Positions 1 through 64,000 of a stretch of DNA of 64,000 bases are shown here, piece after piece. The stretch's first letter is position 1. The number at the start of each line of letters is the position of its first letter. Made by a program: the position numbers and the translations under genes. Origin of the DNA: Stegostoma tigrinum (taxonomy: Eukaryota); assembly GCF_030684315.1 (NCBI RefSeq), contig NC_081378.1, positions 16,856,575 through 16,920,574 on the forward strand, in the 5' to 3' direction. Below the pieces are notes generated by a model. It had not been told where the DNA came from and did not search any database. It saw only the letters and a list, made by a program, of their open reading frames with translations.

Positions 1-761
1 TGTTTCCCTTTTATTTTTTAAAGTATCATCTCTGCAATGTGATTGATATCCTGTACATGAGGGTTTTTTTTGATTGACAGGGGACATAATTCTAACGCTG
101 GATTATGTCTTACACATTAACCTATCCTGCCACTTATTTTGAGTAAAGGTTTTGTGCTAAAATAAACGGAATATTTTCATTTTATTGAAGAAGCATAGTG
201 CAAAATCGCTTTAATTCTGAATAATGTGCAAAGGGAAATATTTTGCCATTTTGTTGATTGAATTTAAACATTTATATGTTTAACGTATGTTCATGTGTGA
301 CTCATGACCTGGGGCTTCATTATTAGTACATTTGTCCTGTGATGTTTATAGCAAATCCATCATTAAGTGTGGGTGAGACTTACAGCAGACTGTGCCATCA
401 AACTATGTATTTTACAGCAATCTAACCAAACAGTAAGGCAAACAAAGTGAATTCAGAAATACTTTTCAAAAAAAAAAAATCGCCATGAGCTATATCAACA
501 AGACCGATAGCAAAGAAATGCAGTCACACATATCAGTAATTTCCAGGCATAAATGATAGGAGAATGTATAAATTATCTCCGCGACTGGAATGTTAAATAG
601 TGCAGACATATAAATTCATCAGGACAGAACTGTGGCAGAAAATGTATGAAAGAAGCAAGCGCAGCAAAAGACAGTACAGGACAAAGCACCCAAATGCAAG
701 ATTTTATTCCTTGCAGATTATAAACCCGTTACTTTAAATTCTTATGAATAATATTACTCAC

Positions 762-2499
762 AAAACAGTTTTGCACTTGAGTAGCACGTCCTTGAGCTGT
801 TTTATTCCATCATCCCCTATGGTACAGAGTCTTAAATCCAATTCTACCATAGCAGAATGACAGAGACAGTAACATAATGCAGCGAGGTCTAATGGGCCCA
901 GAGAAATGTTGAAAAAATCTATATGCTTGAAATGAGGAGATACCTCTGTTGTTACAGTTGAATCATGCAGTTCAAAAAGACAATGCATTAAATTCAGCAG
1001 CTTGGACTTCTTGCAACCTTGTTCAAGACAGTTTTTGAACCAAGTCACTAGGGCTCTGGCTGTAGGCTGAGTGAGAGAAGCACTACAGTTCCATAATTTA
1101 GTATCTCTTCTTGCTTTTAAGGAGCCCATGAAAAGCCTTGTAAAATTGTATAGTGCCTCTGTACGTTCAGGCTTAAATGATCTCAAATAGTATTGACTCT
1201 TTTGATTTTGTGGCATTCTCCCAAAACACCAAAGATTCAGACTTTTGACCAATTCTTCAGCATCATTTTTCAGTGATGTTGCACAATACAAAGCTGCAAA
1301 ATATTCCTTTAGGACAACATGGCAGAACTCAAATATATTTTGATCTTTATACTTCTTTTCCAGGATTACATTTGAAAAATACTTCGAAAGAACATCTGGA
1401 TCTATCCCATAATTATGCAGATCATCTATTTTCATTTCAAGTTTCCCTGACAGCAAATTATTGAAGGAGAGTTCCCCCAATTTCAGGATAGTGTCTTGAA
1501 GCAATGTGCCTTCCAGTTTAGTCTCAGAGTTATCAATAGTGACCAATGACTGCTTGTCTGTCTTGCAGTGAACTAGGCTGTAAAGGAACTGCAGCAGTAC
1601 TTCACTGTGTGTCACTGGCACATCTGCCATCAAAGTCTGACTGCAGTTACATCTGTCCAAAATACTGCACAGGATATAGCTGTTGAGGGGATTTGACACC
1701 AGGCAGTTGATGGTCTCATGTTTGGTCATGTATTCATACATTCCTACTGCTTTTTGATTTTTCTGACAGAACACTTCACAATATCTTCTCAACTGATCAC
1801 TGGTAAACCCATGGATAACAAGGATGCAATCAAAATACTTCTTGTGAAATTCAAGTTGCTCAGTATTCCAACGGGAGGTAACCAATACCTGTGCTGTTGA
1901 AAGGAGATCCCCTGCAATGAGACTGTGAACAAGAACATTTACTTCAGCCTCAGTGTCTAGGTTAAAACAACCATCTGGTGGATTATTTTGCAACCGATGG
2001 TTGAATTCATCCAGTCCATCCAAAATGATCAACACATCTTGAGGGTTACAGAGAAGTTCCGTTAGAACTGATGACAATGACTCACACTGCTTCTTAAGCA
2101 GTTTCTGTAGAGTGGTCTTTCCTTCAACTTCATTTAAGTCACAGAATCTGAAAACAATGATGCACCTTGGATGACATAGTTGAGATTCTGCCCATGCTTG
2201 CTGGATGCTGGCTACAGTCCAGCTTTTCCCCACTCCTTCGTCACCTATTAGCAGGACTCGCTTTGAAGGGTAGTCTACTTTCTGTGGCAATGACAGCAGT
2301 TGTACAGCTTTCACTTCTGACACAAAATCCGAAGCAACTGTCCCCATAATGTCATCCAGAGCTGTGATTTGTTTCTTTGGAACAATAATACTGATAGTTC
2401 TGTCAAGTAAGCTATAGGCTTTGGACTTCCCATGTGACACCTTGTCAAGAAACTCTGTTTGATTCTGCAATATGTACTTTTGGTAAACTTGAACGGCAT
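762..2499 (-). CDS. Gene A: large NLR exon (NACHT, HD1, WHD, HD2, first LRR), NLRC3/NLRP-like
   Basis: Open frame with Walker A GDEGVGKS, Walker B LIILDGLDEF, sensor-1 LVTSR, the GF motif, SNPL, FEFCHVVLKEYFAALY, LLNLMHCLFEL and an RI-type LRR start (LDLRLCTIGDDGIKQL). Acceptor ttccttctag|AT at 2499 (phase 1, extending the ORF by DAVQVYQKYI). Donor TT|gtgagt at 762/761 (phase 2). Remaining LRR exons probably lie outside the window. Confidence 0.93.
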
Positions 2500-4334
2500 C
2501 TAGAAGGAAGCGGATGAAGTTTTAGTATACAACAGGAAAGTGTTTCATTCAGAAACAGGAACTGGGCATTCAACCAATTACAAAACCAGCTTTTATAAAT
2601 GTCCACCTCCCTTTCCTTTAAATTTTAAACATTTACAGCATTTATATGCTCCTTTTCAGTATTTAATACTTGGGGCAGGATTTTAACGGTCAAGTGGGAG
2701 CAGGAACTCAGATATATGGACCCATCATTTCCTTACACTGTACTATCTATTTAGAATTTGGATTCTCATTTAATGTAGAGCTAATCATTTTACTAGTGCA
2801 TCCACGGGACAATTTCTTGAAGGATAAAAATGTTTCCGGGTGCTATCCTTGTCTTGATGTGGTTCCTCATCATCTGTCAGTAACACTGGAAGCAGGAAAT
2901 TTCAACACAGGGATTCACTAGCTCTTCTCGCAGAAAATAAGATCCTTGTGGGCAACAGAAACTATTTGTTGGAATTATGTGCCAAGGTTCCCATCACAAA
3001 ATGACAGTTGATCTGTAGTGAAGCTGCTGTGCAAACAGGTGGAAAACTGGTTTTCAACAGTCAATTTTGGTGACCTTGCTATATGGCCATGTTTGTGGCC
3101 AACACCACCAATAGAAGAAGCAGCGCTTATGCACAATCACAGAATTATTTTTAAATTTCTACATGCGGCAAACTATAAACAAACATAAAAGAGGTCATCA
3201 AGGCCAGATGAATACATCTGCATTTGAGTAGAATTGTTCCAGAACACTTGTGTAAGCTTAACCTTTCTTTCCTGTTACCAAAGATCTGCAATGTTTCACA
3301 CAGGCAGTAACAAACTCCTATCTACCACCATTTTAAGAGTAGTTTTGGTCGGTGATTTCTTTAGCCACTTTTTTTTTCCCTCGTCACTTGATGTTAGACA
3401 AACACTGCATTGAAGTACATACTCTGCTTGTCTAACGTAAAGTGACAATTGAGAGAGTATTAGTCACTGGAAAAGTCACTTCCTAATGGTAGGATATCAT
3501 GGATGCCATTACGAACAAACAGGTTGATCATTAATTAATGGCCGTGCCCTATCTCTTGTGTTGGGAACACACTCCAGTTCCTATATTGAGGCAATTTTCC
3601 ATGACCTCTAATAGATGATTTACTCCAACACCAAAAGATCAACACTGTCCCCTTTGCACAACATGGACAATTTGGGCACTCAGCACTTAATGTCATTAAT
3701 AACTTGTTATTCATCATGGAAAAGATCATCATGGTTTCAAAGCCTCAAAGTTCAGTCCTAATTTATGTCTGCTGGCAGTGATGGAAGATGCCGGAAGCAC
3801 AAGGATCTAATGTTAAAATGGTGCAATGTTTAAGCTTCACACTGGTACTCCTTAATAAGTAGTTCTGGAATTATTTTTGAAAGGGAGCATGTAAACTAAG
3901 TCAGACTTCTCAGAGTAGTGTGGGAAGAGGCATCCACGTAATATTATCACAGTTTTAAAGTACCACCTCCTTCCCTATTCACCCATTAACAGGACTCATT
4001 CTGGACGAATTATAGAAATGGTTTATATAAAACCATTTTATAGGTTACTGGTCTTTCACTGTTTCCAATGCACTTACATGTTTTATCTATCTTGTCTATC
4101 GTCTTTAATGTATGGAGATAGTGGAATCCATGTTCCAAATTTACTAAATGATTAAAATTCTATTCTTTCCTGGCTAAATTACAAAAACAAACGTTATCAC
4201 AATCCTCGGAAGATTAGGTTGGCTTTTTGGTAGAAATGGATCAAATAGTTAACAAGAATACCAGACCTGTTTTGTAATTAGCTGCAGTGACATGATATAT
4301 TTTAGAACTTAATAAGAACACAAAAGTTCATTAC

Positions 4335-4364
4335 CTTCTACAGTGTTTCTCAGCAAAGCCATTG
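4335..4364 (-). CDS. Gene A: 30-nt micro-exon (T)MALLRNTVE(D)
   Basis: Strong acceptor (T-run, ccag|) with a ctaac branch point upstream, and donor GAAG|gtaatg. Phase 1-1 and stop-free; its terminal G joins the NACHT exon AT to form GAT. Confidence 0.72.
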
Positions 4365-4404
4365 CTGGAAAAAAAAGATAAGCTTCAGTTAGTTTCAGTT
4401 CAGT

Positions 4405-4532
4405 TTCAAGCCCACCGACTCCCACAGCTACCTAGATTCAAGCCCACCGACTCCCACAGCTACCTAGATTCAAGCCCACCGACTCCCACAGCTACCTAGA
4501 TTCAAGCCCACTGACTCCCACAGCTACCTAGA
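4405..4532 (+). repeat. 4 x 32-bp tandem repeat at the 5' junction of the Penelope copy
   Basis: Unit TTCAAGCCCACCGACTCCCACAGCTACCTAGA starting at 4405, 4437, 4469 and 4501, with one substitution in the last copy. Confidence 0.95.
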
Positions 4533-5664
4533 ATACACATCCTCCCACCCTGCCCCCTGCAAAAATTCCATCCCCTATTCCCAATTCCTTCGCCGCCGCC
4601 ATATCTGCTCCCAGGATGAGGCATTCCACTCCCGCACATCCCAGATGTCCGCGTTCTTCAAGGACCACAACTTCCCTCCCGCAGTGATCCAGAACACCTT
4701 TGCCCGTGTCTGCCGCATTTCCCGCAACACATCCCTCAAACCCCACCCCCACAACCACCGCCCTAAAAGAATCCCCCTCGTCCTCACATAAAACCCCACC
4801 AACCTCTGGATACAACGCATCATCCTCCGACACTTCCGCCATCTACAATCCGACCCCACCACCCAAGACATTTTTCCATCCCCACCCTTGTCTGCCTTCA
4901 GGAGAGACCATTCTCTCCGAGACTCCCTTGTCAGCTCCACACTCCCCTCCAACCCCACCACACCCAGCACCTTCCCCTGCAACCACAGGAAGTGCTACAC
5001 TTGCCCCCACACCTCCTCCCTCACCCCCATCCCGGACCCCAAGATGACTTTCCATATTAAGCAGATGTTCACCTGCACATCTGCCAATGTAGTATACTGT
5101 ATCCACTGTACCCGGTGTGGCTTCCTCTACATTGGGGAAACCAAGTGGAGGCTTGGGGACCGCTTTGCAGAACACCTCCACTCGGTTCGCAATAAACAAC
5201 TGCACCTCCCAGTCGCGAACCATTTTAACTCCCCCTCCCATTCCTCAGATGACATGTCCATCATGGGCCTCCTGCAGTGCCACAATGATGCCACCCAAAA
5301 GTTTCAGGAACAGCAGCTCATATTCCTTTTGGGAACCCTGCAGCCCAATGGTATCAATGTGGACTTCACAAGCTTCAAACCCCCCCTCCCACCACTGCAT
5401 CCCAAAACCAGCCCAGCTCATCCCCGCCACCCTAACCTGTTCTTCCTCTCACCTATCCCCCTCCTCCCACCTCAAGTCGCTCCTCCATTTCCCACCTACC
5501 AACCTCATCCCGCCTCCTTGACCTGTCCGTCCTCCCTGGACTGACCTATCCCCTCCCTACCTGCCCACCTATACTCTCCTCTCCACCAATCTTCTCCTCT
5601 ATCCATCTTTGGTCCGCCTCCCCCTCCCTCCCTGTTTATTTCAGAACCCTCTCCCCATCCCCCT

Positions 5665-5696
5665 CTCTGATGAAGGGTCTAGGCCCGAAACATCAG
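5665..5696 (+). ncRNA. Minimal type I hammerhead ribozyme motif (Penelope family 1)
   Basis: CTGATGA-A-GGGTC-TA-GGCCC-GAAAC-ATC (GAAACGTC in other copies). A further copy is at 10971-10998; degenerate copies at ~28609 (+) and ~22490 and ~24525 (-). Confidence 0.65.
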
Positions 5697-6884
5697 CTTT
5701 GTGCTCCTGAGATGCTGTTTGGCCTGCTGTGTTCATCCAGCCTCACGCTGTTATCTAAGCTTCAGTTAGTTCTGCTTCTCAAGGGTGCACTGTTTACTGT
5801 TGGTAGGTGTAGGAGTCACAAACTTACTGAGCATGTTTTTCTATAAGGGCTTTGGGACTCCACAGTTGAAGTCAAAAGGGTCTGATAAGACTGCACTCTT
5901 AGGGGCCATTCACCCAGCTTTGATTTTCCCAGAGTTGTCCAATTGATAACTACAGGATTGATTTGCTATCCAATTGGAAACAACAGGTCAGTTGTCACAA
6001 CTGGAGGCCTATAAGAGGCCTCTGCCATGGAAAAAGCAGCACGATACCTTTACTAATAAGTGAGCGAGGGCGTGCCCCAAGGTATTCATCTCCTCACCCA
6101 ACCCACCAGTTGCTCAGGGCCTTTCATAATACAATTTGTTTAAGTTGTAGAGAGGGGACATCCATCTTGGGGATGCCCTCACTCTCCAAATCCTTAAAGT
6201 TTTATGAAAAGCCCTTTGTAACTAAACTCCCAATGTGGGCAGTGTAGCCTGTGTCTCTAGGTGAAGTCAGGCAGGCTGGAAAAAGCCTCCGGCTGGTGCA
6301 GAATGCTGGGCTGGCCTGTAGGAATGTCAATGGGAGGTGGGTTGGTGATGGGAGAACATCATGTTGGCCAGCAGTGACATTTGCCTGCCTCTGCACGCTC
6401 AATCACTGGGGGAGGGCTAAACCTTCAGGCTACTACTGTATATTTAAAATTAAATCCTGCACAGAATATTCAATTCAATGTAATGACAACAAATTTGACA
6501 ACACTGTCCATAAATTGCACTCAATCAAATTGGATCTCACCTTTCTTGGCTGATTGCGAGTTGTGTCAAGTTTTTTTAAGAGAGGGTTTTTCACCACAAG
6601 GTCAAGTGAGATTTCTTACCTTACCTTACCAAACTTGCCTTTTCAAATACCCAACCCATCCCAATGGCATCCCTGATTTTGATTCTAGCCCTATCTCACC
6701 ACACCGCCTTCCTGGAACAACTCACCATTCACCACATGTCTGCCAAAGAGCTAGCATCTCTGGTGACTGTGCCATGTTAGAAAGGCCACTGTGCACCTGG
6801 GCAAAGACTAGCGTTCTGAAGCTGCCCTGCTCAGTTATGGGTAGAATTTGAACATGTTGGAGAAGGGGCAGATGATGCTGTGAT

Positions 6885-7075
6885 TTGCTGATAAGGACCT
6901 GGAGGTTCTGTGGAAGAATGGTCCACAGGAGGAGCATCCTCTTCCTGAAGACCAGCACAGGGAGCCACAGTGCCAAACCTTGGCATCCTGGTCCGAGGTT
7001 GTCACCCGGGTCAGTTGGCGCAGTCTTGATAGTGAAGAGGGGCAACCAACAGTGACACAAAGTCAAATGACCCTC
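6885..7075 (+). mobile_element. Degenerate Myb/SANT-like coding remnant, probably PIF/Harbinger-derived
   Basis: Frameshifted translation DKDLEVL...RRSILFP...WSEVVTRVS resembles Harbinger-associated Myb/SANT proteins; highly decayed. Confidence 0.35.
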
Positions 7076-7482
7076 TCCACTCTGCTAAAGTGAATGTCAC
7101 ACTTTGTCTCTGCTATTGCACCCACTTTCCACCAAGGATCAAGCTCTAACACTCTAATTACTGCAAGCAACATTTTTCCTCACTTACTCTCATTTCCTGC
7201 CCAGCCTCCCATGCCGCTAATCCTGCACAATATCTAAACTGCCTAAGCATTCTCTTGAAAAACTTCACCAATTTCCCCCAATACCTGCACCAGCACCAAC
7301 AGCATTGCCACCCATTTTCAGCACACTCCATCCCTCCCTTTCTCTTGACACAGGCCTCCAGAAAGCTCGAATGAGTAGTGAGCTCCACAACATTAGATCC
7401 AAAGTCCTCATGAGAGTGAGATGTACCTTTTGCAGAAGACTCAGATCACTCATGCATTTTTACAACTAACGTATATTTTTGA

Positions 7483-8128
7483 CCACTCTCACCTACATCA
7501 AAGACATTTCCGAAATGACTGCCAGACTACCTGGACCTCTTGGCATCATGGTAGCCCACAAACCCACCAACACGCTAAAAGAGCAGCTAATGAACTTAAA
7601 AGACCCTATACAGACAACAAACAAAACGAACGTTATCTACAAAATACCTTGCAAGAACTGTGACAAACACTCCATTGGACAAACAGGCAGAAAGCTAACC
7701 ACCAGGATACATAAACATCAACTAGCCACAAAAAGACATGACCCACTATCACTAGTATCCTTACACACAGATGAGGAAGGACACCACTTTGATTGGGACA
7801 ACACATCCATCCTAGGACAAGCCAAACAGAGACACGCACGAGAATTCCTAGAAGCATGGCATTCCAACCGGAACTCCATCAACAAACACACTGGCTCCAA
7901 ATCAATCAACCACCCTCGGAGAAAAAGAACAGGAAATGACATCACCAACCCAAGGAAACCTAACCAGATAAATAGAAAGCGAGACATAACACCAGCGCTT
8001 TGTTGGAGGCTCACTGATGAGGTTACCTAGAATGGTGACGAAACGTCTGAAAACTAACCTTCCAGCTCAGCAAGCAAACTCACATCCAGAAACTCAACCT
8101 GAGCTACAAATCTTCTCAAAACTCACTA
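7483..8128 (+). mobile_element. Penelope-like element, family 2 (5'-truncated)
   Basis: GIY-YIG NVIYKIPCKNCDKHSIGQTGRKL.TRI.KH. 12-bp TSD GTATATTTTTGA at 7471-7482 and 8129-8140. Confidence 0.9.
8005..8063 (+). ncRNA. Intact minimal type I hammerhead ribozyme motif (Penelope family 2)
   Basis: TCA-CTGATGA-G-GTTACC-TAGAAT-GGTGAC-GAAAC-GTC-TGA: conserved core, 6-bp stem II, palindromic minimal stem III, and stem I TCA/TGA extended by GGAGG/CCTTCC. Confidence 0.75.
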
Positions 8129-10780
8129 GTATATTTTTGAATTTATAAAAAAGAAATCCATGTCCTGCCAACTCAGTACAAACACTCTTCATTCCACTGC
8201 ACTCTCAGAGTAACCTTGCAGTCAGTCTCATTCATTGTACATGACTTCTAACCAGTGGCAGCAACATGTTCTCTGTCTTTTGTCTTGCAGATACCAGCAC
8301 AAAGTTCACCATAGAACAATACAGCGCAGAACAGGCCCTTCGGCCATCTCCATAGAGAAATGGCTGGCTCGGCTGGAAGCCACTTTCCCAACTGAAGATA
8401 CTGACACCTCGTTGCAAATGTCGGCCTTAGAAAGTCTGGAACACCTGCTGGTGAGAACCTCAATGCAACAGCTGGCTGAAGCAGCCCAGACCCTTGGCAT
8501 TCAGAGGACTGTAGGAGACCAGGTACCTGCTCAGCCCCAGGTAGAAGGAGAACTTTTGATGTTGATTATCAGGAACATTATCTACATGTGCAAACAGTAT
8601 CAGGAACAGCAGCAAAGTATGTGGGTCACAATAGCCCTCAATGCCCAAAAACATCAGGAGTGCAGCTATGCAGGAGATTGTCTGGCTGCCTCTATGGACA
8701 GGTTAGCAGCTGAAATGCAAAGTCAGGTCCAGCACCCTCTGAGTGTGCTAGAGAGGTGTACTCACTTGCATTCCAGCCACTAGCCCTCAAAACTGAAGGC
8801 ATGGCAACAGGTGGATGGAAAACCTGCCAAACAATTCAGGTGTCCCATCCTTGAACGGGAACAGGGCAGTGCCAGGAGGCACTCAGCTGGAACAGGTACC
8901 ACACACACACAGGCACCTCAGAAATCTCCTCCCAAAGCACTCCAGAAGTAGACTCTCCACCTCCACCCAACCTGCACACCCTTTGACCCTTGGAAGTGGA
9001 AGTCAGGGAGGGTCAACTTGCCCCTCGCAAGTAAACTCTTAGCTTGTCTGGGCCATTCAGACATAAACTCACCCAGGTTCACCTGACCAAATCATCAGGA
9101 CCACTGAGCTCCACTGCTAAGCAGGATCCTTCCACTCCTCCTGCAGAGCCAAGGATTACACAGAGACATAGTGGCAGGTAAAGAAAGAAGAAACGTATTC
9201 AGGGCTCTTTGCTGGGGCAAGTGACATTGCAAGTGCGTGTAAAGTCTCACATTTGTATAATTTTCATTGTTCAGACACTACATCTTTCTTTGAATAGCTG
9301 TTTAGCCCTGAATACAACTATGCCAGCATAAGGACTAACTTCACATCTACATAGGATGTACAATGGAGGAATATGTGTATTGACAGCCTGCTGTGGTATT
9401 CAGAAGCAAGATGAACAGTGTGTGTAAAGGGTAATGGGTTTTGCTGAATGGCCCCTTGTCCTAAAACATCCCTATTCTTTCCCCAGCCTCTGTGTCCAAT
9501 AAATGTTTTTGTGAATGGTTGGTAGGTGACATCCAGGCAGGAAGGTGTGCAGCATATACAGGGAGCCAATGCATTAGGGTCCTCCATGACCCTACCCAGT
9601 CTCAATGCAGTTGCAGTCATTTTCTTTCCCATTGTGGACTTCCAATTTTCACCACAATGGAAAGAGGCAGCAGGGTTGATGGTGTTCAGGCTCCCAGCCT
9701 GTCTGTTCTCTCTTGCAAGACCAACTGCATTTTTTAAATTGTTTTTCTTCATTTAACTTTTGAATCAAATTCATCTTTTCTTCTTTCTCCAGCTGCAGTG
9801 ATGGAGAGAGAGGTTGTAGACAGCCGCTGAGTGGTAGTCATGTCCTTTTCTAATGGCTGTGGCAGTTGTGGCGTGAGCAGCTGTTCCAGCATGGATGAAT
9901 TGGGGTCTAATCTTCTGATGTTTTGGTGAGGTGTGCAGTGGCAGTGGCAGGAATGATCACCCAGTCCGTAAGGATTAATTTGGATGGTCAATCGCTTCTC
10001 GGAAGTTGAGACGGGCCCGGTCCTCAACAGTTGGGACAATGAGATTGTTGACTTGCTCTCGTTCAGACATTTCATCACCATGCTAGGTAACATCATCAGT
10101 GAGGCCTCTGATGAAGCTATGTTGTTCTACTCTGCTTGGAATTCATACTGTCCAATCAGTTATGGCAAGTTGTGTCATTTCTGGTTCGGTTCTGATTGGA
10201 TTTGTATATGGGGTCCAGTTCTATATGTTTGTTGATTGCATTATGGGTTGAGAACCATGTCTCTAGGAATTCTTGGGCAAGTCTATGTTTGGCTTGGTCC
10301 ACTATGGTTACGTTATCCCAGTTAAACTGAAGGCTGTCATTGTCCGAGTTACTGATATTAAGGAAAGTTCACAGAAAAGTACAGCACAGTACAGGCCCTT
10401 CAGCCCATGATATTGTGCTGTGGAATAATCCTAATCCAAAAATAAAATAACCTAACCTACATTCCCCTCATTCACTGCTGTCCATATGCACATCCAGCAG
10501 TCGCTTAAATGTCACGAATGACTCCGCTTCCACGACTACCACTGGCAAACTATTCCATGCGCTCACAACTCTCTGGTTCATTGTATCATTTTGCTGCTAG
10601 TTTATGTGTTTCCTTCCTGTCTGTCCAACATAATGTTTGCGGCAAATGTTGCGTGGTATTATGTAAACTACATTGGTTCTGCATGTTGTGGGTTAATGCA
10701 ATTTACAAAATACCATGTGACAACTGCCACAAACATTATGTCGGACAGACAGCAAGGAAACTAGCCATCAGAATACACAA

Positions 10781-11975
10781 ACAATTTGTCAGACATGACC
10801 TCCCTTTGCAGTTCCAAGTATTCAGAAACCTCATCCTTCACAATGGACTCCAAAATCTTACCCACAACTGAGGTTAGGCTAATAAAATGTGAGGCTGGAT
10901 GAACACAGCAGGCCAAGCAGCATCTCAGGAGCACAAAAGCTGACGTTTCGGGCCTAGACCCCCACCCTCTCTGATGAAGGGTCTAGGCCCGAAACATCAG
11001 CTTTTGTGCTCCTGAGATGCTGCTTGGCCTGCTGTGTTCATCCAGCCTCACATTTTATTATCTTGGAATCTCCAGCATCTGCAGTTCCCATTATCTCTGA
11101 GGTTAGGCTAACTGGCTTGTAATTTTCCATCTTTTGCCTTGCTCCCTCTTTAAACAGGGACATCATGTTAGCAATTTTCCAGTCCTCTGGGACCCTCCCT
11201 GACTCTAGTGATTCTTGAAAGATCACCACTAATGCCTCCACTATCCCTTCGGCTATCTCCTTAAGAACTCTGGGGTGTAGTCCAACTGATTCAAATGATT
11301 TATCCACCTTATCAGGCCATTCAGTTTTTCTAGCACCTGTTCTTTAATTTCATTCCGAGCTCCTGACAATCCCTGAACAGGTCCTCTTTCCTAATCTTCC
11401 TATGTTATTTGTTTTGGCGTGGGCCACAACAACTGGATCCTCCCCTTCCCTCTCCCTCTCCAATCTTCTTTCAAGCTGGTCTGAAATATCTCTTACCATG
11501 GCACTGGGCAGGCAACACACCATGCAGGACTCTCGATCCTGCTTACAAAGGATACTATCTATTCCCCAGATTATAGAATCCCATACAACTACCACTTGTC
11601 GTTTTGTTCCCTCCTCTTGAATGGCCTCCCATGCCATGGTGCAGTGGTCAGTTGGCTCATCCTCCCTACAGTCTTTTCCTCATCCACACGGGGAGCAAGT
11701 ACCTTGTACCTGTGGACAAAGTCAAGAGCTGAGGTTTCTCTGATCCTGACTGCAGGATCCCTCTACCTGCCTCACTTGCAGTCACCTTTACTGTCCCTGG
11801 CCACTAACCAAATTTGCATACTTAATCTATAAGGTGTGGCTGCCTCCTGAAACGCAGCATCCAGGTACTTCTTCAACCGCGCCACCCTCCCCAGGATGTG
11901 CCACAGTGTTTGAAACTCAGATTTCAGCTCGACAACTCTGAGCTAAAGTTCCTTGAGCAACCAACACTTGCTGCA
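10781..11975 (-). mobile_element. Decayed CR1 LINE fragments (ORF1 esterase and RT pieces)
   Basis: WDSIIWGID...VCCLPSA (SGNH-like ORF1) and LHPRVLKE...VPEDWKIAN...YKPVSLTS (RT N-terminus). Confidence 0.75.
10883..11097. mobile_element. Penelope family-1 mini insertion made of two inverted tail copies
   Basis: Arms ~10883-10961 and ~10979-11058 are near-perfect inverted repeats. Flanked by TSD CTGAGGTTAGGCTAA and nested in a CR1 fragment. Confidence 0.8.
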
Positions 11976-12176
11976 TAACAAAATGTGGAGATGGATGAAC
12001 ACAGCAGCCCAAGCAGCATCTTAGGAGCACAAAATCTCACGTTTCGGGCCTAGACCCTTCAGGCCCGAAACGCCAACTTTTGTGCTCCTAAGATGCTGCT
12101 TGGGCTGCTGTGTTCATCCAGCTCCACATTTTGTTATCTCGGATTCTCCAGCATCTGCAGTTCCCATTATCTCTGA
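11975..12176. mobile_element. Penelope family-1 inverted-tail mini insertion
   Basis: Two inverted copies of the same tail, flanked by the direct repeat ACTTGCTGC. Confidence 0.75.
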
Positions 12177-12588
12177 ATACTTGCTGCTGGTGTGGTCACC
12201 GTCATTCACAATGGGATCAGCCAGCTCCCACATCATACAGCTAAACACATCACCTGTCCAGCCATTTCTACTTAGTTAACTACTTTATTAAGTTAAATAA
12301 ATTTATTTATACTTCTTTGCCGTGTTCTTTCTCAAATCTAGATCAAATTTCCTATCAGCCACAGGTCATGTCACTCAGGCCCCACCCAACTTTGAGATTA
12401 TTAAAAAAAATGTGGAGCAGCAATACTGTAAAATTTACTGGGTAACAGTTTACTGCTCAGTGAGTCTGAAGCAAAAGGTTCATTTTCATTTACGCTACAA
12501 ACTGAACAATACTATCGAGTAGTTGCACTTCTCATGGATACTAAGCCATAGTGCAATTCTGGAATTAGGAGCTGACTTAAATTCACAA

Positions 12589-12791
12589 NNNNNNNNNNNN
12601 NNNNNNNNNNNNNNNNNNNNNNNNNNNNNNNNNNNNNNNNNNNNNNNNNNNNNNNNNNNNNNNNNNNNNNNNNNNNNNNNNNNNNNNNNNNNNNNNNNNN
12701 NNNNNNNNNNNNNNNNNNNNNNNNNNNNNNNNNNNNNNNNNNNNNNNNNNNNNNNNNNNNNNNNNNNNNNNNNNNNNNNNNNNNNNNNNNN
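12589..12791. other. Assembly gap (203 N)
   Basis: Run of N. Confidence 1.
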
Positions 12792-13201
12792 AGTCTCAGT
12801 GCTGTTTCCATTTGGAAATCTAACCTTAGAATTTATTAATGTTGGTCAAAGCAATCTTCTTCCGTGAAGCTATGCTTGTAATAGAAATTTAGCCTAAGAC
12901 ACCCTTACAATAAGTTAACAATCATATCACAGAACATGCATTAGGAGGATTCATTTCACACATCCTGTGCCTGTAGCATTGTCATTTTTTAAATAAATAT
13001 GCGTTCCATATGTTAATATTGTTTCTAAGGTTCAACCTTAAGATATTAAAAGAAGAGTAAATTCACTTCTGTGTCAACAAGCTGTAGCCTTAAATATTAA
13101 ACTTTGTAATTGTTGTGGAAGGTTCTTCCAAAGTATCAAACCTCAGTTATTGAATGAAAATCGCTTGGCAAGTGTTTAATTTTTCTCAACATTTTACTCA
13201 C

Positions 13202-13357
13202 TCTCATCAGAACTTTGTATCTTCTTTTGCACTTTCGAAAATCCAACTCCAACTCCAATTAAAACAACCAGTACTCCACATATGAATACAGATACACAAT
13301 TCGTTCTTTGTCTGTTTAAAGCTGCATTATCATCACTTCCAGTAACCATTGGTTTAT
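13202..13357 (-). CDS. Gene A: stalk, transmembrane and juxtamembrane exon
   Basis: Acceptor aaatatcctag|AT, donor GAGA|gtgagt, 156 nt, phase 1-1. Encodes DKPMVTGSDDNAALNRQRTN-CVSVFICGVLVVLIGVGVGF-SKVQKKIQSSDE: a hydrophobic span followed by basic residues, with no stop codon. Confidence 0.85.
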
Positions 13358-14666
13358 CTAGGATATTTAAAAGAAGTATAAAATTACAGTTAAATCACTC
13401 TATTTACAGCTGAGGTACAACAATCAATCATTCTTCCCATGGAATGAGCTATCTTAGACAGCATGTTAACTATCCTCTGATGTCACAACAGTGAAATCTT
13501 GAACTGAAAAGCCAATTCAGAATGTCATCTTAGTAAAAAGAAAGCAATGATTAGGAACAGTCACTCAGTAGCTTGTAAAAGGATTGACTGACACTAAAAA
13601 TGCCTGCAGTGTTCATTTAGGAGACTGGTACTTGTTCCAATACCATTGCCCCAGACAATTTACTTGGAAGTAAACAAAGTATTGTTGTGGATTTGAAGCG
13701 CTATTTAAATGGATACTCATCACTTGTCCATTTGCTGCTGCAGTTGAGAAGAGCACTTCTGAAACACATTGTAAGACTTTCTTACACAGTAAAGTCTTCA
13801 GTAATTTTATATCAACATTATTCAAAAGAATTCCCTGAGGACTTCACCTAAAAAGTTAAGTGCTCTGACAGTCTTATAGGAGTCAGCAGCAGTAAGGGAG
13901 TACCTGGTCAGGCAAGCTTGTTAGTGATTTCAACTTGTTTTGGGCAAGGAATGGGAGAAGGACATGATACTATGCCAGAACAGCACTGCCCACTGCAGGA
14001 GAGGGGGACGGGGGCAAGGAGGGTCAACTTGTGCCTGTGTCCTTGGATACAGTGCTTTTTTCCTTCTCTGGACCTCCCCCAACCTCAAGTATGCAAGCAA
14101 GATCTGTGCACACTCTTCTTCACATTTTGACGCATCTTATAACATGCTAATGTGTATCTACCAGAGCACAGGCCTTCATCGTAACTGATTCAGAGGAGTC
14201 CACAAAATCTTCTCCATCGAAATCCCATGTACTTAGCACCTAAGTGCTAAATCTGAAGAAATCTTCTTTACTGCCTCCAGACAAATTAAATTATGGTAAT
14301 AAGTAATTAGGATTAAAATTTGCACTAAACTCAGGCTCCAAATAGTTGTGCCATATTTCCCGAGCATCCATTTAGCTTCAGTTTTCAGTTTTTCTCTAAA
14401 GTAACAGTTAAATTTTTTGCACCACTGGATAGTTGAAGTATTAGAATTTAGGATCATTAAAAAGTACCAGATACCAATTTAAGGTCTGCAGGCTGCATCT
14501 AAATGTAATGATATTTCAGTAAGATCTACATACTACAATTAATTGTATCGTGGCATTAGACTGTGATTTATTTTTATTCATTCATTCATGCTCTGGTCAT
14601 CTCTGCTTCATTGTGTTGGTCTGAAATGTGTTTTACGCTAAGAAGTCTAACAGTCGTTTGATCATA

Positions 14667-15644
14667 ATAGAACATAGAACATAGAACATTACAGCACAGT
14701 ACAGGCCCTTCGGCCCTGGACGTTGTGCCGACCTGTCATACTAATCTCAAACCCATCTAACCTACACTATTCCATGTACGTCCATATGCTTGTCCAATGA
14801 CGACTTAAATGGACCTAAAGTTGGCGAATCAACTACCATTCCAGGCAAAGCGTTCCATGCCCTTACTACTCTCTGAGTAAAGAAACTACCTCTGACATCT
14901 GTCCTATATCTTCCACCCCTCAATTTAAAGCTATGCCCCCTCGTGCTCGCCGTCACCATCCGAGGGAAAAGGCTCTCCCTATCCACCCTATCTAACCCTC
15001 TGATTATTTTATATGTTTCAATTAAGTCACCTCTCAACCTTCTTCTCTCTGATGAAAACAGCCTCAAGTCCCTCAACCTTTCCTCGTAAGGCCTTCCCTC
15101 CATACCAGGCAACATCCTAAATAATCTCCTCTGCATCCTTTCCAAAGCTTCCACATCCTTCTTATAATGCGGTGACCAGAACTGTACACAATACTCCAAG
15201 TGCGGCCACACCAGAGTTTTGTACAGCTTCACCATAACCTCTTGGTTCCGCAACTCGATCCCTCTATTAATAAAAGCTAAAACACTGTACGCCTTCTTAA
15301 CAGCCCTGTCAACCTGGGTGGTAACTTTCAAGGATCTGTGTACATGGACACCGAGATCTCTGTGCTCATCTACACTGCTAAGAATCTTACCATTAGCCCT
15401 GTGCTTTGCCTTCCGGTTACTCCTACCAAAGTGCATCACCTCACACTTGTCTGTATTAAACTCCATTTGCCACCTCTCAGCCCAGCTCTGCAGCTTATCT
15501 ATGTCTCTCTGCAACCTACAGCATCCTTCGTCACTATCAACAACTCCACCGACCTTAGTGTCGTCTGCAAATTTACTAACCCATCCTTCTACACCCTCAT
15601 CCAGGTCATTTATAAAAATGACAAACAGCAGTGGACCCAACACC
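14667..15644 (-). mobile_element. CR1 LINE 3' fragment
   Basis: [15 protein letters not shown]...KFADDTK and LEYCVQFWSP; (TTCTATG)n-type tail at 14667-14688. Confidence 0.92.
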
Positions 15645-16743
15645 ATTCAGCTTACACTATATAATAATTTTGAATGCCTATGTATACTAGACTTTAAATT
15701 GTAATCGAGACCTTAATACCTCCCCTTTTCCAAACAAATCTAATAAAATCCATAATATTTCCTCAATTAATTATTAGGAAATGCCTGACCACCAATGCCC
15801 ACCACCAGCTCAGAAGCTTCACTGAATAGCTTCTGGAAAAGGTAACTGCAGCATAAATTGTCAGGGAGTTAGCAGGATGATTGTGAGGGTCTGATTTTCC
15901 CCTCAAACACAATTACCAGAAGAAAGGAATAAAAGGGCAAGGAGATTGCAACATTGGCTCTGTGCCATTTTATTGCTTGGGATTCTCGGCTTTCCACTCA
16001 GATTATGGGGTTTGTTGTACCTAGGTTCATATTAATAACCAGCAATCCTATCTTATTCTCTTCCAACATCAGAACAGCAGCTTCTTTTGAAAAGAAATGG
16101 GCCTCAACTAACACCCTACCTCTGACTGGAGGTTAGGAGGCAACAACATCCTGGAAGGTGGAAATAAGCAAGTCTCTCTTCGTCCCTGATGGTGGCACAA
16201 GGATCAGAGTCAGAGGTCATTCAAACTAATTTGGACAGCAAGATGATCTTGAATTTGACAACTTTCCACCATGCCCATCAGATTTGGGCTTTTCGGTTCA
16301 TTAGCTTTTAAATGTAAGGCTTGTGCAGCTGTTGATTAAGTCTTGTTAATGACCTGACTAAAATATCAGACAGTTTCAGGCGAAGTTGGGCAGAACACTT
16401 CAAACCTAAATACAAGGTTAAAGGCACCAAAAGGTATTCTCAGATTAAAGAAACTAGGGACCTGAGACAAATAATTCAAGTGGACAGGATAATTGATTGT
16501 TAAATGTTTTACTCACAGTGATGTGAAATTCATCTCCTGCATGGCACACTTGTAACTGAATACACGATCCAATTGTACCAGCCTAACAAGCTCCATTCTC
16601 ATGAATCTCCCTGATGCATGACCACTTTAAATATATCAAAGATTTGCACAATTTTGAGATGGGGATTCTCTGCCCAAGCACAATCCCCTCAACAAATTAT
16701 GAATGGAATTTTATTTACTGCTGGGAGATATCTACGTGCTTAC

Positions 16744-17091
16744 CATATAATTTCAGTTCCACCAAATTCTCAATGTAACCTTTTCCATCCTCTTGAATCA
16801 CGAAGCAGGTGTAGTTCCCTATATCTGATGTGGTTGCTCTTTTTAATCTGAGAGAAGCATTCCCATTGGGAAATTCTTGGAGAAACAGTTTAGTCCGTCC
16901 CCTGAATGCTGGGTCCTGATACTCTGGATGGTTTTTCTCATTGTAGAAGCTATGAACCACTTTTATACTGGTTGTCCGCTGCCAGGTAATAACAAGCTGC
17001 TGCAAACTGAATTTGGTTGCAACAGTAAAAATGCAGGGCAGTAAGATGTCTTCACCTGAGACTCCTAAGATCTGGATGAAGGATCCCTCAC
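16744..17091 (-). CDS. Gene A: IgV exon, B7/butyrophilin family (CD276/HHLA2/VTCN1-like)
   Basis: Motifs GEDILLPC, WQR, VVHSFY, QDPAFRGRTKLF, GNASLRL and DIGNYTCFV. Acceptor tttcactag|GT, donor TATG|gtaagc, 348 nt, phase 1-1. Confidence 0.92.
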
Positions 17092-19038
17092 CTAGTGAAA
17101 ATATAGGACATACAATGTACAAAAAAAAGGATGAAACAAGAAATGGTCATGTTCCCCATTCAGAGCATTCATTCCAAGTGATGTACATTAGTTCCTTTTG
17201 GGAATTTCAGCAAAATGTACAAGATAAAGTTGTAAAAGCTCTCCCCTTCCTACGCAAGTCAAATCCAATACGCTTTTACAACCCTGCCTAACTGTAAAAT
17301 CGTGATTACTTAACAGTAATACCTGCACCAAAAATATTTGCATTGTGAAGTATTTCAGGATTTGAATGCAGATTGCCACTTTTCTTTGTCACATCTGGAA
17401 ATTAAAGTACATCAACACGTGTTCAAAGATAGGGTGTAGTCCTCATCATGTGGTAGTTCTTACCAGCAGCTGTTTTTTGCTGATAGAAGATAGAGGAAGA
17501 CCACATGAAGAGTTCCCTAACAGAATGCTTCTATCACACCCTACTGAGATCAATATGTTCTGTGCCAAATGTCCATTTGTTCTCTGGTACCAGTGAACTG
17601 CCTTCCACTGTCTCAGGCTGTAAGTTTTTCCTGGCTATTTAGCTAATGTACCATATCTAAACCATTTTCTTTATAAATTTAATATGCCACCTTAAAATTA
17701 TATATGATAGTCAACAACCTATTTTAAGTTTGTTTGACCGTGGAATCCCAAATGTTACATGAATGGCCTGTGTTTTCTTACTATGCGCAACAGGCTAATG
17801 CATTTGCCCACACAAGCAAAGTCATTGTCCTCTAAAACTCTTAGTATCTTTGACATTTGGGATTCCTGAAAAGAAGTAACGTATTGCTATTTAATCCAAG
17901 TTTTTTTTTCCAGATTTGTGTTTAACTTTTTAACATATAGCACCATTGTTCATGTGCCATTAATACTGCTTTCCTTTCAAATGAAAGAATTTCAAATTGC
18001 ACTAACTGTTTTTCTACATGTCTATTCCACAGCTTAATCTAAAACTAATTCCCATTTACCTTAATCTCTCTACAGGCTTATAGTTTTCATACCTGTCTTC
18101 CCTCTCTACAGGGTTACTAATTTCATATCTGTCTTCTCTAGATTCCCATTCACAGTACATGTTAGTGTGGTGTATAATCTGATTTATATGTAATACCATT
18201 TATTGTATGTTTGGGTTCTTGGCTTTAAGTAACCAATCTGTGGGTTTTCTGTGTGTTAAAAAATTAATAAGCAACTTATGTATTTGTTTTTTTTCAGTAA
18301 TGCAGTTTTTGAAGCCTGGCTTTTTGTACACTGTTAATGAATTTTTGATTTTCTTGGTTTGTTTTGGATTCAGCAACATAAATAACGAAGCCTCGAATTT
18401 GTTAGAAACTTTCGGAACTTGTTTTTTTAAGCTTAAGGGAAATACCATAGCTTTGGCAGGCAGATATCTGGTTTTAGTTTTCTTTTGCGTGTGGAAATCC
18501 TGTAAAGTCCTTGAGTGGCAATACAGCCTAGAAGGGAAGGGAAGGACATCGGGAAATTGATATCCTTACAGTATGAAGAGCTAGTGTTAATTAACCAAAC
18601 AGAAGTGTTGGAATAAAACTGTGAAGCAGTTACATTCAAGCTATGGTGGATGATAGTGCAAGATAGAAGCTCTCTATAGTTCTAGTCAGTAAATTGAAGT
18701 CACAGCAACTTAAACCTGCCTTAGTGTGTGATACAGGAGCTCTGATGTGTGTATTGTTTAAAAAAAAGCTGTTTTATTTTCTTTTTAACTTATAAAAAAA
18801 GTGTTTCGGGATTAATGGGATTATACTCTTACTGTGTGTTTAAAAACTTTGAATTTGTGTTACAAATAGATGATTTGGTTTATTCATTTTTATCTTTTGT
18901 TAGTAAACTTTTTGTTTTATTGTTAAAACAAGATGTACAGTATTGCATGCTTATGTTTCAGCAAGACATCACTTTGTTAAAACCAGACAGTCAATCACAT
19001 ACTAACAGAAAGGTCCTGAAAAAAGTCAAGGCACTTAC

Positions 19039-19099
19039 CCAAGAAAGGCTGCTGAAGGAACAGAAATAACCACAATGTGATGTACAGTGGGCTCTCCAT
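19039..19099 (-). CDS. Gene A: signal-peptide exon MESPLYITLWLFLFLQQPFL(G)
   Basis: Acceptor tttttatttttcag| at 19102, strong Kozak GCAATGG, hydrophobic core, and a perfect donor TTGG|gtaagt in phase 1 matching the IgV exon. Confidence 0.88.
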
Positions 19100-20551
19100 T
19101 GCCTGAAAAATAAAAATTCATTGGAACAAAATGAGTGATTAAATTATGTTTCCAAACAGCAATTCAAGATTTGTAGCAAGTGTGTGTCCAAAGTGACTGA
19201 TGATAGAAAAAAGTGATAGGTGCTTCACATTGGCAAATTTCACTGGCACCTTCAGTTAAAGAGTTCATTCAACCTCAGTTGATTAGCTGCATCCAAACTG
19301 ATCCTCCTTTTTTTTGCATTAAGATGATTTCTCTCTATTCTCTTCATCCTATCCTTTAACATCTAGACTAGCCCTCATCCTTTTTATCTCTCCAAGTGCC
19401 CAGGAACATTTAGTTCCCAATCTTGATCACTTCACAAATCACCTCTTTGGAATGGTTAGTGGATTAAATCAATTCATTTCTTGGTTATTAACTTGTCCAA
19501 TTTGCTGTAAGTCCTTCACACATTCGGATTAAGTGCCTTTAGCTTTGATTTTATTTCTATTTTTTTCCTGACAAAACCTTAGACACCAGTACTGTTTTAG
19601 TTTCGTTACTCTTCGTAACTTTTTGAACCACAGTCCTTATTTTTACTTAAAACAAAGTGTAACTCTAGTCATTTAGGGAATGCTAGAGAACATTTTAGTT
19701 GCTGCTTTGAATTTTTCCTTTCCTGAATCCTCCTACTTGGCCTTCATTATTTTAAATCTACACGCTACAGTCTTACTTCTTAGATTTGCCAGGATTCCAG
19801 TCCCATCCTGGTTCAAGTGGTGCCCATTGCAGAGGAACAGTTCCCTCTTTCTTGGTGCCAATAGTCCATGAAGCAAAACCCTTGCTACCACATCACTCTT
19901 TCAGCACTGCATCTAAAGTTATAATCTGTTTATTCCTGTGCTAAGTGTCACGTGGTTCCGATGGTAAACCAGATTCGACCTTTTAAGGTTTTACTTTTCA
20001 AATTGAATCCTATCTTGTCAAATTCTCTCAGCATATTATTCTTTATTCTTCCCGTGTTATTGTTTCCTACAGAACAAAGACAATTGGATCATGGTCTTCA
20101 AGTTCCTCTTTAGCCATGACATGATGTCTTTAATTCCCCCCCACAACAGAAACCTTGGAGCTCTAGATCATAGAGTGTCTATTTCCCAAGTTAGTGTGTC
20201 CCTAATCATAAACTTCTTTTTATTCCTCCCATCCCCACTTGAATATGCTTCTGAACCATCATGCTACTATCTGTTTCCATCCACATGTAATTGTTCTTAC
20301 TCACACAGCAAGTAATTTGCACCTGCTCATCAAAATGAAAGGCTACAGCTCCTCCATCAACGCATCCCATACCAGTCTGACTTGCAATCACACCCTCCCG
20401 CCCCGAACACTAACCAACTCGAAAGGTTCACTTAAGATAAGGAAAATGGCTGTCTCGAGGAACAAATGATCCAGGTAAATCCCTCACTCACTAACGTTCT
20501 GCAAGACTTGCAGGTCAGACTCCACCTCAAGAATTCTGAGTCGAAGGCCTA

Positions 20552-21990
20552 TGAACATAGAACAATATTGGGCAGTACAAGACCCTCGGCGTTGCACCGG
20601 CCTGTGAACTAATCTAAGCCCATTTCCCTACACTATCCCATCATCATCCGTATGGTCATCCAAGGACTGTTTAAATGCCCCTAATGTGGCTGAGTTAACT
20701 ACATTGGCAGGCAGGGCGTTCCACACCCTTACCAATCTCTGAGTAAAGAACCTGCCTCTGACATCTGTCTTAAATCTATCACCCCTCAATTTGCAGCTAT
20801 GCCCCCTCGTACAAGCTGATGTCATCACCCTCGGAAAAAGACTCTCACTATCCACCCGATCTAATCCTCATCATCTTGTATGCCTCTATTAAATCTCCTC
20901 TTAGCCTTCTTCTCTCCAATGGGAACAGACCCAAGTCCCTCAGCCTTTCTTCATAAGGCCTTCGCTCCAAACCAGGCAACATCCTGGTAAATCTCCTCTG
21001 CACTTTTTCCAATGCTTCCACACCCTTCCTGTAATGGGACGACCAGAACTGCACACAGTATTCCAAGTGAGGCCGCACTAGCGTTTTGTACAGTTGCAGC
21101 GTGATATCATGACTCCGGAACTGAATCCCTCTACCAATAAAACCTAACACACTGTAAGCCTTCTTAACAGCACTATCAACCTGGGTGGCAACTTTCAGGG
21201 ATCTATGTACATGGACATGGACACCAAGATCCCTCTGCACATCTACACTACCAAGAATCTTTCCATTGACCCAATATTCTGCCTTCCTATTATTCTTCCC
21301 AAAGTGAATCACCTCACATTTATCTGCATTGAACTCCATTTGCCACCTTTCTGTCCAATTCTGCAGTTTATCCAAGTCTCCCTGCAACCTGCAACATTCT
21401 TCCACACTGTCCACCACTCCACCGACTTGAGTCATCTGCAAACTTACTAACCCATCCACCCATGCCTGCGTCCAAGTCATTTATAAAAATGACAAACAGC
21501 AGTGGTCCCAAAACAGATCCTTGAGGCACACCACTAGCAACCGGACTCCAGGCTGAATATTTTCCATCAACCACCACTCGTTGCCTTCTTGCAGAAAGCC
21601 AGTTTCTAATCCAAACAGCTAAATCTCCCTCAATCCCATGCCTCCGCATTTTCTCCAATAGCCTACCATGTGGAACCTTATCAAAGGCTTTACTGAAGTC
21701 CATGTACACCATGTCAACTGCCCTACCCTCATCCACATGCTTGGTCGCCTTCTCAAAAAACTCAGTGAGGTTTGTGAGACACGACCTGCCCTTGACAAAT
21801 CCACGTTGACTATCTCCAATCAAATTGTTGCTTGCTAGATGATTATAAATCCTATCTCTTACAATCTTTTCCAAAACTTTTCGCACAACAGACGCAAGGC
21901 TCACTGGTCTATAATTAACTGGGTCATCTCTACTGCCCTTTTTGAACAAGGGCACAACATGTGCAATCCTCCAGTCCTCTGGTACAAACA
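20552..21990 (-). mobile_element. CR1 LINE 3' fragment
   Basis: RT motifs [26 protein letters not shown] and FADD, frameshifted; tail at ~20552. Confidence 0.92.
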
Positions 21991-22427
21991 CATGTTGAAG
22001 ATATGACCATCTAAGATCACAGTGAGCTCTGCAAGTCCACCTTGCTATGGCACAGCATGCCCCTTAGTATGTCACATCTGTCTGGCTGAATCCAAGTTTA
22101 GAATCAAAGAAAACTATTCTTTTTAGATCTCTCATCTGACTCAGTTTGTGCTGTCTTCAATTATAGAAAAACTCACTAACTAGTCATCAATCACCACAAC
22201 AAGATTTACTACTGGAATCTGCAATAAAAGACCACCTTTCTTAAAATGAAAAATGTCTTATTGTTTCGTCATCTGTTTCATTGACTCTTGAAGCACCTTG
22301 GAGGGTCCTTCATGACAGTTTTGAACAGACACACAATAGTGATCCATGGCTTCTTGAACTGGCACTTCTTGGCAATTGACAGCGCTTAAGAAGTTCCAAG
22401 TGCCTGAAAGGTTCAACAAGCAGAAGA

Positions 22428-23505
22428 CAACAAAGTGTGGGACTGGAAGAACACAGCACGCCAAGCAGCATCTTAGGAGCACAAAAGCTGACTTTTCAGG
22501 CCTACACCCTTCATCAGAAAAGGGGGATGGGGAGATGATCCTGAGATAAATAGGGAGAGAGGGCGAGGCGGACTGAAGATGAATAGAGGAGACAATAGGT
22601 GGAGAGGAGAATATAGGTGGGGAGGTAGGGAGGGGATAGGTCAGTCTGGGGAGGACGGACAGGTCAAGGGGGCAGGATGAGGTTAGTCGGTAGGAAATGG
22701 AGGTGCAGCTCGAGGTGGGAGGAGGGGATAGGTGAGAGAAAGAACAGATTAGGGAGGCAGGGATGAGCTGGGCTGGTTTTGGGATGCAGTGGGGTAAGGG
22801 GAGATTGTGAAACTTGTGAAATCCACATCAATACCATTGGGCTGCAGAGTTCCCAAGCGGAATATGAGTTGCTGTTCCTGCAACCTATGGGTGGCATCAT
22901 TATGGCACTGCAGGAAGCCCAGGATGGACATGGCATCTAAGGAATCGGAGGGGGAGTTGAAATGGTTCGCGACTGGGAGGTGCAGTTGTTTACTGCAAAT
23001 TGAGCGTAGGTGTTCTGCAAAGTGGTCCCCAAGTCTCCGCTTGGTTTCCCCAATGTAGAGGTAGCCACACCATGTACAGCGGATGCAGTATACCACATTG
23101 GCGGATGTGAAGGTGAACATCTGCTTGACATGGAAAGTCATCTTGGGGCCTGGAATGAGGGTGAGGGAGGAGGTGTGGGGGCAGGTGTAGCACTTCCTGC
23201 GGTTGCAGGGCAAAGTGCAGGGTGTGGTGGGGTTGGAGGGGAGTGTGGAGCAGACAAGGGAGTTACGGAGAGAGTGGTCTCTCCGAAAGGCAGACAAGGG
23301 TCGGGTGGGAAAAATGTCTTTGGTGTGGGGTCAGATTGTAGATGGCGGAAGTGTCGGAGGATGATGCTTTGTATCTGGAGGTTGGTGGGGTGGTATGAGG
23401 ACAAGGGGGATTCTCTTTTGGCAGTTATTGCGAGGGCGGGGTTCATCCAGCTCCACACTTTGTTATCTTGGATTCTCCAGCATCTGCAGGTCCTATTATC
23501 TCTGA
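22428..23505 (-). mobile_element. Penelope family-1 copy with a short inverted tail
   Basis: GIY-YIG ORF 22749-23297. 15-bp TSD TCAACAAGCAGAAGA at 22413-22427 and 23506-23520. Confidence 0.88.
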
Positions 23506-23934
23506 TCAACAAGCAGAAGATTCGTTTTAATGTCTCTCAAATGTCAAGTGTTCTCTGTTTAGAAACTCTAATTGTCAAGGAAAGTAGTGAAGTGGGACTG
23601 CTAAAAATGTTACAGCAAAATGAACTGGCACAGAAACAATACTTACTGAGCAGCGTTAAGGATTTGTTTTTAAAACAGGATTTTAAAACAGGATAGGGAA
23701 CTGGAGAGATTCCCCACTTTCGGAATCTCCCTCGCCTCGGGTCCTAATTCGCTTTAGTTCTGTCATTTATTCCACAGTCGTAAACTATCATGATCGTTTG
23801 GTGTGACAGCATCTTGAGGCAGTTGTTTTCTTTTTTAGTTCCTGATTGCCAGCATCCGCAGTTCTTTCGGTCTTTGTTACGATTACTTTCAATAACGAAA
23901 CCAATCGCCGGCGCACCAAAAAAATACACGAACT

Positions 23935-23997
23935 GACGATAAACTGTCAAGTCTGTTTCTGTAACAGACGATAAACTGTCAAGTCTGTTTCTGTAAC
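23935..23997 (+). repeat. 32-bp tandem duplication
   Basis: GACGATAAACTGTCAAGTCTGTTTCTGTAAC present twice. Confidence 0.9.
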
Positions 23998-24214
23998 TGA
24001 TCCCCAAAATTAGAAAATAAAATACCTATCTCAAAGTTTACGCAACATTTATGACCCGATCCATTTCCGCAAGTTTTGTTCGAGCAAAGCAAGAACTACG
24101 AAAATGAAACTAACTCCGGAATAAACATTCACACTGAAAAAATACACGACTGAGAGAGTAAAGAGTCGCTAACGAAACTTTTTTCCGACCCCCACCATGT
24201 TACGAAAATCTCAC

Positions 24215-24300
24215 CTGTCACGAATTCAGACAGTTTCAGCCTGAGTATATTCTACATTTCTCAGAAGTCGCTGTACGCCTTGACCGGCCACTTCCAAAAA
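24215..24300 (-). other. Gene A: probable non-coding first exon
   Basis: Consensus donor GACAG|gtgaga at 24215/24214, immediately downstream (minus sense) of the CpG-rich promoter. The 5' boundary is approximate. Confidence 0.5.
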
Positions 24301-24530
24301 GAGGCGGTCTCGGGCGGGAAGGTGCGTGCGGACAGTTGACACACATGCGCATTGCACCGTGCGCGCGCCTAATACCGAGGGAACACGGTGCGGAGCTGGG
24401 TGACCGCGGCAGCAGAGGAGCCCGGAAGGCTGGCGTTTCGGGAGCTGGGTGCCCGCAACAGGCCGAGCAGCCCGGAAGGCTGGATGGCCGCAACACGCCG
24501 AGCAGCAGCAGCAGACGAGCCGGCGTTTCA
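24270..24530 (-). promoter_or_regulatory. CpG-island-like promoter of gene A
   Basis: Local CpG/GC enrichment in an AT-rich, CpG-poor background. GC box GGGCGGG ~24312, ETS-type GGAAG motifs (24289, 24422, 24472) and an NRF1-like TGCGCAT ~24346. Confidence 0.6.
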
Positions 24531-24790
24531 AGTCTAGACCCTTCATCAGAAACGGGGGAGGGGGATCTGAAATAAATAGGGAGAGAGGGGGAGACGGATA
24601 GAAGATGGATAGAGGAGAAGATAGGTGGGGAGGAGACAGACCGGTCAAAGAGGTGGGGATGGAGCCAGTAAAGGTGAGTATAGGTGGATAGGTCAGTCCA
24701 AGGAGGACGGACAGGTCAAGGGTGCGGGATGAGGTTAGTAAGTAGGAGAGGGGCTTGACGTGGGAGGAGGGGATAGATGAGAGGAAGAGC
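24380..24790 (-). mobile_element. Penelope family-1 3' end overlapping the CpG island
   Basis: Purine-rich block and CTAGACCCTTCATCAG match the 22430-22750 copy. Confidence 0.75.
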
Positions 24791-26070
24791 GCTCTCAACT
24801 GCTCCTAACACAAGACCTTCATTCGCACTATCATTCTTGTAAGCCACCTTTGGACCCCCTCCAACACCAGCACATCCTACCTTTAGATATAGAGCCCAAA
24901 ACTGCTCACAATACTCAAAATACGGTCTGACCGGAACATTATACAACCTCAGCACTACATCTCCAATTTTTTATTCCAGTCCTCTTGAAATGAATGTTAA
25001 CATTACATTTGCCTTCTTAACTGCCAACTGAACTTGCCTGTTAACCTTAACAGAATCCTGAACCAGGACTCGTAAATCCCCTTGTGGTTTTGATTCTTTC
25101 TCTGGTTAGAAAGTAGTCTACATTTCTATTCTTCCTACCAAAGTGCATAACCTCATATTTTACCACAGTGCCCCATCTGCTGCTACTTTGCTCACTCTCC
25201 TAAACCATCTGAGTCTTTCTGCAGCTTCCCCATTTCCTCAACACTATCTATCCCTCCATCTCTCTTTATGTCACCTCCAGACTTAGCAACAGTGCCCTCA
25301 GTTCCTTCGTCCAGATCGTTCATTGATTCCTGCTCACTGTTATCTGTCTGACCACCAATCTTTAATCCATGCTAGTACATTACCTCTTGTCTGAAGTGCT
25401 TTAATGTTGCTGACCAGTCTTGTTTGTGGGACTTTATCAATAACTTTCTAAAAATTCCACGATACTATATCCACCAACTCAGCAGGGTGTCGGGTCCCAG
25501 AAGAAGGGTGTGTTGGGTCAGGGGAGTAGAGGGGAGTGTTGGGTGAGGGGAGTAGAGGGGAGTGGCAGGTCCTGGGGTGATAAGAAATTGTTGGGTTAGG
25601 TATGGGAGGTATGAAGGGTCTGGAGAGATGTCCTGGAATCATACAGCATGGTAACAGACCCTTCAATCCAACTAGTCCATACCGACTATAATCTCAAACT
25701 AAACTAGACCTACCTGTCTGCACTTGGCCCACGTTCCTCTAACATTTCTTATTCGTGTACTTATCCAAATGTCTTTTAAATGCTTCAACTCTACATGCAT
25801 CCAGCATTTCGTCCAGAAGGTTTCCACACATGACCACTCTGTGCAAAAATATTGCCAATTTTTAAAAAAAAATCTTTCTCCTCTTACCTTAAAAATACGC
25901 CCCCAGTCTCAAAATCCCCCACCTAGAGAAAAGATATCTGCCATTCACCTTATTTATGCTCTTGTGATTTTATAAATGTCTACAAAGTCACCTCTCAGCC
26001 TCCTATGCTCCAGTGAAAAAAGTCCCAGCCTATCCAGCTTCTCCTGATAACTCAAACCCTCCATTCCCCT
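24790..26070 (-). mobile_element. Old CR1-type LINE fragments
   Basis: LRLYNVPVRPYFEYCEQFWA and a CR1-like 3' end near 25620-26070. Confidence 0.65.
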
Positions 26071-28039
26071 GTGTCTTTGAGGGTATGTATGGTAAGTTGG
26101 AGAGTTTAATAGTTACTCAGGAATTAGACTCTGTTTTTAATCATTTAACATTCTCTGAGTAACTATTTTCTTAACTACTGTGGACACTTCACATACCCTG
26201 ATTAAATGGATACGTTTGGAGGGTTCCAGGTGTGGAATGATCAATTTCCCTTGCAATTTCTTCAGTCTGTTTCATCAGGAATTCTGCAAGTGCCCCATGT
26301 GCAACTTACCTATTTTGCAGAAATGACTAACTGGTCATCAGAAAATCCAGATGAATTTTTAGCGTACCAATATATTGTTGATAATTGCTATTGTGTAGTA
26401 AACTATTTTGTTCAAGATAAGAACTTCTTGTTAGACTGCCAAGTCTTTGAACACACTAGACCTGTCAGGCCCCTTCATTTAAAGAGGACTAGATCTTAGA
26501 AACATAGAAAATAGGAGCAGGAACAGACCATTCAGCCCTTTGGGCCTGCTATGCCATTCATTATGTTCACGGCTGATCATCCAATTCCGTAGCCTGTTCC
26601 CACGTTTTCCCCATATCCTTTGATTCCTTTCGTCCAAGTGCGATATCTAACTCCTTCCTGAAATATACAATGTTTTGGCTTCAGTTGTTTTGTGTGGTAG
26701 TGAACTCCACAAACTCACCACATTCTGGGTGAAGAAACATATCCTTAGATTATGACCCCCCCCCAAAAAAAATTCTGGTCTCTCCTGTGATCAGAAACAT
26801 CCTTCCTGTATCTACCCTTACTCGTTCTGCTAGCCTGGCTAGTCCTAAAGGAAGCTCATGGCAGCACATCCACACGGTACATTATGACAATTGGGAGGAT
26901 CTATTGCACAACAGGAGGCTTCTGAGGAGCACAAATTGGTTGGGCTGCATGGCAAATTTTCTCTGCTATAGATAGAGCCATAGGATGGAATTAATGCCAC
27001 CCCCCCGCCCCCAAACCCCCACTGGAGATGAGCTCTGAGGCTAGTATTGGCAAAGTGTTTGGTTTGGCTGGAGACTGCAGATTGGACACCTCCCCCATTT
27101 CTCCCAGTGAAGTCCTCGCTGGAAATATGGCAGATGACTTAACTGCCTGACTATCACTTGAGGCCCTTAGGTAGGCATTCATCAGTCTAATCATATTGCT
27201 GCTGGTATTCAGTGACAGGTTAGGACTCATAAAGACTCCTGGTTGTTGGAGGGTGGGTAGAGGTCTCTTATTCAAAGACGCTCACCCAACATCAGGAAGG
27301 CAATGCCCACTGAGTGCCAGAATCTTGTTCTTTCCTCTGACTTTCTTCCCTATAACGGCAACCCCCACCCCATTTTGCCCTCCTGAGATTCCCAGTGAAG
27401 GGCCAATGTTGTATTGGCAGAAACCACCATTGGTGTCAGTGCTACTGTAATGGAAAGCAGCCAGCAGTTCTCAGGATTGGGATTTCTATACTGCTGGCAA
27501 GAGTCCAATAGTTAGGTGCCCCTGTGGCTACAGTGGCAAGGTTCTGACTGCCAATTAGCATCTTAATCAAACTGAGGACTCATGAGGATTGAGTCATGAG
27601 GGTGAACCAGTTTCGGCATTGGACTCCCACCACCCTCAGTAAACTCTACCCGTAAGGCCATTACAGAACAGAAACAGGGCATCCTATGTATCAAACAAAT
27701 ATCAAGTCTGTCAACCCATTCTGCTCCATCCCTGAGGTTGGACTCATTTAAAACAATAAAATAAAACAAACATCAACAAGAAAAATCTCTGTGAGGCACA
27801 TAGGTTTTCAAATTGGCATTTCAAGGGGTTCTTATGGTGACAATAGACTTTTGTTGAAATTCAACATGCTAGACATAAAGTGAGGCCCATGTATTAATTT
27901 GCCTTTTTCAGCAGCTGGATCTCAACATACTGACTTGCCTAATTATTTAATGATGTTCTAAGTGCCTTGTTTATGTTTCCTTAACAATAGATTCCAGACA
28001 TTCCTGGTGACTGATATCAAGCTAAGTGTACCACCTGGA

Positions 28040-28700
28040 CATCAGCCAATGGGGTATACTGCATCGTCTGTACCCGTGGCTACCTCTACATTGGGGAAAT
28101 CAAGCCAAGGCTTGGGGACCGCTTTGCAGAACACCTACACTCGGTTCGCGATAAACAACTGCACCTTCCAGTCGCAAACCATTTTAACTCCCCCTCCCAT
28201 TCCTTTGACAACTTGTTCATCATGGGCCTCCTGCAGTGCCACAATGATGCCACCCATAGGTAGCAGGAGCAGCAACTCATATTGTGCTTGGGAACCCTGC
28301 AGCCCAATGGAATCAATGTGGATTTCACAAGCTTCAAAATCTCCCCTCCCACCACTGCATCCCAAAACCAGCCCAACTCATCCCTGCCTCCCTAATCTGT
28401 TCTTCCACTCACCTATCCCCTCCTCCCACCTTGAACTGCACCTCCATTTCCTACCGACTAAACTCATCCCGGCCCCTTGACCTGTCCGTCCTCCCTGGAC
28501 TGACCTATCCCCTCCCTACCTCCCCACCTATCTTCTCCTCTATCCATCTTCGGTCTGCCTCCCCGTTTCTCCCTATTTATTTCAGAATCCTCTCCCCATC
28601 CCCCTTTTCTGATGAAGGGTGTAGGCCTGAAGCGTCAGCTTTTGTGCTCCTAAGATGCTCCTTGCCTGCTGTGTTCATCCAGCCCCACACTTTGTTATCT
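28040..28700 (+). mobile_element. Penelope family-1 fragment
   Basis: Colinear with 5080-5755 (GIY-YIG region and tail). Confidence 0.85.
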
Positions 28701-31700
28701 CCTATTTCCTTTCTCCCTGATTTCTTGAATAATACAGGATGAGCAGAAATTTACACAAAATTGTGATGATAGAGGTAAAATAAGGACTCTCTGTGCAACT
28801 TTCCTGATCTGATTTTAATAGCTGAGACTTCTGTGCATTAAAATGGATTTTAAAATAAAACAAATCAGACTTAAGATGGCCACAATGTTCATCTGACCAG
28901 GCCAAGCCAAATTTATTAATTCAATCTGAGATAAACAAGGGCAGTCTGAGTCAAAATTAGCATTTTATCAAAAGACATTGACACTCGGGCATGAAAATTC
29001 CTTGATAGTAGCGACTGCTGATGCTGGAGAATCTGATATAACAAGGTGTAGAGCTGGATGAACACTTCAGGCCAAGCAGCATCAAAGGAGCAGGAAAGCT
29101 GACGTTTCCAGCCTAGTCCCTAATTCAGAAATTCCCTGGCTCTTTTTCCCCTTTTGGTCCTGTTCATTACCAACAGCCAACACTAGGTGGCGGAACAATG
29201 ACACGTGTAGAACACAAGTTTGCAGTCATTCTGAACGTTGGCTCGCTGAAGGCGAAAGTCAGAATTGAGGTGTCAGTGTACTCTCTTTTGTTGCTTCCTA
29301 TCTTCTTCCCAAGCTGACAGAATATTTGATATCTGAAACCTATAGTTATTCCAGAAATGGAACTGAGTAAAGTACTGCTAAAACATCCATGAAAGAGGTG
29401 CCCTTGAAATGAACTAGATCCTGAAGCGGGCTCAGAAAAAGCCTCAACGCAACTAAAGCAGGAATTGCTGGAAAAGCTCAGCAAGTCTGGCAGCATCAGT
29501 GAAGAAAATATCAGCATTTCGAGTCCGGTGACTGAGCCTCAGAAAATGCCTCAACCACTGCCTCACCTGTTTTCTGATGCCGAACGTTGGAGTATGCATG
29601 AGAACTATATTTTAGTAAAACAGTTATTTGGTGGGGAAGAGAAGGAAAAGAGATTTGTAACACAGAATTGAAAAACTCTCCATTTCTGTTTCCTTCAGCT
29701 TTGTGAAAAACAGTGCCTGGTGATGAAGCAAATTGTAGAAATATATTCACTGAGCTTCCAAGGATAGTTAGGGGTTTTGTCACAGGTGAAGATTCAAGGT
29801 ATCCATTTTTCAGCCCTGAGCTCGGGTTAAAGTCTAACACTTCAATGACTATAAGGATTTTTAAAAAATACTGCACATTCTTGACTTTCGTACCAAAGGC
29901 GCTGTCATTTTTTGAACTTCATTCTTGTATGTGTGGTCATTTGATGTCGTCTTTTATTAATTTTTTCAATATTTATAAATGCGAAAATTCTTCTTGCTTT
30001 CACTCAAGAAATCCTCCTTAATTAGAAGTAGCACGATGTTTTATTTGAAGTGTGATAGAGGTGCATGCTAAAAGTACTTAAAAAGGAGGTTTAAAGATGG
30101 AAACTGATTTAGCTCTGTTCACCTGATCATAACAAGTTGAATGTTGGGAATGCAAAATTCATTGTTTCCTGGCCATCAACTGTCCATCTCTCTGACAACT
30201 GCCTGAGATAGAACAAGATTTTCTGCAAATTTGATGTTCTATTTGTCTGAGATGAAACTCTGATCACAAATTCATTGCTAAGACCACTTACTTCTACTGC
30301 TGCCACGTAGCCAGACCCCACTGGGCCTCAGCTCACCTGCTTCCAAAACCTTCATACGTTCCTCTTGTTTCAAAACTAATTGTCAGACTACTACAGAAAC
30401 CCATTCCTCTGGGAGTTCTGAGCTGGGTTTTATGGTGTGGCCCTCCATCCCCACATCTGATTTGCTTACAGTAGGTGGGGGGGGGGGGGGGGATGGTGTG
30501 TGGAAAGTGAAATTGATGAGTAACCCAACACCTTTCTGTCTACTCCCGAGCTTTTCCCCAGTAGATAGGATGGCACATTATGAGCAGGCCACCTGATATT
30601 TTGAGAATATATTTAATAGAAAATAGAGCTTGTTAACAAGCCTGTTGGCCCAAATATTATTCTGCCCATTTCATATTAGTGTATGGGAATGAGTAGGCCA
30701 TTTTCTTATAAACCAACTGGTTGAAGGACAGGTAGAAAGCGGTGTACATTCTGTGGGGAATGACCTATCTGCGTTGGAACATTTCCCTAACTTGTTACTC
30801 TTGCATTTCTTCCTGCCCTCAACCCGAAAGCCTCCACTGTCCATATTGCCAAATCCTGTACATCCTTGAAAACTTATTTATCTCACGTTGGACACCATTG
30901 TTCTTCCCTGTCCATCTGATTGCAGTCCCAGCAGCAGTTGCCACTGAGTTCTAGCATTACTGGGATCATTAGAACCACCAGCCAATCAGGTTAGCCAGTA
31001 TCTCTTCAGAGCAGGAGAATGGAAATCCAAACTTTAACTTCTTAAGGCTGCCAGCAATGTGTTTTGCTGCAGGGTGGGGTTGTTGAGCATTGAACTACAA
31101 CAACCCCTTACTGTACCTCCCGAGTGGGTGAGCAATATGCTCTCCAGTAAAATTTAGTCCTTGGGATGGATATATAATAAAACTTCGAAAAAATCAAGTA
31201 TGGAATTTCAGGGCAGAATTTTAACTGTGTCCTGCCATTCCAGACAGCCATAACTAGTACTGAACCATTTTCTTTCTGTTTCCCATTTCCCTTACAATTC
31301 TAAATAAAAATCTGAGTGTTGATGGTACACACAGGAAATGCAGGCAATTCATCACAGGAGGCTTTCTTTATTAGTTAAACCTGTCATCAGCTTTCAATCC
31401 TGCAACTATTAGCAAGCAATAAAAGAGAGGTTCTGCCTCCTGGTCACAACTTTGCTACCAAACTCCAACACCTATCTTCCATGATGCTTTCCCTGGATGG
31501 CTGCATCCTGACTAATCTCCTCTTTGTGCTACTAGCATCTCGTGTTATGACCTTTGTTGTTGAATAGCAAGAGCCCTCCTTTGTTGCAACCTGTCCTCCT
31601 GCATCTAAGGTTGTGAATGAGCCCAGTAGGTATTCCAGCAATGAAAATGAGTGAAGAAGACAGATGGTAAGATAAAATCATGTGTGCCCATGGATTCAAC

Positions 31701-32371
31701 CTGTAGAATCAGTGAACAGAGTGCTGAACTCTTCGTTGTCTTTGACTAAACTCTACCCATCATAGTCAGGAAATTGCAGCAAGTGGAAGTTGACTATCTG
31801 CTGTTTTGCATGGTATATAACCAGAACATAATTAGTTGTACGTCTGCACAAGTAAATTTAAAATAGAAACTGGAGAGGAAGTTTTATGGAGCCTGGAAAA
31901 AATTGAAAATGAGGATAAAAGTTGTCAACTGCAGGCTGGCAGGAAAGATACAAAGGAATATGACATGAAGAAGTGTGAGATAAAACATTTACAGCAAACA
32001 AGTCGAAGGAATACAAAATAAATGGTAGGATACAAAAACAGGAAATGAGGGACTTTGAGATGTAGGTTCACAGACTGTAGCAACGCAGACAGATGAGGTG
32101 GCTGAAGGAATGTGGGATTGCTTCCTTTAAAAAGTGGAGATAGATTTTAAATGCAGAAAGATTTTGATAGAACTGTAAAACACTATGTGAGAGTACTGCG
32201 TATAATTTTGATCATAGTACATAGGGAAAGGATGTGATAGGTTAAGAGAAAATACCTAGGAATTTTATAAGGATGTTGCCAGGACTGAACAATTTCAGTA
32301 ATGAGGAACAATTCAATGGGCTGGATTGGTTTCGTGGGAACAGGAGAAGCCTGGGGAAAATTCTTTTCAAA

Positions 32372-33850
32372 CACAGAAGCTGCTGGAAAAGCTCAGCAGG
32401 TCTGACAGGATCTTTGAGGAGAAATCAGAGTTAACATTTCAGGTCTAGTGATACTTTCCTCAGAACTGATTGTACCTAGCATAAAGGCTGATTTATATGC
32501 AGAAGACAGGGTGGCGGTGGGGATAAGGAGTAAACAATAGGTAGAGATAGAACCCAAAGAGAGAGAAGAACAGTTGGTTAGACAAAGGAATAGATAACCA
32601 TCTGGCTAAGAGATTGAATAGCTATTAATGGAGACTGTTAGTGGCTAACAATAGGAAGTGTGTAATGGCAGACTATGTGATAATGAGGCCTGGTGTGTGG
32701 GTTAGGGGGCTAGGACATGAGAGCGCTCAGGCCCTAAAATTATTGAACTCAATGTTGAGTCTGGAGGGCTGCAGCATCCCCTAGCAGAAAATGAGATGCT
32801 GTTCTTCCAGCTTGTGCTGAGCTTCACTGGAACATTGCAGCAAGCCTGAGACAGAGATGTTGGCAAAAGGAACAGGATTGTGTGTTAAAGTGGCAGGCAA
32901 CTGGAAGCTCAGGGCCTTTTTTGCAAGCAGAACAGAGATGTTCTGCGAAGCACTCACTTGGTCTATGCTTCATTTCCCCAATGTAGACTAAATGTGTGAA
33001 GTGCAGGTAAACTGCTGCTTCACCTGGAAGGTATGTTTGAGCCCTTGGATACTGAGGAGATAAATGGGCAGGTGTTGCACCTTCGGTTGCAGGGGAAGGT
33101 AGCATGGGGCTGTGGGGGGTTTTGGGTGTGAAGAAAGAGTGGACCAGGGTGTCCCAGAAGAAACGATCTCTGTGGAAGGTGGACAAGAGAGGGGAAAGTG
33201 TATCTGGTGGTGGCATCTCACTGGAGGTGGTGGAAATGGCGGCTGATGATTTTCTGGATGTGGATGCTGATGGGATGGTAGGAAAGGACAAGAGGAACCC
33301 TATTGCTGTTGTGCGAGGGAAGAGAGGGTGTGAGAGCAGAAGTGTAGGTGAACGGTGCTGGGGAATCCTTGGTTGAGGAAGAGGGTAGACATTTCGGAGG
33401 CTCCCTTGTTGAAATTGGCCTCTTCGGAACATATGCAACGGAGATGGAGGAACTGGGAGAGTGGAATGGAGTCTTTACAGGAAGCAGGGTGCGAGGAAGT
33501 ATAGTTCAAGTAGCTGTGGGAGACAGTGGGTTTACAGTGGATATTAGTGGCCTGTTTATCCCTAGAAATGAAAACAGAGATGTCGAGGATGTGAAGGGAC
33601 GAGTCAAAGATAGACCTGTTGAAAGTGAGGGCAGAGTGGAAATTGGACGCGAAATTGATTTTTTTGGATTCCAGATTAGAAAGGGAAGCAGCAACAATGA
33701 TATAATTGATGTATCAGAGAAAGTGTTGTGGTTGGGGCCAGCATAAGGCTGGAAGAAGGAATGCTTCACGTATCCCACAAAGAGACTGGCATAACTGGGA
33801 TGCATGCAAGTACCCGTGGCCACCCTTCTGACCTGAAGAAAATGAAACAA
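32372..33850 (-). mobile_element. Older Penelope-like element (related family)
   Basis: VATGTCMHPSYASLFVG (RT), HPASCKDSIPLSQFLHLRCICS, and VYIGEMKHRPSECFAEHL (GIY-YIG). Confidence 0.75.
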
Positions 33851-33879
33851 GTTGAGAGAAGTTATTGAAGCCATGGTTC

Positions 33880-35395
33880 AATGAAAAGTGCAAGAGGGCT
33901 TCCAGGAGTAGCAGCAGGCATTCTTAAAAGATGAGGTTCAATCTGGTGAAGGTACAAAACACAACTTGAATGCCAAACAACATTTCAGCAAGTGATAGAC
34001 AGACCTAACTCATTCCATAACTAATGGGACAGATCTAAGCTCTGTAGTCTGCTACATCCAGACATGGACAATTAAACAAATGATTACAATAGGAAGCTGC
34101 ACAAATATTCCCACCTTCAATGATGGGAGTGCCCAGCACATCAGTACAAAGTGTAAGGCTGAACCATTTGCAACTATCTTCAGTGAATTCTGCATGGATG
34201 ATCCATCTTGGCCTCCTCCAGATGCCAGTCTTAAGCCAATTCAATTCAATCTGTGTGATATCAAATAATGTTTGGAGGCACTGGATACTGGGAAAGCCAT
34301 GGGCCTTGACAACTTCCTACTGAAGATGTGCTCTAAAGCTTCCCATTCCCCTAGCCATGCTATTCCAGTCCAACTACAACAGTGACATCTACTCAATAAT
34401 GTGGAATATTGCCCAGTATTGTCCCATACACAAAAGGCAGGAGCAGTCCAACCCAACCACTTAGTTTATTCTCGATTGTCAATAAAATGATGAAAGGTTT
34501 CATCAACAGTTCTATCAAATAGCTGCTGCTCATTGGAACTCAGTTTGGATTGTGCAAGGGCCACTGAGCTCCTGACCTCATTACAGCATTGGTTTAAACA
34601 TAGACGGTAAAGCTAAATTCCAGAGGCAATGTAAGAGCTGCACTTGACTGAACATGGCATCTTGGAGTCAATGGGAATCAGGGGAAAACTTTGCTGGTTT
34701 GAGTCACACCTAACAAACAAAGGATGATGGTTGTGGTTGTTGAAGGTCAGTCATGTCTGCTCTGGGACATCTCTGCAGGAATTCAGTAGGGTAATGTCCT
34801 GGGCCTAACCATCTTCAGCTGCTTCATAAATGACTTCTCTGTATCAGAAGATCAGTAGTATTTGCCAATGATAGCAAAATGTCCAGCACCATTTCTGACT
34901 CCTTACATACTGAAGCTGTCCATGTCCATCAGCCATGACACCAAACTCTTCAAAGCAACTCCAACAGCACTCTAGAAGTTTGACACTATCTGGGTCAAAA
35001 CATACCCCACTTGATTGGCACTACAAACAAAAATGTCCACCATCAATGATCAGGTTTTGCAGTGTGTACCAAGTACACGATACACTGCAGAAAACCACCA
35101 AAACAGCATCTTTCAAACCAATGACTGCTACCGCATATAAGGACAACAGCAGTAGACATGTAGGAACACCACCCCCTACAAGTTCTGCTCTAAACCACTC
35201 ACCATCCTGACTTGGAAATATATTACAGTTTCTTACCTGTCTCTGGCTCAAAATCCTGCAATTCTTTCCCTACTGGTATCACTAAATGGACTGCAACGGT
35301 TCAAGAATGCAGTTCACCACCACCTTCTCAAGGGCAAGTATAGGGATAGGCAATAAATGCTGGTCACCCAGCGATGCCCACAGATATGAATGATC
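33880..35395 (+). mobile_element. Ancient decayed LINE (CR1/L2 group) remnant
   Basis: Fragmentary RT-like segments (KAMGLDN, VLGLTIFSCFIND) with many stops. Confidence 0.5.
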
Positions 35396-35559
35396 TAAAA
35401 AAAAATTTTTCTATTTTAAGTCAGGAGCCTGACGATTACATTAAAATGTGGGTTTCCATCCAATATTGTCGAGAACTTCACCATCAGTTAGCTCTTATAC
35501 TCCCAATACCACAAAGGACCTGCAGCCTGACTGGACCGTCGACCAGGTAGCTGCCGGGA

Positions 35560-38500
35560 AGGTGAGTCACTGTTTTAAAAACTTACCTTGTGAATAGGCG
35601 GAGCGTACGCTGAGCAGGAGCGGACACGGGACTGCTGAGTAAGTGAGGTAATATATTTGTGTGGTTGGTAAGGTAATTAGTTTATTTTTTATTCTTTATT
35701 TTTCAACAGTCTCTTTGGGAATTTAGAATAATGGGAACGGAGGTCAGGGCAGTTGAATGTTCCTCCTGCAGAATGTGGGAGGTAAGGGTCACCACTAGTG
35801 TCCCTGCTGACTACATCTGCGGGAAGTGCATCCAACTCCAGCTCCTCGAAAACCGTGTTAGGGAACTGGAGCTGGAGCTGGGTGAACTTCGAATCATTCG
35901 GGAGGCAGAGGGGGTTATTGAGAGGAGTTACAGGGAGGTAGTCACTCCTCAGGTACAAGAAAAAGGCAGATGGGTTACAGTCAGGGGCCGGAAAGGGAAC
36001 CAGCAGGCAGTGCAGGGATCCCCTGTGGCCATTCCCCTCAACAATAAGTATACCATTTTGGATACTTTTGGGGGGGACAACTTACCAGGGGAAAGCAGTG
36101 GGGCATAGGTCTCTGGCACAGAGTCTGTCCCTGCTGCTCAGAAGGGTAGTGGGAAGAGGAGCAGAGCAGTATTCATTGGGGACTCCATAGTTAGGGGGAC
36201 AGATAGGAGGTTCTGTGGGGACGAGAGAGACTCGCGGTTGGTGTGTTGCCTCCCAGGTGCCAGGCTTCGTGATGTCTCTGATCGTGTTTTTGGGATCCTT
36301 AAGGAGGTGGGGGAACAGCCCCAAGTCATGGTCCACATAGGCACCAACAACATAGGTAGGAAGAGACCTGGGGATTTAAGGCAGAAATTCAGGGAGCTAG
36401 GATGGAAACTTAGAGCTAGGACGAACAGAGTTGTTGTCTCTGGTTTGTTGCCCGTGCCAGGTGTTAGTGAGGCGAGGAACAGGGAGAGAGAGGAGTTGAA
36501 CACGTGGCTACAGGGATGGTGCAGGAGGGAGGGTTTTGGATTCTTGGATAATTGGGGCTTTTTCTGGGGTAGGTGGGACCTCTACAAGCAGGGTGGTCTT
36601 CACCTGAACCAGAGGGGTACATATATTCTGGGGGGGAAATTCGCTAAGGCTATTCGGGTGGGTTTAAACTAATTCAGCAGGGGGGTGGGGACCAAAATTG
36701 TAGTTCGAGTATAGAAAAGGTTGAGAGTAGGGAGGTCTGAAATAAAGTTTCAGGGATGCAAGATGGCACCGGCAAGCAAGAAGTTGGTTTGAAGTGTGTC
36801 TACTTCAATGCCAGGAGCACCCGGAATAAGGTAGGTGAACTTGCAGCATGGGTTGGTACTTGGGACTTCGATGTTGTGGCCATTTCGGAGACATGGATAG
36901 AGCAGGGACAGGAATGGTTGTTGCAGGTTCCGGGATTTAGATGTTTCAGTAAGAACAGAGAAGATGGTAAAAGAGGGGGAGGTGTGGCATTGTTGGTCAA
37001 GGACAGTATTACACTTGCAGAAAGGATGTTTGGGGACTCGTCAACTGAGGTAGTACGGGCTGAGGTTAGAAACAGGAAAGGAGAGGTCACTCTGTTGGGA
37101 GTTTTCTATAGGCCTTGGAATAGTTCCAGATATGTAGAGGAAAGGATAGCAAAGATGATTCTCGATAGGAGTGAGAGAGACAGGGTAGTTGTCATGGGGG
37201 ACTTCAACTTTCCAAATATTGACTGGGAGCACTATAGTTCGAGTACTGTAGATGGGTCAGTTTTTGTCCAGAGTGTGCAGGAGGGCTTCCTGACACAGTA
37301 TGTAGACAGGCCAACAAGGGGCAAGGCCACATTAGATTTGGTACTGGGTAATGAGCCTGGCCAGGTGTTAGATTTGGAAGTAGGTGAGCACTTTGGTGAT
37401 AGCGATCACAATTCTGTTATGTTTACTTTAGTGATGGAAAGGGATAGGTGTATACCACTGGGCAAGAGTTATAGCTGGGGGAAAGGCAATTACGATGAGA
37501 TTAGACAAGATTTAGGGAGCATAGGATGGGGAAGGAACCTGCAGGGGATTGGCACATTAGAAATGTGGAGCCTATTCAAGGAAAAGCTCCTGTGTGTCCT
37601 AGATAAGTATGTACCTGTCAGGCAGGGAGGAAGCTGTAGAGCGCGGGAGCCATGGCTTACGAAGGAAGTGGAATCTCTGGTCAAGAGGAAGAAGAAGGCT
37701 TATGTTAGGATGAGATGTGAAGTCTCAGTTAGGGTGCTTGAGGGTGACAAGGTAGCCAGGAAAGACCGAAAGAGAGAGCTCAGAAGAGCCAGGAGGAGAC
37801 ATGAGAAGTTGTTGGCAGATAGGATCAGGGTAAACCCTAAGGCTTTCTATAGGTATTTAAGGAATAAAAGAATGACGAGAGTAAGATTAGGGCCAATCAA
37901 GGATAGCAGTGGGAAGTTGTGTGTAGAGTCAGAGGAGATAGGGGAAGCACTAAATGCATATTTTTAGACAGTATTCACTCTAGAAAATGACAATGTTGTC
38001 GAGGAAAATACTGAGATACAGGCTACTAGACTAGGGGGGATTGAGGTTCACAAGGAAGAGATATTAGAAATCCTACAGAGTGTGAAAATAGATAAGTCCC
38101 CTGGGCTGGATGGGATTTATCCTAGGATCCTCTGGGAAGCCAGGGAGGAAATTGCCGAGCCTTTGGCATTGATCTTTAACTCGTCATTGTCTACAGGAAT
38201 AGTGCCAGAAGTTTGGAGGATAGCAAAATGTGGTTCCCTGTTCAAGAAGGGGAGTAGAGACATCCCTTGTAATTATAGACCAGTGAGCCTTACTTCAGTT
38301 GTTAGTAAAGTGTTGGAAAAGGTTATAAGAGATAGGATTTATAATCATCTAGAAAAGAATAATTTGATTAGGGATAGTCAGCACGGTTTTGTGAAGGGTA
38401 GGTCGAGCCTCACAAACCTTATTGAGTTCTTTGAGAAGGTGACCAAACAGGTAGATGAGTGTAAACCAGTTGATGTGGTGTATATGGATTTCAGCAAGGC

Positions 38501-39577
38501 ATTCAATAAGGTTCCCCACAATAGGCTATTGTACAAAATGCGGAGGAATGGGATTGTGGGAGATATAGCAGTTTAGATCAGAAATTGGCTTGCAGAAAGA
38601 AGACAGAGGGTGGTGGTTGATGGGAAATGTTCATCCTGGAGTTCAGTTACTAGTGGTGTACCGCAAGGGTTGGTGCTGGGTCCACTGCTGTTTGCCATTT
38701 TTATAAACGACCTGGATGAGGGCGCAGAAGGATGGGTTAGTAAATTTGCAGACGACACGAAGGTCGGTGGAGTTGCTGGGCTGAGAGGTGGCAAATGGAG
38801 TTTAATGCGGACAAGTGTGAGGTGATGCACTTTGGTAGGAGTAGAATGCAAAGTACAGGGCTTATGGTAAGATTCTTGGTAGTGTAGATGAGCAGAGAGA
38901 TCTCGGTGTCCATGTACACAGATCCTTGAAAGTTGCCACCCAGGTTGACAGAGCTGTTAAGAAGGCATACAGTGTTTTAGCTTTTATTAATAGAGAGATA
39001 GAGTTCCGGAACCATGAGGTTATGCTACAGCTGTACAAAACTCTGGTGTGGCCGCACTTGGAGTATTGTGTACAGTTCTGGTCACCGCATTATAAGAAGG
39101 ATGTGGAAGCTTTGGAAAAGGTGCAGAGGAGAATTACTAGGATGTTGCCCTGGTATGGAGGGAAGGCCTTACGAGGAAAGGCTGAGGGACTTGAGGCTGT
39201 TTTCGTTAGAGAGAAGAAGGTTGAGAGGTGACTTAATTGAGACATATAAGATAATCAGAGGGTTAGATAGGGTGGATAGGGAGAGCCTTTTTCCTAGGAT
39301 AGTGACGGCGAGCACTAGGGGGCATAGCTTTAAATTGAGGGGTGAAAGATATAGGACAGATGTCAGAGGTAGTTTCTTTACTCAGAGAGTAGTAAGGGTA
39401 TGGAACGCTTTGCCTACAATGCTAGTAGATTCGCCAACTTTAAGTACATTTAAGTCGTCAATGGACAAGCATATGGACGTACATGGAATAGTGTAGGTTA
39501 GATGGGCTTCAGATTGGTATGACAGGTTGGCACAACATCAAGTGCCAAAGGGCCTGTACTATGCTATAATGTTCTAT
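35560..39577 (+). mobile_element. Near full-length CR1 LINE (ORF1 zinc finger/coiled coil/SGNH esterase; ORF2 APE and RT), disabled
   Basis: ORF1 35731-36672 (CSSC...CGKC, GDSIVRG, HIGTN, GLHLN). ORF2 ~36756-39496 (YFNARS, ISETW, GDFN, SDHN, FADD). Stops, frameshifts and an internal deletion. The 5' boundary is approximate. Confidence 0.93.
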
Positions 39578-41312
39578 GGATAGTCCCAGTTGGCCTCTAA
39601 TTGGGGGCCTAATTTGCCTGTTAATTAGCTTATCAAGATATGTGCTGGTCGTTGCAGATAGCTGTTCTGCTACTAACATGGGTGTCCCAAAAATGGTTTG
39701 GAGATGGGATGATGCCAGCAAACTGGCTAGTAATGAAATTATATCTCTGACTTGGCTCAGTTCCTGTGTCTTCACAAGGCAACACTCCTGCTTTCAATCG
39801 GTTTTGTAAAAAATTTAATTGAATTTTAGTCACATTTTTAAAATTTGTGAAAGAAACAGCTGAATATAAACTGGCTAAAACCCAAGTACAAACATGTACG
39901 CTGTGACACCGCCTACTGAGAACAAAATTGCACACCACACCCTGAATGCAATGCATACATAGAAGTATAAATTGACTGACTTAGTCAAAAAGAACTTGAG
40001 CTCTGCTGGAAAGAAATACATTTTGACTAAAATTTTTCTCTTGCACTTTTCAGAACAATTCACAAGAATACCAATCCCAGTAGAAAACCAATTGCATGAG
40101 AGTGCTGATTGGTTGGTAAGTGGACTCGGATTGGTAGAGGCAATGCCAAGGAGAACACATGTTTTTGTAGGAAATACTCAAATATAAATATACACAGAGC
40201 GCATAAACAGTATGAAAACACACAACTAGGAAGAGAAGATGCACATATATGCAATACTCAAATGCAAGTAGAGCAATGCAAATAGCACACAGTGTATACA
40301 AAAGGAGGTGTTTACATACATCACTACACCAAGCATAAAAACATGAACACATCAATGTATAAATATGACACAGAGCTGCCCAACTTCAAGATGGAACAAG
40401 TGAAATAAACTGAAAGAATGGTGGTGAAGAAATTTTTTGAATATTTTTATTTGTTCATGCGATTTGGGTGTTGCTAGCTAGGTCAGCAGTTATTGCCCAT
40501 CCCTAATTGCCCAAGGTGGTGTCGAGCAGCCTTATTGAACTGCTGCAGTCCTTGTGGTGTAGGCACACCTATAAAGCTAAGTTCCAGGATTTTGACTTTG
40601 TGTCAGTGAAGGAAGAGTGATAGAGTTCCAAGCCAGGACAGTGGAAGGAAACTCGGGTTTGGTGACCCCATGCATTTCTCGCCCTTTTCATTCCAGGTGG
40701 CAGAAATCACAAGTTTGAAAGGTGCTATTGGAAAGGTCTTGGTGTGCTGTTGCAACGCATTTTGTGCAAAGACAATTTCTTTTTATTTTTCATTATTTTT
40801 GATTGTGTACCAAAAAAGGAGAAGGATTGTTTTAGACCAAGTATTGTAGTCTCTGGGCTGTAAGGGGCAATTGCTTCCTCCATGCTTATTTTAGACTTTG
40901 TAGCAGTTTGAAACAGCTGAATAGCTTGCTAGGGTATTTCAGACAGCATTTATGAATCACGTGTAGGACAAAATAGATTTCCTTCCCTAATGAGCCAAAT
41001 TATTTTTACAACAATTAGCAATGGTTTCATGGTTGCCACTGGAATAGTTTTTTTAACATCAGATTTATTAAAACTAAATTCAAATTTCATTTGTCGAGGT
41101 GGATTTCAAACTCGTGTCCTGAAAGCAATAGCCTAGACCTCTAGATTGCTAGTCCAGTGACATTATCACTATGCTGCCACCTCCTTAAGACTTTTTCTGC
41201 ACTTTTTAGCAGTTAACAATATGCATATTTCAAAAAAGGTTCGGTACTCTAAAAAGCAAATCTTCTCTGTTTCATCTCAATGATGTATGCCAGTTGCAAA
41301 ACCTTTGCCTTA

Positions 41313-41318
41313 TTTATT
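41313..41318 (-). terminator. Candidate polyadenylation signal of gene B
   Basis: AATAAA on the minus strand about 60 nt downstream of the TAG stop. Confidence 0.4.
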
Positions 41319-41375
41319 TCAAATTCCTTTTTGAACAAGATAAACAATGATCCATGTCAATATTTACTGCGTGTC

Positions 41376-41501
41376 CTATTCACCAGAATGTAAGTAAAGC
41401 ACTGAACTGTAGACAATCTTCTCTTCCTTTTTCCTCACTTTCTGCTGCAAGTTTTCCAGTTGCAGTTCTGCATAATATATATTATTCCCGCTGCTCTCAT
41501 C
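41376..41501 (-). CDS. Gene B: terminal cytoplasmic exon with two ITIMs
   Basis: Acceptor cccatttttcag|, phase 0: DESSGNN-IYYAEL-QLENLQQKVRKKEEK-IVYSSV-LYLHSGE*. AATAAA follows about 60 nt after the stop. Confidence 0.85.
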   Translation of the reverse strand, partial: DESSGNNIYYAELQLENLQQKVRKKEEKIVYSSVLYLHSGE

Positions 41502-41674
41502 CTGAAAAATGGGAATGACATACAAACGCATTTATATTTTCTGTTCTCAATTTCTTGAGCACCCATTCCTTATACTAACTGCAAACTTTGAAAACCTGGG
41601 CTTGTTACTCTTTTTATCTCACTTTATCTCTTACTTTTTCGACTTTGCTACTCTTGTCACAATTGGGGTTTTAC

Positions 41675-41688
41675 CTTCACCTGAATTT
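41675..41688 (-). CDS. Gene B: possible 14-nt micro-exon (K)IQVK
   Basis: ttatttacacag|AAATTCAGGTGAAG|gtaaaa converts phase 1 to the phase 0 required by the ITIM exon. An alternative route would use a longer 43584-43660 exon. Confidence 0.45.
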
Positions 41689-42133
41689 CTGTGTAAATAA
41701 AAAAGTTTGTAGTGAGAGAGTTCTCCAGTTGAGCCAAGCAGACAGAGGTGCAACTCCAATTTGTTAATTTTAAAAAATATTTTGACACATTAACAACCAT
41801 TTCAGTGAGCCAATGGCTTATATCATGGCAACTGTGACAATCAAAATTAGTACCGTCAAACCAATCGGCGTTGGGTCTTTTATAGCTTCAGCTCCCATTC
41901 CCCAGTAATTGCAAAGACCTATAACTAGAAATGTTTGAATTCTTCTTACCTACATTATTCTTACATGTCTTTATTGTATCATTTCAGTGTCAGCTCCTGT
42001 TGGCAAACCCCTGGCGTCAGTTCCTTCTGGTCATCTGCTGAAAACTATTCCTATGTTTTCCTGGCTTGGCTCTGATCCTCTGCCCTCCATAAACTTTAAT
42101 TAGTCAAAAACTTGGCTATCCACCATTGACTTA

Positions 42134-43402
42134 GGGCAGCACAGTGGTTCAGTGCTTAGTTCTGCTGCCTCAAAGTGCTAGGGACCCGGGACCCTGGGTG
42201 GCTATCTGTGTGGAGTTCACATATTCTCCCCGTGTCTGCATAGGTTTCCTCTAGGTATTCCAGTTTCCTCCCACAGTTGAGAGATATGCAAATTAGGTGG
42301 ATTGGCTATGATAAATTGCCCATAATGCCCAGGGATAGAGTCAAAGAAATGTACAGCATGGAAACAGACCCTCTGGTCCAACTTGTGCATGCCGACCAGA
42401 TATCCTAAATTAATCAATTTGCATTTGGCCCATATCCCTGTAAACCCTTCCTATTCATATACTCATCCAGATGCCTTTTAAATGTAATTGTACCAGCCTC
42501 CACCACTTCGTCTGGCAGCAAATTCTGCACACCCACCACCCTCTATGCGTAAAAATTGCCCCTTAGGTCCCCGTTAAATTTTTCCCCTCTCACCCGAAAC
42601 CTATGCCCTCTAGTTCTGGGCTCCCCTACCCCCGGGAAAAGACCTTGTCTTTTTACCCTAACCATGCCCTTCATGATTTTATAAACCTCTATAAAGGTCA
42701 CCCCTCAGCCATCGAAGCTCCAGGGAAATTAGTCCCAGCCTATTCAGCCTCTCCCTGTAGCTAAAACCCTCCAACCCTGGCAACATCCTTGAAAATCTTT
42801 TCTAAACCCTTTCAAGTTTCACAACATCCTTTCTGTAGCAGGGTGACCAGAATTGCACACAATACTCCAATAGTGGCATAACCAATGTCCTGTACTGCCA
42901 CAACATGACCTTCCAACTCCTATACTCAATGCACTGACCAAGAAAGGCAAGCATACCAAACGCCTTCTTCACTATCCTGTCCACCTATGACTCCATTTTC
43001 AAGGACATATGAACCTGCAATCCAAGATCTCTTTGTTTACTAATACTCCCCAGTATCTTACCATTAAGTATACAAGTCCTGCCCTGATATGCCTTTCCAA
43101 AATACCACACCTCATATTTATCTAAATTAAACTCCATTTGCCACTCCTTGGGCCATTGGTCTATCTGATCAAGATCCCATGTACTCTAAAGTAACCTTCT
43201 TCGCTGTCCACTACACCTCCAACTTACTAACCATACCTCCTATTTTCATATACATCATGCAGACTAGGTGGGTTAGCCATGGGAAATGTAGGGTTCGGGG
43301 ATAGGGTAGGCGGTGGGTCTACGTGCGACACTCTTCATAGGGTTGGTGTAGACTAAATGGGCCAAATGGCCTGTGTCCACACTGTAGAGAGTCTATGATA
43401 CT
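42134..43402 (+). mobile_element. HE1-type tRNA-derived shark SINE, split by a CR1 insertion (~42336-43255, minus)
   Basis: Head GGGCAGCACAGTGGTTCAGTG...GGGACCCGGG, body GTGTGGAGTTCACATATTCTCCCCGTGTCTGC, and a tail resuming at ~43258. A partial related copy lies at ~58400-58570. Confidence 0.7.
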
Positions 43403-43618
43403 ATGCCTTCTCCTGCCAAGTCAGTCTGCGTTATCTGGCCTGGTGAATATGAACAACACTTTGTCAAATATGTTTACTTGGTGATTGCAGAAGACCCCTG
43501 AATAGGCCCAGGCTTTGAACTAGTAACAGATGTAAGATCCTAAATTATGTGTCCACATTGTAAAAAAGTAAGGTTATATTTACGATGCTATCTTGTCTAC
43601 AATGCAATCTTCGATTAC

Positions 43619-43660
43619 TTGCACAATTTCCATTTTGTTCTTGAGTTCTTCTTCTTCCTC
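43619..43660 (-). CDS. Gene B: juxtamembrane cytoplasmic exon (G)GRRRTQEQNGNCA
   Basis: Strong acceptor tttttattttatatag|GA in phase 1 and a basic RRR right after the TM. Donor GCAA|gtaatc, or a downstream phase-0 donor AGCATC|gtaaat at 43584. Confidence 0.65.
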
Positions 43661-43817
43661 CTATATAAAATAAAAATTATGACAAAGAAGAATATAATTA
43701 AATATTTTTAGATGCATTGATGTTTAATGATATATTTATTAACTTATTTTAATTGCACAATTTTCTTGATTTGATTTCCTCACATGTAACAAAACAGAAG
43801 TGAGAACTATAACCAAT

Positions 43818-45026
43818 GGATGTGAGTTTGCTCGCTGAGCTGGAAGGTTAGTTTTCAGATGTTTCGTCACTTTTTTTTTAATTTGAAAAAATATACTTTA
43901 TTCATAAGATGTACAAAAAATAAAACATTTATACACCTACCCAGTCATGCAAGCCTCTCCGGGTTACCCAGGGGGTACGTACGCCAACTAAAAGGAAAAA
44001 AATAAACAAAGAAGAAAAAAAAACAAAGCAAAGAAAATACCCCGGCAGTCGTCACCCCGCACAGTCCCCGATGGCCCCCTGACCAGTTGGGGAAGACACC
44101 AGCTGGGCCCAGTTACCAGATAGGGCCCTTTTTTCTATTCTGGACGAGGGGTTTCATACCGTGGTCTTTCCCCACCGCGCCTTGGCGGCGGCTGCCCCAA
44201 GCTTTAGCGCATCCCTCAGCACGTAGTCCTGGACCTTGGAGAGCGCCAGTCTGCAAGACTTGGTTGGGGTCAGCTCTTTCAGCTGGCAGACCAGCAAGTT
44301 GCGGGCAGACCAAAGAGCGTCTTTCACCGCCATGATGGTCCTCCAGGCGCAGTTGATGTTGGTCTCGGTGTGTGTCCCAGGAAACAGCCCGTAGAGCACT
44401 GAGTCCCGCGTCACGGAGCTACTCGGGATGAACCTCGATAAATACTACTGCATCCCCCTCCAGACCTCCTGCGCACAGGCACACTCCAGAAGGAGGTGAT
44501 CGACAGCCTCGTCCCCCCCACAGCTGCCTCGAGGGCAGCGTGCAGTGGTGCAGAGATTCCGGGCATGCATAAAGGATCTCACTGGCAGAGCCCCTCTCAC
44601 CGCCAGCCAAGCAATGTCCTTGTGCTTGTTTGAAAGTTCTGGTGATGAGGCATTCTGCCAAACAACTTTGGCAGTCTGCGTGGGGAACCACACGACGGGT
44701 TCCACCCTCTCCTTTTCCCAAAGGGTCTCGAGGATACTACGTGCTGACCACTGCCTGACGGCCTTGTGGTCAAAGGTGTTTCCCTTCAAAAATTTCTCCA
44801 CGGGACGGTCCAACTACTCGGAGCGTTCCGCGGCAACGAGGCCAGGCCCATCCTTCGCAACACCAGGGACAGGTAGAACCTGAGTAAGTAGTGACACTTG
44901 GTGTTTGCGTACTGAGGATCTACGCACAGCTTGATGCAGCCGCACACAAAGGTAGCTGTCAGGGCGAGGGTGGCGTTCGGTACGCCCTTTCCCCCATTTT
45001 CCAGGTCTTTGTACATGGTGTCCCTG
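43818..45026 (-). mobile_element. Inverted arm: Tx1/L1-type 3' end with poly-A joined to the Penelope family-2 tail
   Basis: Reverse-complement copy of ~49766-50985. The poly-T at 43871 abuts GTCAC of the hammerhead stem II. Confidence 0.9.
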
Positions 45027-45029
45027 TGG

Positions 45030-48000
45030 GCTCAGAAACCATAACCACTCTCCCCTACATCAAAGACAATTCCGAAATGACTGCCAGACTACTCGGACCT
45101 CTTGGCATCAGGGTAGCCCACAAACCCACCAACACACTAAAACAGCAGCTAATGAACTTAAAAGACCCTATACAGACAACAAATAAAACGAACGTCATCT
45201 ACAAAATACCTTGCAAGAACTGTGACAAACACTACATTGGACAAACAGGCAGAAAGCTAGCCACCAGGATACATGAACATCAACTAGCCACAAAACGACA
45301 TGACCCACTATCACTCGTATCCTTACATACAGATAAGGAAGGACACCACTTTGATTGGGACAACACATCCATCCTAGGACAAGCCAAACAGAGACACGCA
45401 CGAGAATTCCTAGAAGCATGGCATTCCAACTGGAATTCCATCAACAAACACATTGATTTGGAGCCAATCTACCATCCCCTGAGAAAAAGAACAGGAAATG
45501 ACATCACCAACCCAAGGAAACTTAACCAGATAAATAGAAAGCGGGACATAACACCAGCGCTTCGTCGGAAGCTCACTGATGATGTTACCTAGAATGGTGA
45601 CTGATTGTCTGGGAACAAACCTTCAAGCTCGGTGAACCAGCTTACATCCGGAACAAAATAAAGACCCACTCTTTTGCGGACCGAGAGGAGAAGAGCGCTG
45701 TGTTGGAGGTGGAAGGAAGACGTCGGGTTGGCTGTGCACCCTTGCAACCAGTGGATCTTAATGCTGGCTTCGGCCTAACGCTGGTTCAGGGGAGCAGCCA
45801 ACCTGCAACGATGGCTGCAGCAAGTGCTCGTGCCCCAGGTCAGGGGGTCCGGAACACCATCCGTGTTTCCGTGAAGAAGGTGGATGAAGGTGCACCTGTG
45901 GACCGCACCTTCTTCGTGAAGAGGGTCCTGTTGGACTGTTGCAGGTTCGCTGCTGCGGACATTTACTGCCTGCAGGATTTCCCCAGAGGAGGTTTCTATG
46001 ATGTAACCTCAGGAGTGCCAAGCTTTGCGAGCGCTTCCTGGAGGTTTTCAAGGAGAAAGGGGGTGAAGGCCCCCTCTCTGTACTGACCGCTGTTCCGCTG
46101 TTTGTGATGCCAGTGCAAAGGAGCCGTATGGTGACTGTACACATGTACAACCTGCATGTGCCAGCAGTTGATGTCCTGACCTTCCTTGGAAGGTACGTGA
46201 AGGTGGAAGGGGACCTAACTGACATCATGGACCCCTTTGGCCTCTGGGCCAGTAAGAGGCAGGTCAACGTGACGCTGAGGATGGGCACGGACGGGAACGT
46301 CGTACACCCACCGTCCAGCTTCGCGATCGGCAGGAGCAAGGGCTACCTGACCTACGCCGGGCAACCTAAAGTCTGCCATGCCTGTGGTAGGTCAGGTCAC
46401 GTGGCGGCCGACTGCAAAGCCACCATCTGCAGGAACTGCAGGGAGGAGGGACACCTTGCAAAGGATTGCCCACAAGAAAAAAGCTGCAACTTTTGCGGGG
46501 AAGCGGGCCACCTCTATAGGGCATGCCCGCGGCAGGGGACCACCTACGCCCAGGTCGCCGGCAGGGGCAATGCGGGGCCAGCCCCCCCGGGAGGAGAGGA
46601 AGGCACCAGGGCCCTGCAAGGACCCCACTAATGTGCAGGATGGCCAGGTCATGCAGGAGGGCCCAGCCCCGCAGGATGGGCCCGAGGCCAGCGAAGCGTC
46701 CCTCCAGGCTCCGCTCCCCCCTGACAACCCGGAGTCGATGGAGGCAGCAACAGGCGACCCAGGGGAGTGGACGACAGTCCGGAAAGCGAGGATGAAGGCG
46801 CGTCGGCGGGCCCAGGAACCACAACCATCAGGCGGGAAGAGGCAGCTACAGGGGGGCTATAAGAGCTCCTCTGACAAGGGGGATTCGGAGAGGGCCTGCC
46901 CGAAGCAGAAGTTAAAGATCTCCAGGGAGAAGGAAAGCAGCACCCCACTTCCAGGTGACGGAGGCATCCTGATGCTCCCTCCAACACCCAGTCACATGCC
47001 GCTGGGGCACTGGAGGGCCCCCTGGAACTTCCAGGTGGGAAGAAGGAAACAGCGCGTCCCCAGCCTGACCCAGAGCCGGACTCTCCTGCCTCCATACCCC
47101 TGACGGGGGGATGCCACCCGGAAGGCAGCACAGACGGTTTCCTGAGCCCAGAGAGCGTCCAGCAGTTAGCCCGGGTAATGGGTATGAAGGGACAGATGGA
47201 GGGGCTGGACCTTGGACTTGGGGCGGGTACTGCGGTCACTGCCCACAATGGGGGTACGAGTTGCGAGCATTAATGTGCGCAGCGTCAAGTCCACCGCAAG
47301 ATGTGTGTCCACGTTGGCCTACCTGACCACCGTCAAGGCGGACCTCCTGTTTCTGCAGGAGTGCGGGATACCGCACCTCAGCAGGTACGGGAAATGGTCC
47401 GGCGCCTGGACCCGTGGGCCTTCGATCTGGTCGGGGGGTAACAACTGTCGCTCCTCGGCCTGGCTATTCTGCTGCGGCGGCGTGACTTCACCATCTCTCA
47501 AGTTCAGGAGGTGGTGTGGGGGCACCTCCTAGTGGCTGACATCACCTACAGGAACGGTCCCCTGAGGCTGATCAACGTGTACGCCCCAGCGGTACGGAGT
47601 GAGCGATTGGCCGTCCTGCAGCGGCTTCCACCCCTGCTGGCTACGTCCAGGCCGGTCATCCTAGGCGGAGACTTCAACTGCATCATCGATGCAAATAGAA
47701 GATCCGGCGTGGGGACAGCGGGTGGGGGGAGTCAAATGGACGTCACGTCCAGATTCCTAATGGGCACGGTGAAGGACGCCAAGCTGCTCGACGTCTTCAG
47801 CACCCCTGCAGACGGAGTGCAGCGCAGGTACACTTGGTCGCGGCCAGATGGGTCTATTCGCTCAAGGATAGACTTCCTGTTTGTGTCACAGGTGTTCTCG
47901 GTCAGGTCCACCGGCATCGAGCCGGTGTTCTTGTCTGACCACTGCCTCCTGCTGGCTGACTGACACTTACAGGATGACCAGCCGGCCGGCAAGGGGACGT

Positions 48001-51000
48001 GGAAGCTCAACACGACTCTGTTGACCCCAGAGAACGTTGAGGAGCTTAAGAGGGAGTACGCCGGTTGGAGAACCTTGAAACCCCTCTTTGAGTCTCCAGG
48101 CAACTGGTGGGAGATGGTGAAGGAGACATCAAGAGGTTCTTTGTCATCAAGGGTGTTCGGAAGGCAAGAGAGAGGCAGGGAAAGCTGTCGCGACTCCAGA
48201 AAAGGGTGCAGAACCTGCTCCTTCTGCAGTTGATGGCGGTCAATGTCACGGAGGACCTCTGCGAGGTGAGGGGCCAGCAAGCCTCGCTCTTCGCTGCGGA
48301 GGCCTCCAGGATAATCTTCCGATCCAGGGTCTGCTCCGTGGAGCAGGACGAGACGTGCTCGCGTTTCTTCTTTCAGAAGGTGCACAAAGAGATCTCTGTG
48401 CTTAGCCGGCTGAAGGAGGATGACGGCTTGGTGACGTCGTCTCAGCCCGACATTTTGAAGATCAGCAGATCCTTCTATGCTGGACTGTACAACACGAAGC
48501 CCATGGACAGCACGGCCTCCGAGTCATTCCTGTCGTCTATCATGGAGGTCTTAGACAACGGCACGAGGGAGTGGCTGGACCGGCCGATATCCCTGGATGA
48601 GTTGACCAGAGCCCTCAAGTCCTTGGAGAGGAATAAGACTCCCGGGAGTGACGGCTTACTGGTCGAGCTGTATTCCGCTCTGTGGGACCTGGTTGGCCAG
48701 GACCTGCTGGAGGTGTACGATAGTGCGCATTGGGCAGGGGAAATGTGCAAGTCCATGAGGAAGGGCATCATCACCCTCATTTACAAGAGGAAGGGGGAGA
48801 GGGAAGAAATTAAGAATTGGTGTCCCAATTCACTATTGAACGTGGACTACAAAATCCTGGCCAAGGTCATAGCCAACCGGGTCAGGTCTGTCCTGGAGTC
48901 AGTGATTCACCCTGACCAAACCTGTGCTTTGCTGGGCAGGAAGATCGCTGACAGCAATGCAGTCATCAGGGATACAATCGCCTACGTGCAGGACAGGCGG
49001 GTGGACACCTGCCTCGTCAGCCTGACCAGGAGAAGGCCTTCGACAGGGTCTCTCATGCTTACATGAGGGACGTCCTCTCCAAATTGGGGTTCGGGGAGGG
49101 CATCTGCAATTGGATCCGGCTGCTCTACACCAACATCGTTAGCGCAGTCTCGATCAACGGGTGGGAATCGGACAGTTTTCCCGTCAGATCTGGAGTCAGG
49201 CAGGGCTGCCCGCTCTCTCCTGCCTTGTTCGTGTGCTGTGTGGAGCCCTTCGCCGCATCCATCAGGAAGGACATGAGCCTGAAGGGTGTGACTATCCCAG
49301 GCAGCGGAGGCCTTCAGGTCAAGACCTCCCTGTACACGGACGACGTCGCCGTCTTCTGCACCGATCGTCCGTCGGTGAGTAGGCTGTTGGACATCTGCGG
49401 CCAGTTGGAACAAGCCTCGGGTGCCAAAGTCAATAGGGGTAAGAGCGAGGTCATGTTCTTCGGGAACTGGGACGACCGCTCCTTCATCCCCTTCTCCGTC
49501 AGGACAGACTACCTGAAGGTGCTGGGTGTTTGGTTCGGTGGAGCTGGGGCGTGCACTAAGACTTGGGAGGAGCGTATCACCAAACTGAAGCAGAAGCTGG
49601 GCAGGTGGACGCTCCGGTCCCCTTCCGTTGCAGGTAAGAACCTGGTTGTCAGGTGCGAGGGGCTTTCGGTACTGTTGTATGGACGCAGGCCTGGCCTATT
49701 CCCTGGACCTGCGCCGCTGCGGTCACCCGGGCCTTCATTTGGGGGTTGAGGATGGACCGGGTCTGCAGGGACACCATGTACAAAGACCTGGAAAATGGGG
49801 GAAAGGGCGTACCGAACGCCACCCTCTCCCTGATGGCTACCTTTGTGTGTGGCTGCATCAAGCTGTGCGTAGATCCTCAGTACGCAAATACCAAGTGTCA
49901 CTACTTACTGAGGTTCTACCTGTCCCCGGTGTTGCGAAGGATGGGCCTGGCCTCGCTGCCGCGGAACGCTCCGAGTATTTGGACCGTTCCGTACCAGCTG
50001 TCCTTCGTGGAGAAATTTTTGAAAGGAAACACCTTTGACCACAAGGCCGTCAGGCAGTGGTCAGCACGTAGTATCCTCAAGACCCTTCGGGAAAAGGAGA
50101 GGGTGGATCCCGTCGTGTGGTTCCCCACACAGACTGCCAAAGTCGTTTGGCAGAATGCCTCATCGCCAGAACTTTCAAACAAGCACAAGGACATTGATTA
50201 GCTGGCGGTGAGAGGGGCTCTGCCAGTGAGATCCTTTATGCATGCCCGGAATCTCTGCGCCACGCACGCCGCCCTCGAGGTGGCTGCGGGGGGGACGAGT
50301 CTGTCGATCACCTCCTTGAGTGTGCCTATGTGCAGGAGGTCTGGAGGGGGATGCAGTGGTATTTGTCGAGGTTCGTCCCGAGCAGCTCTGTGACGCGGGA
50401 CTCCGTGCTCTACGGGCTGTTTCCCGGGACACACATTGAGACCAACATCAACTGCGCCTGGAGGACCATCATTGCGGTGAAAGACGCTCTTTGGTCTGCC
50501 CGCAACTTGCTGGTCTGCCAGCTGAAAGAACTGACCCCAACCGAGTGTTGCAGACTGGCGCACTTCAAGGTCCAGGACTACGTGCTGAGGGACGTGCTAA
50601 AGCTTGGGGCAGCCGCTACCAAGGCGCGGTGGGGAAAGACCACGGTATGAAACCCCTCGTCCAGAATAGTAAAAAGAGCCTTATTTGGTAACTGGACCCA
50701 GCTGGCGCCTTCCCCAACTGGTCAGGAGGCCAACAGGGACTGTGCAGGGTGACGACTGCCGGGGTAGGTTTTTTGCTTTGCTTTTTTTTCTTCTTTGTTT
50801 GTTTTTTTCCTTTAGTTGTTGTACGTACCCCCTGGGTAACCCGGAGAGGCTTGCATGACTGGGTAGGTGTATAAGTATGTTTTTTTTTGTACATCTTATG
50901 AATAAAGTATATTTTTTCAAATAAAAAAAAGGTGACGAAACGTCTGAAAACTAACCTTCCAGCTCAGCGAGCAAACTCACATCCAGAACCTCAACCTGAG

Positions 51001-51024
51001 CTACAAATCATCTCAAAACACGCT
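45030..51024 (+). mobile_element. Penelope family-2 copy interrupted at 45601/50931
   Basis: Near-identical to 7483-8128. The whole 43818-51024 composite is flanked by the 13-bp TSD AACTATAACCAAT (43805-43817 and 51025-51037). Confidence 0.9.
45602..50930 (+). mobile_element. Full-length Tx1/L1-clade non-LTR retrotransposon (disabled)
   Basis: ORF1 from 45811 with three CCHC knuckles. ORF2 47248-50650 with APE (SINVRS, LQE, GDFN, RID, SDH), RT (GVRQGCPLSP, YTDD) and a C-terminal Cys-rich region. AATAAA and poly-A; TSD GGTGAC at 45596-45601 and 50931-50936. Confidence 0.93.
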
Positions 51025-51581
51025 AACTATAACCAATATTAAGGCAGAAATGGCTCAGGACACTTTCTCTTTCAAGCATATCCTAAAATACGACGGGCAA
51101 AAACCATAGGGAAAACCCTAAATAAAGCATTTACAAATGTGCATGAAGAAAATCATATATTTGCTTAATACAATTAATTAAAGTTGGTTACAAATTGTGA
51201 GAGCACAAGTTAATGTTAACAAAAAGGAAGCTGGAAACAAATATTTGCGATTTATTAATCTCATTCATAACAGAATGATTTAAACACAAATGAAAAGTGT
51301 CTTTTGAATTATCAGTTGAGGACCATTGGTAGCCCAATCAACCAATTAACTTTGAAACACTAAACAATTTAGTTGTTACATCTGAAAATCTGATTTGAAC
51401 TAGACACCATTACTGAGTTGTAATAATTAAGCATTTCGTTCAGAAAGTGGAGGGGCAAACTCGAGTGTTATTGGAGAAGGAACACGTGGTACCCACCAAT
51501 GCTCTTGATGCCTTTAGGAAGAGATGGGTACCACACAGGATACAATACTTTACTTCCCCCTCCAAATCCATTTTGATTTAG

Positions 51582-51774
51582 AGATAGTAGGAACTGCAGA
51601 TGCTGGAAAATCTGACATAACAAGGTGTAGAGCTGGATGAACACAGCAGGCCAAGCAGCATCAGAGGAGCAGGACCCATTTCTGCAGAAGCATCTCAGCC
51701 CGAAACGTCAGCCTTCCTGCTCCTCTGATGCTGCTTGGCCTGCTGTGTTCATCTAGCTCTGCACCTTGTTATCT
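51582..51774. mobile_element. Penelope inverted-tail mini insertion
   Basis: Inverted arms; flanking direct repeat TCCATTTTGA(T/C)TTAG. Confidence 0.75.
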
Positions 51775-54279
51775 CCATTTTGACTTAGTCCCCTTCTCTT
51801 CCTAACACCACCCCCTTCACATTTTAATATCTACGTTGTCTTGTGGTGCAAAGGTAGTATCCCTCCCACTTGGCCAGAAAGTACAGATTTAATTCCCATC
51901 TGCCCCAAAGGTGCATCTTAATGTCCAGACTGTTTGGTTAAAATGTTTAGTTAAGAAAACACAGTTAATGCCTCTCTAGGTCAGCAGATTCGTATTATCA
52001 ACAAATGGAAAAGGAGTGTTGGTGATTTGTGGTGCTTGTGAAACTAACAAATTAAAGAAAAAGTGACTTATTAAAAAAAGTTGACTTTTGGGTCCTGTTT
52101 CACTGGTTTACTTACTGACTAGCCAGAAAGTCCCTCATTACACAAGCAACGGGATCATTGAAACAGGTAGATTGTACAACTGCAGTGCATCCTGAACCTT
52201 CCTCACAATCTGTGCTGTCTCTTAAGTACATTTGCATGCCTTTCCACTTTGCAAAGATGTATGGTTTTGTAAAGGCTGCTGTTGCACACTGTCCACCTCA
52301 ACTCCTACGTGCGCTTCATAGACACACCTGGTGTGCTTATTTGGTACCAGGTGGCTGTGATCCCTAGTTGAGAACTCTGTACATGGGAATCCTCCCACTT
52401 TCCATCAGTGACCTAGAGGGTATTGCACACAGCAATCCCATATATCCACAAATTGAGACAGTTCACGGCCTAACTGTTTATTTTGCAGCACTGTGGAGTC
52501 CGTGGACAATGTTTTTGTTCGTTGTACAATCTTTTGTTTTGGTTTTGATTTTGATTTTGATTGCACCCCAGCCCTACACTCCTGCTCTTTGGGCATCTGG
52601 TGCGGAGGAGTGTGGGAAGATCAGATGACTTCCTTGTGGGTCTGTTCCTGGGCCTGACCAGGCTGGCTGTAGTAGGCAGCAGGCTATGTTGGGGATCATC
52701 AGTCAACTGTCTGCTCCTCTTCCACAGCTATATTTGTGCCTGAGTGTCATTGGAGAAGGAGCACATGGTGTCCATCCATGCTGTTGATGCCTTTGGAGAG
52801 AGGTGGGCACTGCAGGGGTTACAGTGCTTTCCCCCCCCACCCCCAACTCCATTTTAATTTAGTCCATTTCTGTTCTTCCTACACCCCACTCTGCCTCTCT
52901 CATTTGATGGTTTGTGTTGCCCATAATGGGTTTTGCTTGTAAACACTCAGTTAGATAGGTGGGTGTTTTTACTGGTGGTGGTTGCTAGTTTAAAGAAAAG
53001 CAAAAAAACCAGTCACAGTGATTTCCATGGTGGAAGGATGTTCTATTGGTGTGATTGCACTTCTGGGTAGAACCAAAATCTTAAGCAAGTTGTGTAGCAA
53101 GCCTGTCAACTTTGATGGACTCATGACCTCCCCCTGCAGGAAGCTCTCAAACCACAAGCAGAAGTGTTGAACTGAACTTACATTTAATTCAGGGAGTTCA
53201 GCAACACCACTGTCTAAAGGGTTGCTAATTCAAGATACTTACTTTGATTAAAATTATAACTGTTAATATTATTTAAATACTGTTACAGTGGTCATGATAA
53301 CCAAGTTTAAAGGATTTTTAAAAAAAAAAACAAAATAGTGTGCTCCTTATGAACACATTGTAATTTGGTTTTGTTGCCTCCAGGCCCAAAGTAGAATCAC
53401 AGATGACATCTTAAATGCTCATGATCAGATATTATTAAATTATATCATTTTAAACATTGATGCATTGGTGTTTAGCACAACTGGCACAGACTCTCTTTAT
53501 ATCATGGGAAATTAAGATGATATATGTGTATTCCTTTCACATCAAGTATAAATCATAAAAAGAAAACACTGACTTCAATTCTAGTTAACTATTTAGAGTT
53601 AAACATTCAGAGAAATGTCAGATGATGACAATGGCTGTCGTTGTATATTAGCTATTATTGATCAAAATGAAAGTAACTCATTAGCAGTTTTTTGGACTGG
53701 GCAAGTTAATTTTATCTCCTGATCACTCTCTGATAAATATTTAAAATGGAATATAACAAAGATCTCTTAAAAGTATACTAAGTAACTACATTCCTAAATA
53801 AGTGACTAATGAATAAACATTGTACCCAAGCAATGAGACATCATTTATGAGTGTATGTAGAGGCAGTGCTTGGATTCAGAAAGGTGGAATCAAACCAGAT
53901 TCAAATATAAGCTTAACTTATGAAGACAGCTTATAGAAAATCTGCTCTTTTAGAAGAAAGGCAATTGAGGAACTGGCACAATCCTGGACTTTGAACAAGT
54001 AAAAGGAATGCATAAGGTAATTTTAGACAGATGCTTTGTACAAATAAGAGAGGTACACCTAGCATGGGAAATGTAAAACTTCAGGCATTTTATTGATAAT
54101 TAAGATAATATTTTATATCACCAGTTAAATGATTGAATAAAAATAAGACTAATGGGATGTTGGTAGATAGCTGGTTCTAGAGGAAAGAGGTGTAAGAATT
54201 GTGGTTGCATTATCAGAGTTTCATAACAGATTACATTCCTCATGGAATAAACTATATCGTTTGCTGGACAGCTGCTTAC

Positions 54280-54384
54280 CATGTATGTATTTAATGAGTA
54301 AAAGCACAAGAAGAACACTACATGCTATTCCACCACAAATGGAAAGTAAAATGAATGACAGCATCCAAAGATGTCCATTACGAT
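54280..54384 (-). CDS. Gene B: transmembrane exon
   Basis: Acceptor atattttgcag|AT, donor CATG|gtaagc, 105 nt, phase 1-1. Encodes DRNGH-LWMLSFILLSICGGIACSVLLVLLLI-KYIH, with no charged residue in the TM. Confidence 0.88.
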
Positions 54385-55107
54385 CTGCAAAATATGGATT
54401 GTAGACTCACAATGTGCAGAATTATGCAGACAATCTGCTAAAACTCAAATTGAATTTAGATTAAAAAAAACTGTAGATGCTGCAAGTCTGAAACAAACAA
54501 GACAAATTTCCGGGGAAACTCAGCAGGTCTGATAGCTTCCATGGAGAAAACAGAGTTAACATTGAGTCCAGAGACCCTTCTTCAGAAACGAGTTTGTCTG
54601 AAACAGAAGGGGTTTGGTTGGATCAGTTGACTGGACAGCTGATTTGGGATGCAGAGTAACACCAACAGCATTGGTTCAATTCCAGGTCTAGTCAGGATTT
54701 TTATGAAGGACTTTCCTCCTCAATCTCTCACCTTGCTTGAGGTATGGTGATCCTCAGGGTAAACCACTATCAGTTACCTCTCTCTCTCATGAGAGAACAG
54801 GCCTATCACCTAGTAGCATAATGACAACTTTACCTTCTATGTGTATATATGATGAAGAAAGGCAGAGGCTTTTCAGCCCCAGCAATGATTCTTTTGGCAC
54901 TGCACTACTTACAAGTTCTCCTCTTAAAACCACTCCTTTTTATGCCTTCCAATAGTTAGCCAATTCTCTATCCTTGGTAATATTCTTGCCCCAACACCAT
55001 GCATCATCTAATTCACCCAATGCAAATGAAGCAGTATTTCTGCTACGTATTGAAAGAAAAATGCCACAGATACATATTCTGAAGAGTTTGATAATATTAC
55101 ACCTTAC

Positions 55108-55419
55108 CTTCACCTCTTGGGTGTACATGAATGAGGATAGTACGGTTTATCTTGAATTGTGAAGCAGGATGCTGAATCATACAAGTGAATTCATTTGAGT
55201 TATTACAGTTTTCAGTGGAGATGTTAACAATGGCCATGTAGTTGTATGTTCCATCAGGGTTAGATGTCTGGATTTCGTTGGTGAGCTGGTTGATGAGACA
55301 GGTTGTTTGGAACATCATTGTAATAGTGTTTGGATAAAAATTGTGTGCTGAACAGTTGATTGTAGCTGAAGGTGAAGATGTTTCTTTAGAAGATGCAAAT
55401 AGCCAAAGAGAAGGAGGAG
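55108..55419 (-). CDS. Gene B: C1-set Ig domain exon
   Basis: Motifs APPSLWL, INCSAHNFYPNTI, NPDGTYNY and FTCMIQHPAS (C1-set FYP, NxDGTY, CxxxH). Acceptor ttttcataactag|CT, donor GAAG|gtaagg, 312 nt, phase 1-1. Confidence 0.88.
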
Positions 55420-56460
55420 CTAGTTATGAAAAGGAGGGCAGAGGATTGGTTAATAATAGAATCAGATTAATGTCAGCTCAATGTGCAATTGAACCATCCA
55501 GACTTCCAAAGCTATTGAAACAACCTGATGTGATCTTGAACAGATATCTAAACATAAAGAAGGAATGTTTTTAGTAATAAATCACTTTCTAGATGGTGTC
55601 AAATATTTATGTATTTCCATTTTCACTCAATCTCAATTTTAGTTTTTCACCAGTCTGGTAATTGCACCTTAACTCTTTACATGAAATCTTTTCCTTCCTG
55701 ACTTTACCTTCCTTTTGGTCCATCAACTCCATTCTCACCATCGCAACCCTATCCCATCTACGTTGATGTTTTAGATCTGTTAGACCTGCCATTATCTGTT
55801 AAATATTTTCAGACATTTTTCAGCCTAAATCCCATTCTAGCATCGGATGCGATTTGCTCAATTTTCCATTTGCTTAACCGCTCTCATTTCTGTCACGCTC
55901 TCTTGCCTCTGTCCCATTTATTCTACATTGCCCCTACAATTACTGCTGGCGCCTTGCTGTTTTATTTTCTCCCACTTCTTATCAGTATTTTAAAAGTACG
56001 TTCCTTCATCCTATTACGAGAATTGAATAAGCAAGGGATGCACCACTCATGAACAAACTAACAACATCATCACCAGCAAACCAATCATGTCAGCTTGCAC
56101 TGGATTCCCAACAGGTTTGACCTAAGTGGACTCGCCGAGCCTGTACGCACGGATTCGGAACCAGGGGAGAAATTCGAGATTCTTACGAAAGGGCGGCTCC
56201 CCAATTCGTGCCGGGTTAATCCTGCAGGAAGCAGAGTCAAATGGATGACTCGCCCAGCATCGACTGGTACATCAGTAAATACCTATTTGAAGTCAAGTTG
56301 CTGATGCCACTGGGGTCGTTCAGGGGCTCCTCTCCAACTCTCCTTTTTACTATTAGAGTGGCTTTTGTTTGAACTTAGAAAAATACTTGGTTAATACGCA
56401 TCTTAATTTAGCAAAGAATTACTACACATGTTAAGAACATGATAGGCACAGTATGCACAG

Positions 56461-57720
56461 TAGAACATAGAACATTACAGCACAGTACAGGCCCTTCGGC
56501 CCTCGATGTTGTGCCGACCTGTCATACCGATCTCAAGCCCATCTAACCTACACTATTCCATGTACGTCCATATGCTTGTCCAATGAAGACTTAAATGTAC
56601 CTAAAGTTGGCCAATCTACTACCATTGCAGGCAAAGCGTTCCATTCCCTTACTACTCGGAGTAAAGAAACTATCTCTGACATCTGTCCTATATCTTTCAC
56701 CCCTCAATTTAAAGCTATGCCCCCTCGTGCTCACTGTCACCATCCTAGGCAAAAGGCTCTCCCTATCCACCATATCTAACCCTCTGATTATCTTATATGT
56801 CTCAATTAAGTCACCTCTCAACCTTCTCTCTAACGAAAACAGCCTCAAGTCCCTCAGCCTTTCCTCGTAAGGCCTTCCCTCCATACCAAGCAACATCCTA
56901 GTATTTCTCCTCTGCACCTTTTCCAAAGCTTCCACATCCTTCTTATAATGTGGTGACCAGAACTGTACACAATACTCCAAGTGCGGCCGCACCAGAGTTT
57001 TGTACAGCTTCACCGGAACCAAGAGGTTATGGAACTCAATCCCTCTATTAATAAAAGCTAAAACACTGTACGCCTTCTTAACAGCCCTGTCAACCTGGGT
57101 GGCATGTTTCAAGGATCTGTGTACATGGACACCGAGATCTCTCTGCTCATCTACACTGCTAAGAGTCTTACCATTAGCCCTGTACTTTGCCTTCTGGTTA
57201 CTCTTACCAAAGTGCATCACCTCACACTTGTCTGCATTAAACTCCATTTGCCACCTCTCAGCCCAGCTCTGCAGCTTATCTATGTCTCTCTGCAACCTAC
57301 AGCATCCTTCATCACTATCCACAACTCCACCGACCTTAGTGTCGTCTGCAAATTTACTAACCCATCCTTCTATGTCCTCATCCAGGTCATTTATAAAAAT
57401 GACAAACAGCAGTGGACCCAACACCGACCCTTGCAGTACACCACTAGTAACTGGTCTCGAGGATGAACATTTCCCATCAACTATCACCCTCTGTCTTCTT
57501 TCAGCAAGCCAATTTCCGATCCAAACTGCTATATCTCCCACAATTCCATTCCTCCGCATTTTGTACAATAGCCTATTGTGGGGAACCTTATTGAATGCCT
57601 TGCTGAAATCCATATACACCACATCACCCGGTTTACTCTCATCTACCTATTTGGTCACCATCTCAAAGAACTCAATAAGCTTTGTGAGGCACGACCTTCC
57701 CTTCACAAAACCATGCTGAC
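56461..57720 (-). mobile_element. CR1 LINE 3' fragment, same young family as 14667 and 35560
   Basis: 343-aa RT ORF 56591-57622; tail TAGAACATAGAAC. Confidence 0.93.
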
Positions 57721-59415
57721 ATAAAAGACCAGGATATAGTATCGATTGCTAGTGAAGTAGCTGCTAATGGCAGGAGGCGATTTCGAGTTGTTGTCCGGGA
57801 CAGATTCTGATTTCAAGTGGCTAGTGTGTCTGGTACCCTGCAGATATTTTCTTTTCACGGATAATTATAAAATTTTACGAGTCATCTTGATAAAATAGAC
57901 CACTTATGAAAATTGTTGCTGTTTTCCCCTTTTTCAATATTCTGCAAAAAGAAAAGAAATTAGCTTATTTCAAGGATATACCTGACTCTGAAAAAAAAAA
58001 TCAAACGTCTGCAGGTGCAGTTACACTTGAAACGTTAACTTGTCACTTCTTCGACAGATGAGGTCCCTGATCTGCTTCGTCTTTCCAATGTTTTCTCAAA
58101 TAAGTAGGCTTCACTAATAAGTCAAGGAAATAGCATTTAATTATTGTAAATACAACGTGTACCGTGTGCTCAGAGGGATTACCAGCGAAGGATCAAAAAC
58201 TTGTCAAAAAGAAGTGGTTTTAAATATATTAGTTAAGATATTTCTTTTAAAGAGAGAATTGAGGTGAAACCTAAGACAGAATCGTCAACTCATATATAAT
58301 TATCAAATAAAAATAGCAGGAGCATTTCATAAATATTTCATGTTTGTCTTTCCCAAACTGAGGCCAAAGTGAATGTTACTCAAATGAGCAGTTGAGGTGA
58401 ATTAGCCATTCTACATTCCTCGTGGTGTCCAGGGATGTGTAGGTTAGGTGGAGTAGGCATGGGAAATGCAGAGTTACAAGGATGGAGTGGACCTGGATGG
58501 GATGCTGTTCGAAGGGTCGGTGTGGATTCGATTAGCCGAATAGCCTGCTTCCACACTGTAGGGACTCTATGACGGCTTATTAGAATAACCAAATTTATTT
58601 CACTAGTCCAAGTTGAGAAATAGAGAACTTCTAAACCTTTAAGAGGAGATCTTTGCTCCAATTACTCCTTATGCATGGAAGGAAAATTATGTATTTTGAT
58701 TATTTATAGGATAATTTGTTATTACAGTTTGAATTTTTCTCATTACTTCACTTGCATTAATTTTGTTAAAGTTAGCTCATTGGGAAAAGTATGATCTCTT
58801 TTAGGTGGAATAAGTGGAAATTTAATCTATATATTATGATTTGTGGCTGATACCTGTCCGTATCACAGCATTGAGATTCCAAAATTTGGTCAATAATTAC
58901 CTCCCCTCCCTGCCTCGTTCCGTGACAAACTCGCACATTACTGCGACGAAAATAGAAACTCGTTTTCTAGCTGCCATCGTTGATGTGACTATTGCGTTGC
59001 TGTTTACTTTTGTTAGTCTCTCTCTTGATTCCTTTTCCTATTATTATTTTCCCTCCATCGTTTCTGAAAATGCTTTACCGTTTGCTGAAGTACAGCACCC
59101 GCTCCTGTGAATGTTCTTCATGTTCGACCTTGGAAACTGAAAATCCCAGGTTTGCTCGACCACGGAGACCAGGATCCTTCTGCCTTCTCAGCGTTTTTAA
59201 TGTAGATTTCTATCTGGAATTCTTGCAATGCGTTGAGGGTGAGAACATTCCAAACCCTGAATCAAATGTAACAATTCTACCATCATCTACAATTAGCTAA
59301 CTCCATAGACTGGCGATCAAACTTGAAGCGTCTCATCTTTATGGCATATTCATTGCAGCTAAAGTTTTCACCAATTTCCTAAGGCATATTAAGGATAAAA
59401 ATATAGCATCGTTAC

Positions 59416-59766
59416 CTGTTACACTCAGCATTGTTCCTTTGCCAATTCTTTTAACGCTTGGTGGAGGCGCGACCTGAAACATCTCACAGTAGTATTGTCC
59501 GGTGTCATTGACTTGAACATCAGCAATCGTTAAAGTGAATGCTCTCTCAACTAAGTCATGCTTTGCATAATATCGATAATGAGTCACTTGGGGTACACTG
59601 GTCGTTAGGTTCGCAATGATCTTTGGAGGTGCTTGCTCAATATTACGGAAAACCCACCATGCTTCGAATCTTCGTAGATCTGGTACTGAGTGGAAACAAT
59701 TTATCGAGATCAGGCCTCCCTTTTCGACCAAAAGATGACCAGGCTGTTGTAAATCTCGCTGTCCAT
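59416..59766 (-). CDS. Gene B: germline-joined VJ-type IgV exon
   Basis: Motifs DGQRDLQQP, GGLISINC, WW, FTLTIADVQVNDTGQYYC, then EMFQVAPPPSVKRI and GKGTMLSVT (J-like GxGTxLxV). Acceptor ttttttgtcaag|AT, donor ACAG|gtaacg, 351 nt, phase 1-1. Confidence 0.92.
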
Positions 59767-60759
59767 CTTGACAAAAAAGTTAAATTTGTGCATTATTAGC
59801 AATGGATGTGAATATATGAAACGCCTGAGCTAAAGTCGTAGGAATGGTTAACTCAATTAATTCCTTCGTTTAAATAGAAGAAAAAACGTTTTTTTCTGTA
59901 TTAACAGCAATGCGCCTTATGTTTCTCACACAAAATATTTCATACATTTTCACCTTGTTGGGCTATAATTTTGAAGATGTTCCAACAGGTGTTCAACAAA
60001 AAAATGAGAAATTTAGTACATGGTGTTAAGAGGTCATTAAAGTACAGAGATGGTCACGAATTTCCCGATTGCGTACTAATGTAAGAACATCACTGGTAAT
60101 GAAAGTGTAAGCGGCATACTTACAAAATACTTAGCAACATAATATAGAATGAAAGGTATTACTGTCTGTAACAATCTTGCTAACTGAGCATATTATGCCA
60201 TTTTAGTTACACTAAACAATACTGTATGAAAAGTGAATTGAGGTGCATCGACGTCTAGTTTACGAACGGCACATGAACAAGTGATTTAAGCGTTAGTGGA
60301 TCAAGTGTTTTGTTTTGCGTTAATCACCAAATTTTTGATGGGTACAATGCTTATTTTGGCAAGTTTAAATACGTTTTCCACAGATGTTAGTTAGTTATTA
60401 GCACAAAGGCAGTTTAGTATGCTGCGCAATTAAATCAAACATTGGCACTTAAAACCGCGTGGTAGTTCAGTTAAATATCAGTAGAAACAAAGTCAGATAT
60501 ATGTAAATACATTAAATGCTGCTGATGTAGGCGATTTTGAAATGCTATTTTAGACCGAAATAGAATGATAACTAAAACCTCAGCTGAGAAATAAATCATA
60601 TCTAACTCACAACCCATTAGCTTATTTAAATTATAGACAATTGACTCAGATCATTACTGGCAATTCGCTATAAATGTCACACTTTGATAGTTATCTACAA
60701 CTCTAACTTCAAATTTAATGCCTATCCAATTTCAACAAGCACTTCATTTAAATAAGTAC

Positions 60760-60814
60760 CTGTAAATGGTAATAGCAGTTGTAGGAAAGTGTAGACAATT
60801 ATCATGTCGCACAT
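60760..60814 (-). CDS. Gene B: signal-peptide exon MCDMIIVYTFLQLLLPFT(D)
   Basis: ATG followed by a hydrophobic core and donor ACAG|gtactt in phase 1, giving ...LPFTDG-QRDLQQP when joined to the V exon. Confidence 0.75.
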
Positions 60815-61689
60815 AGGTGAAGTTCCTAGTCAGAGATCACCAACCAAACCGACTGCATCACGTGCAAACCTTAATAACGCTAATCCAGTTCAGTCTATTT
60901 CTTGAATAGCATGAAGTAACCTACAAAGGATGTGGAACAATGGTGAGGGCACATGGACAAAACAATAGGTGGCAGGGCATTGTGGGTGCAAATCTGTACT
61001 GCTAGATCACTGGGTTATAGGCAGCTGTGACTGCAGGAAGAGCTCTATATATGAGATTTATATGTTGTAATTAAACACTGAATCAATTTGACTTGGATTT
61101 TAATTATTACTATGTAGAAATTGAGCCTTCTAAAAATTTTAGTGCAGCCAAACTGAAGCAACATTTTTGAGGAAACTGCATAATTAACAGCCACATTTTT
61201 CTATGAAGCTTGTTAAATATAAATATAATAATTTAACATATTTCATGCTGGGGTTTTGAGGCTTTATGTCTACCAGTTTGTGGGTTGACCTACATATAGT
61301 CTATTTCCTTACGTAGACAATTTCTGTGGTATTAAACTGGTGTAATCCCAATTCAACCGTCCATTCATCTAAAATGCCATCATTTGTACTGTTAATTTGT
61401 ACACCATGCAGCACCCAGATTAGTGTTAGCTCATTCATCCAGTCATCTGTTAGGGGCAATACATTTTTCCTTTACCTTTTCATGGGGTGTGAGTTTTAAT
61501 GGCAAAGCCAGCATTTCTTGCACAATTAACCTTGAACTGAATGGTTTGCATAGCTCTTTCATAGGGCAGTTGAGTCATCCATGTTCCTATAGGTCTGCAG
61601 TCACAAATAAGTCAGACCAGATAAGGATGACAGATTTCCTTCTCAAAAGAACCTTAGTGAACCAGATGAGTTTTTACAACATTTGATGG

Positions 61690-63830
61690 CGCGTTCTAGG
61701 AAATCACCACTGTTTGTGTGAAAAACATGCCTCACATCTCTTTTAAGCTTCCTCCCTTGCGTCTTGAACCTGTGCCCCCTAGTAATTGACTCTTCCATCC
61801 TTGGAAAAAGCCTCATACTTTCCACTCTATCCATGCCATTCGCAATCTTAGAAACTTCTATCAGTTCATCCCTCAACCTCTTGTGTTCTAGTGAAAACAA
61901 ACCCAGTTTATCTAACCTTTCTTCACAGCTAAAATCCCTCATTCCATGCAACATTCTGTAAACCTTTTCTGTACTCTGTCCAAAGCATCCATATCCTTCT
62001 GGTAGTATGGCGACTATACCTGTACACAATATCCCAAGCATGGCCGAACTAAAGTTCTAAAAAGCTGCAGCATAACTTGTCCATCCTTGTACTCATTATC
62101 CCTTGCAATGAAGGCAACATGCCATAGGCCATTTTTACCACCTTATCACCTGCAGTGATCTGTGGACCTGCACACCCAGATCCCTCTATGTATCAATACT
62201 CCTAAGGGTTCGGCCATTCTCTGTATAATCTCCACCTGTACCTGACCCTCCAAAATGCATCACCTCATATTTGTCTAGATTAAACTCATGTGCCATTTTT
62301 CTCCCCATGCCTCCAACTAAGCTGTATCCTCTGACAATCCTCCTTACTGTCCACAACTCCGTCAATCTTTACATTGCCTACAAATTTACTGATTAGACCA
62401 GCTGTGTTTTCCTCCAAATCATTTATGCAGATCATGAACAACAGAGGTCCCAGCACTGATCCCAGTGGAACATCATTAGTCACAGCCCTCCATTCCAAAA
62501 AGGATCATTCCCCCACTACCCTTTATCTCCTATGACTAAGCCAGTTTTTTATCCATCTTGCCAGCTCACCTTGATACCACTTGACTCCACCATTTGTACT
62601 CATTTGCCAAAGGCTTTAATGAAGTCCATGTGTACAACATTAACTGCTTTGCCCAGGTCAATCATCTTCGTCAGCTCCTCAAAAAACTGAATCAGTACAG
62701 TGAGGCACAGCCTCCCCTGCACGAAACCATGCTGTTTATTGCTAATCAGTCTATAGGGAATCTAATCTAAATGCATAAAGATCTTGTCCCTGAGAATCTT
62801 TTCCAATAATTTCCCGACCTCTGAGGTGAGGCTCACAAGCCTGTAATTTCCTGGATTATCCCTGCTACCCTTCTTAAACAATGGGACAACATTAGCTATT
62901 CTCCAGTTCTCTGGGACCTCACCTGGGGCCAAAGAGGATATAAAGACGTTTGTCAATACTCCAGCAATTTGTCCTCTTGCCTCCCTCAATATTCTGGGAT
63001 AGATCCCATTAAGACCCAGGGCCTTATCTATCGTAAAACTTTTTAAGATACACAACATCTTTCCCTTTTTAACAGTAACTTGGCTTGGAAATTCAACACT
63101 CCCTTCCCAGAGATCATCTTCCATCATTTCCTTCTCTTTGGTGAATACTGATATAAAGTATTCGTTTAAGATCTCACCTACATCTTCTGGCTCCCCACGT
63201 ACATTTTTTCCTTTGTCCTTGAGTGGGTCAACCCTTTCCCTGGCTACCCTCTTACTTTTATATTTGTATGAAAAGCCTTGGGATTCTCCTTAATCCTGTT
63301 TGCTAATGAATTTTCATGACCCCTTTTAGCCCTTCTAATTCCTTGTTTAAGTTCTTTCATATTTCCCTCATAACTTCAAGGGCTTCATCAGTTCCCATCT
63401 TGCTAGACCTTATGTATGCTTCCTTTTTCTTTTTTACCAAGGTCATAACATCCCTGGTCAGTCAAGGTTCACATAAGTTGCCATACCCATCCTTCACTCT
63501 CACAGGAACATGTTGCTTCTGAACTCTTATCAACTACCGTTTGACATATTCTCACATAAACAATGTGGATTTACCCTCAAACAGACACCTCCAACCAACA
63601 CACTCCAGTTCCTGTCCAATATTGTTGCAGTTTGCCTTCCCCCAATTTAACACCTTCACCCGAGCACTGCAGTTATCCCTATCCATGAGTAACTTAAAAT
63701 TCACTGTATTATGATCATTACTCCTGAAATGTTCCCCACTGAAACCTTGCTCACCTGCCTGGGCTCTTTTCCCAAAACTAGGTCTAGTATAATCCCTTCC
63801 CTGTTTGGACTGATTACATACTGTGTCAAG
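61690..63830 (-). mobile_element. Older CR1 LINE ORF2 remnant
   Basis: Fragments GEHFRSNDHN, GIYPRILRE...[21 protein letters not shown] and LFSLEHKRLR. Confidence 0.85.
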
Positions 63831-64000
63831 AAAATACAGTGTCAATTTTAGACTTTATAATCAAATTTAAATTCTACCAGCTGCTGTAATGGCATTTAGA
63901 CCCACATCATCACATCATTGGGACTTTGTTTCCACCAATATTTTGTCAATATCTTCTTCCTCGATAGGTAAGAAAACCCTGCCTTTGGAATTTTAGTGAC

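Follow-up and report, generated by a model that had tools for sequence, protein, structure and literature searches.

The 64,000-nucleotide stretch of Stegostoma tigrinum DNA analyzed here (the window) probably carries the 5' four-fifths of one zebra shark gene, coding for a type I membrane protein that combines a B7-like immunoglobulin V-set (IgV) domain with a cytosolic NLR. In order, the predicted protein would comprise a cleavable signal peptide, one IgV domain of the B7-H3/H4/butyrophilin type, a single transmembrane (TM) helix, a basic stop-transfer sequence, and an acidic dileucine motif, followed on the cytosolic side by a linker of about 80 residues, a complete NACHT-winged helix-HD2 ATPase, a short leucine-rich repeat (LRR) region, and an NLRX1-like three-helix cap. 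In the literature that we searched, no paper describes an IgV-TM-NACHT architecture in vertebrates. The original prediction that no characterized vertebrate protein is built in this way fits that literature, although gene models of the family are public and an echinoderm Ig-TM-NACHT protein, AjNLRC4, has been characterized (PMC8699970). New in this work is an invariant acidic dileucine motif that is formed across the junction of the TM exon and a micro-exon.

Gene structure and transcripts

The gene is represented in the window by five minus-strand exons, all stop-free when translated in phase 1, with polypyrimidine-AG acceptors, GT donors (GTAAGT, GTAAGC, GTGAGT, GTAATG, and GTGAGT in exon order), and phase-1 junctions. 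Exon 1 (19039-19099) supplies the start codon and signal peptide (residues 1-20 and the first base of G21); exon 2 (16744-17091, phase 1-1), the IgV domain (residues 22-136); exon 3 (13202-13357), the stalk, TM helix, and basic stop-transfer tail (residues 138-188); exon 4 (4335-4364), a 30-nt micro-exon, residues 190-198; and exon 5 (762-2499), the pre-NACHT linker, NACHT NTPase, winged helix, HD2, and first LRR (residues 200-777). A tblastn search with the full protein recovers one copy of each in the window. Their translations are exact substrings of XP_048410387.1 (P0031), the 990-aa RefSeq "NLRP1 homolog isoform X1" of Stegostoma tigrinum, with the codons split across exon borders (GGT, GAT, ACA, and GAT) giving G21, D137, T189, and D199; the exon 5 product is 100% identical to P0001/P0031. 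The five-exon GT-AG model with phase-1 junctions that had been proposed from the DNA is confirmed, as it equals residues 1-777 of isoform X1. It had also been read as a frame of 777 stop-free codons running from 19099 to 762. Its exons are exact, but 762 is not the end of the frame: it is a splice-donor border (donor GTGAGT at 761), past which the gene runs on off the window. The remaining 213 residues lie beyond the left end of the window and comprise more LRRs and a helical domain at the C-terminus, so that the predicted LRR is indeed in this reading frame but only its first repeat is in the window.

The only run of Ns in the window, an assembly gap at 12589-12791, lies 411 nt past the TM-exon donor and touches none of these exons, though it may conceal an alternative one. 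Because it falls inside intron 3 (13201-4365), continuity of the frame is not at issue, and between the segments encoded by the TM exon and the micro-exon zero residues are missing in isoform X1 and the 17 aligned orthologues. The intron between the IgV and TM exons holds only a reverse-transcriptase fragment. Ten minus-strand ORFs from introns 3 and 4 are free of CARD, PYD, and any other Pfam domain, in agreement with the earlier failure to find a CARD or PYD exon in between.

A 3568-nt RNA-type contig of a close relative (X1 record 2), with 95.6% identity across the NACHT exon in full, contains the joint 2499->4335, whose ends are GT..AG, and leaves the introns at a depth of about zero. It has no piece in 2500-4334 or 4365-6000, and upstream of the NACHT exon it carries 727 nt, compared with the 595 nt that exons 1-4 plus UTR would be expected to fill. 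The same joint is seen in contig X7 from a second related organism; the predicted junction 4335->2499 is thus present in spliced RNA-type contigs of two close relatives. The contig comparison covered a 6-kb stretch of the window, with junction 13202->4364 outside that stretch. A Logan contig of 3341 nt from a skate encodes a complete 982-aa ORF and must therefore be intronless.

The ectodomain, membrane span, and dileucine motif

The exon 1 product has a short hydrophobic h-region (best 9-residue Kyte-Doolittle value, 2.63), and N-termini of this signal-peptide type are conserved in all orthologues. The IgV exon matches the Pfam V-set domain (E=8.5e-12) and, in the PDB, CD276/B7-H3 (1e-30), VTCN1/B7-H4 (3e-17), MOG, and BTN3A, the E-values against B7/butyrophilin IgV domains ranging from 1e-30 to 1e-11. 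The modeled fold superposes on MOG (Z 17, rmsd 1.8 over 113 residues) and BTN3A1 (Z 16.4). In the orthologue alignment C116 and W57 show no variation and C40 almost none, giving the canonical Cys-Trp-Cys pattern together with the signature of a membrane-distal B7/BTN IgV domain (..ITWQ.., ..GRT.LF.., ..GNASL.L.., D.G.Y.C). With B7-H3, B7-H4, the butyrophilins, and MOG, the protein further shares leader, IgV, and TM exons that are all in phase 1 and a type I topology. It differs from them in lacking an IgC domain and in bearing, instead of a B30.2 domain or short tail, a cytoplasmic NLR part of about 800 residues. The stalk/TM exon comes straight after the IgV exon, and no second Ig domain is found in the chondrichthyan orthologues; the Pleurodeles protein has two IgV copies. 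The ectodomain of every orthologue has at least one N-glycosylation sequon.

The TM segment (residues 158-176, mean Kyte-Doolittle value of 2.72 over 19 residues) is covered by a helix spanning residues 148-180 in the structure model and lies at the same place between the IgV domain and Walker A in every orthologue, with identity there of just 22%. After the basic stop-transfer sequence, an acidic dileucine motif of the form [DE]xxxL[LI] straddles the TM-exon/micro-exon junction: E188 is the last full codon of exon 3 (13205-13203), and L192 and L193 are encoded in the micro-exon (4356-4351). All three residues are invariant in 17 orthologues, and the motif recurs approximately 10-15 residues past the TM segment in every full-length member, including those of a chimaera and a salamander. 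Only the joining of TM exon and micro-exon creates the motif, which speaks for that splice. The conserved combination of a signal peptide, a single TM segment, a positive-inside tail, and a [DE]xxxL[LI] motif at least six residues from the membrane includes the features of a type I protein with an AP-adaptor signal. The motif argues for a putatively cytosolic tail and endocytic trafficking, and would point as much to endosomes as to the cell surface. A type I topology, with the IgV domain outside the cell or in the endosomal lumen and the NLR in the cytosol, is very likely, and AP-adaptor-dependent endocytic or endolysosomal trafficking of the predicted protein is reasonably probable. The RefSeq model, the conserved domain order, the spliced contigs, and the junction motif together support the original view that a single gene codes for the whole type I protein, NLR tail included.

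The NLR part

Pfam domains recovered in the exon 5 product are NACHT (1.4e-23), NOD2_WH (1.1e-05), NLRC4_HD2 (2e-14), and one LRR (LRR_6), the last present in the full zebra shark protein and in 17/17 aligned members. Walker A (2245-2222; G284-S291, GxxGxGKS/T type), Walker B (2032-2006; D359-E363, hhhhDGhDE type), sensor-1 R408, and the winged-helix histidine H592 are invariant in 17 orthologues; the two Walker motifs are as intact as had been claimed, and the protein is predicted to be an ATPase. Profile searches match rabbit NOD2 (5.8e-49) and NLRP9 and NLRP3 (approximately 1e-38), and the model has structural matches to NOD2 and NLRP3 (Foldseek and VIA), its NACHT core being poorly modeled (pLDDT <50, about residues 171-434). 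The pre-NACHT linker is flexible. The LRRs match RI and the NLRP1 LRR (Z 19-20). They are followed by a C-terminal three-helix bundle modeled at a pLDDT of 80-86: model residues 675-968 match the NLRX1 fragment 3UN9 (Z 21.4, rmsd 6.9 A), whereas other LRR structure matches end near model residues 891-897, and NLRX1 is also a structural look-alike in the Atlas (TM score, 0.66). The NLRX1_C Pfam domain is not matched in the protein, and its sequence is no closer to NLRX1 than to other LRRs.

No Pfam match to CARD, PYD, or BIR was found in the zebra shark protein or the 17 orthologues, as in the intronic ORFs; the protein likewise contains no death fold or other known signaling domain, and SPRY/B30.2 is absent from it and its orthologues. 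The IgV-TM module fills the N-terminal slot where other NLRs have a CARD or PYD. No mammalian NLR is an orthologue, the best matches outside the family being only approximately 30-37% identical.

Phyletic distribution

A search for V-set, TM, and NACHT together in other chondrichthyans, as had been suggested, found the order signal peptide-IgV-TM-NACHT-LRR in the 18 full-length models that we examined from chondrichthyans, a chimaera among them, and additionally in the salamander Pleurodeles. V-set and NACHT occur together in Stegostoma, Chiloscyllium, Heterodontus, Mustelus, Scyliorhinus (2 species), Heptranchias, Pristiophorus, Pristis, Rhinoraja, Narcine, Mobula, Hypanus, Hemitrygon, Amblyraja, Leucoraja, Callorhinchus, and Pleurodeles. 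In the coelacanth the architecture is in pieces. The family goes back at least to the ancestor shared by cartilaginous and lobe-finned fishes, which would mean that the design has been retained for approximately 400 million years or more. The public models carry misleading automatic names (NLRP1 homolog, NLRC3-like, NOD1-like, and NLRP5/6-like), which mask the family and imply orthologies that do not exist.

Relationship to known receptors

The textbook vertebrate NLR is a soluble sensor in the cytosol and signals via a CARD or PYD. The shark protein shares with canonical members such as NOD2, NLRP3, and NLRP1/5/9 the NACHT domain with Walker A and B, the winged helix, HD2, and RI-type LRRs. 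Unlike them, it lacks CARD, PYD, and BIR, has a signal peptide, IgV domain, and TM segment instead, is predicted to be membrane-integral rather than soluble, and has a short LRR region capped by a helical bundle. NLRX1 is comparable in that an N-terminal signal to a membrane-bounded compartment replaces the death fold and the LRRs are followed by a C-terminal helical bundle; however, that signal is a mitochondrial presequence, not a secretory signal with a TM segment, and NLRX1 has no Ig domain.

AjNLRC4 of the sea cucumber Apostichopus japonicus resides on the plasma membrane, oligomerizes, and drives Vibrio uptake (PMC8699970). It is the one characterized protein that we found with Ig outside, a membrane span, and NACHT inside in one polypeptide, and the architecture predicted for the shark protein matches it at this level. 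Compared by description only, this invertebrate protein differs in having two Ig domains, which are not reported as B7-like, two predicted TM helices, and no LRR, and the two fusions are likely to have arisen independently. A precedent for NLR genes gaining modules by exon shuffling, from TRIM/butyrophilin-type genes, is provided by the teleost NLR-C proteins (NACHT-LRR-B30.2; PMC2657112; PMC4852459), but what those genes gained is a cytosolic B30.2 domain at the C-terminus rather than an ectodomain at the N-terminus, and the proteins stay cytosolic.

Alternative explanations and direction of signaling

The possibility that automatic prediction has wrongly joined a B7-like Ig gene to a neighboring NLR gene is close to refuted. 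It draws on the TM-exon to micro-exon junction, which is not directly seen in the contig comparison, on the assembly gap within that same intron, and on the fact that automatic models can chain neighbors, as the Latimeria model P0026 evidently does. Against this stand the 3568-nt spliced contig, whose 5' sequence is joined to the NACHT exon through the micro-exon, the skate contig containing the whole ORF, the same join modeled independently in approximately 18 species, the invariant motif that spans the junction, and the domain-free ORFs of introns 3 and 4. It is also improbable, if less so, that the fused form is a by-product of a gene whose main product is a short B7-like IgV-TM protein, from transcripts that end in intron 3 or 4, or a TM-less isoform. 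RefSeq does model an isoform X2 in which exon 3 is skipped in frame. In skates, one Logan cluster (P0089; 5 proteins, 8 contigs of 1.1-1.7 kb) has exons 1-4 spliced and represents short, abundant IgV-TM contigs that read into intron 4 and end 12 codons in. Read-through would stop after 2 codons in intron 3 and after 8 in intron 4, and IgV-only relatives at 49-50% identity are annotated in lungfish and the tailed frog. Yet in every lineage clear constraint acts on the junction motif, the pre-NACHT linker, and the entire NLR portion along with the IgV domain, full-length spliced contigs exist, and the short skate contigs may be unspliced pre-mRNA. Moreover, without the TM segment the signal peptide would deliver a NACHT ATPase into the ER lumen, which is not known to have a precedent.

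Given one gene and one membrane-spanning product, NACHT oligomerization and ectodomain clustering would be mechanically coupled, and the coupling could run in either direction. In an outside-in mode, the IgV domain would bind an extracellular or luminal ligand of microbial or host origin and cluster the protein, whereupon NACHT would oligomerize and elicit cytosolic signaling or phagocytosis, making it a Toll-like-receptor analogue built from NLR parts. The topology required is the same, an invariant dileucine motif suits an internalized receptor, and the only characterized Ig-TM-NACHT protein, AjNLRC4, acts in this way, binding microbes via Ig, oligomerizing, and driving actin-dependent uptake (PMC8699970). 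We nevertheless regard this mode as the main alternative rather than the preferred reading: the likeness to AjNLRC4, with its two TM helices and no LRR, is one of description; the IgV domain is of the B7/butyrophilin/MOG type and, unlike typical microbe-binding domains, has stayed strongly conserved for hundreds of millions of years; and the conserved LRRs and NLRX1-like cap would be left without an obvious sensing role. IgV domains of this type usually engage host counter-receptors. Butyrophilins provide a precedent for inside-out signaling. In such a mode the cytosolic LRR/NACHT part would sense something, causing the protein to oligomerize, and the B7-like IgV domains thereby clustered would serve, butyrophilin-like, as the "effector" presented to a conserved partner on another cell. 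With 55% identity between sharks and rays in the IgV domain and 67% in the LRRs, neither resembles a fast-evolving pathogen binder. Because both are conserved, the IgV domain sits at the effector position of an NLR, and butyrophilins set the precedent, we slightly and tentatively favor inside-out signaling.

Implications

The IgV-TM-NLR protein, as predicted, would be a permanently membrane-integral NLR in vertebrates, and not in echinoderms alone. It ties together three families of immune modules (the B7/butyrophilin IgV domain, the NLR and, by analogy, B30.2) that are recombined by phase-1 exon shuffling. It may, as a possibility we put forward with some reserve, represent an ancient class of jawed-vertebrate receptors, in which a B7-type ectodomain is coupled across the membrane to an NLR oligomerization engine and cycles through endosomes by means of the dileucine signal. 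If so, the activation of a cytosolic NLR would be shown to lymphocytes as a clustered B7-like ligand, or the reverse, and the class would directly connect the B7/butyrophilin and NLR families in evolution, having persisted in cartilaginous fishes and in some of the lobe-finned lineages, with an apparent loss in mammals. The invariant dileucine motif, the conserved IgV domain, and the NLRX1-like cap are cheap and concrete experimental handles on what would be a natural system for asking whether NACHT oligomerization transmits information across a bilayer, in either direction.

A single gene joining the Ig-TM and NLR parts

The Ig-TM part and the NLR part belong to a single gene, as seen from four independent lines of evidence: the order of parts, the RNA-type contigs of relatives, the skate contigs and a motif at an exon junction. 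The five minus-strand exons originally predicted, which code for a signal peptide (exon 1, 19039-19099), a B7-like IgV domain (exon 2, 16744-17091), a TM segment (exon 3, 13202-13357), a micro-exon (exon 4, 4335-4364) and the NACHT, WH, HD2 and first LRR (exon 5, 762-2499), proved to have canonical splice sites, each with a polypyrimidine-AG acceptor and a GT donor. All five translate in the proposed phase-1 reading without stops, and together they are residues 1-777 of RefSeq isoform X1 (XP_048410387.1; database handle P0031, 990 aa). A scripted substring comparison matched X1 residues 1-20, 22-136, 138-188, 190-198 and 200-777 exactly to the exon translations, and the four split codons (3 nt each) encode the residues present at the X1 junctions in P0031. 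The NACHT exon is 100% identical to the RefSeq Stegostoma tigrinum protein, and tblastn recovered a single copy of each exon in the window; here the exons were searched singly, and full-length work relied on database proteins. The last 213 residues of X1, comprising more LRRs and a C-terminal helical domain, lie off-window, as the gene passes the window's left end. The second annotated isoform of the cluster, X2 (XP_048410389.1; P0001, 938 aa), is X1 minus exon 3; among the models examined, this TM-skipping form is annotated in Stegostoma only, and the Amblyraja isoforms retain the TM.

Pfam matches exon 2 to V-set (E=8.5e-12) and exon 5 to NACHT (1.4e-23), NOD2_WH, NLRC4_HD2 and one LRR. Among solved structures, the IgV domain is nearest to CD276/B7-H3 (1e-30 as the sum over the repeated IgV domains of that protein) and VTCN1/B7-H4 (3e-17), followed by MOG and BTN3A. 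The only N run of the window, an assembly gap at 12589-12791, lies inside minus-strand intron 3 (13201-4365) and overlaps no exon; it may conceal an alternative exon. The segment from the TM exon to the micro-exon has zero unmatched residues in X1 or in 17 aligned orthologues.

The V-set, TM and NACHT architecture, which had been proposed as something to seek in other chondrichthyans, is present in sharks, in rays and skates and in a chimaera. A V-set and a NACHT domain occur on one model in the sharks Chiloscyllium, Heterodontus, Mustelus, two Scyliorhinus species, Heptranchias and Pristiophorus, in the rays and skates Pristis, Rhinoraja, Narcine, Mobula, Hypanus, Hemitrygon, Amblyraja and Leucoraja, and likewise in the chimaera Callorhinchus and the salamander Pleurodeles. 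All these models have a hydrophobic 19-mer (KD 1.7-3.3) at the same position between the IgV domain and Walker A, the TM stretch itself being only 22% identical between sharks and rays. The public gene-model names (NLRP1 homolog, NLRC3-like, NOD1-like, NLRP5/6-like) hide this architecture. A search of 1.84 billion representatives with the IgV exon is dominated by multi-Ig proteins, and NACHT appears in 1 of the 150 top matches, namely P0006 from Scyliorhinus canicula, the family's own cluster; this search leaves the taxonomic range as above. Word-index searches covered up to 8000 candidates, and the profile run among them did not retrieve the Pleurodeles protein.

Transcript-type contigs and short forms

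The predicted junction 4335->2499 is spanned by RNA-type contigs of two related organisms (sequencing runs X1 and X7, distinct from the isoforms). The contig of run X1, from a close relative compared over 1-6000, is 3568 nt long and 95.6% identical across the whole NACHT exon; its 2499->4335 joint reads CT..AC on the plus strand, that is, GT..AG on the gene strand, with 28 letters on the micro-exon side, and introns in this interval are at approximately zero depth. Upstream of the NACHT exon it has 727 nt; exons 1-4 would account for 595 nt of these and a UTR for the remaining 130 nt or so. The contig extends 1103 nt downstream of that exon. Run X7 shows the same joint in the second organism. 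The comparison, covering 1-6000, shows the joint 2499->4335 and not 13202->4364. Since the run X1 and X7 contigs have no piece within 2500-4334 or 4365-6000, the NLR has neither a separate promoter nor a separate first exon there, as had been proposed. Runs X10 and X11 (100% of words) are DNA, with one contig spanning 1-4429 including introns. A skate Logan contig of 3341 nt encodes a full 982-aa protein (P0008) with signal peptide, IgV, TM, NACHT and LRR; a contig this short that encodes the whole protein must be spliced cDNA.

Five further Logan proteins from skate (cluster P0089) come from contigs of 1.1-1.7 kb in which exons 1-4 are spliced and then read into intron 4. Their 214-aa product has the signal peptide, IgV, TM, ExxxLL and micro-exon, followed by 12 intron-4 residues and a stop, and may be a genuine short B7-like isoform or unspliced RNA. 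In the window, a transcript reading on into intron 3 would meet a stop after 2 codons, and one reading on into intron 4 after 8 codons. Read-through past the micro-exon donor into intron 4 starts G-N-E-L in Stegostoma, and P0006 of S. canicula has a 34-residue insertion at the same spot that likewise begins G-N-E-L. Hence two shark orders seem to share a conserved beginning of intron 4, for which an alternative donor, intron retention or a splicing element may account.

The coelacanth (Latimeria) protein P0026 (XP_014348506.1) has the order NACHT (part)-HD2-LRR-C-terminal bundle followed by IgV-TM. This model has the look of two successive family members run together, with the 3' end of the first followed by the 5' exons of the second, and so points to a tandem pair or array in the coelacanth. 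Proteins named "CD276-like", of 213-233 aa with a single IgV domain, are found in the lungfish Protopterus (P0180/P0194) and in Ascaphus (P0153/P0193); their IgV domains are 49-50% identical to that of the shark, versus 47% for the fused salamander form. The lungfish protein has a TM and lacks the dileucine motif described below. These IgV-only proteins may be family remnants or partial models.

Topology, ectodomain and the junction motif

The protein very probably adopts a type I membrane topology. Every orthologue begins with a short hydrophobic stretch of the signal-peptide type, followed by G-[ED]-G-S-F, and carries at least one N-x-S/T sequon in its ectodomain; the residues after the TM are basic and K-rich. 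Two canonical IgV residues, Trp57 and Cys116, do not vary, and a third, Cys40, is almost constant, with Ser instead in the two Amblyraja models. In these (A. radiata P0032 and P0034), LLPS replaces LLPC at the first canonical cysteine, which Leucoraja retains; the Ser may mean that the disulfide within the domain has been lost, or it may stem from allelic variation or from sequencing. The AlphaFold model, built on a shallow alignment, has a mean pLDDT of 61.6. In it the IgV domain is confident (pLDDT 70-86), residues 148-180 form a long helix and the linker is disordered; the NACHT core is poor, and HD2, LRR and C-terminus are confident (pLDDT 80-90). An Atlas search with the N-terminal part returned only B7/PD-L1-like clusters.

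The juxtamembrane stretch is weakly conserved (31% between sharks and rays), with K182, E188, L192 and L193 invariant in a 17-sequence alignment. We take E188-x-x-x-L192-L193 to fit the classical acidic dileucine sorting signal [DE]xxxL[LI]; such signals bind AP-1/2/3 adaptors. The equivalent site reads ERAALI in Callorhinchus and DEEALL in Pleurodeles. As E188 is the final full codon of the TM exon and both leucines are encoded in the 30-nt micro-exon, the motif exists only in transcripts joining exons 3 and 4; isoform X2 loses it. The motif lends support to the exon 3-exon 4 splice, to a tail that faces the cytosol and to trafficking of the protein by an endocytic or endolysosomal route.

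The NLR part and the C-terminal bundle

Walker A and B, predicted to be intact, are both invariant among the orthologues, as are the sensor-1 Arg and the WH His. The family profile matches rabbit NOD2 (5.8e-49), NLRP9 and NLRP3, with Foldseek and VIA concordant. The protein is not orthologous to any mammalian NLR; outside the family, those nearest to it are NLRs of coelacanth, amphibians and teleosts, with about 30-37% identity. As predicted, a CARD or PYD exon is lacking: Pfam finds no CARD, PYD or BIR in the protein or in intronic ORFs, and the 10 minus-strand ORFs of introns 3 and 4 have zero Pfam domains. An Rfam scan of 1-20000 gave zero matches.

After the short LRR, the model places three helices (897-912, 919-933 and 942-967). 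The NLRX1 C-terminal fragment 3UN9 is the tied best VIA match (Z 21.4, rmsd 6.9, 227 residues aligned) and the only LRR match reaching model residue 968, the others stopping near 891-897. Atlas also points to an NLRX1-like C-terminus, and an Atlas search by features gave no usable match. This domain, which has no Pfam match even at E<=1, is 47% identical in the chimaera, 40% in the coelacanth and 30% in the salamander, and is the leading candidate for a module with an output or regulatory role.

Neighboring retroelements

A 294-aa minus-strand ORF in intron 2 (14762-15646), in the same orientation as the gene, contains a reverse-transcriptase fragment (RVT_1, 7e-09). Within intron 3, 4400-5800 is a very highly repeated element, with a summed contig depth in the millions in DNA runs and many internal joints; it contains a plus-strand ORF (4888-5544) with a weak match to GIY-YIG, a domain that occurs in Penelope-like elements. 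Four further retroelement ORFs outside the gene, at 20848-21991 (minus), 36756-37967 (plus), 48107-49066 (plus) and 56591-57622 (minus), match RVT_1 (up to 4.8e-28) or the Exo_endo_phos endonuclease (5e-19).

Relation to known systems and direction of signaling

The expectation that no vertebrate Ig-TM-NLR had been characterized agrees with the full-text literature searched, in which none is described; the whale-shark genome paper catalogs 43 NLRs and leaves an Ig-TM-NLR unmentioned. An echinoderm Ig-TM-NACHT receptor, AjNLRC4, is known (PMC8699970), which differs in having two TM helices and being without an LRR. Teleosts offer a case of exon shuffling, that of B30.2 between TRIM and NLR genes (PMC2657112).

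Shark-versus-ray identity is 0.55 for the IgV, 0.66 for the NACHT, 0.70 for the HD2, 0.67 for the LRR and 0.49 for the C-terminal bundle, and 0.26, 0.22 and 0.34 for the stalk, the TM and the pre-NACHT linker, respectively. By these values, the IgV and LRR look unlike fast-diversifying pathogen binders, and each would seem to have conserved partners.

We infer that the protein is a membrane-integral NLR, for which two directions of signaling may be envisaged, the dileucine motif fitting both alike. Signaling could run outside-in, with a ligand of the ectodomain triggering the NACHT, as demonstrated for the sea-cucumber AjNLRC4 (PMC8699970); we regard this as the less likely course for the shark protein. 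Our tentative preference is for the inside-out direction, in which cytosolic sensing by the LRR and NACHT clusters the ectodomain, because the IgV-TM fills the slot of the induced-proximity effector of NLRs, the IgV is of the B7/butyrophilin type and butyrophilins signal inside-out. IgV domains of this type engage receptors on other cells. In such a membrane-integral NLR, the flexible linker of about 80 residues would allow a NACHT oligomer to assemble beneath the membrane, with its N-termini converging on a bundle of TM helices, and NACHT oligomerization would thereby be coupled to clustering of the ectodomains.

Follow-up and report, generated by a model that had tools for sequence, protein, structure and literature searches.

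VJ-C1 genes are discussed as precursors of the antigen receptors. SIRP-alpha combines a VJ-type V domain with two C1 domains and ITIMs, and has four tyrosines. The PRARP genes are said to be non-rearranging VJ genes with a V-C1 ectodomain in fish, amphibians, and reptiles, with an ITIM/ITSM tail and a "canonical J-like segment." A single phrase of PMC10751288 lists PRARP among the VJ genes in the MHC. In PMC11599192, the CD28 family is defined by a single extracellular V domain, and a loop of the type YxCx6PPPx5GxG is given for CD28X and CTLA4. UrIg and UrIg2, as described in the accessible portion of PMC12227049, have 3 and 9 C domains, respectively, and belong to the MHC/antigen receptor complex; UrIg is secreted.

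The window analyzed here is a stretch of 64,000 nucleotides from the zebra shark, Stegostoma tigrinum (GCF_030684315.1, NC_081378.1:16856575-16920574). It contains a complete, intact gene for a type I membrane protein that is fixed in the germline and consists of leader, V, C1, transmembrane (TM) segment, and twin tyrosine tail. The protein probably functions as a co-receptor of inhibitory type, of the CD28/CTLA-4/PD-1 kind, with predicted binding of the B7 family through a PPP loop and likely recruitment of SHP-1/2. Our best reading is thus a CD28/PD-1-kind inhibitory co-receptor with an added C1 domain and not a SIRP. The proposal of the sequence-only reading that this is a non-rearranging VJ-C1-TM-ITIM receptor of inhibitory type in a cartilaginous fish is supported. 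Its description as antigen-receptor-like was overstated, as neither the J nor the C1 is canonical and the V loop belongs to the CD28 type. The features of the receptor gene and of a neighboring gene are collected in Table 1.

Table 1. Positions in the window of the receptor gene, the insertion in its fourth intron, and the neighboring B7-like gene.
Feature	Position	Strand	Remarks
Exon 1, split leader	60760..60814	-	55 nt, phase 1; N-terminus matches XP_059510499 and XP_020371795
Exon 2, single-exon V, FG loop VAPPPS, GxG G strand	59416..59766	-	Pfam V-set; without RSS
Exon 3, C1-set	55108..55419	-	Without C-strand Trp; extra conserved C176 and C207; four N-glycan sites
Exon 4, uncharged TM segment	54280..54384	-	Sequence, homologous RefSeq proteins, relative's contigs
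Exon 5 (revised), cytoplasmic spacer	43584..43660	-	Acceptor at 43660 or 43657; donor at 43584 in this genome, at 43578 in relative
Last exon, IYYAEL and IVYSSV, stop	41376..41501	-	Tyrosines 21 residues apart; AATAAA at 41318
LINE-type insertion, intron 4	43817..50985	+	1.2-kb duplicated ends
B7-like gene, leader exon	19039..19099	-	Same strand as receptor gene
B7-like gene, V exon, candidate ligand	16744..17091	-	Best matches among solved structures: B7-H3, B7-H4
B7-like gene, TM and short tail exon	13194..13357	-	Read from sequence

All seven segments proposed earlier were found on the minus strand, each flanked by AG/GT; joined, they give 1005 nt and 334 aa. Exons 1 to 4 and 7 are confirmed by homology to RefSeq proteins of whale shark, bamboo shark, and catshark. 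The leader, V, C1, TM, and last exon of the seven-exon model stand, while its exon 5 was too short and its 14-nt exon (41675..41688, minus strand), missing from the relative's junction and from every RefSeq isoform seen, was unsupported. Contigs from the relative span 43658 to 43578, with the end of the TM exon adjoining, in two of three runs whose RNA status was guessed (X1 and X2, from two studies; X3 yielded no contig). In X2, one run of the three, exon 5 runs on its other side into the beginning of the ITIM exon. The joining of the ITIM exon downstream of the TM exon, on which the sequence-only reading had made its model depend, was thus seen in RNA-type contigs of the relative. The RefSeq X1 models of whale shark and bamboo shark (343 aa) run from leader, V, C1, and TM through the longer exon 5 straight to the ITIM exon. 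Because the longer exon 5 is joined directly to the ITIM exon in the relative, we place the protein at ∼341 aa and not 334.

The zebra shark genome has AT instead of GT at the donor position 43578; the sole DNA-type contig compared agrees with the window there and may itself come from the source sample. The zebra shark RefSeq model uses an in-frame GT donor six bases earlier, at 43584; with this donor the receptor has 340 to 341 aa and both ITIMs. We infer the membrane form of the zebra shark from its intact splice sites and from relatives. RefSeq protein XP_059510499 (Stegostoma tigrinum, "immunoglobulin kappa light chain-like") has an identical V exon, but its TM exon is missing and its ITIM frame lost; in this TM-less model a 47-nt piece of the LINE (43941-43987, minus strand) serves as an exon. 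The LINE in intron 4 and the lost exon 5 donor could mean that the zebra shark gene is partly disabled or yields mainly a secreted V-C1 decoy. The only zebra shark RefSeq model skips the TM exon, uses the LINE-derived exon, and shifts the frame, the remaining donor at 43584 scores low (-1.7 on our own rough matrix), and TM-skipping isoforms also occur in catshark. We nevertheless consider a disabled or secreted product improbable: the TM exon and its splice sites are intact, as are both ITIMs, donor 43584 preserves the frame, and identity to whale shark of 92% in V and 97% in C1 speaks against decay.

Origin of the V domain from one exon was confirmed, as exon 2 matches the Pfam V-set (E = 4e-11). 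No RSS was found at or in the V exon, and the whole window has one weak RSS-like match, in intron 2. The J-type end had been identified correctly as far as its GxG is concerned (IGKGTMLSVT), but the F/W of a canonical J is absent; that position is I here (IGKG) and I, R/Q/K, or G in orthologues. The V loop motif, YxCx6PPPx5GxG (YYCEMFQVAPPPSVKRIGKG), is conserved across the clade. Judged by this motif, the loop is of CD28/CTLA-4 type rather than a canonical J. The RefSeq label of an Ig light chain or TCR was rejected: the V exon is without RSS and the C1 is without the core C-strand Trp.

The receptor shares with the CD28 family the PPP loop followed by GxG, a type I TM segment, and cytoplasmic tyrosine motifs; B7-type docking is predicted for it, and its twin ITIM resembles those of CD28HL3 and PD-1. 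It differs from the single-V members of that family in having V plus C1. Two V matches to the exon were obtained among 101 candidates in the zebra shark genome, and the only one besides the gene itself is a CD28H-like V on C38, a label that rests on a CDR3 match to an epaulette shark row. The zebra shark counterparts of CD28H, HL1, HL2, and X lie on genomic sequences C38, C1, C1, and C6, respectively, and the receptor gene lies on C33; orthology with these four was rejected. CD28HL3 was rejected as well, since it has a different gar accession and block. The shark gene is absent from the accessions and loops searched in the available part of the PMC11599192 supplements. The family to which it belongs combines CD28-family and VJ-C1 features with a PD-1-like tail.

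Exon 3 matches the Pfam C1-set (E = 1.6e-10) far ahead of C2-set_2 (E = 0.014), which bears out the C1-set ectodomain proposed from the sequence. In the C1 of the family the core Trp is absent, strand C ends in a Cys, and another Cys lies in the E-F loop. The AlphaFold model has a confident V domain and a confident seven-stranded C domain. Sequence and fold matches in the PDB are mostly Ig/TCR chains (antibodies and TCRs), Foldseek and VIA-align returned generic V-C Ig folds only, and the ESM Atlas gave generic V/C1 clusters. From the conservation of the cysteines, a second disulfide (C176/C207) would probably stabilize the C1 in place of the core Trp, and the glycosylated C1 would serve as a stalk and not as a pairing surface of Ig/TCR type. 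This C1 signature offers a diagnostic by which the numerous shark VJ-C1 genes can be sorted. Among sequences of the PDB, the C1 exon has its top match in UrIg2 (summed over domains), and, in the accessible portion of PMC12227049, UrIg and UrIg2 resemble the shark gene in having a non-rearranging VJ exon, a split leader, and C1. Identity with either was rejected, as the available description has VJ with three or more C1 domains and the shark gene has one C1; that portion of the source also reports no ITIM pair for UrIg/UrIg2.

Translation of exon 4 confirmed that the TM segment is uncharged, and IYYAEL and IVYSSV are both present in the last exon, as had been read. Two ITIMs arise by chance in 615 of 20000 shuffles, so that the pair by itself is weak evidence and its conservation carries the case. 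The tyrosine pair occurs in 16 of the 20 family proteins listed, 19 to 25 residues apart, and is absent from the other four models (turtle, coelacanth, and two from axolotl). The second of the two motifs takes the form TxYxxV/I/L in bamboo shark, axolotl, and frogs. By its sequence the tail is a PD-1-like tyrosine pair; YAEL resembles both the PD-1 consensus and the A(pY+1) that PMC12151841 gives for shark PD-1, and joint action of the PD-1 tyrosine pair on SHP-2 is discussed there. Src-family kinases would phosphorylate both tyrosines, the paired phosphotyrosines would likely dock the tandem SH2 domains of SHP-1/2, and recruitment of these would damp lymphocyte activation.

A search of cluster representatives with name look-ups (20 of 150 representative matches named) gave relatives from nine further genera of sharks and rays, from chimaera (a fragment), and from gar, coelacanth, caecilian, axolotl, frogs, and turtles. 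Databases label the orthologues as Ig kappa, SHPS-1-like, or uncharacterized. The C1 tree, built from the first 62 of 117 rows, places the family in one clade of 19 rows (support 100/99) whose order is roughly species-like. Because the Cys motif that names the family is itself within the alignment, the independent part of this evidence is the species-like branching. The V+C tree holds the family together (15 rows, 96/90), apart from Ig/TCR-like rows, SIRP-like rows, and a second V(PPP)-C1 family that lies on C14 and has a canonical C1. The trees contained no CD28/CTLA4/ICOS or PD-1 rows, and SIRP-like and other rows were labeled by inspection, not by names. After 37 of 97 rows were dropped (multi-domain repeats and fragments), the V-only tree did not place the family with CD28H-like genes; the AU test gave P = 0.08 (0.083) for the CD28H, Ig/TCR, and SIRP groupings alike and rejected none. 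The data show one old clade from chimaera to turtles, and the earlier statement that no ortholog could be assigned no longer holds, since orthologues from sharks to turtles share the C1 clade.

The sequence-only reading had partly supposed a SIRP-like receptor. These trees bear on the possibility that the gene works like SIRP-alpha, in which case it would be an inhibitory receptor of myeloid cells that senses a self marker of broad expression. VJ-type V, C1, and ITIMs are common to both, several orthologues are automatically named "SHPS-1-like," and the SIRP grouping of the V domain survives the AU test at P = 0.08. SIRP-alpha, however, has V with two C1 domains and four tyrosines, whereas the shark receptor has one C1 exon between V and TM, two tyrosines, and the PPP loop, and the SIRP-like rows (so labeled by inspection) form their own clades in the V, C1, and V+C trees. 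We do not favor a SIRP-like function and think it very unlikely.

One intact copy of the gene was found in the zebra shark genome, with Smoothened-like, tetraspanin, ACOT/BAAT exons, and an NLR as neighbors. Two degenerate family-type C1 frames lie ∼96 to 98 kb beyond the window. Around smo/tspan33a in reedfish, the gene list contains no named V-C1 gene, and the ACOT/BAAT genes are 4.6 Mb away. All 34 of 34 MHC_I matches fall on C44. The shark gene might instead be the orthologue of the chicken PRARP genes (Fu 2019) or of a Xenopus VJC1 gene described before (Ohta 2019), in which case the family would not be new and novelty would be confined to its shark member and to the idea of a ligand. The single-exon VJ, V-C1 ectodomain, and ITIM/ITSM tail attributed to these genes are present in the shark gene, and the species range reported for PRARP is similar to the range found here. 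On the other hand, the shark gene has IGKG, without F/W before GxG, where PRARP is said to have a canonical J-like F/W-G-x-G, it is a single intact copy with a non-canonical C1, it is on C33, away from MHC class I, while the phrase in PMC10751288 places PRARP in the MHC, a second V(PPP)-C1 family with a canonical C1 exists on C14, and no bird protein occurs among the 20 named clusters. On balance we judge PRARP/VJC1 orthology to be rather unlikely; it is compatible with the same inhibitory function. A description of the gene was not found in the literature searched, the scope of which did not extend to subscription papers, and the searches returned no protein under the name PRARP. Inhibitory VJ-type receptors are known as a kind; the gene described here, with its corrected model, adds one that has a candidate B7-type ligand.

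The same strand carries, 22 kb downstream of the receptor gene, a B7-like gene with a single V; by reading the sequence, no C exon was seen between its V and TM exons. A complex of its V with the V of the whale shark orthologue (92% identical) was modeled, and scored 0.72 versus 0.01 for the best of three controls, with 100% contact agreement over three runs and a partner pLDDT of 92. Among microbial pairs, 51 of 78 solved ones and 2 of 108 mismatched ones attain the mark for this score; among eukaryotic pairs, 39 of 65 solved ones and 2 of 126 mismatched ones do. In the modeled interface, V117-G123 and residues 50 to 53 lie against strands C, C', F, and G of the partner, and the VAPPPSG loop sits on its front face. 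A PPP loop on the front face of B7 is the geometry of CTLA-4/B7. The pass may therefore reflect likeness to solved complexes of CTLA-4/B7 type and does not discriminate between relatives of B7, and, since the controls were unrelated proteins and not other B7 domains, the score does not single out the neighbor. On the model, the receptor V would bind a B7-type V on its front face (GFCC'), and the neighbor is the best candidate for this partner. Receptor and neighbor are a concrete predicted pair that is testable as two recombinant ectodomains.

A bolder proposal, which we offer tentatively as the less likely case, is that this is an undescribed checkpoint lineage as old as the jawed vertebrates, with a CD28-type V plus C1 and with a B7-type ligand of its own that is encoded in cis, in a cassette repeated on other shark chromosomes. 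If true, it would be a living link from co-signaling receptors to the VJ-C1 precursor of antigen receptors; orphan B7-H3/H4-like molecules would gain a candidate ancestral receptor. In the genome, at least 51 of 94 candidates match the V of the neighbor, and most of these matches lie in clusters. By our own estimate, ≤∼0.15% of the genome is as near to the 51 listed matches as the linked loci given below, the list being a lower bound. When ∼50 kb downstream of each of 12 PxP-type V loci was scanned, no B7-like V was found at 9, including the CD28H-, HL1-, HL2-, and X-like genes. Immune Ig genes cluster anyway, and the linkage is for that reason only suggestive. At the other 3 of the 12 loci, a B7-like V exon lies downstream on the same strand within 26 to 43 kb, the V-to-V distances being 43 kb for this gene, 35 kb for the V-C1 cluster on C14, and 26 kb for C58 at 5.73 Mb.

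V-C1 and PxP-type V genes followed by a B7-like V exon are found at other loci of the S. tigrinum genome. The cluster of V(EIPPP)-C1 genes on contig C14, which has relatives in chimaera, rays, and lungfish, is followed by a B7-like V at 32.17 Mb, and a B7-like V exon also lies 26 kb downstream of the PxP-GxG V exon on C58. The genome further contains germline-joined and duplicated VJ exons. A C exon lies 5 kb downstream of the joined exon on C34, and a C1 exon follows one of the two duplicates on C14.

Features of the S. tigrinum genome (G000) and the receptor locus (C, contig; L, sub-stretch with local coordinates)
Feature	Location	Strand	Remark
Three V(EIPPP)-C1 genes	C14:31.99-32.14 Mb (L043-L046, L050, L112)		Clustered; canonical C1
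PxP-GxG V exon, then B7-like V exon	C58:5.70-5.73 Mb (L115, L118)
Light-chain-like VJ exon	C34:42.476 Mb (L173:1330-1752)	-	Germline-joined; ends YFGSGTKLIV
Duplicated VJ exons	C14:38.97 and 39.14 Mb (L093, L138)		Near-identical
Truncated C1 copy	C14:39.016 Mb
Two degenerate C1-like frames	L012:7994-8434 and L012:5933-6280 (C33, ~17.017-17.019 Mb)	-	Cys signature of receptor family
Long exons with TSP1 domain and EGF/sushi/LDLa-like stretches	L012:3-3789, L011:9367-9999	-
Retroviral env and integrase C-terminal pieces	L005:8033-9662	-
Large NACHT/NLRC-type exon	Window 758-2521	-	Pfam NACHT, E = 1e-23

On C33, the contig of the receptor gene, the two degenerate C1-like frames retain the receptor-family Cys signature and lack canonical residues, and no V exon was found in their vicinity. 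These frames are either relics or parts of another gene.

The long TSP1-containing exons may resemble cephalotoxin-like genes. The left-flank exons (L025, L039), which had no Pfam match, presumably resemble legumain and the AHCYL2 N terminus. Immediately downstream of the B7-like gene, on the same strand, is an NLR gene.
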